Shown here one piece after another: positions 1 to 51,448 of a DNA stretch of 51,448 bases (position 1 is the first letter of the stretch; the number at the start of each line of letters is the position of its first letter). The notes under the pieces were generated by a model. That model had not been told where the DNA came from and searched no databases. It worked only from the letters and a program-made list of their open reading frames with translations. The DNA is from a virus (lineage: Duplodnaviria > Caudoviricetes). The DNA lies in IMG/VR virus record IMGVR_UViG_3300012923_000003, positions 1 through 51,448 of that record; one strand, 5' to 3'. Made by a program: the position numbers and the translations under genes.

Positions 1-123
1 GAGACTGTAACCGAAACTCCAACCCGTATTGATCCTCATCAATATGAGATCGGTGCGGCAATGGAAGCCAACGCTAAGGAAGTGGCTTCTAAGGCTGACT
101 GGCTGTCGGTAACCATCAATACC
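1..123. repeat. Terminal direct repeat, copy 1 (circular assembly overlap)
   Basis: 1-123 is identical to 51326-51448 and lies inside an ORF, so it is most likely an assembler overlap. Confidence 0.95.
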
Positions 124-1128
124 ATTGCTAAGGCAAAGCAAGATTATGAAGGCGGACCCTTTCAAGTCATGTTCAAGGTAATGGAAAAGATGAGTGCCGA
201 GCAGATCGATGCTTTGCCTGATCCCGACGCAGAGACCGGCAACAATCCCGGCCTGTACAAGATCAGGATTGTTGGTGCCAAGGGTAAACCAGTGGTGAAA
301 GAGCGTAAATTTTATCACGTTCTTTCGGATGCTTTGCCGGGCAACATCGGTAAGCAACAGCGTATAGACATGCTTGAGTTGAGCATGAAAGACCCTGTTC
401 AATTCAATATCTCTAGTGTCCCTCAAGACATCAAGGACATGGATAAAGATCGGCGTTCGGCTGAGATATCGAAACTTAGTGGCGAGTTATCAACATCGCG
501 GACCAATGTACTGGCAGCGTTTGAATTGCTATTCCATATCCGTGCTGTCAACGCTTTGCCCGGTGCGACTGCTAATGTGATGTATGCATTGGACGCACAA
601 GGCAAAGAATTAGACGGTGAGGATGGCCGAGATACGGTAGTGGAAAACACTCGGACACCTATCACAGTCACCACAACAATCGATGGTCGAAAGGGCAAGG
701 ATACTACACAACTTAGTATCTCTTCCTTTAAGAAGCTTCGACCGGCTGTCGCACTGGAAAAAGGTGGCACTTATCAGGCGTTGATTGATAGTGCCCCGAC
801 AGTGAAACGTGGCACCAAAGGTGAAGGTATTGATCAGACTGGCGGCACTAAGCCGGAGCTGATCAATACTAAGGACACTCTGTTCGCTCGCTTACTTGAT
901 ATCCATGATTACTTGGATGAAATCACAACCGATAGCAAAGCAACTATCGTTGCGTCAATCATCCAAGACCTGAGCCGAAAGGAAGGTAGCGAAGATAATC
1001 TCGTCACCTTCACTGAGGTACGCAACATGCTAACGGATATCTTGAACAAGGTGTTCAAAGCAAGCGATCGATACATCGCTACCAAGGCAAAGCAGAAGGC
1101 TGCCGAAGCAGCCGAAGCAGCAGCCTAG
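61..1128 (+). CDS. Early hypothetical protein; true start probably ATG 51296 across the circular join (385 aa)
   Basis: Long ORF whose frame is open back to ATG 51296, which has RBS GAGAGGA at 51281-51287. No recognised domain. Confidence 0.85.
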   Translation: MEANAKEVASKADWLSVTINTIAKAKQDYEGGPFQVMFKVMEKMSAEQIDALPDPDAETGNNPGLYKIRIVGAKGKPVVKERKFYHVLSDALPGNIGKQQRIDMLELSMKDPVQFNISSVPQDIKDMDKDRRSAEISKLSGELSTSRTNVLAAFELLFHIRAVNALPGATANVMYALDAQGKELDGEDGRDTVVENTRTPITVTTTIDGRKGKDTTQLSISSFKKLRPAVALEKGGTYQALIDSAPTVKRGTKGEGIDQTGGTKPELINTKDTLFARLLDIHDYLDEITTDSKATIVASIIQDLSRKEGSEDNLVTFTEVRNMLTDILNKVFKASDRYIATKAKQKAAEAAEAAA

Positions 1129-1198
1129 GATTGCAAGCTGTTGCTCCATCGCAAGGTGGGGCAGCAACGTGCAATACCGCACGATAAGGGGAACCAAG

Positions 1199-1450
1199 AT
1201 GAAAGTTATACCCTTCAAAATCAAGACTGGACGCCGCGCATATCGTAATCGACGCGAGGTACAAACGGGAGAGACCTGCTACGCAGTGCAAGACGAAACG
1301 ACTGGCCTGTATTTTGTCTGGGCGTATACCAATGAAGCATTTGCCCAACGAATGACAAGCCGGTTGAGTATCGGAGATGAAACAGATCGCGCCTGCAATT
1401 GGCGACGTGACGTACAAGACACCATGGTATCAAGTCGAGATATAATCTAG
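1199..1450 (+). CDS. Hypothetical early protein
   Basis: RBS AAGGGGA before ATG 1199; MKVIPFKIKTG...; followed by a terminator. Confidence 0.7.
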   Translation: MKVIPFKIKTGRRAYRNRREVQTGETCYAVQDETTGLYFVWAYTNEAFAQRMTSRLSIGDETDRACNWRRDVQDTMVSSRDII

Positions 1451-1469
1451 AGTGTTACCTAATAGACAC

Positions 1470-1500
1470 ACCCTGTGGCAGAAATGTCACAGGGTTTTTT
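1470..1500 (+). terminator. Rho-independent terminator
   Basis: ACCCTGTGGCA-GAAA-TGTCACAGGGT followed by a T run. Confidence 0.85.
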
Positions 1501-1715
1501 ATTGTCTCATTCCGTTCTATCTATGTCCGATCAGGTGTTGCTGATCTACATCAGGTGTTGCATATCTGCCACACCTGAGAAAAGTGATAGGTTTTCAGCA
1601 GCACGCGCGTGTGTTATAGGTTTAATCATATGTTTATGTAGATGAATACAGCAGTATATTAGAAGTGGATGTCAACTTGTGTTGCTGATATGCAACACTA
1701 AGCCATTTAGCTACT

Positions 1716-1744
1716 TTGACTTAACCCCATAGCCATGGTAGACT
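1716..1744 (+). promoter_or_regulatory. Sigma70-type early promoter
   Basis: TTGACT-17-TAGACT; near-identical copy at 3870-3898 and a related copy at 51150-51178. Confidence 0.75.
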
Positions 1745-1793
1745 TAATAATGCCGAGAGAGGTTTCGGCATTGCACAGAAAGGGGAATACCAA

Positions 1794-2027
1794 ATGAGCA
1801 AATACTCCATTATCTTCCAGAGACAGGCCAACCATGTCGAGCATCGTACTAAGGGACACGTTCCCAATTGTACACCCGCTGTTGATACGTTCATCGAACG
1901 GACACCGGAAGAAATCCACGAATGGATGAGGGCGAGCACTGAACGCTACATCCATCAAATGAAGACGATGAAGTTCCGTGATTTCATCAATGCTCCATTG
2001 GAACTGGCACCACCAGTATTTAGGTAA
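1794..2027 (+). CDS. Hypothetical early protein
   Basis: RBS AAGGGGA; downstream of the promoter. Confidence 0.7.
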   Translation: MSKYSIIFQRQANHVEHRTKGHVPNCTPAVDTFIERTPEEIHEWMRASTERYIHQMKTMKFRDFINAPLELAPPVFR

Positions 2028-2168
2028 TGCGAGGCACCACGGCTGTTTTCATGTAAGTGAAAACAAGCCTTACCTCGGCCTAGGCTGCGCTGGCCCAAAC
2101 GAGCGAAGGGACCTAGGGTATGTCCGCATAAACTGCCCGCATCTATGTCTTGAACCAAGGGGAATACC

Positions 2169-2432
2169 ATGAAGATACTTAAGATCACGGCCAATCAAGG
2201 CTACACTGTAAATGGTGTCAGAGTATACCATCAATTCAGTGATACTAAGAACGGCTTTTATCACCGTTTAGCAGCCAATGGAGTGGCTGCGGACTGGGAG
2301 GCGTATGAGTATATTGCTACTTATACGTTAGGCAAGCGTATCTTCGCTGCTACTACTGACTACTATGCTAATATACTGCCACGTGTATTCGAAATCACGA
2401 GAGGAACAGCCGATGTCGCAGATAGAATATAA
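2169..2432 (+). CDS. Hypothetical protein
   Basis: RBS AAGGGGAATACC-ATG. Confidence 0.7.
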   Translation: MKILKITANQGYTVNGVRVYHQFSDTKNGFYHRLAANGVAADWEAYEYIATYTLGKRIFAATTDYYANILPRVFEITRGTADVADRI

Positions 2433-2592
2433 AATCATCCTTCCCACAAGTCTCCATGATCATCGAAGTGGAGTCTATACAAGTATGGACGATGTAATGG
2501 CAGTCGTCTTAGATCTAGTAGAGGACGACGGCGTCACATCTTTCATCATCTGGAAAGCAGTCATAGGTGAAGGGGAGGTGGACGGTGCCTAA
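2413..2592 (+). CDS. Hypothetical protein
   Basis: RBS GAGGA before ATG 2413; overlapping operon packing. Confidence 0.6.
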   Translation: MSQIEYKIILPTSLHDHRSGVYTSMDDVMAVVLDLVEDDGVTSFIIWKAVIGEGEVDGA

Positions 2593-2752
2593 GTTCGCTA
2601 TCCTCGTGACCCACAACGAGTTTCTGTGGTGGAGTTATACATTGGTTATTGATCATAAGCCTGTGATCAATGAACAGAAGTATGCTACCCCATTGGCAGC
2701 ATTCAACGCAGCACTTAATGATGCAAACAAGAGAGGACTATACAATGGTTGA
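2585..2752 (+). CDS. Hypothetical protein
   Basis: RBS GGAGGT before GTG 2585 (MPKFAILV...). Confidence 0.6.
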   Translation: MPKFAILVTHNEFLWWSYTLVIDHKPVINEQKYATPLAAFNAALNDANKRGLYNG

Positions 2753-3086
2753 TACCATCAAATGGAAACATGGCATACTCGGTACCTATAGATATCTCGA
2801 AGGTGCGTATTTATCCGGGCCAATGAGTCACAAGGAAGTCTATCTCCTAGGCTTTGCGCGACCTCATTTTCCTGTACCTGCAATTCAAGTCAAGTGTTTC
2901 TTTCATCCTGAATATATTAACGTTGTTAGGTACAATGGTAATCAAGGGATATATGGTCCTGGATATGAGACTATTCATGAATGGCCAACACGATATCTCT
3001 GTATCTCTACTAAAGAGTTACACTGTCAAACACTAGGATATGCACAATGTGAATACTGTGCATGGCGTGAACGAGGGAATAAATGA
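2745..3086 (+). CDS. Hypothetical protein with Cys-rich C-terminus
   Basis: RBS GAGGA before ATG 2745; C-terminal C..HC..CEYC. Confidence 0.6.
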   Translation: MVDTIKWKHGILGTYRYLEGAYLSGPMSHKEVYLLGFARPHFPVPAIQVKCFFHPEYINVVRYNGNQGIYGPGYETIHEWPTRYLCISTKELHCQTLGYAQCEYCAWRERGNK

Positions 3087-3643
3087 AACGTATCGGTATC
3101 TTTATCGACGGGTCTAACCTATACATGAGTACTAAGGCATTGAGCTTCAGAGTAGACTTCACTAAGTTACTTAACTACTACAAGCAACAAGGTGATGTAG
3201 CCCATGCCTTCTACTTCACTGCTCTACCACCAAAAGAAGTTCAATCACCTTTACGTAAGATGATTGATTACGTGGATTACAATGGCTGGACTGTAATCCA
3301 GAAAGAAACCAAGAAATATGTTGATCTTGAGGGAACAGAGAAACTCAAGGGCAATATGGATGTGGAGATAGCGGTACATGTTGCTGAAACTGCACCGTTC
3401 ATCACTAACTTAATCTTATTCTCTGGGGATGGAGACTTCCGTGTACTACTGGAATCTATTCAGCGAAGGCATGGTATACATTGTACTGTTATCTCCGCTC
3501 GGAGTTTGGTGGCTGATGGACTACGTCGACAGGCGAATGAATTCATAGACTTAGCCACACTCAAGGATGCGTTCAACCATGAGCCCGAGCAGGAATCTGT
3601 GCGCCCCAAGCGCAAAAGATTCTTGTTTGGCCCAGAAAAGTGA
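3083..3643 (+). CDS. NYN domain (LabA/DUF88, PIN-like) nuclease
   Basis: Motifs IFIDGSNLY, KGNMDVEIA, LFSGDGDF, LRRQANEFIDL with the catalytic Asp residues intact. Confidence 0.93.
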   Translation: MKRIGIFIDGSNLYMSTKALSFRVDFTKLLNYYKQQGDVAHAFYFTALPPKEVQSPLRKMIDYVDYNGWTVIQKETKKYVDLEGTEKLKGNMDVEIAVHVAETAPFITNLILFSGDGDFRVLLESIQRRHGIHCTVISARSLVADGLRRQANEFIDLATLKDAFNHEPEQESVRPKRKRFLFGPEK

Positions 3644-3873
3644 TAGGTTTTGCCGCCATGCCATACGTAATCAGACCACGCCATGTAAGTCAGAGAGCTT
3701 ATAATGCACTGTACCGTGCATTATTCAATGGCCTCTTACCCAAGGATCATCATAATTGTGATGGTGTAGACATCGAAGATCAGGAAGCGCTTAACGAAGC
3801 GATGAATGATCTCTACAAAGCTAAGATAGCAAGACATCTACTTAAGACGGGTTATCCACTTAAGCCACGTTGA
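3640..3873 (+). CDS. Hypothetical protein
   Basis: ORF fills the gap between NYN and the next promoter. Confidence 0.55.
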   Translation: MIGFAAMPYVIRPRHVSQRAYNALYRALFNGLLPKDHHNCDGVDIEDQEALNEAMNDLYKAKIARHLLKTGYPLKPR

Positions 3874-3898
3874 CTTAACTCACTGGCCATGTTAGACT
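3870..3898 (+). promoter_or_regulatory. Sigma70-type promoter, copy 2
   Basis: TTGACT-TAACTCACTGGCCATGT-TAGACT, nearly identical to 1716-1744. Confidence 0.75.
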
Positions 3899-3905
3899 TT
3901 AGATA

Positions 3906-4403
3906 ATGAGAAGGGGAAAGGATATGGCAAATCGAACCATGCAACAGAAGGCTTTGAAGTTGCGTAAGCAGCGACGAGCCATGCCAAAGGAACTGATGCG
4001 AAGCGGCATCATTCCCAATCGCGGAGTGTTAGGAGAATACAAAGAACGTGCCAAAGGTCTCGGTATAAGTGAAGATGAAGTCAATCTGCTAATCAAGACC
4101 TTCTACAAACGCGATCCTATACCTAGTATCCCTGCCGGAGAAAGCAAGGAAATCAAGGCTCTATTGAAAGAGTTGAAAGAACGTATACCAGAGCAACATT
4201 TCTTCTCTGTGCTAGATAATTGTTGGCACAAGACTATTTGCTTCTACAATGCGCAGAAGACTTGCTTCGTAATGGCGCATACTGACCTGCGTAAGCTGAT
4301 TACTCGACGATCCATCGAATATAATAGCAAGGATAGAATTATGCAGGCATATTATTCAGGTAAGATTATCTGGATATCCTGCCAATCCATCAAGTCAGGT
4401 TAA
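3906..4403 (+). CDS. Hypothetical basic protein (start 3906 or 3924)
   Basis: ORF directly after the promoter; RBS AAGGA before ATG 3924. Confidence 0.75.
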   Translation: MRRGKDMANRTMQQKALKLRKQRRAMPKELMRSGIIPNRGVLGEYKERAKGLGISEDEVNLLIKTFYKRDPIPSIPAGESKEIKALLKELKERIPEQHFFSVLDNCWHKTICFYNAQKTCFVMAHTDLRKLITRRSIEYNSKDRIMQAYYSGKIIWISCQSIKSG

Positions 4404-4524
4404 TAGCCCCTCCCTGACTTGGTCCGCCGACAGTCGCCGCACGGCTGTTGGTCTTAACCCCATCGTAGCCAGCTCCGTTCATCGCTCCCCTCGATGAACT
4501 GCCTCTGGTTACGGTGGGGTTTTT
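4391..4524 (+). terminator. Three-hairpin structured 3' UTR ending in a terminator (possible sRNA)
   Basis: Stems 4391-99/4413-21, 4426-36/4442-52 and 4456-72/4505-21 (inner stem 4477-84/4492-99), followed by a T run. Confidence 0.7.
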
Positions 4525-4564
4525 CCGTTGCTAATCCAAATCATTACGAGAGAAGGAGAATGAT

Positions 4565-5110
4565 GTGGATACTGTAACAAGATGGATTATCGACTACTTC
4601 GAATTGTTGATAATCCTTGCACTGCTCGTGTCGCTGTGCGGAATAGCGATGGGTGTAAGGTACATTTGGTTAGGCTGGTTCCGTGATCCTCTCGTCAAAT
4701 TGTATAACAGGATTATTCGTAATCCTATTACACGTTTAATGGGACCATTGCGTGCCAGATTATCCAAACGTGCTGCGAACACGTCGAGGGACAAGATGGC
4801 CAAGTGGAGAAAGGGACACTTAGCAAACGCATTCTACGAAACTATCCACCGTGAGATCGAGGCCGGTAGGCAATCGAAACAACAGGGCAAGCGTTTGCAG
4901 TCGGAGCTAGCCAAATTCTTCGGGCTGTCTGACTTGGCCCGTATCAAGACTCACGAGGATGCCATCAAGCATCGATTGATGCTGAACAAAGAGTATGAGA
5001 TTGGTCCTAAGGGACCGATTCCCGGCGGCAAACCAGGGGAAGATATTGTCCCTGTTTATAAGTTCGAGGGCTTGGGTTCTAAGTTCTTGAATAAGAAGGG
5101 AGCTGCCTAA
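4565..5110 (+). CDS. Hypothetical protein with N-terminal transmembrane helix
   Basis: RBS AAGGAG; hydrophobic LLIILALLVSLCGIAMGV. Confidence 0.75.
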   Translation: MDTVTRWIIDYFELLIILALLVSLCGIAMGVRYIWLGWFRDPLVKLYNRIIRNPITRLMGPLRARLSKRAANTSRDKMAKWRKGHLANAFYETIHREIEAGRQSKQQGKRLQSELAKFFGLSDLARIKTHEDAIKHRLMLNKEYEIGPKGPIPGGKPGEDIVPVYKFEGLGSKFLNKKGAA

Positions 5111-5364
5111 TGCACAAGCGTAAACGGTGCTGGTTCTGTGCCCAAGAAAATGTCCGTAGGACATTCAAGAACCGAACTGCAATGCGAAACCACATCTTCC
5201 AGAGCCATCCGGATGAAGCGGCTATCCGCATTGCCTCGTTCAAACGTGTTGGTGAACGAGGTGTTCCCAATGTAGTGCACTACGGTGCACGTATGCGCAA
5301 GAAACTTGGACTTGAATACAACAAGGCCGGGCATCTGCGTTCTACTCTGGAGCCAGCAGCATGA
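5110..5364 (+). CDS. C2H2 zinc-finger-like protein
   Basis: CWFC...TFKNRTAMRNHIFQSH; TAATG translational coupling. Confidence 0.65.
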   Translation: MHKRKRCWFCAQENVRRTFKNRTAMRNHIFQSHPDEAAIRIASFKRVGERGVPNVVHYGARMRKKLGLEYNKAGHLRSTLEPAA

Positions 5365-5534
5365 ATTGGATTTCCGAGAAGTCCAAGCTCGCCAAACAAC
5401 GTCATGCTCACTATCGGTCGGCAAAGCGTGATGCTGAACTACAACGTCGGCGCCATCCTAAACCAGTCTCTAAGGATGGGTCTATCTTAACACCAAAGAG
5501 ACTAGCTGAGAAGAAGAGAGAGAGCAATGATTAA
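5361..5534 (+). CDS. Small basic hypothetical protein (57 aa, not in ORF track)
   Basis: ATGA overlap with upstream stop, RBS GGAG; MNWISEKSKLAKQRH... Confidence 0.55.
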   Translation: MNWISEKSKLAKQRHAHYRSAKRDAELQRRRHPKPVSKDGSILTPKRLAEKKRESND

Positions 5535-7020
5535 CCAACCACAGACCATCATCCACGCCAAGGCGGGACACCAAGTTCCCAAGGAATTGTGGGAGACTGC
5601 ATTACGCAAGTGTCCTACGGTATCTGGTTATGCCATCCGTGACACTCACGATGACAAGACCACTCTCGAAACTGAGCACTATACTCAGGCAGTCACCGTT
5701 GACAATATGTCGACACTGGAAGGGCAGGCCAAGGAATATGAACGAGTTTACTATCTAGCCAATCTTCCTGGCACTCATACTAAAGATGATGTGCAACCAT
5801 TTGTACTGACCATCATGGAAGATGAGCAGGACACTATCGGCATCGATATACTTTCCTTCTTTCTGGAAGGAGACTTCCCCAAATACTCTGATCCCAAATC
5901 AGGACACACTGACGAATACAATTTCGCCTATGAAATTGTTATCCCTACCTTGCAGGACATGTTCATGGCCGCCGGTCAAGACATCGCCCTGTTCACTGCT
6001 GCTCTGCACAAGCCATTGTTCGAGAAGAATTTGATGGCTCATGTCAACCATCGCGCGGCATTCGTGTTTCTTCCTCTACAGGGCGATCCGATTAAATTCG
6101 GTACCAATGAGCTGGGTCTCGGCGCTGACTGGGGTAGCTGCTCACAGCATTTAGACTTTGCCAAGGTGGAAAAACCTATTATCGCGGCAGTCGCAAAGGC
6201 GGCGGGGAAATTCAATCCATTTAAGAAGGCAGAGCCGGCATTGCCTGGAGGGGTTTACCATACTCCTGAAAAGAAGCCAGTCGAGGATCCAAAACCTGAT
6301 ACAGCAATCAACGCCGGCAAAAAGCTGATCAAACTTCCATCAAAACTGGATAAGTCTGGCAGGAACCGATGGCTACGTCTATTCAATGGTGGTGATCTGC
6401 CAAAAGATCATGATCATCGAGATTTCCAGGGTCTCTGGATTAGTCCGGAAGCTCTACCCTATGCACAACGCGATGTTGCTACATTGGCTCAGGTCGATGC
6501 TCTCGGAGCCGAGATGCGTAAGGGTGTTAAGTCTCCCCCCAAGGATATGCGGCCACCGCCAAGTTCTGCTACGGATTATCTGCCCACATTGACTGATGCA
6601 GACATGACCGAACAGACTGGCATCTTGGCCAAGTTCGTCGACCGCGACAAGGTGCCTTCAGCTCTGGATATTCAAAAGATGGAGGCCAAATGGCCAACCT
6701 ATTCGGAGAAGATGGGCATTCCATTCGAAGGTATGTTCCGTTGGACTGACATCGAAATTCTCGAAGTCTGCGGAGGACATAAACCAGCTATGATGTTGGT
6801 CTTGGAATTCAGACGTCGGCTGATCGAGAAGTGGGACCCTGCTGGCTTCACTGCTTCGGTCAAGACTGGAACCGAGGCTGCCAAACATGTTGCAGCCAAG
6901 GAAATCCTCAAACCCGGTGAAACCAAGCAAGTTGGTAGTACTACATTCAAAGCTGCGGCTGAACCGACCACTGCGGCAGCAAAGCGGAATGCCTTGTTCG
7001 GCATCAAGAAATCAGCTTAG
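5527..7020 (+). CDS. Degenerate class-II glutamine amidotransferase-like N-terminal domain plus unknown C-terminal region
   Basis: IIHAKAGHQVPKELWE...PTVSGYA, DDVQPF, LEG and TDEYNF parallel phage GATase-II motifs; catalytic N-terminal Cys is absent. Confidence 0.55.
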   Translation: MINQPQTIIHAKAGHQVPKELWETALRKCPTVSGYAIRDTHDDKTTLETEHYTQAVTVDNMSTLEGQAKEYERVYYLANLPGTHTKDDVQPFVLTIMEDEQDTIGIDILSFFLEGDFPKYSDPKSGHTDEYNFAYEIVIPTLQDMFMAAGQDIALFTAALHKPLFEKNLMAHVNHRAAFVFLPLQGDPIKFGTNELGLGADWGSCSQHLDFAKVEKPIIAAVAKAAGKFNPFKKAEPALPGGVYHTPEKKPVEDPKPDTAINAGKKLIKLPSKLDKSGRNRWLRLFNGGDLPKDHDHRDFQGLWISPEALPYAQRDVATLAQVDALGAEMRKGVKSPPKDMRPPPSSATDYLPTLTDADMTEQTGILAKFVDRDKVPSALDIQKMEAKWPTYSEKMGIPFEGMFRWTDIEILEVCGGHKPAMMLVLEFRRRLIEKWDPAGFTASVKTGTEAAKHVAAKEILKPGETKQVGSTTFKAAAEPTTAAAKRNALFGIKKSA

Positions 7021-7101
7021 TTACCCACGAACGTGGAGCGAGCGATGGGTAACTGAGGCAGGCGTGGGTTGTGTAGTCCTCCCAACATAATCCACGCCTG
7101 T
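7016..7101 (+). other. Two long intergenic hairpins, the second with a CCTCCCA loop
   Basis: 12-bp stem 7016-27/7046-57; 17-bp stem 7058-74/7085-7101. Confidence 0.75.
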
Positions 7102-7119
7102 TCCTAATAGGAGGAATTG

Positions 7120-7743
7120 ATGAACCCGCACATTCTCAATATGATTGCCTTGAGAAAGACCGAATTCACCCCAGACATTGCAATACTTGAGCAAAGCCAG
7201 TTTCAACTGGTGTTCATATGTGATGATCTAATGACGGCAGGGAGGAACTATTCATTGATTGCTGACTGCTCTGCTAAGATCGCCAGAGCATTCACTCAGA
7301 GACCCTATAACTTCTATCGAAAGAGAACTGATGGAAGTTCTGTAGTCATGAACCCATCTGGTAAGATGACGACTGGATGCTATAAAATCAAAGGAGAAGT
7401 ATATTCTGTGCTATCTTCTGAAATGATTAGACTTGACAATCATTACCAGAATGGAGTACAATTCAAGCGTTATCGAACCAAGCTTCTATATCCGACCACA
7501 CCTTCCGGCGTGATTGAGAATAAGTCTGAGGACGGAAGTCCTCTGCCCTATACCCTGCAGGGCAAGAAGCGGTTCACCCTCCCCGAACGAGTTGATCCCA
7601 TAGAAGCGTGGATGTATATTGGTCTGCGATCCTATTGGGATGATCTATTGGATGGAGGCTTTGCCTTTGAACCCGTACATTTAGCTGAACCAGAAAGACC
7701 TCGCAATTGGCTCCCCAAGTATTACCACTGGCAGAACAGATAA
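7120..7743 (+). CDS. Gamma-glutamylcyclotransferase (AIG2-like) fold protein, probably inactive
   Basis: LVFICDDLM.GRNY, IKGEVYSV, RLDNHY (canonical LDxxE), EAWMYIG; RBS GGAGG. Confidence 0.7.
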   Translation: MNPHILNMIALRKTEFTPDIAILEQSQFQLVFICDDLMTAGRNYSLIADCSAKIARAFTQRPYNFYRKRTDGSSVVMNPSGKMTTGCYKIKGEVYSVLSSEMIRLDNHYQNGVQFKRYRTKLLYPTTPSGVIENKSEDGSPLPYTLQGKKRFTLPERVDPIEAWMYIGLRSYWDDLLDGGFAFEPVHLAEPERPRNWLPKYYHWQNR

Positions 7744-9284
7744 CCGAAAAACATATTGCCTGCCCTGACTGTGACTCATCCGATGCTCTGTGTAAGTATT
7801 CAGATGGTCACAGTTATTGTTTTAGTTGTCTAACTTATACTCCACCTGTTGATAAACAAACAGAAGAGGTGTTCAGCTATGAGTATCTCCCATATCGTGG
7901 AATTAATAAGGAAATCTTTAGCTTCTATTCTTCTAAAACGAAAGTGGGAGATGACGGTCGTCCAATCTCCATCGGGTTTCCTTACCCTAATAATTCATAT
8001 AAAATTAGAACCTTAAATAAGAAAGCATTCTATACGCAAGGTGATATAAGTAAAGCTGGTTTGTTTGGTAGAAACAAGTTCGCAGCAAGTAGTCACAAGA
8101 CCGTGACTATAACAGAGGGAGAGCTCGATGCTCTATCGCTTTATCAGGTTCTACGCAGTCCTGTCGTCTCTGTTCACAGCGCTTCTAGTGCTGGAACTGA
8201 TGTTAGCCTGGACCGATCCTGGGTTAACTCGTTCGAAAGAATACTACTTGCGTTTGATGGAGATGAGGCAGGACGTGAAGCAGCATCTAAAGTTGCAAAG
8301 TTGTTTGATTACAACAAGGTTTTCATGGTGCGGTTCCCAGGGGGAACCCGCAAAGACGCCAATGATTACCTCCGAGCCGGAGAAAGGGACGAACTAGTCA
8401 CACTATGGTACAATGCCAAGAAGTTTCTTCCTGAAACCATCATCTCGACTTTCCCTGAGTTCGAGAAGGTTATCCGAGAGCAACCTCAGCATGGTGTGCC
8501 ATATCCATTCCCCACTTTGAACTTCATGACTTATGGCATCCGCACCAGTGAGTCAGTGTTAATTACGGCTCAAGAAGGTGTCGGTAAAACAGAGGTGATG
8601 CATGCAATCGAACATCAACTACTCGTGGAAACAAAGGATGCAATTGGCGCAATCTTCTTGGAAGAGCCTAAGAGGCGACACCTACAAGCTATTGCAGGTA
8701 TTCACCTCCAGCGTCCCGCACATCTACCGGACAGTGGTGTCACAGACACTGAAACTATCCAAGCCATACAAAACGTGGTTAGGCTGGACGAGCGCCTTCA
8801 CATCTACTCTCACTTTGGATCAGATGATCCTGAGATCATTCTCGATACCATTAGATTTCTGGTATCCGAACGTGGTTGCCGTTATATTCTTCTCGACCAC
8901 ATCACTATGGTTGTTAGTGGTCTTGGAGGGAAAGATGAAAGAACTTCACTCGACTATCTTTCCACCCGACTTGAAATGATGGTTAAAGAGTTAGACTTCG
9001 CTCTAATCATAGTGAGTCACGTCAATGACGATGGTTTTACTCGTGGTTCCCGGAACATCTCTAAGATTGCCGACGTTCGAATTGATCTGTTCAGAGAGAT
9101 CACTCACCCTGATCCCATTGTCCGGCGAGTTACACGTATGGTCGTCTCCAAGAACCGGTTCTGTGGTCGTACGGGACCAGCGGGGGAACTGCTATTCGAT
9201 CCTGCAACTTACACCTTAACAGAGGACTTAGGATATGGGATACAATCTCAAGATAATCTGCGAACTGAAGCAATGGCGTCTTAA
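7707..9284 (+). CDS. DNA primase/helicase (T7 gp4-like)
   Basis: Zn finger CPDC...YCFSC; TOPRIM TEGELD and FDGD; Walker A QEGVGKT; LDHIT; RGS; KNRF. Confidence 0.96.
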   Translation: MAPQVLPLAEQITEKHIACPDCDSSDALCKYSDGHSYCFSCLTYTPPVDKQTEEVFSYEYLPYRGINKEIFSFYSSKTKVGDDGRPISIGFPYPNNSYKIRTLNKKAFYTQGDISKAGLFGRNKFAASSHKTVTITEGELDALSLYQVLRSPVVSVHSASSAGTDVSLDRSWVNSFERILLAFDGDEAGREAASKVAKLFDYNKVFMVRFPGGTRKDANDYLRAGERDELVTLWYNAKKFLPETIISTFPEFEKVIREQPQHGVPYPFPTLNFMTYGIRTSESVLITAQEGVGKTEVMHAIEHQLLVETKDAIGAIFLEEPKRRHLQAIAGIHLQRPAHLPDSGVTDTETIQAIQNVVRLDERLHIYSHFGSDDPEIILDTIRFLVSERGCRYILLDHITMVVSGLGGKDERTSLDYLSTRLEMMVKELDFALIIVSHVNDDGFTRGSRNISKIADVRIDLFREITHPDPIVRRVTRMVVSKNRFCGRTGPAGELLFDPATYTLTEDLGYGIQSQDNLRTEAMAS

Positions 9285-9498
9285 CGAAGAACATCGTTCA
9301 GTGACTGGGATAATCCATAATACCAATGATCAAAAGGAATACCCTGAAGGGGAGAAATATTCTATTTTAAATTACAAAGCTAGATTACACTATCCGGCAT
9401 TCGACGTTGATCCTGTGGCCAACAAAGAACACTGGTTAGTTGAAACACACTTAGGCAACTTCTTTGTCCTATATACATCTCAAGAGCGTAAAGAATGA
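9235..9498 (+). CDS. Hypothetical protein
   Basis: RBS AGGA; fills the gap before UDG. Confidence 0.65.
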   Translation: MGYNLKIICELKQWRLNEEHRSVTGIIHNTNDQKEYPEGEKYSILNYKARLHYPAFDVDPVANKEHWLVETHLGNFFVLYTSQERKE

Positions 9499-9501
9499 CC
9501 T

Positions 9502-10308
9502 ATGATCTATCCGTGGAAACTTAACTTCTGGCAATCCGGTGAATGGCAGGTGTGCAATGAGAGGCTTAAAGATTTGGAAAAGGCTGGTACTACATACAAC
9601 CCTACGCGGGCAGATTTGTTCGCAGCTCTTCGAGCAACATCAGATCGCGATGTTCGCGTCGCGATTATCGGACAGGACCCGTACCCCGATAGCAGATATG
9701 CCACCGGTTTTGCTTTCTCCATTGCAAGAAGCTTCAATCCAAATGAGTTTCCACCAACCCTCAACGTCATCTTCAAAGAATATGTCGCCGACCTCGGATA
9801 CCCCTTTCCACGTTGTGGTGATCTCAGCCAATGGACAGCACAAGGAGTGCTTCTTTGGAACGCGGTCCCAACTTGTCAGTCAGGTCGATCTCTTTCTCAG
9901 GACTGGGACGAGTATTCCTTCCTTACAAAGGAGATCATTCAGCGTCTGTCTCAACGAGGTGTGGTGTTTGCATTTCTCGGGGCAGTTGCAAAACGGTATT
10001 TAGAATATGTTGATTTGACCAACAATGAGATCATCTTAACATCCCATCCATCACCACGTGCCAACAGGTTTTCAAGGACTCCGTTCGAAGGGTCCAGGTT
10101 GTTCTCAACCATCAATGATAAACTAATCTCTCAAGGCCTAGCTCCTATAAATTGGAGATTGGACGATGTACCAGATCGGAAGAACTCAGGTGAAACGGAA
10201 GTTCGGCAACATGGACGTGTATGGCATAGTAAACGATCTCTATCGTGGCAACCGGGGCAAGCTACTGGTGGAAGTAATAGCGACGGGCGGTTGGTGGTTC
10301 ATGAGTGA
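9502..10308 (+). CDS. ung: Uracil-DNA glycosylase, family 1
   Basis: VAIIGQDPY, ATGFAFS, GVLLWN, HPSPR, PINW. Confidence 0.93.
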   Translation: MIYPWKLNFWQSGEWQVCNERLKDLEKAGTTYNPTRADLFAALRATSDRDVRVAIIGQDPYPDSRYATGFAFSIARSFNPNEFPPTLNVIFKEYVADLGYPFPRCGDLSQWTAQGVLLWNAVPTCQSGRSLSQDWDEYSFLTKEIIQRLSQRGVVFAFLGAVAKRYLEYVDLTNNEIILTSHPSPRANRFSRTPFEGSRLFSTINDKLISQGLAPINWRLDDVPDRKNSGETEVRQHGRVWHSKRSLSWQPGQATGGSNSDGRLVVHE

Positions 10309-10372
10309 TCCCAGTCATTTGGAGATCATTAATGAGGAAGACAAATCAATACGTACTAAAACTGTGCGGTAA
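10166..10372 (+). CDS. Hypothetical protein overlapping the UDG tail
   Basis: RBS GGAG at 10155; begins where the UDG domain ends. Confidence 0.55.
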   Translation: MYQIGRTQVKRKFGNMDVYGIVNDLYRGNRGKLLVEVIATGGWWFMSDPSHLEIINEEDKSIRTKTVR

Positions 10373-10426
10373 ATTTTAGAGGCAGTACTAAATATATAAA
10401 TTCAGGTAAAATCTAGTCAACAGTCA

Positions 10427-10483
10427 TTTTCCCGGTGTCTAGGTACCTGGGACCAGAAATAACGCACCACGGGCCTTCCTAGG
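10427..10483 (+). repeat. Dispersed 57-bp motif, copy A
   Basis: TTTYYCCGGT-N5-GGTAC-N14-AACGCAYCA-N8-CNTAGG; also at 20991-21047 (+) and 50511-50567 (-). Confidence 0.75.
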
Positions 10484-10515
10484 CCTTCCTACGGCCTATC
10501 TAGAAGGAGTGGACC

Positions 10516-10830
10516 ATGCTTAAATTGGTCGTAAACAACAACAAGACTGAGGAAGAGGTTGAGCAGCCTCGACTTCGGCTTGCTGGCAAAGGTCCTACTA
10601 GTTGGGACTGGCTCAGTTCGATGGAGTCAGGCACTGAGTTTCTATGCAGTCATAAGTCGCAGCAATCTTGGTTGTTGACAAGCTTTACTCATGGAGGTAA
10701 GAAGGAAGGCGCAGTACTATTAATACCTACTGCTACAATGAACAATCATACGAGTTGGATCTGGGTTGATCCTGTTGAATTCTGTAAAGTATTTGAACTA
10801 AGAGGAATATTGGAAGTACCTGATGGATAA
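10516..10830 (+). CDS. Hypothetical protein
   Basis: RBS AAGGAG. Confidence 0.75.
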   Translation: MLKLVVNNNKTEEEVEQPRLRLAGKGPTSWDWLSSMESGTEFLCSHKSQQSWLLTSFTHGGKKEGAVLLIPTATMNNHTSWIWVDPVEFCKVFELRGILEVPDG

Positions 10831-11023
10831 TATTATTTTAATGGAAGAACAAGCAATGTGGTGGACCATGACCATGTTGAAGAAATCTATTAGTCATATG
10901 AAAAGAAAGAATACTGAAGGACAATACGACATTGCAATTATCAAAGAACAGAATATACTTAGGTCATTCTTTGAGCAAGCGCTCAAGAAGCCAGAAGCTG
11001 AGATCACAGAGATCGCAGCCTAA
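10823..11023 (+). CDS. Hypothetical protein
   Basis: Coupled ORF. Confidence 0.6.
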   Translation: MDNIILMEEQAMWWTMTMLKKSISHMKRKNTEGQYDIAIIKEQNILRSFFEQALKKPEAEITEIAA

Positions 11024-11057
11024 CAAATCCCAAGTGGGGATTAATCAGGAGCTACGA

Positions 11058-11168
11058 ATGTATACCAGCAAGACCACTGAGATCATCATTGCTTGTGCCG
11101 CGATGACTGTCGTCGTCGTCGGCATCATCTACTTCTACCTCCACGCCGTGCCACTCCCTATTCATTAA
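11058..11168 (+). CDS. Small membrane protein (36 aa)
   Basis: RBS AGGAG before ATG 11058; single hydrophobic helix. Confidence 0.6.
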   Translation: MYTSKTTEIIIACAAMTVVVVGIIYFYLHAVPLPIH

Positions 11169-11178
11169 CACAAGAGAT

Positions 11179-11213
11179 ACCCTCGCGCGGTCTCCTCTCT
11201 CCCGCGCGGGGGT
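11179..11213 (+). other. GC-rich hairpin with TCTCCTCTCTC loop
   Basis: 12-bp stem 11179-90/11202-13. Confidence 0.7.
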
Positions 11214-11228
11214 TACTTTGGAGATACA

Positions 11229-11432
11229 ATGAATGATTTATTCAATTTAATCTGTAAATTAAATGCTACTGGCATTAGTTGGTCTATAGATAAATACCCT
11301 GGATATTATGTAGCCAGAGTTAATTCTTATCATGTAGTTAAACGTGAATACATTGATGATCTCTTCAATACAATGATTGAATTAGCTAATAGTCCCGAAC
11401 GTCCTCCCATTGTAAATGGATGGGATGATTGA
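11229..11432 (+). CDS. Hypothetical protein
   Basis: RBS GGAG; coupled to polA. Confidence 0.65.
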   Translation: MNDLFNLICKLNATGISWSIDKYPGYYVARVNSYHVVKREYIDDLFNTMIELANSPERPPIVNGWDD

Positions 11433-13381
11433 AGGTTGTAATCGACATTGAAACCAATAGTTTAAACAATCCTAGTCAGATATGGCTGATTGTTTGTAAA
11501 GAAATTGAGACTGAAACCTATCAGATTTTCAGAAATTTAACCACCGACGATACCGAAAGGAAAAGATTTAATGACTTCAGATCAGATCCAACTATACACT
11601 GGATTGGCCATAACTTTCTTGGGTATGATCACCCTGTGCTCGTGGCTCACGACCTCTTATGTTCTGGGGATATACAATGCACTGATACCCTCATCATATC
11701 CAAGATGGTCGACTACCCGAGACCTGGACACTCCATTGAAGACTATGGTTTGGAGTTCCAATATCCGAAGATAAAGTTTAATGATTGGACTAAGTATTCT
11801 CAAGAGATGGAGGATTACTGTGTTAGAGATGTGGACATCTGTCACAAGATATATCAAAAATACTCCAGGTATGTCTCTAACCCTATACATAAACCTTCTA
11901 TTAATCTTGAGCATGACTTTCAGATTATTGTTAACAACCTTCATAGCAATGGTTTTAGCTTCAATAGGGATAAGGCTATTCGATTACTTACTAAGGTACA
12001 AGAAGACTTAGCTATACTAGATAAAGATATCTTAGAAGCTTTTCCCCCTAAGCTTAAGCTTATACGTGAGATAACTCCCAAGGAGACTAAGTATGGCACT
12101 ATTAGTCTTACTTCAATTCCTAAGGAAATGCGCAATGATATCTCTGATCTTAGTGTTGGCAGTCCTTTCTGCTATTGCCATTGGCATAGCTTTAATCCAA
12201 GTTCTCATAAGCAGATTATTGAAATACTTGGAGAAGCAGGATGGCGACCAGTAGATAAAACTGACACTCACATTGAGACTGAGAGAGAGCTAGGTAAATT
12301 AAGATATACTAAGAGAACTCCTGAGCTTGACATACATATCAAACAGTTGTATGCTAAGCTTGAAATAATGAAGAAGGCTGGATGGAAGATCAACGAGAAG
12401 AACCTCGATACTTTACCAGGAACAGCCCCGCTATCCGCTCGCAGTCTTGCGAAGCGTATCCTCCTTGAGTCCAGACGCCGTACGCTTACCGAATGGCTGG
12501 CATTAGTACAACCAGACGCCCGTATCCACGGTAAGTTCTATGGGATAGGCGCCTGGACTCATAGGATGGCTCACCGTAATCCCAATACTGCTAACATACC
12601 AAATGATCTAAATGGAATAGGTCATAAAGTTTTATACGGCAAGGAACTACGTTCTTTCTGGTGCGCACCTAAGAACCGATTACTAGTCGGCGTGGATGCA
12701 GAAGGTATCCAGTTGCGCATCTTTGCTCATTACATCGATGATCCCGAATTCACCGAAGCATTGGTCAATGGTAAAAAGGAGAACAAAAGTGATCCTCACT
12801 CCCTTAACCAGAGAATACTTGGACCAGTCTGCAAGTCGCGCCAGAGTGCTAAGAGGTTCGTTTACGCCCTACTTCTCGGCGCTGGCAACGGAAAGCTTAC
12901 CGAGATATTGGAATGTTCAAGAGAGGAAGCTGATGCCGCTCTTGAACGCCTTATGGATAGATACCAAGGTTTCACATATCTCAAACGAACTGCCATACCA
13001 GCGGATGCGAAACGTGGATGGTTTCGAGGACTCGATGGCAGAGCTGTTAGGATATTTGGCGAAACGGTCAGTGAGAGAAGACACTTATGTATGTCTGGCT
13101 ATCTTCAGAACGGTGAGGCTATTGTAATGAAGCGAGCTACACTTAAGTGGCATGACTTACTTAAGCAAGACAATGCTATCTTAGTAAACTTAGTTCATGA
13201 TGAATGGCAAACAGAAGTCCCCAACGATATGGAGGTAGCATTACGAGTAGCACAGATGCAGGCAGACAGCCTACGCGAAGTAGGTGAAGAACTTAATCTC
13301 AAATGTCCATTAGCAGGAAGCTACTGGAATGATGATCATAAAGATTATACAATTGACAAGGATTGGAGTAAAACACATTGA
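11429..13381 (+). CDS. polA: DNA polymerase family A with 3'-5' exonuclease
   Basis: Exo motifs IDIET, GHNFLGYD, YCVRD; motif A DAEGIQLR; motif B KRFVYALLLG; motif C VHDE. Confidence 0.97.
   Translation: MKVVIDIETNSLNNPSQIWLIVCKEIETETYQIFRNLTTDDTERKRFNDFRSDPTIHWIGHNFLGYDHPVLVAHDLLCSGDIQCTDTLIISKMVDYPRPGHSIEDYGLEFQYPKIKFNDWTKYSQEMEDYCVRDVDICHKIYQKYSRYVSNPIHKPSINLEHDFQIIVNNLHSNGFSFNRDKAIRLLTKVQEDLAILDKDILEAFPPKLKLIREITPKETKYGTISLTSIPKEMRNDISDLSVGSPFCYCHWHSFNPSSHKQIIEILGEAGWRPVDKTDTHIETERELGKLRYTKRTPELDIHIKQLYAKLEIMKKAGWKINEKNLDTLPGTAPLSARSLAKRILLESRRRTLTEWLALVQPDARIHGKFYGIGAWTHRMAHRNPNTANIPNDLNGIGHKVLYGKELRSFWCAPKNRLLVGVDAEGIQLRIFAHYIDDPEFTEALVNGKKENKSDPHSLNQRILGPVCKSRQSAKRFVYALLLGAGNGKLTEILECSREEADAALERLMDRYQGFTYLKRTAIPADAKRGWFRGLDGRAVRIFGETVSERRHLCMSGYLQNGEAIVMKRATLKWHDLLKQDNAILVNLVHDEWQTEVPNDMEVALRVAQMQADSLREVGEELNLKCPLAGSYWNDDHKDYTIDKDWSKTH
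12327..12355 (+). promoter_or_regulatory. Putative internal sigma70 promoter within polA
   Basis: TTGACA-17-TATGCT. Confidence 0.45.
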
Positions 13382-13505
13382 GTGATATTGATGAACTTAT
13401 ACAAAGGATGGATACTGAAGGTTCAGCATCTACTTTCAATCAAAGAGAAATTGATCTGATGATTGATGCTCTAGTCTTCTATAAAGAAATGCAGGTTATA
13501 CAATA

Positions 13506-13733
13506 ATGTTACACGCAAGAGAAGATTATAATAGATTTCAAGATCCTGCGGGATTGATACCCGAAGATGAACCTGTGTTTCTACTTAGAGCACAAGATAA
13601 ATTGGCATGGCATATCGTAAAGATGTATGCATTTTGTGCTGAATTAATTGGTCAACATCAATTGGCAGAAGTATGTAATACTCATGCCAAGAAAATGAAA
13701 GAATGGCCAATTAAAAAGACACCAGATTTATAA
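13506..13733 (+). CDS. Conserved-looking phage hypothetical protein
   Basis: PEDEPVFLLRAQDKLA pattern; RBS AGGT. Confidence 0.7.
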   Translation: MLHAREDYNRFQDPAGLIPEDEPVFLLRAQDKLAWHIVKMYAFCAELIGQHQLAEVCNTHAKKMKEWPIKKTPDL

Positions 13734-13744
13734 GGATAATACAA

Positions 13745-14239
13745 TTGGTTAAATACGGTAAGACAGAAACAGTTTATGTTCAAGGCAAGGTATCTTGGTT
13801 TAGAAACAAGACACCTAACCAATGGAATAAATACGCAGTTCAAATTCATCCTAATGTCAAAGACTTAGAAGTCATTCGTGAACTTCAATCCCAAGGCTTA
13901 AAGAATGTAATTAAGAAAGATGATGATGGATACTATATTAGCTTCACTAGACCGGTGACTAAAGAATATCAGTCTGGTAGAATACAAAGCTATGCACCAC
14001 CTACAGTGACTGATAAAGATGGTAACATCTATGAAGGTCAGGTAGGTAATGGCAGTGATGCTACTTTGAAGCTTGAAGTCTATGAGCATGCTACCCCAGG
14101 TGGTAAGAAAGCCAAAGCTGCTCGGTGGGTATCAGCTCGGATAGATAATTTAGTACCTTTTGAAACTGAGACAGATACTTTCCCTGAACAGAAGGTAGCC
14201 ATCGAAGGATTAAAGGAACAACCTGAACAGTTATTCTAA
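13745..14239 (+). CDS. Single-stranded DNA-binding protein (putative)
   Basis: Position after polA; GKVSW, PxVxD and VGNGSDATL; acidic C-terminus ending in F. Confidence 0.75.
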   Translation: MVKYGKTETVYVQGKVSWFRNKTPNQWNKYAVQIHPNVKDLEVIRELQSQGLKNVIKKDDDGYYISFTRPVTKEYQSGRIQSYAPPTVTDKDGNIYEGQVGNGSDATLKLEVYEHATPGGKKAKAARWVSARIDNLVPFETETDTFPEQKVAIEGLKEQPEQLF

Positions 14240-15720
14240 TCCTCCAGAATACTAGTTGACTGGAGTGCCACATATCTCTCGTGTGCTAAGGATCCCGTAG
14301 GGCACCGGCGAGGGAAGCCCAACTAATACTTAATTCTACAGCATGAACCCTACACGCTTCCAGAAAGCTTACTAAGAAGTAAGCAACCCCACCCTCTGGT
14401 CGGACTCAGGTACCGGGCTGTATGAACCTCGGATATAGTCCGAGAGGAAATGAACCAATGTGACTTCCCTACTGGGAATGTAACCATCAGGGTGACAACC
14501 TTAAAGTCAGCAATAGCCCAGGAAGATCGGTGCAAATCCGATAGAGGTTACCAAGGGGTCTACTTCTTAGGTAGATAAATCCTCTACTGTTCAAGGCGGT
14601 ACTGGTGAGCAAGATGGTGAGCAAAGGTAGCGAGCACAACCGTAAACCAGTCTCATTAGCTGGAGCGGCAGATAGCAAATAGAACGCGTATGTGGCGGCT
14701 ATGGTGCATAGTATGTCTAACCTCTGTAGAGGACGCGCATGAGGATAAAGGACTTGTCTTAAATGGCTAACAAGCTGAAGCGGTCTGAAGTTTGACTAGG
14801 TGTACGGAATAAAGGTTGATCTACCACTCCCTGTTGGTTCGATTCCAACACTCCGTGGGACGGAGACTGGCGGCAATGGTGGCGCGCATAAAGCTGAGCA
14901 AGTTTCGGTGCGATGCCGATAGAGCTTGAGTAGCAGATGGCTCAGTTAGTACCCGTGTAGTAGATGGATAGATGACCGAGGGACGTAGGCACTGTGAAAG
15001 GTGTCAATGCTGGTTCGAGTCCAGTCCTAGTATGTGTCGTAATGTAGTAGGCTTGTGATAAAAGCGAGATCCGAACTGGGAACACCATCAGTGACTGGTG
15101 TAGCGTTAAGGGTAAGAGATACCTCTCAGCCTCTCTGACCCCACTGTTACCACTGTTCGAGTAAGGTTGGCGCTCTAGATGTGAGTGACTCTTGAATACC
15201 CACACCCTTCAACATAGTCCTGAACCTACCCTAGACGGCCCTGTGGTTCTGGTCGCGTAGACGCAGCATTTCTTGTACCGCACACTGGATACGGATAACC
15301 TCCAGGCCTATGAGCGGGATGTGCAAGGAGTCGGAAGATCGAGAGATGCGCAGTAGCGAATAGTCTATTCGCAAGACTGGATATAGACTGTCTACATTGA
15401 CAGGGGTATGAACGCCGCGTAAAGATCACCGCGAGACGCGTACCAAGCAACCGACTACTGAGACTAAGCGTACCGCTGAAAAGGAAAGATAAGCATACGC
15501 CGAATAGCAACATAGGACGTATTATAGTAGGTCGTTACATGACTGAGATAATATGCAGTAGCTGGTCCAGCAAGTCCATAGAACTTAACCGTAGGAACAC
15601 CGGACTAGTGTTCAACTGCATGGAGGATGTACCGTGAATATTCGTTCCTCACAGCAGAAACCCAGACCTCCTTAAGAAAATCAACAGGCAGGGGTGGGCC
15701 ACGTTTGAGCCCACCCCAAG
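14240..15720 (+). ncRNA. Candidate giant structured non-coding RNA with multiple tRNA-like T-arms
   Basis: No credible ORF over 1.48 kb; more than 25 helices found by eye, with G.T pairs on the + strand; T-arms at 14526, 14585, 14832, 14905 and 15009; closing GC hairpin 15691-15717. Confidence 0.75.
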
Positions 15721-15739
15721 CTACAAAGGAGAGCGTGCC

Positions 15740-16030
15740 ATGAAGAAGATTATCATGGTCGACCCTAATGATTTCTTCACCGGTCGATCAAAGCGTGATA
15801 TGATCCCAATGGATGATCTAAAAGTATACAAGAAATGGAAGAAGTTCTTGAAAAAGGAAGAAGAAGAGAAGAATAAAGCTAAGAAAGGCCCAGAAGGATG
15901 GTGGGCTAGGAAGTCTGTTGCCGAGAGGACATGTATCATTGCCATCTTTGGTCCGCCAGCAGGCATAGCTTATGTCTTCGGACTACTACAGGTTGCTAAA
16001 CTATTGGCTATATCGGCAGGTGTCCACTGA
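15740..16030 (+). CDS. Hypothetical membrane protein
   Basis: RBS AAGGAG; K/E-rich N-terminus and hydrophobic C-terminus. Confidence 0.75.
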   Translation: MKKIIMVDPNDFFTGRSKRDMIPMDDLKVYKKWKKFLKKEEEEKNKAKKGPEGWWARKSVAERTCIIAIFGPPAGIAYVFGLLQVAKLLAISAGVH

Positions 16031-16890
16031 CAGAAATACGAACATTAATACAAGACATCTACCGAATGGTAGGTAAGGAAGAGAATTGGCTGACAAGTGA
16101 TATCGCTACTCAATTCACGTCTGAACTCACAATTAAACTCCAAGGATCCTTCAGTCCGCAAAGCCGCACTGGCTTACGTCTCAGCGGTCTGGGCCCAAAG
16201 TGCCCGGCACAACTGTGGTACTCAATACATACCCCATTGGCTGCAGAGCCCCTCCCCCCGTGGGCCAGGATCAAATATATCTACGGACACATACTTGAAG
16301 CGCTTGTAATCGCAATGGCCAAAGCCTCCGGCCACGAAGTAACAGGAGAACAAGATGCTGTATCTGTTGATGGGATCATCGGGCACCGAGATTGTGTTAT
16401 CGACGGGTGCATCGTTGATGTTAAGTCTGCTAGCAGCCGTGCTTTCCAAAAGTTCAAGGACGGTTCAATCGCATCCGACGATAGCTTCGGTTATCTTGAT
16501 CAACTTGATGGGTATCTTGTGGGCTCCTTGGATGATCACCTGGTAAGAAATAAGACTACTGCCTATCTATTAGCAATCGATAAACAATTAGGTCACATGG
16601 TGTTATATGAGCATACTGCGCGCGAAGAAAGTATTAGAAAAAGAATTCGAGATTATCGAGATGTCATCGCTCTTGATCGAGCTCCGCAATGCACTTGCGA
16701 AGAAGTACCCGATGGAAAGTCAGGAAACATTAGACTGGGCAATACAGCAAGCTATAACTCGTTTAAGTACCAGTGTCGTCCACAGCTTCGAACCTTTCGC
16801 TATAGCGACGGACTAAGATACTTAACCAAAGTAGTTAGAAAACCTGATGTTCCGGAGATAAATCGTCATGGACAAATCATATATAACTAA
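16027..16890 (+). CDS. PD-(D/E)XK exonuclease (start CTG 16027 or ATG 16066)
   Basis: LRLSGLG..C..LWY, GHILE, GHRDCVIDG.IVDVKS, GY.DQL.GY. Confidence 0.85.
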   Translation: MTEIRTLIQDIYRMVGKEENWLTSDIATQFTSELTIKLQGSFSPQSRTGLRLSGLGPKCPAQLWYSIHTPLAAEPLPPWARIKYIYGHILEALVIAMAKASGHEVTGEQDAVSVDGIIGHRDCVIDGCIVDVKSASSRAFQKFKDGSIASDDSFGYLDQLDGYLVGSLDDHLVRNKTTAYLLAIDKQLGHMVLYEHTAREESIRKRIRDYRDVIALDRAPQCTCEEVPDGKSGNIRLGNTASYNSFKYQCRPQLRTFRYSDGLRYLTKVVRKPDVPEINRHGQIIYN

Positions 16891-17059
16891 CCCTACTCAC
16901 GGCGGTAAAGTTACTTGCCATAAATGTAATGGATTTATCAAAGAAGGAGAAGGAGTTGAATGGGTTAATATTCCTCCTTTAAACCATTTAGTTTACTTTC
17001 ATAAAGAATGTCTCAATAGATATGAGCACTACTACGGTCTGGACAAACCTATTGACTAA
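16868..17059 (+). CDS. Small zinc-binding protein
   Basis: CHKC...YFHKEC; RBS GGAG. Confidence 0.65.
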   Translation: MDKSYITNPTHGGKVTCHKCNGFIKEGEGVEWVNIPPLNHLVYFHKECLNRYEHYYGLDKPID

Positions 17060-17068
17060 TGATATACT
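17040..17068 (+). promoter_or_regulatory. Putative promoter, possibly giving a leaderless endonuclease mRNA
   Basis: TGGACA-17-TATACT; ATG 17074 follows after 5 nt with no SD. Confidence 0.45.
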
Positions 17069-17073
17069 AATAC

Positions 17074-17406
17074 ATGCTACGCAATAAATTCGAGGCTAGA
17101 ATATACGCTAGCCTCAAAGCCAAGAAAATTAAGTTTAAATATGAAGGTGAGAAGATACTGTATCTTATCTCAGGACACTATGTTCCAGACTTCATCATTG
17201 CTACCAGACATGGAAAGATATACGTCGAAACTAAAGGACACTTCCGTCCCGAAGCTAAACGTAAAATGCGCGCCGTAAAGAAACTCAATCCCCAATTAGA
17301 TATTAGAATATTGTTTTACTCATACAGTAAGTCGAGTGTTAAATGGTGCGTCAAGAACAACTTCCCCTATGCCATAGGAGATATCCCCGATGAGTGGCTT
17401 CATTAG
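17074..17406 (+). CDS. Endonuclease I (T7 gp3-like Holliday junction resolvase)
   Basis: RNKFE, YE, YVPDF, YVETKGHF, RKM.AVK. Confidence 0.9.
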   Translation: MLRNKFEARIYASLKAKKIKFKYEGEKILYLISGHYVPDFIIATRHGKIYVETKGHFRPEAKRKMRAVKKLNPQLDIRILFYSYSKSSVKWCVKNNFPYAIGDIPDEWLH

Positions 17407-17551
17407 TTCTTTCATAACTCACACTTTAGCTTTCCTCCTAGGAGCTAGTCTAATCTTCGCTATCTTAGCTCTGGCTATGTCTCAAACATTTGATATCCAT
17501 ACCGCCCACGGCGATGCTGTCTGCTTCATTACTCAGGTGCATAAACCATAA
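17390..17551 (+). CDS. Small membrane protein (53 aa)
   Basis: RBS AGGAG; hydrophobic helix; not in ORF track. Confidence 0.55.
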   Translation: MSGFISSFITHTLAFLLGASLIFAILALAMSQTFDIHTAHGDAVCFITQVHKP

Positions 17552-17701
17552 GTGACTTCCTACGCTACCCTATTAGAAGTATATACCTTGGAAGAATTAC
17601 TTGAACTAAACGATAAGACTGAAGAAGATTGCTTAGAGTTTCTCGTTGAAGAGAAGTTTATTAAGTTACCTACCATTAAACCATTAGACTTTGACGAATG
17701 A
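17552..17701 (+). CDS. Small acidic hypothetical protein (49 aa)
   Basis: GTG start; LEELLELND...; ATGA coupling to the next gene. Confidence 0.55.
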   Translation: MTSYATLLEVYTLEELLELNDKTEEDCLEFLVEEKFIKLPTIKPLDFDE

Positions 17702-17892
17702 TCAAACACCCTAAGACTAGAGCTGAGAGGCTACGTCTCAAATACCTAAAGGATACCTTTGACGATAAATCCAAACGATCTTCCCTCCAGTACAGGAAGC
17801 AGGAGATCAAAGCGAAGGAACTCGAAGATGAGCTTAGGGTCCAAGTATCTGGCTCGCAAGAGGAAGCAGAATTCGCAATCAATCCAGTCTGA
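17698..17892 (+). CDS. Hypothetical protein
   Basis: Coupled ORF. Confidence 0.55.
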   Translation: MIKHPKTRAERLRLKYLKDTFDDKSKRSSLQYRKQEIKAKELEDELRVQVSGSQEEAEFAINPV

Positions 17893-18064
17893 GATATCTT
17901 TGGCTAATGTCAGAGATGGACTGTTGCCCATGCTGTACACTCTCAATGTAATCAAGCCAAGGGATGAAGTCGTGGAGATTGATTTCGACTGGCATAACAT
18001 CAAGGACGAGATTTGTCCTATAACCATCTACGTGAAAGGAGCGCCAAAGAGTAATAGTGGCTAG
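17759..18064 (+). CDS. Hypothetical protein (start uncertain, possibly 17828)
   Basis: Fills the gap before the HNH-like gene. Confidence 0.45.
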   Translation: MTINPNDLPSSTGSRRSKRRNSKMSLGSKYLARKRKQNSQSIQSEISLANVRDGLLPMLYTLNVIKPRDEVVEIDFDWHNIKDEICPITIYVKGAPKSNSG

Positions 18065-18302
18065 AAACTATAAGAAAGAAACGGCCTATGAAGAAAATCC
18101 TCAGCAGGTTAAACGGCGTGAAGCTCGGAATAGAGCCCGTCGTAAAGCACTCAAGGCCGGAACAGTCCACAAAGGTGATAAGAAAGAACTTGACCACATT
18201 GGATACCATCGGACTGGTAGTCTTGACCGTGTTCCCACTCGTGTTGTTAGCGAGCATGCCAACGTGGTTAGACAACCTCCCCACAAAAGAAAGAGAAAAT
18301 GA
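18057..18302 (+). CDS. Small HNH-like endonuclease of podoviruses
   Basis: RNYKKE...RNRARR...KGDKKELDH...RVVSEHAN; RBS AAGGAG. Confidence 0.7.
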   Translation: MARNYKKETAYEENPQQVKRREARNRARRKALKAGTVHKGDKKELDHIGYHRTGSLDRVPTRVVSEHANVVRQPPHKRKRK

Positions 18303-18434
18303 ATGAGTTCATAGACAATCATGTCTGGATCTTAGCAGTAGCCCGAGTATTAATCGGGTTTTCATTAATATTTCTAATAACAATTAGTACTAAGAAAATA
18401 ATTAGGTCATTACGACCCAAGAAAAGGAAACATC

Positions 18435-18626
18435 ATGAATGAAATCCTTCAGGACATGGCCACTGAGCCTGTGGCGCTGGATCACTTCGTCCTCGGCCTC
18501 GACGACGAAGGCAACGAAGTCAAGATCAAGGTCGACGAAGCTGGCGAACTCTCGCTCGTTCAGGACATCGAAGACCGCGACGAAGCCGTCGCTGACAAGG
18601 ATGATGACTCCGCCGTTCCCTTCTAA
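18435..18626 (+). CDS. Highly acidic small protein with SSB-like C-terminal tail
   Basis: 20 of 63 residues are D/E; ends DKDDDSAVPF; RBS AAGGA; GC3-rich codons. Confidence 0.8.
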   Translation: MNEILQDMATEPVALDHFVLGLDDEGNEVKIKVDEAGELSLVQDIEDRDEAVADKDDDSAVPF

Positions 18627-18698
18627 AGCTTGATTTGATCTAATGACAAATCAGCACTCCTAGTGGTGTCTCCCGCGCCTTAGCCACTAGGTAAACTT

Positions 18699-18734
18699 GA
18701 CCCCGGCACTCCTAATAGAGGCCGGGGTTCTTTT
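18699..18734 (+). terminator. Rho-independent terminator, preceded by two hairpins (18631-18691)
   Basis: GACCCCGGC...GCCGGGGTT-CTTTT. Confidence 0.8.
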
Positions 18735-18752
18735 GATCGTGCTTACGATCTA

Positions 18753-19658
18753 TTGGATATTACAATGAATAATCCTGCTTACTATCTAGAATACGAAGAT
18801 GGATTAGGACCTTACTGGAAATGTTTTGATGGGAATGATGGACAATGTATGTCCACGCAGAGAACTAAACAAGATGCTATGTCTTGGTGTCGTGGATGGA
18901 ACCATATCCTATTAGGTGAAATAGGACATCCTCATCTTTCTCACAGACAATGGAAGAAATGGTTCCCCGGCTATCCTAATTCAAAACATATTTATAATGC
19001 TTATAAAATGGACTATCTAATGTATGATTCAGTAAATACCTTTGCATCTTTACCTGAAGTAAAGTGCAGCGTTGTCTCCTCACCCTATCTAGACGGAGAC
19101 AGCTTCTCAAAGATAATGCGTAAACAAGAAGAAGGGAATAATCCCATGTATCTCGATGATTGTGTTACCGTTTCTCCGTGGCCTACAACTACGAAGAAGT
19201 GTGGTCAGCCTCAGGCTGCTACTCAGTCTGTGATCCAGGTGATCACGGACTCCAAACCTGACACTGCTGTTCATCAGCGTAGCTTCCTTACAAGTCGTGT
19301 TCACGATCTCAAGTACGTTAAGTACAATGAGATCTCGGAGCAGTTCTTCAAGAATGAACCGAATGGTCCAAAGACCGTAGCTGAGTTGAAGGAGCGCCTG
19401 AAGAAGGGCCACTACACGGTTGAGTTGCCGAAGGGTTTTGGCTACGACAGTGAAGATGATGAAATCTACTGGCGGGATGCCTTCTCTTGGCGGACGCCGG
19501 AGACTCAGTTCGATAAGGCCGGCTGGGAAGCTGCCTACAAAGAACTGACCACCTTCGTCTCGGACATCCTTGATCAGATTGCTATCCTTGATCCCAAGGA
19601 AGGTCTGGCTCTGCTGGATGATCTGAAGAAGTGGAAGCCTTCCAAGACTAAGAAGTGA
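18753..19658 (+). CDS. Hypothetical protein; likely internal start at ATG 19146
   Basis: Long ORF; in-frame RBS AAGGGA and ATG 19146 coincide with a codon-usage shift. Confidence 0.7.
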   Translation: MDITMNNPAYYLEYEDGLGPYWKCFDGNDGQCMSTQRTKQDAMSWCRGWNHILLGEIGHPHLSHRQWKKWFPGYPNSKHIYNAYKMDYLMYDSVNTFASLPEVKCSVVSSPYLDGDSFSKIMRKQEEGNNPMYLDDCVTVSPWPTTTKKCGQPQAATQSVIQVITDSKPDTAVHQRSFLTSRVHDLKYVKYNEISEQFFKNEPNGPKTVAELKERLKKGHYTVELPKGFGYDSEDDEIYWRDAFSWRTPETQFDKAGWEAAYKELTTFVSDILDQIAILDPKEGLALLDDLKKWKPSKTKK

Positions 19659-19666
19659 TATGATTT

Positions 19667-19742
19667 GATTACGACAAGCATTTCAGATGGTTGATGCGCC
19701 CGGTCGCACCGGGAGAATGCAGTTCGAATCTAAGGCGTAGTC
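19667..19742 (+). pseudogene. Degenerate tRNA or tRNA-like element
   Basis: Acceptor GATTACG/CGTAGTC, D-arm GCAT/ATGC, CCCGG-TCGCA-CCGGG (5-nt loop), GTTCGAATC with a broken T-stem, no CCA. Confidence 0.6.
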
Positions 19743-19745
19743 AAA

Positions 19746-19785
19746 GAAGAACCCCGTAGGGACGTAAATCCTTACGGGGTTTTTT
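19746..19785. terminator. Bidirectional terminator between the convergent arms
   Basis: AACCCCGTAGGGA-CGTAAA-TCCTTACGGGGTT with a T run on the right and an A-rich run on the left. Confidence 0.9.
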
Positions 19786-19797
19786 CGTGTCTTGATT

Positions 19798-19968
19798 CTA
19801 AATTAAGTAAGTTAACATACAACTGGCGGCTGTTCCTGAGGCTGAATGTGCTAGATAGTGTACTGATCCTATTAGGCAATCGGCCCAGGAGTCGTAATTA
19901 TGAACGATCATCTTATGTGCATGAGGGGTTCCGAAGTTAAGTGTGGCTATGAGTGTCCATTTCAACAT
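19798..19968 (-). CDS. Small hypothetical protein (56 aa)
   Basis: TAATG coupling; MLKWTLIATLNFG... Confidence 0.45.
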   Translation of the reverse strand: MLKWTLIATLNFGTPHAHKMIVHNYDSWADCLIGSVHYLAHSASGTAASCMLTYLI

Positions 19969-21188
19969 TAATTCTCTTTAAAAGTGATAGGTTCTGACTT
20001 CATTATCATACCAGTCTTCGGATCCATTACACCGTAGGCAGAAGTAGTAACAGCTTCCTTGACAGGTATTTGACGATGTGCTGGAATATCTGCAGTATGT
20101 TCTGGATGGAACATACGACGTTCTTTTTCAGTTAGAAGTAAACGAGTTTCTACGTTTCTAGCTTCAGTCTCTCCTGCTAACCTAAGATAATATTTAGCAG
20201 CTTGTTGATTACCAGCTGCTTTGTATTCTTGATACTTTTTAAAGACTGTAGTTAGATATTTACTTCGAGCATACTCTTCTTCGGTCAGACCTTTAGTATT
20301 GATTTTCCTTATTATAGCTTCGGATTCAGGAATTAAAGCTTCAACATCTCTAGTATATCTTAGATGATAATCTTTCCCAGCCTTACCGGGAGAACCTCCC
20401 TTAACAAACCCTTCAATATCTTGAATAGCATGTTGAACTTCATGCATTAAGATACCTTGATTCTCAGAAGCTTCTGTACCCATCCTTATAGTCTTTGATC
20501 GAGAAGCCCATTCTGCACCTGTGGAAGGATAAATAGGATCTCTTACAACTCTAATATCTTGTAATTGAGGATAGGCTTTGTACAATTCTGGATGATCTAA
20601 AACTAAAGGTAAGGCTAAAGATTTCTCTCCAGTCGTACTAACACGAGCATCCTCGTGCCATCCTTTATCAAAGCTAGCCTTACTATCGTCTATTTCATAA
20701 CGCCATTTACCTTCAGCTCCACGCCAAAAGCCAGTTTTCTGATATATGTGTTCGTCAAGACTTCCAAGTTTACCGGGAGGAAGTCCAGTACCTTCTAAGA
20801 TTTGAGCATGTGCGAGGTCAGATAATTTACTTCCGATGGCTGCGCTTTTAACTCCAGCCATAGTACCCGGACCTGCCGACATCCCTATGTTAATTCCTCG
20901 TTCAATATCCTCATCGGTAATATTAACTAACGGACTAGCTGTACGAAACCTTATATGCTCTCCTTCGGGGGTTAAGTTAGTCTCAGGTACTTTCTCCGGT
21001 ACATTGGTACCTCCCTCTGGTTTTAACGCACCAGCGGGCTCCGTAGGGCTTCCTAGAGACATCGTAGAAGTGGTGGAGAGTGGCTCTTGCACAGGCCTAA
21101 TGGTAATAGCCTGTGATTTCTTAGCCTGATCGACTAAGAAGGCAGACTCATCGGGAAAATATTCTCCTGCGCTAGAACCAATGGGCAT
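19968..21188 (-). CDS. LPD23-like domain plus zincin (HExxH) protein, probably ejected
   Basis: TGFWRGAEGKWRYEIDD, HPELYKAYPQL, HEVQHAIQ.IEGF, LAGETEARNVE. Confidence 0.8.
   Translation of the reverse strand: MPIGSSAGEYFPDESAFLVDQAKKSQAITIRPVQEPLSTTSTMSLGSPTEPAGALKPEGGTNVPEKVPETNLTPEGEHIRFRTASPLVNITDEDIERGINIGMSAGPGTMAGVKSAAIGSKLSDLAHAQILEGTGLPPGKLGSLDEHIYQKTGFWRGAEGKWRYEIDDSKASFDKGWHEDARVSTTGEKSLALPLVLDHPELYKAYPQLQDIRVVRDPIYPSTGAEWASRSKTIRMGTEASENQGILMHEVQHAIQDIEGFVKGGSPGKAGKDYHLRYTRDVEALIPESEAIIRKINTKGLTEEEYARSKYLTTVFKKYQEYKAAGNQQAAKYYLRLAGETEARNVETRLLLTEKERRMFHPEHTADIPAHRQIPVKEAVTTSAYGVMDPKTGMIMKSEPITFKEN
20991..21047 (+). repeat. Dispersed 57-bp motif, copy B (inside a CDS)
   Basis: TTTCTCCGGT-ACATT-GGTAC-N14-AACGCACCA-N8-CGTAGG. 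Confidence 0.7.
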
Positions 21189-21220
21189 GTTATTGAAAAT
21201 TCCTTACCATGAATTTACTT

Positions 21221-23395
21221 TTACTCCTTACCCTTATTAAAGGTATCTTCTAATTTCTGCAGAGACTTATCGTGAGAAGATATAATAGCATTCATCATTG
21301 GTCTAGTAATAGATTGTAGAGCTGGATCAGCATTATGTAATATACCTAGAACATAGGCGCTAGTATTACTACCTTCTTTAGATTGAACATTACTCAATTG
21401 ATCTAAAGCACCATTGACACGTCGTATAATAGCATTAACATTACGTCCATAAACATTTGAATCTAATATAGCCCCTGGATTAAGAGGAAGCTCTAGAAAT
21501 CTATTATGTTCATTATCCCAGTGAACTTCAAACTTCTTAGGTAAGGGAGCCTTATCGCCTAAGGCCGCAGTAGGTGTTGGAGCATATTGATATGTTGCAT
21601 TAGCATTAGATATATTCTTAAAATCTTCTCGGAACAGAACTGGGAACTCATTCTCTCCCCACCTCTTCATATTATCCCAGGCTACTTTACCTTCACCACC
21701 TTGCTGCCGAAGCTTCCACATACTATCGACAATATCAGTAGATAACATACGATCATAAGCCGAGTATTTACCCGGAACATACTGTCCTTTCAGATTAGTA
21801 TAATCCATCTTGAGCTCATCCATCAATCCCCAATTATTAGGAGCAAAGGCATACTTAGCTACATTAAGTTTAACATCATCGGGAGCTTTAGGATCCGCAA
21901 TGATCTTAGGGATCATTAGATAATTATCAACTAGACGAGTAGATGGAGCAATGTTAGCTTTCTTAGCTTGTTGAATATCTTCCTTAGCACTTGCCGGATT
22001 AAGTGGATCAATCTGAGCTGCTGCGGCAGCTAGTTTACCTTGATAGATTGGAATTAGATCTTGAGGCAAGTTAGATAACAGTCCTGCCTTCAACATAGCA
22101 TCGCCCCATTGTGGGGCAATCTTAGCCATGCCTGCAATAATTCTTAATTGATCTCCCACCTTAGGTTGGTTATAAAGATCTAAGTGAGTCTTCTCATCAA
22201 TGGATTGAGTTATACGGGCTGCAGTATGCGCAAAGCCTAGTTTCTCATCAGAGATATATTTGATGTATTCATCTAGAGGCCTAACCTGTTCAGCAATATG
22301 ATTCTTAACTTTATCAGGACCTATTAAACCTATGGTAGTCTGACCATTAGAGTCAGGTTCATTAGCTTTACGTATTGCATTAGAAACTAAATTAGCTTTT
22401 AAAGCAGTGAGACCCATAACACCTTGTTCAAGTCTGACTGGATCTACTTTAGATCCTTCTGCATTAGCTTTGGTAATAGTATCTACTAAACCCTGAGCAG
22501 TCTGAGTACCTCCAGCTATATTAGTAATATCCAAGGCAGCTTGAGTATCGTGTCCAACTGTCTTAGCAAAAGACTGTTCAGCTTTAGTTACTTTATCTGA
22601 TAGCTTACCTTGATCGTTGGCTCGCTCTGACATCTCTTGCTTACGTTCCCAATCCTTGGATGAGTACTTAGCTATATAAGCATAGACTTGATCCGGAGTT
22701 ACTTGGCCACGATCCCACATTGAAGCTAAGATAGCAGCATTAGGAACTTGATGTTGATTAACTCCACCTAAACCTTCTGTTACTGCATTCCTAACCATGG
22801 TAGTAACTTTATCATGTTCAGACTTAGCATTGCCAGCATTACGATTAATATCTTCTAATAGATTACGCATCACTGCATTGGCAGGATCAACTCCACTAAC
22901 ATTCTTAATAGTATCATCAATGTAATCTTTATAACCTGGATACTGAGCCCGGAGTTGCTTAGCCAGAGAATTAAGATTCATAGTATAGAGAGTATCATTA
23001 ACATGACCCATATTCTGGGCCTGAGATATACCTAATTGAGTAGCTCTATCCAAGCCTGATTGTAAACCGCCCGGAATTGGAGGTGTCTCTGCCTGAGCTA
23101 AGGTCTGAGGTTGAGGAGGGATTAAACCTTGCTGTTGATTACGGATATTTAAATAGGCCGCAGTGTAATCATCTCTTAACTTGTCAACACCAGCAGTAAC
23201 CTTATCTTTAAGATAAGACTTCTCCGAAGTGTCATAAAGCTTAGCCGCTTCTTCAATACCAGTACCTAGAGTACTAAGAGCTATACCTGTGGAAGTATCG
23301 GCTTTAGTAATATGTTCTGGCTCTTGAATAGGACGAGATACTCTGGTCCAATCCGGAGGATTTATCTGCGGTGGTTGAATGTCAAATGAAACCAT
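21221..23395 (-). CDS. Internal virion (ejection) protein
   Basis: Size, A/Q/N-rich helical composition, position after the nozzle. Confidence 0.7.
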   Translation of the reverse strand: MVSFDIQPPQINPPDWTRVSRPIQEPEHITKADTSTGIALSTLGTGIEEAAKLYDTSEKSYLKDKVTAGVDKLRDDYTAAYLNIRNQQQGLIPPQPQTLAQAETPPIPGGLQSGLDRATQLGISQAQNMGHVNDTLYTMNLNSLAKQLRAQYPGYKDYIDDTIKNVSGVDPANAVMRNLLEDINRNAGNAKSEHDKVTTMVRNAVTEGLGGVNQHQVPNAAILASMWDRGQVTPDQVYAYIAKYSSKDWERKQEMSERANDQGKLSDKVTKAEQSFAKTVGHDTQAALDITNIAGGTQTAQGLVDTITKANAEGSKVDPVRLEQGVMGLTALKANLVSNAIRKANEPDSNGQTTIGLIGPDKVKNHIAEQVRPLDEYIKYISDEKLGFAHTAARITQSIDEKTHLDLYNQPKVGDQLRIIAGMAKIAPQWGDAMLKAGLLSNLPQDLIPIYQGKLAAAAAQIDPLNPASAKEDIQQAKKANIAPSTRLVDNYLMIPKIIADPKAPDDVKLNVAKYAFAPNNWGLMDELKMDYTNLKGQYVPGKYSAYDRMLSTDIVDSMWKLRQQGGEGKVAWDNMKRWGENEFPVLFREDFKNISNANATYQYAPTPTAALGDKAPLPKKFEVHWDNEHNRFLELPLNPGAILDSNVYGRNVNAIIRRVNGALDQLSNVQSKEGSNTSAYVLGILHNADPALQSITRPMMNAIISSHDKSLQKLEDTFNKGKE

Positions 23396-26300
23396 TAGGG
23401 TTTATTTTCCTGTAGTAATTTAGTTCTATATTGTTCCAAACGAGTGCTGGGCACATCGGACTGAAACCACTTCTTGGTCGGAACTTTAGAAGTTGCAAAG
23501 TATTGATTGACTTGATCAGCTTGAGTTTCATAACCATTTAAAGCTTTAGAAAGTACATCAGCTCTCATATCCAACGGCATTCCTGACCATTCCATTCGAC
23601 CAAAGGCACGGCGCATATATTCATTGGCTTGATTCTGATCTAGATTAGAGGAATCTTGCAGACCGCGTCTAATCTCTTTGATAACCATCTTCTCAGTATA
23701 TTTCTGATACTCTTCTTCAGCCTTACGAATATTAGTTATCTGGTAAGCATCATCATCCTTCTGATTATGTAGACCAGTAGCTCCTTGGAATAGCGCATTC
23801 AAAGTACTGATATTACCTTGATAACCTTCATTCTTAGATAGCCAACGTCCAGTATTCATAGCAGTTAATACTTGCCAAGAAGCATTGATACTAGATACTT
23901 CTTTAAAGATATCCAAAGCATCTTCTACTTTGAAGGGATGCTCCATCTCTTTAGAATTACCTCGCATCCATGAAATCATAGATAAAGCGAGAGGACTAGT
24001 ATTGTTAATTGTATTGGCGAAGATACTTACCGAAGCACCGCCCATAATCTTCCACCAGACATTGTCAGACCAGAATTGATTGAAGCCTTGAATACCATAA
24101 CGAGGACCAATGTTATAGAAGTTACCTTTCTCTAGATCCCCTTTGCCCGTTGCTAAGGCTAATAAAGTAGCTGGTAATCCTTCCATCACTGCAGAAGTAA
24201 ACCAGTTCTGACCCATCACATAACCACGATCAATAGCTTCCTTCCGCCAGACATCATAAAGTGGTAAACCTGTAAGACCTGTAGCAATAGGTAAACCATA
24301 TAGACCAGCATAAATAGCCGCTGTTCTAGTCCTAGCAGCTCCGCTTATTCTATTACTAAACATTAATTCAGATAATCTTAATTGGTATGTAAGAAACTGA
24401 GTAGTAAGTCCCAGAACACCAGTATGGAGCTGAGAGCTAGAAGCCCTAGACATGTTAGTAGAAAGTAAGTCAGCCCTTTGTAAAATCTCAGCTCTCTGAG
24501 CGCTACTAATCGCGCCACTAGGATGTATCTCTCGGAACTCCCTGTAAGCGGTATACCAAGCTCCGAGCCTAACAGAGCGTTCACCTGTTCTGAAGAATGC
24601 TTGTCCCGCATTTAAGAAATTACCCCAATCGTTACCGATAAATTTATGTTGCATATTATCGTTCAAGGCATATTCACCGGCGACATGTTCAAAGCCAGTT
24701 TCACGTAAAAGTCTATTAGCTTCTAACCAATCTCCTGCTTTACCATAATTCAAGGCAGTAGCCATCTCATCCAACTTAGTCAGGAACCCTGGAGTTCTAT
24801 TAATGTTACCCCAACCATGAAGGAATGCGCCTGCCGTACCTCCAGCACCATGTCGAAAGCCAGCAATACCAACAATACTTGCGTAGGTCTGTGCTTGTAC
24901 TAAGATCTGTGCTGGATTGAAGATACCTAACTTAACGTTGAAAGCAAAGGATCTTAGAAGACGAACAGGATCATGAACATGACTCAATGCCCATAGCGGA
25001 ATGATGGCAGCCTTCTCTGTTAGTCCGCCTTTCTCATAGGCAGTATCCGCTAAGTGCTGAGTTATACTATGAATCCAAGTATCAAAAGTATTAGGCACAC
25101 CAACGAATTGATTAATCTTCATTCTATTAGCAAGTAGCTTCTGCACTACATCATGAGGCGCTCCAGACTTAAAAGCCGTCTCATCTCTAGCTAGATTAAA
25201 GTTCCAGAATGGAGAAGCTCTGATAGAAGACTCATCCTCTTTAAGATATGGACCTGCTTCGCGGAGCCAATGCTCGACAGCGAAGATCTTATAGTCATCC
25301 ATGTAAGTGCTATTGATCGCTCTATTAAGAGCACGGTTCATAGTGGGAATAGGATCAACCATCTTGGCTGGCTCATACTTCCACAATGAACTATCTCGTC
25401 CACCCGTGATGGTTCCAACTTCATCGGCATCACGCTGTAGATTGAAGGCTACTCTATTCTGGGCAGCATCAGATCCTTCACGGGTTCCGTCCCTAAACGT
25501 ACCGGGGTAACGTTGTTCCAATGATTTATCTATATCATAGATTTTTCTATTCTTAGGAACAACGTAAAATGGTTCAGTCTTACTCAGACGTGGGGGAAGA
25601 ATATTACCTTGAGGATCTCTCTTAGGATTAAACCAACCATGTAATTTATCCCAGTCAATGGGAAGAGTACGTTCAGCAAGAACCTTAGCTTCGTCTATTC
25701 TATTATCTCTAATTAAGACACGGACAGCATCCATGCGTCTGACAATGTCTCTACCTTTAGCTCTATTGTCTATTGGCATTACGGTCTGATCTCCAGTGTA
25801 GAGATCATTGTACTTAGTACGTTTATCGTTGGCTACTGAGCCCGCCCGTTCAGGAATTATTTGAGCTTGTTTAATATAATGTTCATAATCATATTCAAAG
25901 TGACCGCCACCACGTCTTGTAACATGATTGAAGTCTAGGGGCTTAGTCTCAACTCGATCAGTTAAGACATATCTAATTCGTTCTGCACCTGCTACATCAC
26001 TAAAATTCTTGAGAGGATATTCATCGGGATTATAAATTCTAATTACTCTACGAGCACCCGATGCAACATCTTTCTCCATCTTCTCCCAAATCTGTGGATT
26101 AAGTGCACGACTCTGTAAATTATATAACTTCTCATCTCCCTTACGCGTACCCATGATTAAGATATTGTCTTTACCATGAGGCATTGTCTTCTCTTGAATA
26201 CCATCGAAGTATCCCGAGACAGAAGAAGCTTTAGTTCTACCTGGACCTAACACAGAAATCTGATGCTGTTCGGTACCAATGCGGGCACGGTTACGAAACT

Positions 26301-35698: not shown

Positions 35699-37287
35699 TA
35701 GTTATATATTCCACCTGATAATGTTGCACCTGCAATACTTCCTGGAAAATAGTTAGCACCGCCACCTGCAGTATCGATTAAACCTAATAGAGATGCATTA
35801 TACCGAGCTCCGGTCGCTGCACCTGAATAAGTATTCCCTTGTGCGAGGATATTACCTCCTTGTGCAACTGCAAATCCTGAAGAAAAGGCAGGTGTTCCTG
35901 TTAAAGTAATTGTTTCACTTTGAACTCCAATTACACCTTGTCCATTAGTGTTGTAGTGAGCAGCTGCACCTCCAGTAATAGTATAACTATCTGTGAAAGC
36001 ATCTACTTCAGCCATGTTGTAAGATCGAATATGAACCCCAGCACATGCTCCAAATACTACATTGCCAACTCTGACATAATTTCCTGCCCCAAGAACATGA
36101 ACACAATCACCACTTGTAGTAGTTTGCATTTTCAAGTTCTTAATCCAAACACTAATTGGAGCACCAGTTTCAAACCATTCGAAACAGTCAGCACTCGTAG
36201 TTGAGATTAACACATTAGAAGGAGTGGCTGCATTTCCTTGAATGATTATACCAAGATAAATACCGCCCACTGGACCTAGATTTGAAACTATCCCACTTGT
36301 GTAAGTTCCATCAGCAAGTTGAATAGTTACGACAAACCCTTGAAGATCCCAGTTTTTAACAATAGTATTCCATGCTTTTTGTAAAGTTTGGAAGGCACCG
36401 CCTGCTCCGGCAGCCAATCCATCATTAGAATCATTACCATTGGTAACATCTACGAAAACAGTAGGACCTCCAGTTAATCTCCATCTGCCTGGATCGGTAT
36501 GTTGCCATACATTATTTTGATTGAAAACAATAGTAGTCTGACCAGGGTAAAGCGTGAAACTTGGACCACCAGTTAAAACTATATTCTTAGCCCTAATACT
36601 ATCTTCATTAACTACAACATTTCTATGTGTAGCAGTTAATCCTGAAGCTGCTGGGAAAGTAAGAGTAAAGAAAGCACTTCCACCTAAAGCTATAGTAGCT
36701 CCATTATCCCCAGTAAGAACAGTATAATTGGCAGATTTAGCTAGACGAACTCCAAATATACCTGAAATAGCTTGAGTAAAAGCTGTAGTAGCTAATTGAG
36801 TTGTATTAGTTCCGGGTGCAGCGGTAGGACCTAAAGGTACTCCAGTAAATGTAGGCGATGCAATATCCGCCTTAAGAATTATTGCAGCATTCTGTGCCGT
36901 TGAAACAGGCTTATTTACATCAGAAGTATTATCAACATTACCTAGACCAACATCTCCTTTGACAAGAGCAAGATTAATCTTAGATTGTGAAATACTAGCT
37001 ACATCTGATAGGTTATTAGACTTAGCCATCGCTCCAGCCAGCGTAGTAGCTGTATTAATATCAACAAGACGAACTGGATCAAAAGATCCACTAGGTTGGG
37101 GAAGATTAATTATTCTATTAGAATTCATATCCAGACTGGCACCCATCTGATTAGGTTGAGTGCCATCTCGAGATAAAGTATTATCTATCCCAAGCTCTAT
37201 GATTTCATTATTGGTATTAATCGCGTTAACCGCGGTAGTTTGATTTGTTAAGTTAACTAGATCAGTTAACGTGATCTTATTTGCCAT
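35698..37287 (-). CDS. Tail fibre / tailspike protein 1
   Basis: Same anchor; VGLGNVDNTSD.NKPVS, SPTFTG.P..PTA, GNDSNDGL; beta-helix-like C-terminus. Confidence 0.85.
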   Translation of the reverse strand: MANKITLTDLVNLTNQTTAVNAINTNNEIIELGIDNTLSRDGTQPNQMGASLDMNSNRIINLPQPSGSFDPVRLVDINTATTLAGAMAKSNNLSDVASISQSKINLALVKGDVGLGNVDNTSDVNKPVSTAQNAAIILKADIASPTFTGVPLGPTAAPGTNTTQLATTAFTQAISGIFGVRLAKSANYTVLTGDNGATIALGGSAFFTLTFPAASGLTATHRNVVVNEDSIRAKNIVLTGGPSFTLYPGQTTIVFNQNNVWQHTDPGRWRLTGGPTVFVDVTNGNDSNDGLAAGAGGAFQTLQKAWNTIVKNWDLQGFVVTIQLADGTYTSGIVSNLGPVGGIYLGIIIQGNAATPSNVLISTTSADCFEWFETGAPISVWIKNLKMQTTTSGDCVHVLGAGNYVRVGNVVFGACAGVHIRSYNMAEVDAFTDSYTITGGAAAHYNTNGQGVIGVQSETITLTGTPAFSSGFAVAQGGNILAQGNTYSGAATGARYNASLLGLIDTAGGGANYFPGSIAGATLSGGIYN

Positions 37288-37291
37288 TTAA

Positions 37292-37549
37292 TTAAGCCGC
37301 ATTACTTAGAGGAGTCCAAGTTGTAGCGCCTGTCGTATTAATATAAACTCTAGTGTTAACACCACCATCAATCCGAATATACATAGAACCTTGCGCTGCT
37401 GTAAAAGTAGGAGCACCAGTTCCCGATGAAATACTCGGTCTTGAAGTGGGAGTAATAACAGCGTTAGTCATTGCATCCCAAGCTACAGAAACACCATCGA
37501 CATTAATCTGATTTCCTGCTTCATCCAAAGTTTTAGTTGAAAGAGCCAT
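37292..37549 (-). CDS. Small virion protein
   Basis: GTGAP...GSMYIR.DG...YIN....W pattern. Confidence 0.65.
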   Translation of the reverse strand: MALSTKTLDEAGNQINVDGVSVAWDAMTNAVITPTSRPSISSGTGAPTFTAAQGSMYIRIDGGVNTRVYINTTGATTWTPLSNAA

Positions 37550-37604
37550 TTATTTTCCTTTCTATGCTTGAGGGAGCATTTAACTCCCTCTCACATATAG
37601 TTTA

Positions 37605-38324
37605 TTACTGACTAATATTGCCGTACAAGGTATACTTGACACGAACCTTAACTAGCCCGTTAGTGAATGCACCTGTCGCAATCGTTGACAAATAAGAATT
37701 ACTCGGAATAGGAGTAATGACATTTGTCACCAAAGGAACAGAACCAATCCAGGAACCACCACCAGCAACGGTGTTAGCAACGCCGCCTTGAATACCAGTG
37801 GCACCGGGTTGGTTCCACGTGGTCTTCACGCCGGACGCTTGCATAGCTGCTGCTGCAGTAGCGCCATTGATGATCTGAACACCTGGATTAGGTGTACATT
37901 GCACGAACGATGGTGAAGCACCCGCAGCCGGTGTGGTCTGCGTGACCAAGCCAACCGCAATGCTAGTGCCACCAGCGGCTGCGATAATCGTATCAAGCTC
38001 TACTTGCTCAATGAAGAGCTGAGTAGTCGTGAACGTTATAACACCGCCAGAGACAGTTGTCACTGGGGTAATTTGCAGTGGGAACTGCGTAGTTAAAGAT
38101 TGAATTCCCGCAGCAATAGCCGTAGTCGTTCCAGAGAACGAGGTCGGTGGAGCTGGAACTTGTAAACCACCTGCACCCATAGCCATGGGAACAAGAGGAA
38201 TTAGATATTCAATCTCGCGATTTTCGCCGTAGACGAGGAAATCGCCTGCGACTTCGGGGATGGCTTTCTGCGTACCATATTGGACGTATAAGCCATCTTG
38301 GTTAAACCATGAACCTGCTACCAT
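37605..38324 (-). CDS. Minor capsid / decoration protein
   Basis: W.NQDGLYV.YG start; immediately after the capsid gene; strong RBS. Confidence 0.7.
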   Translation of the reverse strand: MVAGSWFNQDGLYVQYGTQKAIPEVAGDFLVYGENREIEYLIPLVPMAMGAGGLQVPAPPTSFSGTTTAIAAGIQSLTTQFPLQITPVTTVSGGVITFTTTQLFIEQVELDTIIAAAGGTSIAVGLVTQTTPAAGASPSFVQCTPNPGVQIINGATAAAAMQASGVKTTWNQPGATGIQGGVANTVAGGGSWIGSVPLVTNVITPIPSNSYLSTIATGAFTNGLVKVRVKYTLYGNISQ

Positions 38325-38335
38325 TTCATATCTCC

Positions 38336-39295
38336 TTAGCTTGGAACTGCACTGGTGGCGGTAATCACGGTAACCATGTTTTCAGGCCGGTAAAGCTTGA
38401 AACCATATTCCGCAATGGTGAGGTATTCCTCCTGTAGCAAGTCCTTATTGAACTCACTATAGACAGTGGGCATCTGACGAAAGCCACCAATCCACGGTGT
38501 AGTATCACCAGGGGTTGCAGAGAAGAAATAGTTGCATACGCCACCACTTACTGCAACACTATTGATCGTTTCCGAAGCAATAGGTGGCAGGTAGTTCGAG
38601 ACGTAGATATCAAACCCATAGACATTGAAACGGAATTTAAAGCCCGTTACAATACCATCACGAGTTACATCTCCCCACATAGGCATGGGTGAGAGTAAGT
38701 TCACAAGGTTAGCTTGAGTTTGAAGAGTATATGCAACTGAAGGATCAACAACACAACAGAGATTGACCAAGGGCACATTAGCCTTGGTTAATGCATACTG
38801 TGCACGAGCAAAGTCAGTCAATGCGATTGATTGGCCAGTGCCACTTGCCACCCAACGATGGTCAGCGAGGTTGATGATATTAGGATTGCCGGCAGTTTGT
38901 CCTGCATTCGCCATAGCGAAGATGCGAGATTCCACGGCCTCCATTAACGCCCGATGTTGCCGTGGCACGAATGCCGCAATCACATCAGATGAGTAGAAAC
39001 TATCTCTCTTGAACTTTTCGCTAATCGAATGAGCAGCATACTTGTATTGATCGAATGAGAACTGGAAGTTACCAGTATCCATTGCGTTATACTTGACCGC
39101 CTGATTTTCTGTAAAATCTAGCGTTTCTGCTTCACCGATAGACGGAATGTTAATTGTATAGCCATCTGGGAAGTCTTGGATAATCTTGACAAACTTCATA
39201 GCATTCAATTCATCGAGAAGAAGTTCCTTGATCTGACGTGACCAAAGTTGACTCCTTACGAGATATTGATTAGTGGCGTCGGTAAAACCTGCCAT
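38336..39295 (-). CDS. Major capsid protein
   Basis: LVRSQLWS...DFPDG.TINIPSIG...YGFKLYRPEN; portal-scaffold-capsid order; RBS AAGGAG. Confidence 0.92.
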   Translation of the reverse strand: MAGFTDATNQYLVRSQLWSRQIKELLLDELNAMKFVKIIQDFPDGYTINIPSIGEAETLDFTENQAVKYNAMDTGNFQFSFDQYKYAAHSISEKFKRDSFYSSDVIAAFVPRQHRALMEAVESRIFAMANAGQTAGNPNIINLADHRWVASGTGQSIALTDFARAQYALTKANVPLVNLCCVVDPSVAYTLQTQANLVNLLSPMPMWGDVTRDGIVTGFKFRFNVYGFDIYVSNYLPPIASETINSVAVSGGVCNYFFSATPGDTTPWIGGFRQMPTVYSEFNKDLLQEEYLTIAEYGFKLYRPENMVTVITATSAVPS

Positions 39296-39350
39296 AATGA
39301 AGTCTCCTTAAGGCTTATTTTCCGAAAAGGAAAATAGCCGTAGATTATAA

Positions 39351-40103
39351 TTAATCCTCAGGCATACCGAATGCAGCACCTAATTCGATGGCATCGTTAT
39401 GCATTTGGATCGCGATTTTAGGGTCTAGATACGCTCTTGGATCTCTTTTATTTAATTCCTGATAATAGTTCCAATCCCGCTTCTGCACTGTGGGAGCGAA
39501 TCTGTCAGTTCGCAAGCTAGAGCGCGGTGGAGCTACATTAGTAGACTGTCTAGTTTCATCTAATCCGAATGTCCTGATAAAGACAGAGGGATGAGATTTA
39601 GCCAGATCGTCAGTAAAAGCTTGATCTAAGCCTAGTGTATCCATACGTTGTTTGAGAACTTCTGAAGCTTTATCTCCAAATTGTTCCCTTAGTTTTGCCT
39701 TAATCATATTGAAGTTTTCAGTCTGTTTAATCAGCTTCTCACGTGCTGTGAGCTTCTGTTCCAGAATGGAATCAATATCTTCAGGTTTAATCGATGGCTT
39801 GGTTTCTTCCACGGGGGTGATTGTGGTCTGTTCCGGGTTAGCGAGAAGTTTCTCTTGTCGAGCTATTAATTCTTCTAACGAGGCCTTCGCTGTAGCTTCT
39901 TCTCTTAATTTAAGATAATCTCCCCGAATGTTGTCGAAGCGGGCATTTTGTGTCTTAATAAAAAGATCGGACTCTACCTTTGCTGCTAAGAGCTCTTCTT
40001 TGGATTTGTCTTTCCATTTATTGAAGAGTTCGTCGCGTGTTTGCTGTTGCAAACTTTCGTTGGTTTGGTCAACCGGTACGTTGTCTAATAGGCTGTCGGC
40101 CAT
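39351..40103 (-). CDS. Capsid scaffolding protein
   Basis: Coiled-coil, acidic; directly upstream of the capsid gene. Confidence 0.8.
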   Translation of the reverse strand: MADSLLDNVPVDQTNESLQQQTRDELFNKWKDKSKEELLAAKVESDLFIKTQNARFDNIRGDYLKLREEATAKASLEELIARQEKLLANPEQTTITPVEETKPSIKPEDIDSILEQKLTAREKLIKQTENFNMIKAKLREQFGDKASEVLKQRMDTLGLDQAFTDDLAKSHPSVFIRTFGLDETRQSTNVAPPRSSLRTDRFAPTVQKRDWNYYQELNKRDPRAYLDPKIAIQMHNDAIELGAAFGMPED

Positions 40104-40365
40104 TATCTGTTTCCTTTTGGTCTAGGTTTATAAGTTTGGACACCATTCTTAAAGCAGCTTTAAAACCATTGGTGTGAGCTTGCTTATAGTCCCAATTAGG
40201 TGTCTCATATATCTTAGGACTTATTTCTGAAGCCTCAAGGGCTACTTTCTCTTCATCTAAGAGTTGCTGCAATCGATCTAAAACATGTCGGGCAGCTTTT
40301 AGACTCTTAGTAAATTTCTCTTTGTCTTCCTCAGTCTTTAAATGCTTGGTCCAAGCAGTTATCAT
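40069..40365 (-). CDS. Conserved head-module hypothetical protein
   Basis: W...YETPNWDYKQA..NG; between portal and scaffold. Confidence 0.75.
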   Translation of the reverse strand: MITAWTKHLKTEEDKEKFTKSLKAARHVLDRLQQLLDEEKVALEASEISPKIYETPNWDYKQAHTNGFKAALRMVSKLINLDQKETDNGRQPIRQRTG

Positions 40366-40577
40366 TAGTTAGGTGTTCCTGTTCGTTTCACTGGAGTATC
40401 AGATCTCTTTGCTTGTTCCTTCGTTAACGAACCTGGACCTGATGCCTGACTAAGATCAGACCATGTATTTGGAGTCCCAGGAGGTATGATGGGAAGTACA
40501 TCTCCCGCGTACTGTTCAGTAGCTTTAGGTACGTTGTGGATTGGATGATCTTCCTGTTGCATTTGTAAATCAGACAT
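40365..40577 (-). CDS. Hypothetical protein
   Basis: TAATG coupling on both sides. Confidence 0.6.
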   Translation of the reverse strand: MSDLQMQQEDHPIHNVPKATEQYAGDVLPIIPPGTPNTWSDLSQASGPGSLTKEQAKRSDTPVKRTGTPN

Positions 40578-42460
40578 TATTGAGTTCCTAAAGTTCCAGT
40601 TGGAGTTGCATTGGCTGGAGGATTACGTTGCAACCCTAAACCAGGGCGAGCTGGAGTCTGGGGAGGTGGCGGAGAGAATTGACCTTGAGTGTTGGTATCA
40701 TAATCATGTCCAATTCCGGTAGCAGTTCCCATCTCCTGGTGAAGTTGTTCTTGAAGAGCCTGGACCATTCGTTGTCCATCAGCTTGTTCAGCGAGAGCAA
40801 TGTAGGGAGTGACTGCTCGATAATCTTTGAGGTCGAAGACAGACTCGAGTATCTTTGCAAGTGTAACCCCGGAGAAGTGAGGTTGGACAGTAGCCCATAG
40901 ATTTGAACCTGTGAGGGCCGTGAGATTTTGGACGAGTTCAGCTTGTTCAGCAAAGTGTCGTGCTCCAATTGGCTTAATTCGACCAACTCCTGTGATGTCA
41001 TCGACTGTAAGCGTTTGGAACGTGGTAGCATTGAGATCATTATCAAATACCTTTATGGTAAGTGCCCCTGATAAGTTCCTACGAGCTAACTCAAGCATGT
41101 AGTTAAGTAGCATTTCCAGAACTTGTTCAGAGAACTGGTTAATCTTATTTTGAAATAGACGGGAGCTGGCATTCTCTAGACGCTGTACTTCGTACTTTGT
41201 CTTTTCACCCGGGGACCGAATGCCCATCGCCTCACGGGGAGCTCCCGCCATTTCTTCCATCTGCATTTGAATCTTTTCGATCTTCATGTCAGATTGCATA
41301 ATTTGTACTTCAGGTTGGACTAGTTCGACATCCCCTTCTTCAGAAACGAAGATCTTTTCACCTGGTTGCCAGACATATTCTTCTACGAAACCTTTTACCT
41401 TTTGCACTGGGTATGTAACCAAATCCCAGATATCTGCGGCCATATTTTCAATATGGTCCATGCGATATTGCATACCAACAAGATTGGCTAATGGACCCAT
41501 ACCCCAGAGATTATCTTGTTTACGGCGCCAAGGAGAGTGGACAATCGGGGGATAGCCAAAGAAAGACGGATTAGGTTTATTCTCGATCAGCTTGTGTCGA
41601 TCGACCACCGTAATAACACGATTCTTTTCAAAGACATCCGTATAAGGATCGTACCAATCTCCATAGAAAGTTAAGACCTCTACCATATCGGATATTAAAT
41701 AAGCTCGGAAGTTAGTGAAACCATCCATGGCATAGAGACGATCCTTTTGGATCCAATCTCCTTCAAATTGCCGAGCATGGAATCTAATCTTTTTTAAGTA
41801 TTCATATAGGGCTTCATACTCAGCTAAGTTCTCATCATTAGACATTCTATTCAATAAATCCTTTAGTTCACCTAGAGAGATTAGGGAACGGATGATTTTA
41901 GGAGATTGGATGAAATTCTCAGCAGTAGGGTTGAATACTATATCTAGAGGACTAATGCGACGAACGGCAGGACCAACATAGCCAGCTTGAGTTTTATCAG
42001 TTTGTTCTACTCTTTGATCTACCCATTCGACAGTACCAAAACAGTTACCGAAGTCGATGTAGTCTTGGATGATCTTTTCCATCTCAGACTTAAAGGTAGG
42101 TTGTTCAATTACCCAGGACATATAGTTGATGATGGAATCACGCTTTTCTACATCAGCAGCATCTTCATTCTCAGGTTCCCAAACTAGCCACTTCCGCTTG
42201 GGAAACAGTGTGGCGATGTAGTTGGCAAATAGGTTGTCACGGATTTGGCAAAGTTTAGGGACTGTCGTCTTATTCTTCCAAGGAAGGGAGGCATTTGAAG
42301 TCTGGGTAGTATCCGTTGCATAGACATAACGTCTTATCTCTTCCCAATCATTCTTGGCTACCTGACGTAAAGTATCCCATTGAATATATCGTTCTGTAAG
42401 TCTAGTTGCGAGAAGATCCGGAGAGATGACATTCTCGAGGGCCATTACCTTCCCAGTCAT
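40577..42460 (-). CDS. Portal protein
   Basis: LPWKNKTT.PKLCQIRDNL, RISPLDIVFNP, MGPL.NLVGMQYR, GIRSPGEKT; follows TerL. Confidence 0.92.
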   Translation of the reverse strand: MTGKVMALENVISPDLLATRLTERYIQWDTLRQVAKNDWEEIRRYVYATDTTQTSNASLPWKNKTTVPKLCQIRDNLFANYIATLFPKRKWLVWEPENEDAADVEKRDSIINYMSWVIEQPTFKSEMEKIIQDYIDFGNCFGTVEWVDQRVEQTDKTQAGYVGPAVRRISPLDIVFNPTAENFIQSPKIIRSLISLGELKDLLNRMSNDENLAEYEALYEYLKKIRFHARQFEGDWIQKDRLYAMDGFTNFRAYLISDMVEVLTFYGDWYDPYTDVFEKNRVITVVDRHKLIENKPNPSFFGYPPIVHSPWRRKQDNLWGMGPLANLVGMQYRMDHIENMAADIWDLVTYPVQKVKGFVEEYVWQPGEKIFVSEEGDVELVQPEVQIMQSDMKIEKIQMQMEEMAGAPREAMGIRSPGEKTKYEVQRLENASSRLFQNKINQFSEQVLEMLLNYMLELARRNLSGALTIKVFDNDLNATTFQTLTVDDITGVGRIKPIGARHFAEQAELVQNLTALTGSNLWATVQPHFSGVTLAKILESVFDLKDYRAVTPYIALAEQADGQRMVQALQEQLHQEMGTATGIGHDYDTNTQGQFSPPPPQTPARPGLGLQRNPPANATPTGTLGTQ

Positions 42461-44022
42461 GCCACTCCGCCCCAACGGGAGTGGAAGGTGAATTCAGGTA
42501 CTTTAGTTTTACTCATTCTATAATAATCTATTGGAGGTACTGCGAAGTCTATTACAGATGCTAAAGCATCTTTGACATCGTCATGGGCAGGATTGCTATA
42601 AATTAATTCTTCTTCTAAGACCTGGCAATTACCACTAGGATAGTGCCATATCTGTCTGTTCGCGTAACGCGGTTCTAACACCGAGAAGATCCTTTCTTCT
42701 TTTGAACCTTGCCATCTACTAGGACGATATTCATCTATAGCCAGGGAGAGACCATTGCGTCGGATGTAGTTTTCTTTTAAATCTTCGACAATGACTTTCT
42801 GCGCAACTGAAACCTCACATCTAATCTTTCTGAAACCCCACTTATCGTATAACTTTAATATATGATTGAAATATTCAGAAACTCTATCAGTCTTAAAACG
42901 GTCTATTTCCAAAATGTAATAATTGTGAAAACTATCAGTACCAAGAACGACAATACTAGTGAAATCAGACTTCTTACCTGTAGAGTAGGCAAAGTCCACT
43001 GAGGCACATACATTAAGACGTTCTCTTTTGAAGAACCAATGATGGTCCCTTTTGGTAAGATAATTCTGGTCATAGTACTGGAATAAGTCCCTTTGGATGG
43101 GTGAATTATCCACATCGTGGGGATCGTTATAATACTGTGCCCTAAAATGGATTTTATTGAGATATTGCGCTCTTTTAGTGGCGAGGATATCGGCGTCAAA
43201 ACCAAACCATTTGCCATCTGATCGCCGTTGACGAGGCCAGAGAAACTGTCCAGAACCATCGCCTGCTGTTTCAACCGGGTATTCTTTGCTTTCAAACAAA
43301 GAGACTGAAGCTTTTTTATCTCCGTTTTCGTCATATTCATCTATTTCCATTTCGAGTAAACTTGAATACAGATCCTTGGGATGGTATCGAGTCCCAACCA
43401 CCCACTCTCGGGCATTCACAGTTTCAATAGAGGATAAATAAGAATATTGATCTATTACCTTTTGTCGTCCTTCTTCGAGGTATGCGTTACTTTGAACCAC
43501 CACGTCATCAAGGACGGCAATATCGCAATGCATACCAACAATGTTACTAGTAAGTCCAGCAGTGAAAATTGAGGGATCACGAATTGACTCTTCTCTACGT
43601 TTGGGGTGATCTAGGGATATTTCCCGTTCAGTCCACTTCTCTCGTTTAGCTTCATCTTTGATAACCATATCGGGCCAGTAAAGCCGATATATGTCATCTG
43701 TAAAGATATCTTTGATAAACTTCAATTGCTTGGTAGCAAGATTAGAAGTAGACGAAATATAGAGAACTCTTAGCGTAGGATCTTTAGTTAACTCCCAAGC
43801 AACTCTATAAGCAATTAGAGCTGACTTCATGTGGTCTCTAGGTAGTAAAAGTAGTTGGTGAGATTTAGCACCATTAGAAGTCCACCAATGAATTACTTCT
43901 CGGTGGATATTACCTAATAGACGTTTTGGATGAACTAATTCAATGAACTTTTCTAAAGAGCTTTCAGCTAATTTACGCCGTTCATCTCTAGTCTTTTGTA
44001 TCTCGGATTTAGGCTTTTTCAT
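42457..44022 (-). CDS. terL: Terminase large subunit
   Basis: LPRDHMKS, AVLDD, GTRYH, VDFAYS, HDDVKDA. Confidence 0.95.
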   Translation of the reverse strand: MKKPKSEIQKTRDERRKLAESSLEKFIELVHPKRLLGNIHREVIHWWTSNGAKSHQLLLLPRDHMKSALIAYRVAWELTKDPTLRVLYISSTSNLATKQLKFIKDIFTDDIYRLYWPDMVIKDEAKREKWTEREISLDHPKRREESIRDPSIFTAGLTSNIVGMHCDIAVLDDVVVQSNAYLEEGRQKVIDQYSYLSSIETVNAREWVVGTRYHPKDLYSSLLEMEIDEYDENGDKKASVSLFESKEYPVETAGDGSGQFLWPRQRRSDGKWFGFDADILATKRAQYLNKIHFRAQYYNDPHDVDNSPIQRDLFQYYDQNYLTKRDHHWFFKRERLNVCASVDFAYSTGKKSDFTSIVVLGTDSFHNYYILEIDRFKTDRVSEYFNHILKLYDKWGFRKIRCEVSVAQKVIVEDLKENYIRRNGLSLAIDEYRPSRWQGSKEERIFSVLEPRYANRQIWHYPSGNCQVLEEELIYSNPAHDDVKDALASVIDFAVPPIDYYRMSKTKVPEFTFHSRWGGVA

Positions 44023-44540
44023 CTGGCTGTCATTGGTCCTGTAGTAGCCAAGAAAGGCAGAGAATGTATTGGAACGGCCCCGCCTGAAAAGGGAACATAA
44101 TTTAGAGTAACTGGAATACCATTTACAATATAAGTCCCCTTATTTGCTAGTATAGATAAAGCTACTGGATTTGCCTCTGCATTTCCAGTAAGTGTAAATG
44201 TTCCTTTAACAGCCTGGATAGTTTTAGCAAAATTTACATTTTGAGCTATGCCATTAACTATATAGGTTCCTTTTACAGTATTCATAATTCTTCCCACCGG
44301 AAGAGTTACTGATATACCATTAACTACAAAACTACCTTGTGCAGCATTAATCTTAATACCTCTATTAAGAGTTATATTCTTACCAGATACTATATAAGTA
44401 CCTTGTGAAGTTGAAATAGACCTAGAACTATTAAGCGCTGCTGCAATTCCACTGACTATAAATGTACCTTGACTTGCAGATAAGGTAAATGAGGTTCCCG
44501 TTCCTCCACTGCCACTTGCAAATAGAAGTAAAAGAGACAT
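44019..44540 (-). CDS. 22-aa repeat protein (putative virion fibre)
   Basis: Six repeats of xx[QK]G[TS][FY]xxxG. Confidence 0.7.
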   Translation of the reverse strand: MSLLLLFASGSGGTGTSFTLSASQGTFIVSGIAAALNSSRSISTSQGTYIVSGKNITLNRGIKINAAQGSFVVNGISVTLPVGRIMNTVKGTYIVNGIAQNVNFAKTIQAVKGTFTLTGNAEANPVALSILANKGTYIVNGIPVTLNYVPFSGGAVPIHSLPFLATTGPMTAR

Positions 44541-44541
44541 C

Positions 44542-44769
44542 TTAACTTAGTGATAGAGGTGTAATCGGCTGTGCTTTTTCGTAGGCTTGTTCATCTGCAA
44601 TGGTTTTTGCTACAATAGTATTGGCCCAATTTAATAATACCTGGACATTCGTTTGTCCCGGAGATCCAAGTGAAATAAGCCATCGATTTGCATCTGTTTC
44701 AGAAAAAGTATAAGTTTTGGTAAGTGTACCAGTAGCGATGCTAGTAAATTGAAAAGTTAAGGTCGCCAT
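44542..44769 (-). CDS. Hypothetical protein
   Basis: RBS GGAGG. Confidence 0.65.
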   Translation of the reverse strand: MATLTFQFTSIATGTLTKTYTFSETDANRWLISLGSPGQTNVQVLLNWANTIVAKTIADEQAYEKAQPITPLSLS

Positions 44770-46386
44770 TTATGCCTCCAATGCCAACGAAAATAAGAAA
44801 TGTCCGATGCCTGCATATGGCTGTGAACAATATAAAATCCCTAGCTTCGTTGCACCATCAAACATATAATTCATTGTTAAACGATTGCCAGTTACACTTG
44901 AACTATTTAAACCAGGATAACGTAAATATGTTTCACCAAATAATGTACCGGATACAACATCGAACCGATGAAAGCGTTGTTGAGGATTCCAAACCTGGCC
45001 TGAAACCAAGCCTAGCCCAGTAATATGAAAAAATTTACCTCCTAATGTTACTGGATCGTAAACTCCACAACTTGCAATCGCGGCATTATAAAGGCTATTG
45101 GAAAATCCAAAAATAGTAGCTCCATTAGTCCACGTCCCCGTAGCCGCTGCAGTCATATCAAAAAAATCCACATTACCACCATTACCTCGAAATAACCAAA
45201 ATTGTCCTTGAAGACGATTACCAGTGGGATCTCGCGTAATGCCAAAACATGGAATAAACATTGCTCCGTTTGAAACTGCATTACCTGCGGCAGAAAATGT
45301 AGTCGTATCCCAAGTATTAGCTCCAATATTGTAAGTATAAGTACTTGCACTCGATCCAGTACGCACAATAATACGATCATTATTCTGCTCAAGTACAAAT
45401 TTCGTGACATTGGCTGTTGGTGCAAATGTCATAGTTGGCACAGTAAAAGTCGGAGTATTGCCGGAAGTATGAGATGTGATATTATAACGAGCACCAACAT
45501 TAGTTGGATTAGTTGTATCTTCAACTACTCGAATTTGGAAATTACGATATTCATTAGTAAATAAACTAGGAGTTGATGGATTAGTCAATGCATTAGCAAT
45601 AATAGTTGTGGTCGTTCCTCCCGATGCTGTAAAACATTTATTAATAGTATTATTATAAGTCGATCCATTGTCAATGAAACCGTCTCCAGGATTACGATCG
45701 TTAGAAACATAAAGTTCGCACAATGGAATGCCTTTAGCATCTGTCGTTGTAGCAAAATTGGTAGTTGAAAGTGTTCCTGTTGCAGCGGTTAAAATATCAA
45801 AACTCTTATAACTTCCCCCAGCCTGTGCTCCATAAATTTTGCCTGAAAGAAATTCGTAAGCATCTCCACTAGCTGGAGTAAATGTTAATGCAGGTGTAAA
45901 ATTAATAGTCGGGGTAGTGCCTGATGTATTCGCGGTAACTGTAACTTCTTCGGTCTTTCCTGATGCAGCCGCTGAATTACCAATTATTTTTAAACGATAC
46001 CCAACTCCATCTCCACGATTAGTAAGTTGATTGGCCCCGACTGACGCTGGCAATGCTGTCGATAACACAACACTTGTTGTAGTCGCGCCTGTTGTAATAG
46101 TTCCACGCGGTCCTTGTTGCGGATGAAATACTTGAAATGAACCATTACCAAGAGAAATAGGATTAACAAAAGCGTTATTCCATTCATCAAGAATAGGATT
46201 ATAAGTAGATATAGTCGCCGGACCAGCGCCACTCAGAAAAATCTGTGGAATTCGAGTTGTATTATTCCGAAGATCAGAAAGTATATCATGATAAAAAAGT
46301 TGTGTCGGACCTTGCATCAACGGTGGCGAACAGGGTGCCCAAAGCGGTTTATCTAATCCAGGTTTAAAATTGATTGTAGTGCTCAT
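44770..46386 (-). CDS. Beta-rich putative virion/receptor-binding protein
   Basis: T/G/N-rich; kelch-like Y...N.W elements; ATGA coupling at 46386. Confidence 0.65.
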   Translation of the reverse strand: MSTTINFKPGLDKPLWAPCSPPLMQGPTQLFYHDILSDLRNNTTRIPQIFLSGAGPATISTYNPILDEWNNAFVNPISLGNGSFQVFHPQQGPRGTITTGATTTSVVLSTALPASVGANQLTNRGDGVGYRLKIIGNSAAASGKTEEVTVTANTSGTTPTINFTPALTFTPASGDAYEFLSGKIYGAQAGGSYKSFDILTAATGTLSTTNFATTTDAKGIPLCELYVSNDRNPGDGFIDNGSTYNNTINKCFTASGGTTTTIIANALTNPSTPSLFTNEYRNFQIRVVEDTTNPTNVGARYNITSHTSGNTPTFTVPTMTFAPTANVTKFVLEQNNDRIIVRTGSSASTYTYNIGANTWDTTTFSAAGNAVSNGAMFIPCFGITRDPTGNRLQGQFWLFRGNGGNVDFFDMTAAATGTWTNGATIFGFSNSLYNAAIASCGVYDPVTLGGKFFHITGLGLVSGQVWNPQQRFHRFDVVSGTLFGETYLRYPGLNSSSVTGNRLTMNYMFDGATKLGILYCSQPYAGIGHFLFSLALEA

Positions 46387-46745
46387 GTGATATGTGCTCG
46401 CGTACCCGTTGCCCAAGCCGTTGTCATTTCATCAAAGACAACATTGTTATTGGGGAAACCAGCATATTGATTAACGTTTAGACCTGGAAATACCACCCCT
46501 GAAGTAATCGAATCTAATAGAATGCGTAAACGTCCACTCGCTGGATCATTTGCAAGTCCCAAAGACGTAGCTAAAACATTTTGAATATTTCTAAGTTCGG
46601 CAGCAATATTAACCAATGACATTTGCTGTATGATATCAGAATTGGTAGCTGTAACTGTGTTATCAACAGATTCAGTCGCAATAGAAGCCGGACTTGGGGA
46701 ACCTACTGTGCCTGATGTTGAAGTATTAGGTATGGTTGTAGTCAT
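46383..46745 (-). CDS. Hypothetical virion protein
   Basis: Coupled ORF; RBS AGGA. Confidence 0.65.
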   Translation of the reverse strand: MTTTIPNTSTSGTVGSPSPASIATESVDNTVTATNSDIIQQMSLVNIAAELRNIQNVLATSLGLANDPASGRLRILLDSITSGVVFPGLNVNQYAGFPNNNVVFDEMTTAWATGTRAHIT

Positions 46746-46748
46746 TAA

Positions 46749-47309
46749 TTAAAATCCTGTTCCTTCTTCCCATGCTGTTTCAATTGCAAAACTCCATGTT
46801 CCAGTTGCTGGAACTGTAGCTTGAATAACAAAACCTTCATTCTGCATTAGTAATAATCTCTCTTCCGTAGTCCATGGTGTAAATAAAGCAATTGGAGCCA
46901 AGATATCATTTCCCGCTGTAGCTGGATCGGAAGATACCAAACTGCCTATTGCTTGTGCATCTAATGTTCTAGTACCTGCAGTCAATGTCGCAGTAGAGGA
47001 AATTCGTAAATCACCAATCTGAGAAGTTGGATATGCGGTTCGTAATTTACCATCATTTCCAACTGGAACTATTGCTGTACCCCCAGTATCTGAAGCAGTA
47101 AATTTACGTGCTACAAACATATTAAAAATGAATGTCCCTGCTGCAAATGCGGTAGAAGTATCTCCAGCAGAAATTCTAACTCTACGAATAGAACATTGTA
47201 AGGAAGGGCTGGTCCAACGAAATGAATAGATTGGAGCAGCAGATCCTAATCCTGCTGCCATCACACCACTAGGAGCTGATATATTATAAATACCTGAAGT
47301 AATTGACAT
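46749..47309 (-). CDS. Putative virion structural protein
   Basis: Beta-rich; L.QNEGFVI...W.F.I...WEE. Confidence 0.65.
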   Translation of the reverse strand: MSITSGIYNISAPSGVMAAGLGSAAPIYSFRWTSPSLQCSIRRVRISAGDTSTAFAAGTFIFNMFVARKFTASDTGGTAIVPVGNDGKLRTAYPTSQIGDLRISSTATLTAGTRTLDAQAIGSLVSSDPATAGNDILAPIALFTPWTTEERLLLMQNEGFVIQATVPATGTWSFAIETAWEEGTGF

Positions 47310-47743
47310 TAAGTTACCGTGAAGAAGCCATTAGTACCATCAAATGCAACGGTAAATGTATCCCCTGCATTAAGAGAGATACTAGCTCCATAATCAAACC
47401 AACAGACCAAAGGTTTCAAAGGCGTTGTAGGAGTAGTATTATAGACCACTACATACCTAAATGGACCCATGCCGCCACCGGAACCTGTCCAAGTAACATT
47501 AGTTGCAAGGACCTTCTCGACACCTGAAGCAGATGAATCTGACATAGCAGAAGCTATGCCGCCTACGGTATAACCGCCACCTGTACTTAATTCAGTACCG
47601 GAGATATCACCATATAGGTGATTAGTAGCAACAGGAGCTGTATTGGAAAGCATGACATCAAATGTCTGGCCACCAGATTTGAAATTATGGACGCCTTCAG
47701 TAAGATCTTGAGTAAATAGATTGAATTTATTAAATGCTGCCAA
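47309..47743 (-). CDS. Putative virion structural protein
   Basis: FNKFN.F..DL...VHN; GY..GG; GPFRYVV.YN; DYG.SISL..GDTFT; RBS GGAGG. Confidence 0.7.
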   Translation of the reverse strand: MAAFNKFNLFTQDLTEGVHNFKSGGQTFDVMLSNTAPVATNHLYGDISGTELSTGGGYTVGGIASAMSDSSASGVEKVLATNVTWTGSGGGMGPFRYVVVYNTTPTTPLKPLVCWFDYGASISLNAGDTFTVAFDGTNGFFTVT

Positions 47744-48293
47744 CTCGGCCTCCTACTGTACCTAATGTACCGGTATCGGCAGTCATGATGTGATGAGTAA
47801 CTCCCATGGCGGCTTGAAGAGCCTCATGTTTAGCCTCATAACTATTTTTAAGATTAGACGCCTTAGCTTCTAATTCCTGTAGATCCTTTTCCTTAGCATT
47901 TAAAGCTATTTCTTTAGAAAAGACTGCGGATTCTCTAGCTATTAGCTTAGGTTCAATTAGATTATGACGATTCTCAGTTTCTACGATAGTAGACTGTCGT
48001 TTAGCTAAAGTAGACTCTAAATCAGACAATTGCTTACTACGAACTGCATAAGCGGCGTCACTATCGGCTTTAATTTTAGAAACCTCGGCTAACTTAACTT
48101 CTACTGCTGCCTTCTTAGCCTCTAACTCTCGGTTAGTTTTCTGAGAAGAAATAGTAAAATCATCCACCATCTTCTGATGAATTTTAGTAGCTTCAGTTAT
48201 ATCTTTTAGTTTAGCTTTAGCTGCTTCTGGATCAGAAAGCGCAGCTAGCAGGGAGAATACTGCATTAGAATCTCCGGACCCACTTCCCATCAT
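47730..48293 (-). CDS. Coiled-coil protein
   Basis: K/E/A heptad-rich. Confidence 0.7.
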   Translation of the reverse strand: MMGSGSGDSNAVFSLLAALSDPEAAKAKLKDITEATKIHQKMVDDFTISSQKTNRELEAKKAAVEVKLAEVSKIKADSDAAYAVRSKQLSDLESTLAKRQSTIVETENRHNLIEPKLIARESAVFSKEIALNAKEKDLQELEAKASNLKNSYEAKHEALQAAMGVTHHIMTADTGTLGTVGGRVGSI

Positions 48294-48595
48294 GTTGAGG
48301 TCACCGCTGAAACTTTATAACCTTGCCCCATTGGAATAGAGTAGTATTCAGTCTGTCCTGCAGACAATCGCCGATTAGTATTGGCAACGGCTGTAGGATT
48401 AGTACCAAATAGGATACTTGCAACTCCATCAACGTGGATACGTACTAAGGAAGTATTATTTTTAAAGGCGGCGGACTGTCCTGCAGTCGCAGTAAATGGA
48501 ATATTTTGGTCAGCAGTAGCCGGCTCTGCACCGACGGGGATAACCCCACCGACTTTACCGACATCTGCAAACTCGGTTACATATAAGGTAGACAT
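48290..48595 (-). CDS. Conserved phage hypothetical (possibly virion) protein
   Basis: LYVTEF...SAAF...T.LVRIH.D...FGTNPTA...RL.AGQTEY. Confidence 0.75.
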   Translation of the reverse strand: MSTLYVTEFADVGKVGGVIPVGAEPATADQNIPFTATAGQSAAFKNNTSLVRIHVDGVASILFGTNPTAVANTNRRLSAGQTEYYSIPMGQGYKVSAVTST

Positions 48596-48598
48596 AAA

Positions 48599-48928
48599 TT
48601 AACTTTCTTTTAGAATTTTCTTAATCTTTTTAGAGACTGGAGTTAAGTCTTCATCGGGTGAATTCAGGTATAAGCCTTGGATAGTGGCATTACGTAATTT
48701 AATATCCATTAAATCTGTGGCCATAACAGCAAATCTGGTATCATCATGTTTTTCATGATAATCTAGCTTATCCGAAATCTCTTTACCTAATTTCTGAATT
48801 TGATCGTGAACTAAGCTTTTAATTTGTGAGAATTTACCTTCTAACCACCAGGCTAAAGACCAGACTGCACCGATTATAGTTGCCCCAATTCCAATTAGAC
48901 TCCAATCCACATTCTGCATCTCCGCCAT
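48599..48928 (-). CDS. Membrane-anchored hypothetical protein
   Basis: N-terminal transmembrane helix followed by a coiled region. Confidence 0.7.
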   Translation of the reverse strand: MAEMQNVDWSLIGIGATIIGAVWSLAWWLEGKFSQIKSLVHDQIQKLGKEISDKLDYHEKHDDTRFAVMATDLMDIKLRNATIQGLYLNSPDEDLTPVSKKIKKILKES

Positions 48929-48937
48929 TGCAAGATT

Positions 48938-49066
48938 TTACTTCTTGTCCTCAAAAATATGAGATAAAGCAGCAAAACCGGTTAATTCGGTCTTAGGCCC
49001 TTCCTTAGGTTTAGGTTTCTTCATATTGGCTTTATCGTCTTTCTGACGTTTATTTCCTTTAGACAT
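48938..49066 (-). CDS. Small Lys-rich peptide (42 aa)
   Basis: MSKGNKRQKDDK...; RBS GGTGA. Confidence 0.4.
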   Translation of the reverse strand: MSKGNKRQKDDKANMKKPKPKEGPKTELTGFAALSHIFEDKK

Positions 49067-49101
49067 GGTAGTCACCATGTCGCATAAAACAGAATGTTTT
49101 A

Positions 49102-49272
49102 TTACTCATCTCCTAAATCCTTATTAGGACCAATTGGAATTAGACCTAAGCCAGTTTTAGTAGACTTTGGCATATTATAGGCGGGATGGTTCTTAGGATC
49201 ATTGGGAGTCCCGTGGGGGACTCCATAATCTGCATAACCAGTTATTTCCTTATTAAGTTCATCAAGACTCAT
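49102..49272 (-). CDS. Small hypothetical protein (56 aa)
   Basis: MSLDELNKEITGY...; RBS AAGGGA. Confidence 0.5.
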   Translation of the reverse strand: MSLDELNKEITGYADYGVPHGTPNDPKNHPAYNMPKSTKTGLGLIPIGPNKDLGDE

Positions 49273-49275
49273 AGA

Positions 49276-49389
49276 TTAATATCCCTTTATCTTTCTATCT
49301 CTCTTCTTATCTTTACTAGAACCTTCCTTAATACCTAGTTTCTTATCTTTAGCCATATCTGCCTTCTTGGCAGTAGTAGCTTTGGCCAT
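49276..49389 (-). CDS. Small basic peptide (37 aa)
   Basis: MAKATTAKKADMAKDKKLGIKEGS...; TGATG coupling. Confidence 0.55.
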   Translation of the reverse strand: MAKATTAKKADMAKDKKLGIKEGSSKDKKRDRKIKGY

Positions 49390-49688
49390 CAGACTACAGG
49401 AACAGGAGTAACTGGAGTATTAGCAGTGACAGCATCACTCAGAATCTTCTGATTAGCTTGAATGCTAGCAACTACTGCACCTATAGCCGCAGGATCATTA
49501 GAGGCTTGAGCAGCCTTGAGTTCAGCGACAATGTTGTCGAGTAGAGTTACGATAGACTGATCTACAGTGGTTTCTGCAGCAACAGCGTCAGCGATATCTT
49601 GGAGAGTAGCCATTAGTTTAGTTTCCTTTTGTAATATTTGATTGAGTAGACCAATAATTGCATCATACTCGGTTTGTGGTAGTATCAT
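49389..49688 (-). CDS. Ala-rich helical hypothetical protein
   Basis: RBS GAGG before ATG 49688; MATL..I...VAAETTVDQS...ANTP. Confidence 0.7.
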   Translation of the reverse strand: MILPQTEYDAIIGLLNQILQKETKLMATLQDIADAVAAETTVDQSIVTLLDNIVAELKAAQASNDPAAIGAVVASIQANQKILSDAVTANTPVTPVPVV

Positions 49689-49701
49689 TAGTTTAGTATC
49701 C

Positions 49702-49741
49702 TCATTAGATTGTAAGAACAATCATTAGATTGTAAGAACAA
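49702..49741. repeat. Perfect 20-bp tandem duplication
   Basis: TCATTAGATTGTAAGAACAA twice. Confidence 0.9.
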
Positions 49742-49846
49742 TCAATGATGCATGAAAGAACCTATGAAGTTGAGGACATTGTTTCCTACAATCCAGCCCA
49801 TTCCCATGAATAGACCCCATAAGAACCATTCTATTGCTTTAGCCAT
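49742..49846 (-). CDS. Small membrane peptide (34 aa)
   Basis: RBS AAGGAG; MAKAIEWFLWGLFMGMGW... Confidence 0.55.
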   Translation of the reverse strand: MAKAIEWFLWGLFMGMGWIVGNNVLNFIGSFMHH

Positions 49847-49867
49847 TTATTGAATATTACTCCTTTC

Positions 49868-50005
49868 TTAAGCTCTTCCTCTGCCTACGGCAGAACTACC
49901 TTTATGTTTTGCATTCCAGATCTTAGCAGCCTTAGTTTTAGCAGCCTTCAAGGACATACCCTTAGATACAAAGGAATCTCTAAGCTTTTCATAGCCAGCG
50001 GGCAT
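49868..50005 (-). CDS. Small basic protein (45 aa)
   Basis: RBS AAGGA; MPAGYEKLRDSF...AKTKAAKIWN. Confidence 0.65.
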   Translation of the reverse strand: MPAGYEKLRDSFVSKGMSLKAAKTKAAKIWNAKHKGSSAVGRGRA

Positions 50006-50174
50006 CTTTAGAATATCCTTTGTTACTTAGTTATATTTATCTTCTCTTCTGTTAATATCTTCATAGCTTGTTGTCCTAGTAATATACTTAGTACTAAGAG
50101 TCCTCTTTGGTCTAGGTCTTCTATTAAAGATTCTAAGGTAGTTACCTTATCTGGTATTTTAGGTAGTATTAGAT

Positions 50175-50216
50175 TTGACATTATAGTATTATACAGGTAT
50201 AGTGGAAGATTGTCAA
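50175..50216. promoter_or_regulatory. Overlapping opposite-strand sigma70 promoters (late promoter on -)
   Basis: - strand TTGACA (50216-11)-17-TATAAT (50193-88); + strand TTGACA (50175-80)-17-TATAGT (50198-203). Confidence 0.85.
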
Positions 50217-50234
50217 ATTTATTTAGGAATTACA

Positions 50235-50540
50235 ATGAAAGTACAATTAAACGATATTAGAGCAGAATGTAATTGGGAGGGTAAGGAACCTGAGAATCAT
50301 AGTCCTGGATTTGATTATTGTAGAAAACTAATTAAGGATGGATTTGATCCTGAAGAAAGATTGGATATATATCGAGGAGAGAATTTAGCTTATTCTATAA
50401 CTTCCCTAAAAGAGGGAATTAAATGGAAAATTAGGGAAAATAGCAAAGTTGGTCCAAAGTTTATTAAATATGTACCCAATGATTACTTTTTAAAGGGCCG
50501 TGCAGCTTCACCTATGAAGGTTGCTGATGCGTTTAAATAG
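50235..50540 (+). CDS. Hypothetical protein
   Basis: RBS AGGA; CRKLI..G.DP...L...RG pattern; downstream of the + promoter. Confidence 0.7.
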   Translation: MKVQLNDIRAECNWEGKEPENHSPGFDYCRKLIKDGFDPEERLDIYRGENLAYSITSLKEGIKWKIRENSKVGPKFIKYVPNDYFLKGRAASPMKVADAFK

Positions 50541-50567
50541 GTTAGACGTACCAACATACCGGGGAAA
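50511..50567 (-). repeat. Dispersed 57-bp motif, copy C
   Basis: Reverse complement reads TTTCCCCGGT-ATGTT-GGTAC-N14-AACGCATCA-N8-CATAGG. Confidence 0.7.
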
Positions 50568-51149
50568 GTGCTGAAATAGAGATTTGGAGTAGAAGAAACA
50601 TGGAAATATTCGGAGACTGGGCAGTAAGGCTCGTTTCCCTTTTGGGGGAAACGGCCGTATGGGCAGTATTTACACTTTGGCTGGTTGGAATATGCTATTT
50701 GCTGTTCAAGAGCATAGAATTTTAATACTACGTATAAAAATATACCGAGATATATTTTTGATGTAATTCATTGCGCGGACGAAACCCCCCGACCCCCTAT
50801 GGAGGGTTTTTGAGCAACACCTGTTGCTGGAAAGACACGAACAAGGCATGAACGAAGGAAGAACAAAGCAGGAATAAAACGTAAAACTCTTAAATTGCAT
50901 AAGATACTACCATAGCATCTATAGCTTACAATATACCTTCATTAGCCTAACGGCGATAGCAGGTGAGCGTAAGATATCAGATGCTATTCTATAGATACTC
51001 GTTGTAAACCAATATGAACAGAGCACTCCGCGGGCATTCATGAATATGAATGAACCGCTTTATTCATCTCTGTGGCTGAAATGTGGTAGCATTTCAAGCC
51101 TTATGGCAGAACTAAGGCACAAATACCTTGATTAAGCCACAATGTGACC

Positions 51150-51178
51150 TTGACTTAGCCACAATGGCTTGCTAGTCT
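51150..51178 (+). promoter_or_regulatory. First early promoter
   Basis: TTGACT-17-TAGTCT within a 22-bp imperfect tandem repeat (51126-51169). Confidence 0.65.
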
Positions 51179-51295
51179 ATGGATGGTGCTTAACGGCACT
51201 GGGCGCAAGCTGTGCCCGTTGTTTGACAAGTGAAAAAGACTGATAGACCACAAGCATCCGCTTGTGGCTATTCGTCATGAGAGAGGATTAAGACT

Positions 51296-51448
51296 ATGGC
51301 TAAGAACATTCTAAACCCCAAGGCTGAGACTGTAACCGAAACTCCAACCCGTATTGATCCTCATCAATATGAGATCGGTGCGGCAATGGAAGCCAACGCT
51401 AAGGAAGTGGCTTCTAAGGCTGACTGGCTGTCGGTAACCATCAATACC
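51296..51448 (+). CDS. 5' part of the first early gene (continues to 1128)
   Basis: RBS GAGAGGA; ATG 51296 in frame with 61..1128. Confidence 0.8.
   Translation, partial: MAKNILNPKAETVTETPTRIDPHQYEIGAAMEANAKEVASKADWLSVTINT
51326..51448. repeat. Terminal direct repeat, copy 2
   Basis: Identical to 1-123. Confidence 0.95.

What the first reader, a model, noticed from the sequence alone, without database searches (positions are those of the whole stretch)
14240..15720. Candidate ~1.5 kb giant ornate ncRNA between ssb and the exonuclease cluster
Seen: 1.48 kb with no credible ORF in an otherwise tightly packed genome, almost continuously pairable. Local hairpins include 14242-65, 14367-84, 14428-44, 14465-78, 15082-101, 15356-72, 15388-403 and 15691-717. 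Nested long-range helices include CGCTTCCAG 14355/CTGGAGCG 14660, ACTGGT 14601/ACCAGT 14646, ACTAGG 14795/CCTAGT 15026, AGCTGAGC 14892/GCTCAGTT 14940, GTAGG 15047/CCTAC 15225, AGCGTTAA 15102/TTGGCGCT 15167, TTTCTTGTAC 15269/GTGCAAGGAG 15321 and ATGCAGT 15553/ACTGCAT 15615. Non-Watson-Crick pairs read mostly as G.U on the + strand and linkers are A-rich, which points to a + strand RNA. Known: GOLLD and ROOL are large, tRNA-associated structured RNAs found in phages, but are considerably shorter. Inference: a novel giant structured RNA, or a tandem of several, co-transcribed with the replication genes. Short helices found by eye can arise by chance.
Basis: partly seen in the sequence, partly recalled or inferred. 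Interest (0 to 1): 0.92.

Follow-up and report, generated by a model that had tools for sequence, protein, structure and literature searches.

The report
Giant T-arm-studded phage noncoding RNA
A 1.4-kb gene-free stretch of a soil phage genome encodes a large, intricately folded noncoding RNA carrying several tRNA-style hairpins; it matches no catalogued RNA family and is longer than the largest known ornate phage RNAs.

Summary
The gene-free stretch is real and is a structured RNA on the + strand. No ORF is conserved, substitutions show no codon periodicity, and 356 of 451 internal alignment gaps are not multiples of 3. Ten distinct full-length homologues (59-87% identical, 1,175-1,425 nt) come from related soil phage contigs. 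On their alignment, 133 of 290 predicted pairs change on both sides, against 66 in shuffles and 27-41 in slid controls. G.U cells outnumber A.C cells 274 to 66.

Thermodynamic folding is no better than shuffled sequence (z +0.12 to -1.52).

The RNA carries three conserved tRNA-type T-arm hairpins, five in this phage. ARAGORN finds no tRNA and Rfam 15 gives no match. More distant relatives keep T-arm hairpins, weak model hits and shared motifs at the same locus.

Function is unknown. My best guess is a stand-alone folded RNA particle, GOLLD/ROOL-like in kind, that uses T-loop elbows for assembly or to engage tRNA-recognising host factors.

The scan's first-stage readers noted this stretch once more (e1-6337791) and a similar locus in another genome (e1-6334722).

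The parts
14240..14322 (+). Variable leader after the stop codon of the upstream 164-aa gene; not part of the conserved RNA
   Evidence: It cannot be aligned among relatives. In L002, L004 and L022 the conserved RNA starts 1-6 nt after the stop codon.
14323..14337 (+). Conserved A/U-rich 5' motif that opens the conserved region
   Evidence: Conserved in alignments A1 and A2. It occurs once in the window. No promoter-like site was called here.
14338..14421 (+). 5' domain closed by helix 14338-42/14417-21, with inner helices 14360-64/14395-99 and 14400-05/14410-16
   Evidence: In one search the closing helix is 100% paired with 2 of 5 pairs changed on both sides. The inner helices have 3 of 5 and 4 of 6 such pairs.
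14428..14444 (+). Hairpin with a conserved UAUAG loop
   Evidence: helix 5: 5 of 6 pairs changed on both sides. The loop holds the palindrome UAUA in 8 of 10 sequences.
14460..14640 (+). Variable peripheral region of domain 1. In this phage it carries two extra T-arm-like hairpins (14526-42 and 14585-601)
   Evidence: Poorly alignable. The T-arm scan of the window is.
14639..14738 (+). Conserved helices 14639-43/14665-69, 14647-53/14658-63 (loop holds the GUCUCAUUAG motif), 14686-93/14733-38, 14694-700/14711-17 and 14721-24/14729-32
   Evidence: helices 9, 10, 12, 13 and 14 have 2, 4, 4, 5 and 2 pairs changed on both sides. The motif is also found in the distant relative L007.
14739..14769 (+). 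Nearly invariant junction block 5' of the central domain (AUGAGG.U.AAGG.CUUG ...)
   Evidence: Invariant columns in A1 and A2. Its pairing partner is unresolved: two alternative invariant partners, no covariation.
14770..15056 (+). Central domain closed by long-range helices 14770-76/15050-56 and 14780-84/15036-40. It contains the three conserved T-arms
   Evidence: In some searches the closing helices are 100% and 94% paired, with 4 of 7 and 3 of 5 pairs changed on both sides.
14833..14849 (+). T-arm 1: a 5-bp stem and a UUCGAUU loop, followed directly by hairpin 14851-65
   Evidence: helices 26 and 27: 100% and 96.7% paired, with 4 of 6 and 3 of 6 pairs changed on both sides.
14893..14946 (+). 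Three-way junction: helix 14893-99/14940-46 enclosing T-arm 2 (14904-20) and hairpin 14924-34
   Evidence: In the model-guided alignment all 6 pairs of the outer helix change on both sides. T-arm 2 has 2 of 5 such pairs (helix 30). The module is absent in L004.
14987..15025 (+). Hairpin 14988-93/15000-05 with conserved loop GUGAAA, 2-3 nt, then T-arm 3 (15009-25). This is the most widely conserved module
   Evidence: helices 32 and 33. The same module was found by model R1 in distant relatives L038, L047 and L039.
15040..15072 (+). Invariant block spanning the 3' strands of the central domain's closing helices and the junction after it
   Evidence: 26 specified bases are invariant in 8 phage contigs. 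An exact-pattern scan of IMG/VR found only 7 contigs of this clade beside the window, and none in 185,579 prokaryote genomes.
15102..15247 (+). Domain 3: helices 15102-06/15143-48, 15110-19/15132-41 and 15149-53/15243-47. A window-only insertion lies at about 15160-15225
   Evidence: helices 35-37: 6 of 9 and 2 of 5 pairs changed on both sides. The insertion is visible in A2.
15266..15444 (+). Domain 4: helices 15266-73/15342-49, 15280-89/15301-24, 15351-54/15376-79, 15356-61/15367-72, 15388-92/15399-403 and 15405-08/15441-44
   Evidence: helices 42-51, most with 2-5 pairs changed on both sides.
15416..15433 (+). Hairpin with an invariant 10-nt loop UAAAGAUCAC that holds the palindrome GAUC
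   Evidence: The loop is identical in 8 of 10 sequences while the stem changes. The same loop on a different stem occurs in distant L039. L022 has AAGCUU at this place.
15453..15576 (+). Domain 5: helices 15453-64/15565-76, 15467-77/15492-501, 15516-25/15548-56 and 15530-35/15539-44
   Evidence: helices 52-56, with 2, 5, 2, 7 and 2 pairs changed on both sides.
15653..15675 (+). Conserved 3' motif CAGAA.CC..CC.CCUUAA
   Evidence: Conserved in all 10 sequences and in distant L083 and L007. The middle base of CC.CC varies (U, A, G, C), so it is not a strict anti-Shine-Dalgarno word.
15691..15717 (+). Terminal G+C-rich hairpin without a U-tract, 22 nt before the start codon of the next gene
   Evidence: helix 58: 97.9% paired, 5 of 11 pairs changed on both sides. 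The terminator scan did not call it.
15727..16030 (+). Shine-Dalgarno word AAGGAG and the 96-aa ORF that follows the RNA (start 15740). This is context, not part of the RNA
   Evidence: The ORF is 51-98% identical in the close relatives.

Best explanation
Window ~14323-15717 (+ strand) encodes one member of a previously uncatalogued family of very large (about 1.2-1.4 kb) multi-domain structured noncoding RNAs. The family is carried by a clade of uncultured soil podophage-like viruses, always between the 164-aa 'ssb-position' gene and a small ORF plus a Cas4-type exonuclease.

SHOWN. The stretch is non-coding and conserved. It is held in shape by selection on base pairing, and it is read on the + strand. 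It is built of at least five helix-closed domains around nearly invariant junctions. It carries three conserved tRNA-type T-arm hairpins, five in this phage, without any cloverleaf.

INFERRED. It is made as part of the ssb-to-exonuclease transcript from host-type promoters. In 3 of 10 relatives it starts 1-6 nt after the upstream stop codon, and its last hairpin has no U-tract. It is probably trimmed to a stable particle.

PROPOSED MECHANISM (speculative). It acts in trans as a compactly folded RNA particle of the GOLLD/ROOL kind. The T-loops serve as 'elbows', and the invariant loops (UAAAGAUCAC with the palindrome GAUC, UAUAG, GUGAAA) serve as docking sites. These would either bring copies together or engage host factors that recognise the tRNA T-arm or elbow during the replication phase of infection.
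For: NON-CODING. The longest + strand ORF is 42 aa. The variable fraction by phase is 0.66/0.61/0.63, against 0.46/0.41/0.88 in the flanking gene. Only 95 of 451 internal gaps are multiples of 3. Translated similarity appears in all frames and both strands and breaks up in distant members.

CONSERVED. Ten distinct full-length homologues are 59-87% identical.

STRUCTURED. On 7 sequences, 119 of 300 pairs change on both sides, against 57.6+-5.1 in shuffles (0 of 500 reach it) and 22-31 in slid controls. On 10 sequences, 133 of 290 do, against 66.3+-5.2 and 27-41, with 90.9% of cells paired against 37-40%.

STRAND. G.U cells number 274 against 66 A.C cells. The alifold energy is -407 for the + strand against -376 for the reverse complement.

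SINGLE UNIT. All 10 sequences keep the same order of domains. The distant relatives L007, L008 and L083 keep the 5', central and 3' motifs in the same order.

T-ARMS. All 4 strict and 1 relaxed T-arm hairpins inside the RNA lie at 14526-15025 on the + strand, and the rest of the 51-kb window has no strict one. In 27 more distant loci there are 36 in the gap on the + strand, against 2 (+) and 1 (-) outside and 0 on the - strand of the gap.

COVARIANCE MODEL. All 9 weak hits of model R1 in distant relatives (E 0.008-0.96) fall on the + strand inside the same gap.

NOT A KNOWN FAMILY. There are 0 Rfam hits at gathering score in the window and in 12 relatives. Only 2 spurious hits appear at E<=10. 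ARAGORN finds 0 tRNA or tmRNA in the window and in 34 loci.
Against: No transcript has been seen, so the ends, abundance and processing are unknown. MFE is not better than shuffled sequence.

The structure was predicted from the same alignments on which the pairs were counted, and the MAFFT alignment is not structure-aware. The helices that would tie the domains into one fold either lack covariation or change between predictions. A chain of independent domains therefore fits as well as one globule.

There are only 10 distinct sequences, all from soil metagenomes. The palindromic loops are invariant rather than covarying, with one GAUC-to-AAGCUU switch in one sequence, so nothing here shows multimerisation.

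No partner protein is indicated by gene context. T-arm number varies among members (1-5), which fits repeated binding sites at least as well as a fixed architecture.
Confidence: 0.6

Rival explanations
1. The stretch is a precursor that is cut into several separate stable small RNAs, an array of tRNA-derived decoys or sRNAs. The T-arm modules are the working parts. They would soak up or divert host enzymes or defence nucleases that act on tRNAs, or mark processing sites in the way tRNA-like punctuation does.
For: The domains are individually closed by helices, while the helices between domains lack covariation. The number of T-arm hairpins varies from 1 to 5 among members, and they come and go in peripheral regions. 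T-arm 1 to T-arm 2 spacing is 71-73 nt, about one tRNA length. The phage encodes a NYN-domain ribonuclease at 3083-3643. A first-stage reader described a similar locus in another genome as a 'chain of abutting domains' (untested).
Against: The central domain nests two T-arm modules inside helices that span 180-290 nt and covary. That is not how a tandem array folds. No cloverleaf, acceptor stem or CCA end was found. The most conserved nucleotides lie in the junctions between domains, not in the T-arm units. Domain order is fixed in all 10 members.
Confidence: 0.2
2. The stretch is a giant cis-acting leader or processing element of the mRNA. It would control stability, anti-termination or translation of the downstream 96-aa ORF and exonuclease genes, with no role of its own in trans.
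For: The RNA abuts both neighbouring genes, and no promoter or terminator is called between them. The terminal hairpin sits 22 nt before the next start codon. One alifold prediction pairs the 5' motif with the Shine-Dalgarno region of the next gene (helix 1, 87% paired, 1 covarying pair).
Against: Five domains and more than 130 covarying pairs over 1.3 kb far exceed any known leader. The 5'-motif/Shine-Dalgarno pairing fails in L021 and L068. The downstream small ORF is not detectably conserved in the distant relatives that keep the RNA. The CC.CCUUAA motif varies at the base that an anti-Shine-Dalgarno word would need.
Confidence: 0.1
3. The stretch is a decaying tRNA island or another pseudogene remnant with no present function.
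For: The T-arm hairpins have perfect tRNA consensus. A loop-to-T-arm pattern taken from this RNA also hits real tRNA genes of other phages, where 30 of the 39 newly fetched loci contain ARAGORN tRNA genes.
Against: Blocks are invariant over 59-87% overall identity. Compensatory changes keep non-tRNA helices intact. No tRNA is detectable in any of 34 related loci. Decay does not preserve pairing.
Confidence: 0.03
4. The stretch is a self-splicing intron, a mobile ribozyme or an RNA that primes replication at an origin.
For: It is large, has conserved junction nucleotides, and lies in the replication module. GC skew rises across 14600-15200.
Against: There is no match to group I, group II or any other ribozyme model at E<=10. 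The flanking genes are complete and separate, so there are no exon halves. No reverse transcriptase, homing endonuclease or repeats lie nearby. The locus is fixed across the clade.
Confidence: 0.05

Closest known systems
GOLLD RNA (Rfam RF01998, accession recalled)
   Same: Both are phage-borne, very large, multi-domain and rich in covarying helices, with unknown function and a link to tRNA. According to passages of 10.1101/2024.12.08.627333, GOLLD lies near tRNA islands and sometimes holds a tRNA in its linker.
   Different: There is no sequence or structure match. This RNA is about 1.2-1.4 kb, against 'many members exceeding 800 nucleotides' for GOLLD. It has T-arm hairpins built into its own fold rather than neighbouring tRNA genes. 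It lies in a replication module of soil phages. Multimer formation is not shown here.
ROOL RNA (Rfam RF03087, accession recalled)
   Same: Both are large ornate RNAs of phages and prophages with no known protein partner. ROOL is often near tRNA islands.
   Different: There is no model match. This RNA is much longer and has a different architecture. No pseudoknots or cage-forming contacts have been established here.
tRNA and tRNA-like modules (T-arm; bacterial Y RNA and tmRNA tRNA-like domains)
   Same: The hairpins have a 5-bp stem closed by G-C and a 7-nt UUCGAnn loop, which is the tRNA T-arm consensus. The junction at T-arm 3 has tRNA-like connectivity: the T-arm abuts the 3' strand of the closing stem.
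   Different: There is no cloverleaf, acceptor end or anticodon arm in register. ARAGORN and the Rfam tRNA and tmRNA models find nothing. The modules are embedded in a 1.4-kb fold.
Candidate structured RNAs mined from IMG/VR (Fremin et al. 2023, PMC10690425; passages read)
   Same: The data source (IMG/VR intergenic regions) and the covariation-based approach are the same. Single hairpins of this RNA could be among their 8,495 candidates.
   Different: Their candidates are 29-151 nt long. No kilobase-sized RNA is described in the passages read. Their supplementary tables could not be opened, so overlap of sub-motifs is untested.

Membership tests
GOLLD / ROOL / OLE / HEARO / raiA (large bacterial and phage ncRNA classes in Rfam) | Match to the family covariance model (sequence plus consensus structure) | tested here: not met
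   cmscan against all 4,227 Rfam 15 models gave 0 hits at gathering score in the whole window. No hit to any of these families appeared at E<=10 in 13700-16300. There were 0 hits in 12 related loci.
GOLLD / ROOL kind (RNA-only homo-oligomeric cage) | Self-assembly through symmetric kissing loops or A-minor bridges | not testable with these tools
   There is only a lead: invariant palindrome-bearing loops (GAUC in 8 of 10, UAUA in 8 of 10). No covarying palindromes were found except one GAUC-to-AAGCUU difference in L022.
tRNA | T-arm with the G53-C61 closing pair and a UUCRAnn loop | tested here: met
   Five such hairpins lie at 14526-15025 on the + strand. Three are conserved, with covarying stems (helices 26, 30, 33).
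tRNA | Complete cloverleaf: acceptor stem, D-arm and anticodon arm with a 7-nt loop | tested here: not met
   ARAGORN finds 0 genes in the window and in 34 related loci. The Rfam tRNA model gives no hit at E<=10. The hairpin before T-arm 3 has a 6-nt loop in the covarying register (helix 32).
tmRNA / RNase P RNA / rRNA | Match to the family model | tested here: not met
   ARAGORN finds no tmRNA. There is no Rfam hit at E<=10.
Group I / group II introns | Catalytic core model match, and interrupted host gene halves | tested here: not met
   There is no Rfam hit at E<=10. The flanking genes are complete and present as separate genes in relatives, including one (L043) with only 174 nt between them.
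Protein-coding gene or pseudogene | Conserved reading frame, codon-position periodicity and in-frame indels | tested here: not met
   No frame is shared. The variable fraction is 0.66/0.61/0.63, against 0.46/0.41/0.88 in the neighbouring gene. 356 of 451 internal gaps are not multiples of 3.

The most novel reading that the evidence does not exclude
This is the largest class of phage-encoded ornate RNA yet seen, about 1.2-1.4 kb. It would have been assembled in evolution by accretion of tRNA-derived T-arm modules onto an invariant core. It would fold into, or multimerise into, an RNA-only particle whose several tRNA-like elbows capture host machinery that reads the tRNA elbow or T-arm. Candidates are modification enzymes, RNase P and ribosomal sites. 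That would make it a new way for a virus to take hold of the host's translation apparatus.
Probability: 0.3. Interest if true: 0.93.

Novelty: new variant of a known kind. Interest (0 to 1): 0.85.

Why it matters
Very few natural RNAs above 1 kb other than rRNA are known to be held in a defined fold. Each one found (RNase P, group II introns, OLE, GOLLD, ROOL) has opened a field of its own.

This family has strong comparative support. It is clearly delimited and sits at a fixed locus in a phage clade. It combines an invariant core with tRNA-type T-arms. It is therefore directly testable by in vitro transcription, chemical probing and cryo-EM, without needing the unknown host.

It also bears on three wider questions:
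- how large RNAs grow by adding modules;
- why giant phage RNAs are tied to tRNAs;
- how much structured RNA is missed by surveys that cap motif length near 150 nt.

Tried and rejected
1. Thermodynamic test. MFE z-scores were +0.12, -0.77, -0.27 and -1.52. This gives no signal and was not used as support.

2. DNA search of cultured phages (INPHARED, blastn) with the 1.5-kb stretch found no match. The nearest cultured phages by DNA polymerase are below 40% identical (Lentibacter and Roseobacter phages). The one inspected, Roseobacter phage CRP-9, has only about 80 nt between the two genes that follow its DNA polymerase, so no large gene-free stretch there.

3. Expression. No RNA holder was listed by the look-up of sequencing runs. 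Twelve DNA runs of soil metagenomes hold the stretch or parts of it, one of them the possible source.

4. Exact-pattern scans.
- The 26-base invariant block found only the 7 clade contigs in IMG/VR and nothing in prokaryote genomes.
- The loop-to-T-arm pattern gave 42 stretches. Four belong to the clade (L048, L050, L053, L107). Of the 39 newly fetched loci, 30 contain ARAGORN tRNA genes of unrelated phages, and 8 have neither tRNA genes nor clade genes. It was useless for sizing the family.

5. Iterated nhmmer did not reach beyond the close subfamily, apart from weak collinear hits in L007, L008 and L083.

6. Search for covarying palindromic loops, as evidence of kissing dimers, found only invariant palindromes.

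7. The leader-trailer helix that would sequester the next gene's ribosome-binding site is inconsistent in L021 and L068. The anti-Shine-Dalgarno reading of CCUCCUUAA was rejected because the middle base varies.

8. Repeated phage-promoter idea for the 5' motif: there is a single copy in the window.

9. Extra ORFs next to the RNA in distant relatives gave no RNA-related domain. Three carry calcineurin-like phosphoesterase domains.

10. Resemblances to RNase P conserved regions and to the 3' end of 16S rRNA were noticed by eye from memory. They were dropped because no model hit supports them.

11. Literature searches (listings and abstracts). Passages were read from 10.1101/2024.12.08.627333 and PMC10690425. 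Nothing describing this RNA was found. Supplementary tables of PMC10690425 are closed, so whether sub-motifs are listed there is unknown.
Full report
WHAT THE WINDOW IS. The window is a complete 51,448-bp virus record with direct terminal repeats. The + strand carries early and replication genes from 1 to about 19.7 kb:
- a NYN-domain protein at 3083-3643;
- a primase/helicase at 7707-9284;
- a UDG-family protein at 9502-10308;
- a family A DNA polymerase at 11429-13381;
- a Cas4-domain exonuclease at 16066-16890;
- endonuclease I at 17074-17406.

The - strand carries the structural genes: terminase, head-tail adaptor, major head protein and tail proteins. The finding lies between a 164-aa gene (13745-14239) and a 96-aa ORF (15740-16030). 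The 164-aa gene holds the position of an ssb but matches no family.

THE OBSERVATION. The 1.5-kb stretch has no credible gene. The longest + strand ORF is 42 aa and the longest - strand ORF is 95 aa. It is richer in G+C (0.47-0.52) than the DNA upstream (0.34-0.44). Its predicted folding energy is ordinary. Z-scores against dinucleotide shuffles are +0.12 (first 1000 nt), -0.27 (14766-15060) and -1.52 (15240-15739), and -0.77 for the opposite strand. 'Almost continuously pairable' is therefore what any sequence of this composition looks like. The case rests on comparison instead.

RELATIVES. The two flanking proteins retrieved 14 and 32 loci from IMG/VR and 50 from metagenome contigs.
- In 32 of 33 distinct IMG/VR contigs that hold both flanking genes, the two lie 1.5-4.1 kb apart. 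The exception, L043, has 174 nt.
- Most of these gaps contain a stretch of 1 kb or more without long + strand ORFs.
- blastn and iterated nhmmer aligned the window's stretch over nearly its whole length to six IMG/VR contigs and to further metagenome contigs.
- After removing duplicates there are 13 sequences, 10 of them clearly distinct. These are 59-87% identical and 1,175-1,425 nt long.
- Conservation starts at about window 14323. In L002, L004 and L022 this point is 1-6 nt after the upstream stop codon. Conservation runs to the hairpin at 15691-15717, just before the next gene.

NOT CODING. No reading frame is shared. Translated similarity appears equally in several frames and on both strands, and it breaks up in the more distant members. 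Of 451 internal alignment gaps, 95 are multiples of three. The fraction of variable columns is flat across phases (0.66/0.61/0.63). The neighbouring 164-aa gene in the same genomes shows 0.46/0.41/0.88 and has no gaps.

STRUCTURED, AND READ ON THE + STRAND.
- RNAalifold on the 7-sequence alignment A1 gave 300 pairs. The pair counter found 90.2% of cells paired. 119 pairs changed on both sides, against 57.6+-5.1 in 500 column shuffles (none reached it) and 22-31 when partners were slid by 1-3 columns.
- On the 10-sequence alignment A2, 290 pairs gave 90.9% paired. 133 pairs changed on both sides, against 66.3+-5.2 (0 of 500) and 27-41 slid.
- These structures were derived from the same alignments, which favours them. 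Even so, the margin over the slid controls is large, and many individual helices show three to seven compensatory pairs.
- In the predicted pairs there are 274 G.U cells and 66 A.C cells, so the mirror structure on the - strand would be much worse. The alifold energy also favours the + strand (-407 against -376 kcal/mol).

ARCHITECTURE (window coordinates).
- A 5' domain is closed by 14338-42/14417-21.
- A covarying hairpin at 14428-44 has a UAUAG loop.
- A variable peripheral region follows at about 14460-14640.
- Conserved helices lie at 14639-14738.
- An almost invariant junction spans 14739-14769.
- A central domain is closed by 14770-76/15050-56 (100% paired, 4 of 7 pairs compensatory) and 14780-84/15036-40.
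- An invariant block spans 15040-15072.
- Further domains lie at 15102-15247, 15266-15444 and 15453-15576.
- A conserved 3' motif lies at 15653-15675.
- The terminal hairpin is at 15691-15717.

The helices that would join the domains to each other are invariant or differ between the two predictions. Whether this is one globular fold or a string of domains is therefore not settled.

It also needed a model-guided realignment to show all six pairs covarying. Five of the eight local hairpins are conserved with compensatory changes.

THE T-ARMS.
- The central domain holds three hairpins with the tRNA T-arm signature: a 5-bp stem closed by G-C and a UUCGAnn loop. They lie at 14833-49, 14904-20 and 15009-25.
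- This phage has two more in the variable region, at 14526-42 and 14585-601.
- All five are on the + strand. No strict T-arm hairpin occurs anywhere else in the 51-kb genome on either strand.
- Their stems covary while the loops stay fixed.
- T-arm 3 directly abuts the 3' strand of the closing stem. It is preceded by a covarying hairpin with the loop GUGAAA, a tRNA-like junction topology.
- There is no cloverleaf. ARAGORN finds nothing in the window or in 34 related loci, and the Rfam tRNA model is silent at E<=10.

HOW FAR THE FAMILY REACHES.
- In 27 more distant loci, whose gaps nhmmer cannot align in full, 18 have at least one + strand T-arm hairpin in the gap.
- In total there are 36 such hairpins in 66.7 kb of gap. 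Outside the gaps (232.7 kb) there are 2 on the + strand and 1 on the - strand, and the - strand of the gaps has none. Some of these loci are close relatives of each other, so they are not independent.
- A covariance model of window 14890-15060 was built from 9 sequences; L004 was left out because it lacks one module. Besides the members, it found nine weak hits in distant loci. L039 scored E 0.008, L038 0.018 and L047 0.046, with six more up to E 0.96.
- All nine lie on the + strand inside the same gap. E-values from this shortened calibration are rough.
- In the model-fitted alignment of all 19 hits, 23 of 28 pairs change on both sides, against 16.4+-1.6 shuffled and 7-11 slid. That alignment leans towards the model.
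- nhmmer found collinear 5' and 3' motifs in L007 and L008, and the 3' motifs in L083.
- The hairpin with the invariant 10-nt loop UAAAGAUCAC recurs on a different stem in L039.
- The nearest cultured phages are marine Lentibacter and Roseobacter podophages, below 40% identity in DNA polymerase. The one inspected, CRP-9, has only about 80 nt between the two genes after its polymerase, so no comparable gene-free stretch.

KNOWN OR NEW.
- No Rfam 15 family matches the window at gathering score. At E<=10 only two chance hits appear, at the edge of the region. Twelve related loci give none.
- The invariant block occurs in no genome of 185,579 prokaryote species.
- Four literature searches found no description.
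- The IMG/VR-wide survey of Fremin et al. reports candidates of only 29-151 nt (passages read). Single hairpins of this RNA might be in its closed supplementary tables.
- From passages read: GOLLD is described as often exceeding 800 nt. GOLLD and ROOL are phage and prophage RNAs near tRNA islands, and both form RNA-only cages.
- The present RNA is of that kind but is unrelated in sequence and fold. It is about half as long again, and its tRNA-type elements are part of its own structure.

MECHANISM: SHOWN AND INFERRED.
- Shown: a conserved, non-coding, + strand, multi-domain structured RNA with T-arm modules.
- Inferred from layout: it is transcribed together with its neighbours. No promoter-like or terminator-like site is called at its borders. 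It begins right after the upstream stop codon in three relatives, and the last hairpin has no U-tract.
- Proposed: it acts as a folded particle in trans. From general knowledge, not from a call: T-loops either dock other parts of an RNA or present the 'elbow' that TruB, TrmA, RNase P, the T-box and ribosomal sites recognise on tRNA.
- The variable copy number of T-arms (1-5) and the invariant loops, one with the palindrome GAUC, fit repeated contact sites for a host factor, for other copies of the RNA, or for both.
- I give the stand-alone particle reading 0.6. That figure covers the identity of the thing more than its function.
- I give 0.2 to a processed array of tRNA-derived decoys, 0.1 to a cis-acting leader, and small odds to an intron or origin RNA or to decay products.

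LIMITS. There are no expression data, and the sample is ten distinct sequences from one habitat type. The alignments are not structure-aware, and the inter-domain topology is unresolved. The function is conjecture.

EARLIER SCAN NOTES. First-stage readers of this scan noted the same stretch again ('five T-arm modules', e1-6337791). I confirm that count. They also noted a similar 1.4-kb locus between an SSB and an exonuclease in another genome (e1-6334722). I did not test that locus.

Noticed in passing
window 3083-3643 (+): A 186-aa protein with a NYN domain (PF01936, E 6e-27), a ribonuclease fold, lies in the early region. It could process the giant RNA or host RNAs. Co-occurrence with the RNA across the clade was not examined.
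   Followed up: no
Only its position after the polymerase and its acidic C-terminus ending in an aromatic residue suggest a T7 gp2.5-like single-strand-binding protein.
   Followed up: partly
window 1706-1745 and 3860-3899 (+): Two copies of a 40-nt repeat (80% identical) contain TTGACT, 17 nt, then TAGACT. These are likely host-type early promoters (family D2).
   Followed up: no
window 7021-7706: A second gene-free gap of 686 nt lies upstream of the primase/helicase gene. There is no Rfam hit. Conservation and structure were not examined.
   Followed up: no
L043 (5827-6001) and L104 (9543-9624): One IMG/VR relative has only 174 nt between the two flanking genes. The cultured Roseobacter phage CRP-9 has about 80 nt between the two genes after its polymerase. 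The RNA is therefore a gain or loss within the wider group.
   Followed up: partly
L031 2725-3411, L041 5203-5934, L034 5451-5984: Calcineurin-like phosphoesterase genes sit inside the ssb-to-exonuclease gap next to the RNA in three distant relatives.
   Followed up: no
window 14791-14803 and ~15160-15225: These are window-specific insertions inside conserved domains. The first follows a local duplication of CUGAAG.
   Followed up: yes
L105-L143: The pattern 'GUGAAA, 7-8 nt, AU, 3 nt, T-arm' taken from this RNA also hits genuine tRNA genes of unrelated phages. The loop-to-T-arm spacing therefore equals that of a tRNA anticodon loop to T-arm. This hints that the module descends from a tRNA 3' half.
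   Followed up: partly
window 23395-28785 (-): A 1,796-aa ORF lies among the structural genes and was not annotated here.
   Followed up: no

Follow-up and report, generated by a model that had tools for sequence, protein, structure and literature searches.

The window analysed here, the whole stretch of 51,448 nucleotides of viral DNA, contains an ORF-free gap on the + strand between an SSB-like gene (13745–14239) and an ORF of 96 amino acids (15740–16030), which is followed by a gene for a Cas4-type exonuclease; the locus lies downstream of genes for a primase-helicase and a DNA polymerase. The 164-amino-acid neighbour protein resembles phage ssDNA-binding proteins (atlas score of 0.97), which we regard as a lead only, and the search for the identity of the 96-amino-acid neighbour gave no lead. 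The gap is occupied by a predicted structured RNA (Table 1). No promoter-like site was found within this RNA, and counts of promoters and terminators across the region were near the shuffle means. The RNA contains one weak terminator-like hairpin (15619–36), and a candidate phage promoter word at 14323–43 is unique in the genome. The phage also encodes an NYN-domain nuclease, which was rejected as a dedicated partner of the RNA given that, of 10 relatives with complete genomes, only 4 carry it. None of the nearby genes was recognised as one of defence or counter-defence.

Table 1 Features of the RNA locus, with positions in the window.
Feature	Position	Strand	Sequence and remarks
Structured non-coding RNA	14326..15722	+	ORF-free gap with covarying fold; ends placed by conservation only
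Conserved hairpin	14493..14509	+	UGAC-N9-GUCA within GGUGAC...GUCAGCAA, just 5' of modules 1 and 2
Module 1	14526..14553	+	AUCGG-UGCAAAU-CCGAU followed by AGAGGUU-A-CCA; lineage-specific insertion
Anticodon-like arm	14559–75	+	UCUAC-UUCUUAG-GUAGA; precedes module 2
Module 2	14585–601	+	UACUG-UUCAAGG-CGGUA; unit 14559..14601 resembles decayed tRNA-Lys(CUU)
Domain C	14770..15056	+	~290 nt; closed by P1 and P2; holds modules 3, 4 and 5
P1 helix	14770–76 with 15050–56	+	All 7 pairs formed in 16/16 versions; 4 with compensatory changes
P2 helix	14780–84 with 15036–40	+	92.5% paired; 4 covarying pairs
D-stem-like helix	14804..14806 with 14984–86	+	ACG with CGU; closes ~175-nt insert holding modules 3 and 4
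Module 3	14832..14850	+	UGUUGG-UUCGAUU-CCAACA; in 16/16 versions
Hairpin H3b	14851..14865	+	CUCCGU-GGG-ACGGAG; directly 3' of module 3; 97.9% paired
Module 4	14905..14919	+	UCGG-UGCGAUG-CCGA; in 15/16 versions (deletion in L005)
Hairpin H4b	14924..14934	+	GCU-UGAGU-AGC; 3' of module 4; closing pair G-C in 8 versions, U-A in 7
Hairpin A	14987..15006	+	6–7 bp, loop GUGAAA; anticodon-arm position, 2–4 nt 5' of module 5
Module 5	15009..15025	+	GCUGG-UUCGAGU-CCAGU; 16/16 versions, 6 variants, 100% paired

The initial annotation had placed five T-arm modules in this gap, none of them in a complete cloverleaf. Direct reading confirmed all five stem-loops (14526–42 for module 1, and the positions in Table 1 for modules 2 to 5) together with the 3' flank claimed for module 1, AGAGGTT followed by A and CCA (14551–53). 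A search for a 5-bp stem with a T[TG]C[AG]ANN loop, which misses module 4 with its stem of only 4 bp, matched the whole window 4 times on the + strand, always between 14526 and 15025, and 5 times on the – strand, where the matches were scattered over the 51 kb. The motif GGTKCRANNCC was found 4 times in all over the two strands of the 51-kb window, each time on the + strand between 14529 and 15022, compared with an expectation of 0.75 (s.d. of 0.91) in shuffled sequence; a single shuffle of 100 reached 4 matches, and these were unclustered. The clustering of T-arms in the window is thus non-random.

A complete cloverleaf was absent, as had been noted: ARAGORN with default settings called no tRNA gene and no tmRNA in the window, and Rfam gave no match at gathering score over the same length. 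At E ≤ 10 over 14100–15850, Rfam yielded no match to the tRNA clan, the only hit being a chance lncRNA (E of 1.4). The pseudogene-type ARAGORN run that had been recommended (–ps80) did return cloverleaves, at 14465–549, 14531–608, 14784–858 and 14957–15034, but poor ones only, with 'anticodons' of 2 or 4 nt or with mismatched acceptor stems. We also rejected a tmRNA, for which the default run made no call and –ps80 made only implausible permuted calls.

For comparison among relatives we used an alignment (A2) of 16 distinct versions of the RNA, each of 1151–1419 nt, with a mean column identity of 58%. For a structure derived from the same alignments in which pairing and covariation were scored, 92.1% of cells at the 264 predicted pairs of A2 were paired, compared with 36–40% in slid controls, and 127 of the 264 pairs were changed on both sides (33–42 in slid controls; equalled in 0 of 500 shuffles), cell counts that overstate the number of independent events because the 16 versions represent only a few lineages. 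No ORF conserved across the 16 versions was found: version L007 has only two ORFs of at least 45 amino acids, the + strand frames of the window carry 24–42 stops, and two – strand ORFs within the region gave no PHROG match. Read from the opposite strand, the conserved G-U pairs would become A-C, and the RNA is therefore assigned to the + strand. Judged from this covariation, modules 3–5 belong to a very large (~1.4 kb) structured RNA of a soil phage family. The class is absent from Rfam, was not found in the literature searched, and is so far confined to uncultured soil phages; in CRP-9, a cultured relative, the genes are in the same order and the region is missing.

The hairpin just 5' of modules 1 and 2 covaries (UGAC/GUCA, UGAU/AUCA and UGGC/GCCA). 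It is present in L009, L010, L015, L019, L022, L030 and L033, L017 and L018 have it with an insertion of 1 nt, and it is the sole sequence element that can be recognised also in distant relatives. Ten conserved motifs of the window, searched with mismatches allowed in 31 distant loci, gave scattered chance matches only, clade-level nhmmer profiles did not reach beyond the close clade, and 50,697 phage records searched by blastn with the gap contained no match. The absence of bacterial matches, both for the domain C motif in bacterial genomes and for exact copies of a 23-mer of module 1 in one genome each of 185,579 species, leaves no prophage, host or attP lead. An attP copy of a tRNA 3' end was rejected on the same 23-mer and on the lack of an integrase family, none having been found in Pfam and PHROGs scans of the window ORFs. 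Close to the 3' end of the RNA there is an invariant 16S-like anti-Shine-Dalgarno sequence, ACCUCCUUA, which hints at a link to ribosomes.

The five modules were expected to be conserved, with no intact tRNA at their positions in relatives, and this was borne out for modules 3–5 (16, 15 and 16 of the 16 versions, respectively) but not for modules 1 and 2, which had no match in 71 other loci. These two modules sit in a hypervariable helix tip of 40–90 nt and are missing in the closest relatives. Module 1 resembles module 4, as had been pointed out, with 19 of 23 nt identical (14527–49 versus 14905–27); the internal duplication then proposed is plausible in the direction from module 4 to module 1, of which module 1 is probably a copy. 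For module 1 with its ACCA, the 6/7-bp partner overlaps the loop of a conserved hairpin and occurs in the window alone. Module 2, together with the anticodon-like arm before it, has the look of a decayed tRNA-Lys(CUU); this unit was called only by ARAGORN –ps80 and has a poor acceptor stem and D-arm, and the minimum-free-energy fold does not contain module 2. Modules 1 and 2 probably constitute a private tRNA-like insertion devoid of function.

The ACCA after module 1 bears on the suggestion that the RNA provides a replication primer or origin, in which a tRNA-like 3'-ACCA end would be extended by a T7-type primase/polymerase. The location of the locus between the SSB-like and exonuclease genes, downstream of those for the primase-helicase and DNA polymerase, is in keeping with such a role, as is the precedent of T7, for which tRNA priming was reportedly described by Zhu et al. 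However, module 1 and its ACCA are missing in all other versions, modules 3–5 have no free 3' end, and CRP-9 does without the region despite its shared gene order. We consider a primer function highly unlikely.

Modules 3–5 lie together in domain C. The domain model, likewise scored on the alignment used to derive it (A1), was paired in 96.4% of cells, compared with 36–46% in slid controls, and 21 of its 48 pairs were altered on both sides, compared with 2–5. Module 3 occurred in 7 sequence variants with 100% of cells paired and 4 of 6 pairs covarying, and its loop was UUCRAUY in all 16 versions. It had been assigned an acceptor-like pairing between ACGGA at 14804 and TCCGT at 14852, which exists in the window but is not supported by comparison: the 5' strand of this stem is deleted in two relatives, and a change of TCCGT to TCCCA is compensated in the downstream strand by a change of ACGGA to TGGGA. 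The comparison indicates that the partner of TCCGT is the downstream strand of H3b, not 14804; in L003, three pairs of H3b are altered on both sides. Module 4 likewise had 7 variants, its inner 4 pairs being 100% paired and 2 of them covarying. Its loop has G at the U55 position in the window, L002 and L059 and reads UUCGAUS in 12 of the 13 others, L005 being without the module. The loop of module 5 was UUCRANU in 16 of 16 versions. In hairpin A, 6 of 7 pairs covary and 88% of cells are paired. The 3' flank of module 5, CCUA (15026–29), pairs with UAGG (14797–800), the AGG/CCU helix being formed in 9–12 of 13 versions with one compensatory case. The D-stem-like helix (88.6% paired, 2 covarying pairs), whose GCG/CGC of most versions is replaced by ACG/CGU in the window, is predicted with moderate confidence, there being few covarying cases for it and for the 3-bp closing helix of module 5. 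Changes within T-arms 3–5 are compensatory, and the loops, U(U/G)CRA, are closed by two G-C pairs. To judge from this pattern, modules 3, 4 and 5 are T-arms under selection.

These results speak to the idea that the T-arms are plain relics, the slowest-decaying remnants of phage tRNA genes, without present function. Modules 1 and 2 behave in just this manner, being private, poorly folded and confined to a hypervariable tip, and real tRNAs are found in the same intergenic region of two distant relatives, L043 (Ile) and L029 (Trp), among the 14 relatives searched; ARAGORN with default settings called one tRNA in 40 related loci, that of L043. For modules 3–5, however, 100% pairing with compensatory changes at a mean column identity of 58%, within enclosing helices that themselves covary, cannot be explained by neutral decay, and we regard the relic explanation as improbable.

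Modules 3 and 5 possess every element of a tRNA T-arm (5-bp stem, G53-C61 and U54-U55-C56-R57-A58); in modules 1 and 4, position 55 is G, and module 2 has a weaker stem. The more general T-loop motif, U(U/G)CRA after a G-C pair, was present at T3 in 16 of 16, at T4 in 15 of 15 and at T5 in 16 of 16 versions. An acceptor consisting of a 7-bp stem with a free discriminator and CCA was not found for modules 3–5, which have no conserved NCCA and whose flanks pair into hairpins or continuing helices. A 7-nt anticodon loop was also lacking in hairpin A, with its loop of 6–8 nt (GUGAAA), the only loop of anticodon type (UUCUUAG) being that of the private module-2 unit. The description of the modules as tRNA-like T-arms without any complete tRNA was therefore upheld. 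The further description of them as anticodon-less did not hold for module 2, which follows the anticodon-like arm UCUAC-UUCUUAG-GUAGA, or for module 5, with a conserved hairpin in the anticodon-arm position.

Processing by RNase P/Z had been offered as one function. In the form considered here, each unit of a T-arm and its closing helix would imitate the acceptor/T 'top half' of a tRNA, and host RNase P and/or RNase Z would cut the transcript at these points, either releasing sub-RNAs or separating the upstream and downstream mRNAs. The T-arms are very close to the tRNA consensus, and module 5 and the arm of the L019 clade are stacked on an acceptor-like closing stem. The RNA also lies within a + strand operon and has neither a promoter-like site nor a clear terminator-like one to itself, and the phage encodes the NYN-domain nuclease. 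A precedent is the YrlA of M. smegmatis, a T-arm-bearing tRNA-like RNA cleaved by RNase P (PMC4201824); according to the same paper, a 7-bp acceptor stem is a major determinant for that enzyme. The stems adjoining the T-arms here are 3–6 bp with bulges, however, hairpins instead of acceptor strands lie 3' of modules 3 and 4, no conserved NCCA lies downstream of modules 3–5, and the NYN gene has the limited distribution given above. Processing as the role of the T-arms is thus doubtful in our estimation.

Beyond the 16 versions, we examined T-arms in 25 relatives. Strict GG-UUCRANN-CC arms numbered 37 in the homologous gaps (37.5 kb), 2 elsewhere on the + strand (236 kb) and 0 on the – strand. 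A strict T-arm was missing from the gap in 6 of the 25 relatives, and the number per RNA varied from 0 to 4. The sub-clade of L019, L028 and L023 has a conserved T-arm that stacks on a closing stem of 5–6 bp, with a connector that tolerates an insertion of 54 nt. L013 carries UGCRA loops, and L016, a weak match to the covariance model, has hairpins other than T-loops at 2 of 3 positions, so that T-loops do not appear to be indispensable family-wide. A rule that a hairpin always precedes the T-arm was rejected for lack of enrichment (20 of 44, versus 35.5% of random positions, for stems of at least 4 bp); among such units the module-5 type alone recurs, its hairpin A unit being found in the distant relatives L024 and L012.

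A varying number of canonical T-arms, with several in one RNA, is what an arms race would predict if the RNA were a decoy or sponge, its tRNA elbows titrating host proteins that bind tRNA, for example modification enzymes or defence nucleases directed at tRNA, and the private module-2 unit does carry a loop resembling a Lys (CUU) anticodon. Yet modules 3–5 are without an anticodon loop, which to our knowledge is required by known anticodon nucleases; the T-arms are embedded in a large, tightly covarying fold and are not repeated as independent units, and the neighbourhood offers no recognised defence or counter-defence gene. A decoy role, also put forward in the initial annotation, seems unlikely.

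The reading that we prefer, with a probability of roughly 0.55, is that modules 3–5 are functional, selected T-arms forming the core of domain C, an exapted tRNA scaffold in which the T-loops make structural contacts. In the predicted fold, module 5 would retain the connectivity of a cloverleaf: its T-arm is stacked on a closing helix, from which a 2-nt linker leads to a D-like stem of 3–4 bp; a hairpin takes the place of the anticodon arm, and a 'variable loop' of 2–4 nt precedes the T-arm. It would depart from tRNA in that the closing helix continues into P2 and P1 without a terminal NCCA, the 'anticodon' loop is GUGAAA, and the 'D-loop' is expanded to ~175 nt with two more T-arms, each followed by a small hairpin. 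Most likely, the T-loops act as in the tRNA elbow, RNase P, T-box leaders and raiA RNA, each being a compact U-turn module that a distant strand would contact through an intercalated purine and a pairing partner. Candidate purine-rich partner strands are GGAAUAAAGG (14806–15), GUAGUAGAU (14957–65) and AAUGUAGUAGG (15041–51). Such contacts would hold the domain in its three-dimensional fold and might also expose surfaces resembling the tRNA elbow. Among the three functions originally suggested, tertiary contacts by the T-loops, as predicted here, best fit the anatomy. The G at the U55 position of module 4 in 3 versions and the UGCRA loops of L013 also fit a structural T-loop better than strict recognition by an enzyme. 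On the other hand, most structural T-loops do not need a sequence as strict as the near-perfect GG-UUCGAnY-CC found here, and tRNA enzymes or RNase P, if they recognised the arms, would account for this strictness just as well.

An extension of the scaffold reading, which we put forward tentatively, is that the RNA represents a new class of giant phage RNA, larger than GOLLD, with an 'inside-out' tRNA core that displays three elbows and either docks on elbow readers or multimerises. If so, it could dock on RNase P, the ribosomal L1 stalk/E site or T-box-like RNAs, or the T-loops might be used to build a multimeric particle, as in GOLLD and ROOL. The three T-loops, the closing helix and the GUGAAA loop provide specific testable positions.

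In RNase P and T-box leaders, the T-loop motif serves long-range contacts. The five-nucleotide U...A turn also occurs outside tRNA for this purpose in rRNA and raiA RNA, and the present RNA shares the turn itself with all of these; the T-loops of those large RNAs, however, usually deviate from the tRNA sequence and often lie in internal loops, whereas the present RNA keeps three complete tRNA-type T-arm hairpins. Use of the motif by RNase P and T-box leaders is reportedly covered in PMC4919913, and a T-loop with an intercalating A is seen in raiA RNA (bioRxiv 10.1101/2024.12.08.627333). With tRNA itself, the RNA shares the T-arm consensus (two G-C pairs and UUCRANY) and, at module 5, the connectivity and linker lengths of the cloverleaf, but it lacks a 7-bp acceptor stem with free NCCA, a 7-nt anticodon loop and a normal D-arm.

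Long non-coding transcripts containing a tRNA-like fold without decoding include MALAT1, of which mascRNA is a tRNA-like processing element. Arabidopsis GUT15 is likewise reported to have a tRNA-like fold within a long non-coding RNA. These elements differ in being eukaryotic, single, complete and excised cloverleaves, whereas the acceptor stems here are incomplete. YrlA and other bacterial Y RNAs are likewise non-coding and also phage-borne, with a tRNA-like domain that lacks an anticodon and contains a conserved T-arm; the YrlA T-arm is a substrate of TruB, and the RNase P cleavage mentioned above concerns one member (PMC4201824). YrlA is small and adjoins a Ro60/Rsr gene, whereas the present RNA has three T-arms in a domain of ~290 nt and no Rfam match to YrlA or Y RNA, and no Ro60-type (TROVE) family was found among the 39 window ORFs scanned in Pfam, a set that includes only some of the small ORFs.

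A further likeness is to GOLLD and ROOL, which are also very large, heavily covarying, phage-encoded and tRNA-linked RNAs. Their models gave no match at gathering score in the window, at E ≤ 10 over 14100–15850, or in 14 related loci, and the sizes differ (~1.4 kb here versus ~800 nt for GOLLD and ~580 nt for ROOL). GOLLD and ROOL assemble into homo-oligomeric cages. As in GOLLD, tRNA-like parts lie in the middle of the RNA; bioRxiv 10.1101/2024.12.08.627333 places tRNAs sometimes within the GOLLD linker. The embedded units here are T-arms within the covarying fold, however, not whole tRNAs. Few RNAs are as poorly understood as GOLLD and ROOL, which are recurrently linked to tRNA. In the RNA described here, the tRNA parts appear to be built into the covarying fold and long kept, instead of being neighbours, and the loss of the acceptor end and anticodon while the T-arms stayed would provide a concrete case of the exaptation of tRNA into a larger RNA.

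All five T-arm-like stem-loops (modules 1 to 5) could be read in the sequence as described in the initial annotation, and module 1 is followed by AGAGGUU-A-CCA, the tRNA-like 3' end reported there. The similarity noted between modules 1 and 4 also held, with 19 of 23 nt being identical, and module 1 appears to have been copied from module 4. A pattern consisting of a 5-bp stem and a T[TG]C[AG]ANN loop matched the + strand four times genome-wide, always within 14526-15025, and GGTKCRANNCC occurred four times on both strands, all in 14529-15022, compared with 0.75 times genome-wide in shuffled sequences. This clustering of T-arm-like motifs is far beyond chance. ARAGORN detected no tRNA in the window, and an Rfam search of the window yielded no hit at gathering score and, over 14100-15850, nothing tRNA-like at E<=10, consistent with the claim that no module lies in a complete cloverleaf. 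When the ARAGORN threshold was dropped to 80%, four poor cloverleaves appeared over modules 1, 2, 3, and 5, with "anticodons" of 2 or 4 nt or with acceptor stems containing mismatches.

The window record is complete (51,448 bp, with direct terminal repeats), and all modules lie in a 1.5-kb gap without credible ORFs that has replication genes on the + strand on both sides. Among phages in culture, marine roseophages and pelagiphages come nearest, their DNA polymerase identity being <40%. The gene order of the window (polymerase, SSB-like, exonuclease) is kept in the cultured Roseobacter phage CRP-9 (locus L082, MW514246.1 10686-12163), with ~80 nt in place of the 1.5-kb non-coding region. Because the closest cultured relatives, CRP-9 among them, do not possess this region, the RNA is an acquisition particular to this family of soil phages. 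The genome also encodes a 186-aa NYN-domain protein (3083-3643, + strand), a predicted RNase (Pfam PF01936, E 6e-27); homologues occur in only four of 10 complete genomes of relatives, and the RNA and this gene therefore do not strictly go together.

About 70 related loci were collected from viral and metagenome collections by protein-anchored searches and by pattern searches, and nearly every relative has an ORF-poor gap of 1.2-2.1 kb at the equivalent place. We aligned 16 distinct versions of the RNA (1151-1419 nt), with the ends placed by conservation alone. In the consensus fold of 264 pairs, 92.1% of cells are paired, compared with 36-40% when partners were slid, and 127 pairs are altered on both sides, compared with 33-42 in the slid controls, the structures having come from the very alignments on which they were tested and the 16 versions representing only a few lineages, so that cell counts overstate independent events. 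None of 500 shuffles reached the observed pairing or covariation values. Given that invariant G-U pairs would be A-C on the opposite strand, the + strand is the RNA strand. The covarying fold of the 16 versions, together with the finding of no ORF conserved across them, shows that the ncRNA assumed in the initial annotation is real as a conserved structure.

The conserved RNA is terminated by a strong hairpin of 9-11 bp, eight pairs of which covary; no T-run follows it, and the 96-aa ORF has its ribosome-binding site directly downstream. The version of this hairpin in the related locus L003 has a T-loop-like loop (GGGUUCGAGUCC). Also near the 3' end, GACCUCCUUAA (15664-15675) is almost invariant in the 16 versions and contains ACCUCCUUA, the 9-nt anti-Shine-Dalgarno end of 16S rRNA. 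Its partner in the consensus fold is the equally invariant UGAGGAUAAAGG (14740-14751), ~920 nt upstream, with no covariation in this predicted pairing among the 16 versions; an alternative partner for GACCUCCUUAA could be AAGGAG (15727-35), the ribosome-binding site of the gene that follows. In the 3' half, at about 15165-15235, the window carries a private insertion of ~70 nt that all other versions lack.

Modules 3, 4, and 5 are enclosed by two closing helices, P1 and P2, in the central domain of the RNA (domain C). P1 is paired in all 16 versions, with compensatory changes at four of its seven pairs, and the loops of T-arms 3 to 5 (those of modules 3 to 5) are each closed by two invariant G-C pairs. 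In a 48-pair model of domain C, 96.4% of cells are paired, compared with 36-46% after sliding. The relatives have no intact tRNA at the positions of these modules, and the T-loops are conserved. Simple decay, which the initial annotation had named as the alternative, is ruled out for modules 3 to 5 by the conserved, covarying arms and enclosing helices: old tRNA genes decaying neutrally are excluded because the stems stay paired with compensatory changes and the loops are conserved. The acceptor stem proposed for module 3 (ACGGA 14804/TCCGT 14852) was not supported, its 5' strand being deleted in L003 and L055. In L003, TCCGT is changed to TCCCA with a compensating change of ACGGA to TGGGA downstream, and the partner of TCCGT therefore lies in H3b, a hairpin 3' of module 3. 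Each conserved T-arm region is followed by a conserved purine-rich single-strand motif, the three motifs being at 14928-39, 14955-75, and 15041-52; GUAG(U/C)AG is common to all three, and the last (UAAUGUAGUAGG) is invariant in 16 of 16 versions. These motifs are candidate T-loop partners.

Features of the non-coding gap, its flanks, and two related loci
Feature	Position	Description
Primase-helicase and DNA polymerase	flank of gap, +	
164-aa protein	flank of gap, +	resembles phage ssDNA-binding proteins (lead only)
96-aa ORF, then Cas4-type exonuclease and endonuclease I	after gap, +	
Gap	14240-15739	
RNA	14326-15722	
Module 1	14526-42	
Module 2	14585-601	
Domain C	14770-15056	
P1	14770-76/15050-56	
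P2	14780-84/15036-40	
T-arm 3	14832-50	16/16 versions; 7 variants; every stem cell paired; loop UUCRAUY
H3b	14851-65	
T-arm 4	14905-19	15/16 versions (L005 deletion); 7 variants; inner 4 pairs, every cell paired; loop U(U/G)CGAUS
Hairpin 3' of module 4	14924-34	small, covarying
Hairpin A	14987-15006	
T-arm 5	15009-25	16/16 versions; 6 variants; every stem cell paired; loop UUCRANU
End hairpin	15691-15717	
L043 tRNA Ile-GAU	6881-6952	46 bits; distant relative, homologous intergenic region
L029 tRNA Trp-CCA	5282-5353	38 bits; distant relative, homologous intergenic region

The surroundings of module 5 are predicted to have cloverleaf connectivity with tRNA-like linker lengths. The 3' flank of the module, CCU(A), pairs with (U)AGG (14797-800), and 2 nt further on is a stem of 3-4 bp formed by ACG (14804-06) with CGU (14984-86), or by GCG/CGC in most relatives. 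Hairpin A (6-7 bp with a GUGAAA loop, six of seven pairs covarying) is followed, after 2-4 nt, by T-arm 5. Support for the two short helices, derived from few covarying cases, is moderate. Unlike in a tRNA, however, the "D-loop" is ~175 nt and holds modules 3 and 4, the 7-nt anticodon loop is absent, and the "acceptor" helix runs on into P2 and P1 with no NCCA end. An insertion private to the window (14784-14796), with a second copy of CUGAAG, separates P2 from the closing helix of module 5.

Modules 1 and 2 lie apically in a long helix that is conserved (14460-88 with 14613-37), directly 3' of the widely conserved hairpin UGAC-N9-GUCA. The helix tip that carries them is 40-90 nt and differs in every lineage, and 14517-14605 had no match in 71 loci except one of 14 nt at chance level; conservation was not borne out for these two T-loops. 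Apart from the window, L007 is the only lineage whose tip has a T-loop-like hairpin (CUGG-UGUGACU-CCAG). The ACCA after module 1 is private to the window, and the possible acceptor partner of this module (14497-503, 6/7 bp) is the loop of the conserved hairpin. Upstream of module 2, UCUAC-UUCUUAG-GUAGA (14559-75) makes a good anticodon-like arm; the remainder of this "tRNA-Lys(CUU)" is broken, and module 2 is not formed in the minimum-free-energy fold. Both modules are probably private tRNA-like debris. Module 1 was not copied from the end of a host tRNA in the manner of an attP site, since its 23-mer had no exact match in 185,579 species, each represented by one genome. In both lineages whose hypervariable tip bears a T-loop-like hairpin, the stem of this hairpin matches that of module 4 of the same genome (UCGG/CCGA in the window, CUGG/CCAG in L007). 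Copying may thus have occurred repeatedly, gene conversion may have acted, or the two hairpins may have to match.

Among 25 relatives, 37 strict GG-UUCRANN-CC arms were found in the homologous gaps (37.5 kb); elsewhere there were two on the + strand (236 kb), both just beyond the crude gap limits, and none on the - strand. At least one strict T-arm is present in the gap of 19 of the 25. Given that six gaps have none and that the covariance-model match in L016 has other loops at two positions, T-arms are not universal. A true tRNA lies in the homologous region of two of 14 relatives searched with Rfam, and ARAGORN with default settings found one tRNA among 40 loci. The L043 tRNA begins with 9 nt (GGGACGUAG) that recur at 14980-88 of the window, directly before hairpin A, a match that may be due to chance. 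Primary sequence is conserved only in the clade of the window, with three exceptions: the GGUGAC...GUCAGC hairpin is common to distant relatives; the domain C covariance model has weak matches in L016, L012, L024, L033, L010, and L027 (9-23 bits over all distant matches, with rough E-values); and the unit of hairpin A plus T-arm recurs in L024 and L012. Another sub-clade (L019, L028, L023) has a conserved T-arm that stacks on a closing stem of 5-6 bp, the connector of which tolerates a 54-nt insertion.

These comparisons show that selection maintains the three canonical T-arms within a large + strand RNA fold that covaries. Their predicted role is that of T-loop modules like those of the tRNA elbow, with every T-loop taking a base or pairing partner from a distant strand, and such contacts would fix the architecture of domain C, which may descend from, or closely copy, a tRNA. 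A viable rival reading is that the T-arms imitate tRNA for RNase P, RNase Z, or modification enzymes: they fit the tRNA consensus very closely, and, according to a study of YrlA (PMC4201824), a T-arm domain of this kind can be a substrate for modification by TruB and for cleavage by RNase P given a 7-bp acceptor stem, whereas the stems here are 3-6 bp. Two observations lean towards the structural role. The G that three versions have in place of U55 in module 4, like the UGCRA loops of other family members, speaks against tRNA pseudouridine synthase being strictly required, and modules 3 to 5 are embedded in enclosing helices rather than being free units.

The observation in the initial annotation was thus confirmed, and its interpretation is partly supported. 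Our verdict, from sequence comparison, is that modules 3 to 5 are real and unusual, probably exapted tRNA T-arms lying at the core of a giant phage RNA of a new kind. Such an RNA was not found described in a full-text literature search, and supplementary files may list more cases. Its nearest analogues are GOLLD and ROOL, with covariance models showing it to be a member of neither family. The present RNA is longer, and what its fold incorporates are parts of a tRNA, not whole tRNAs.
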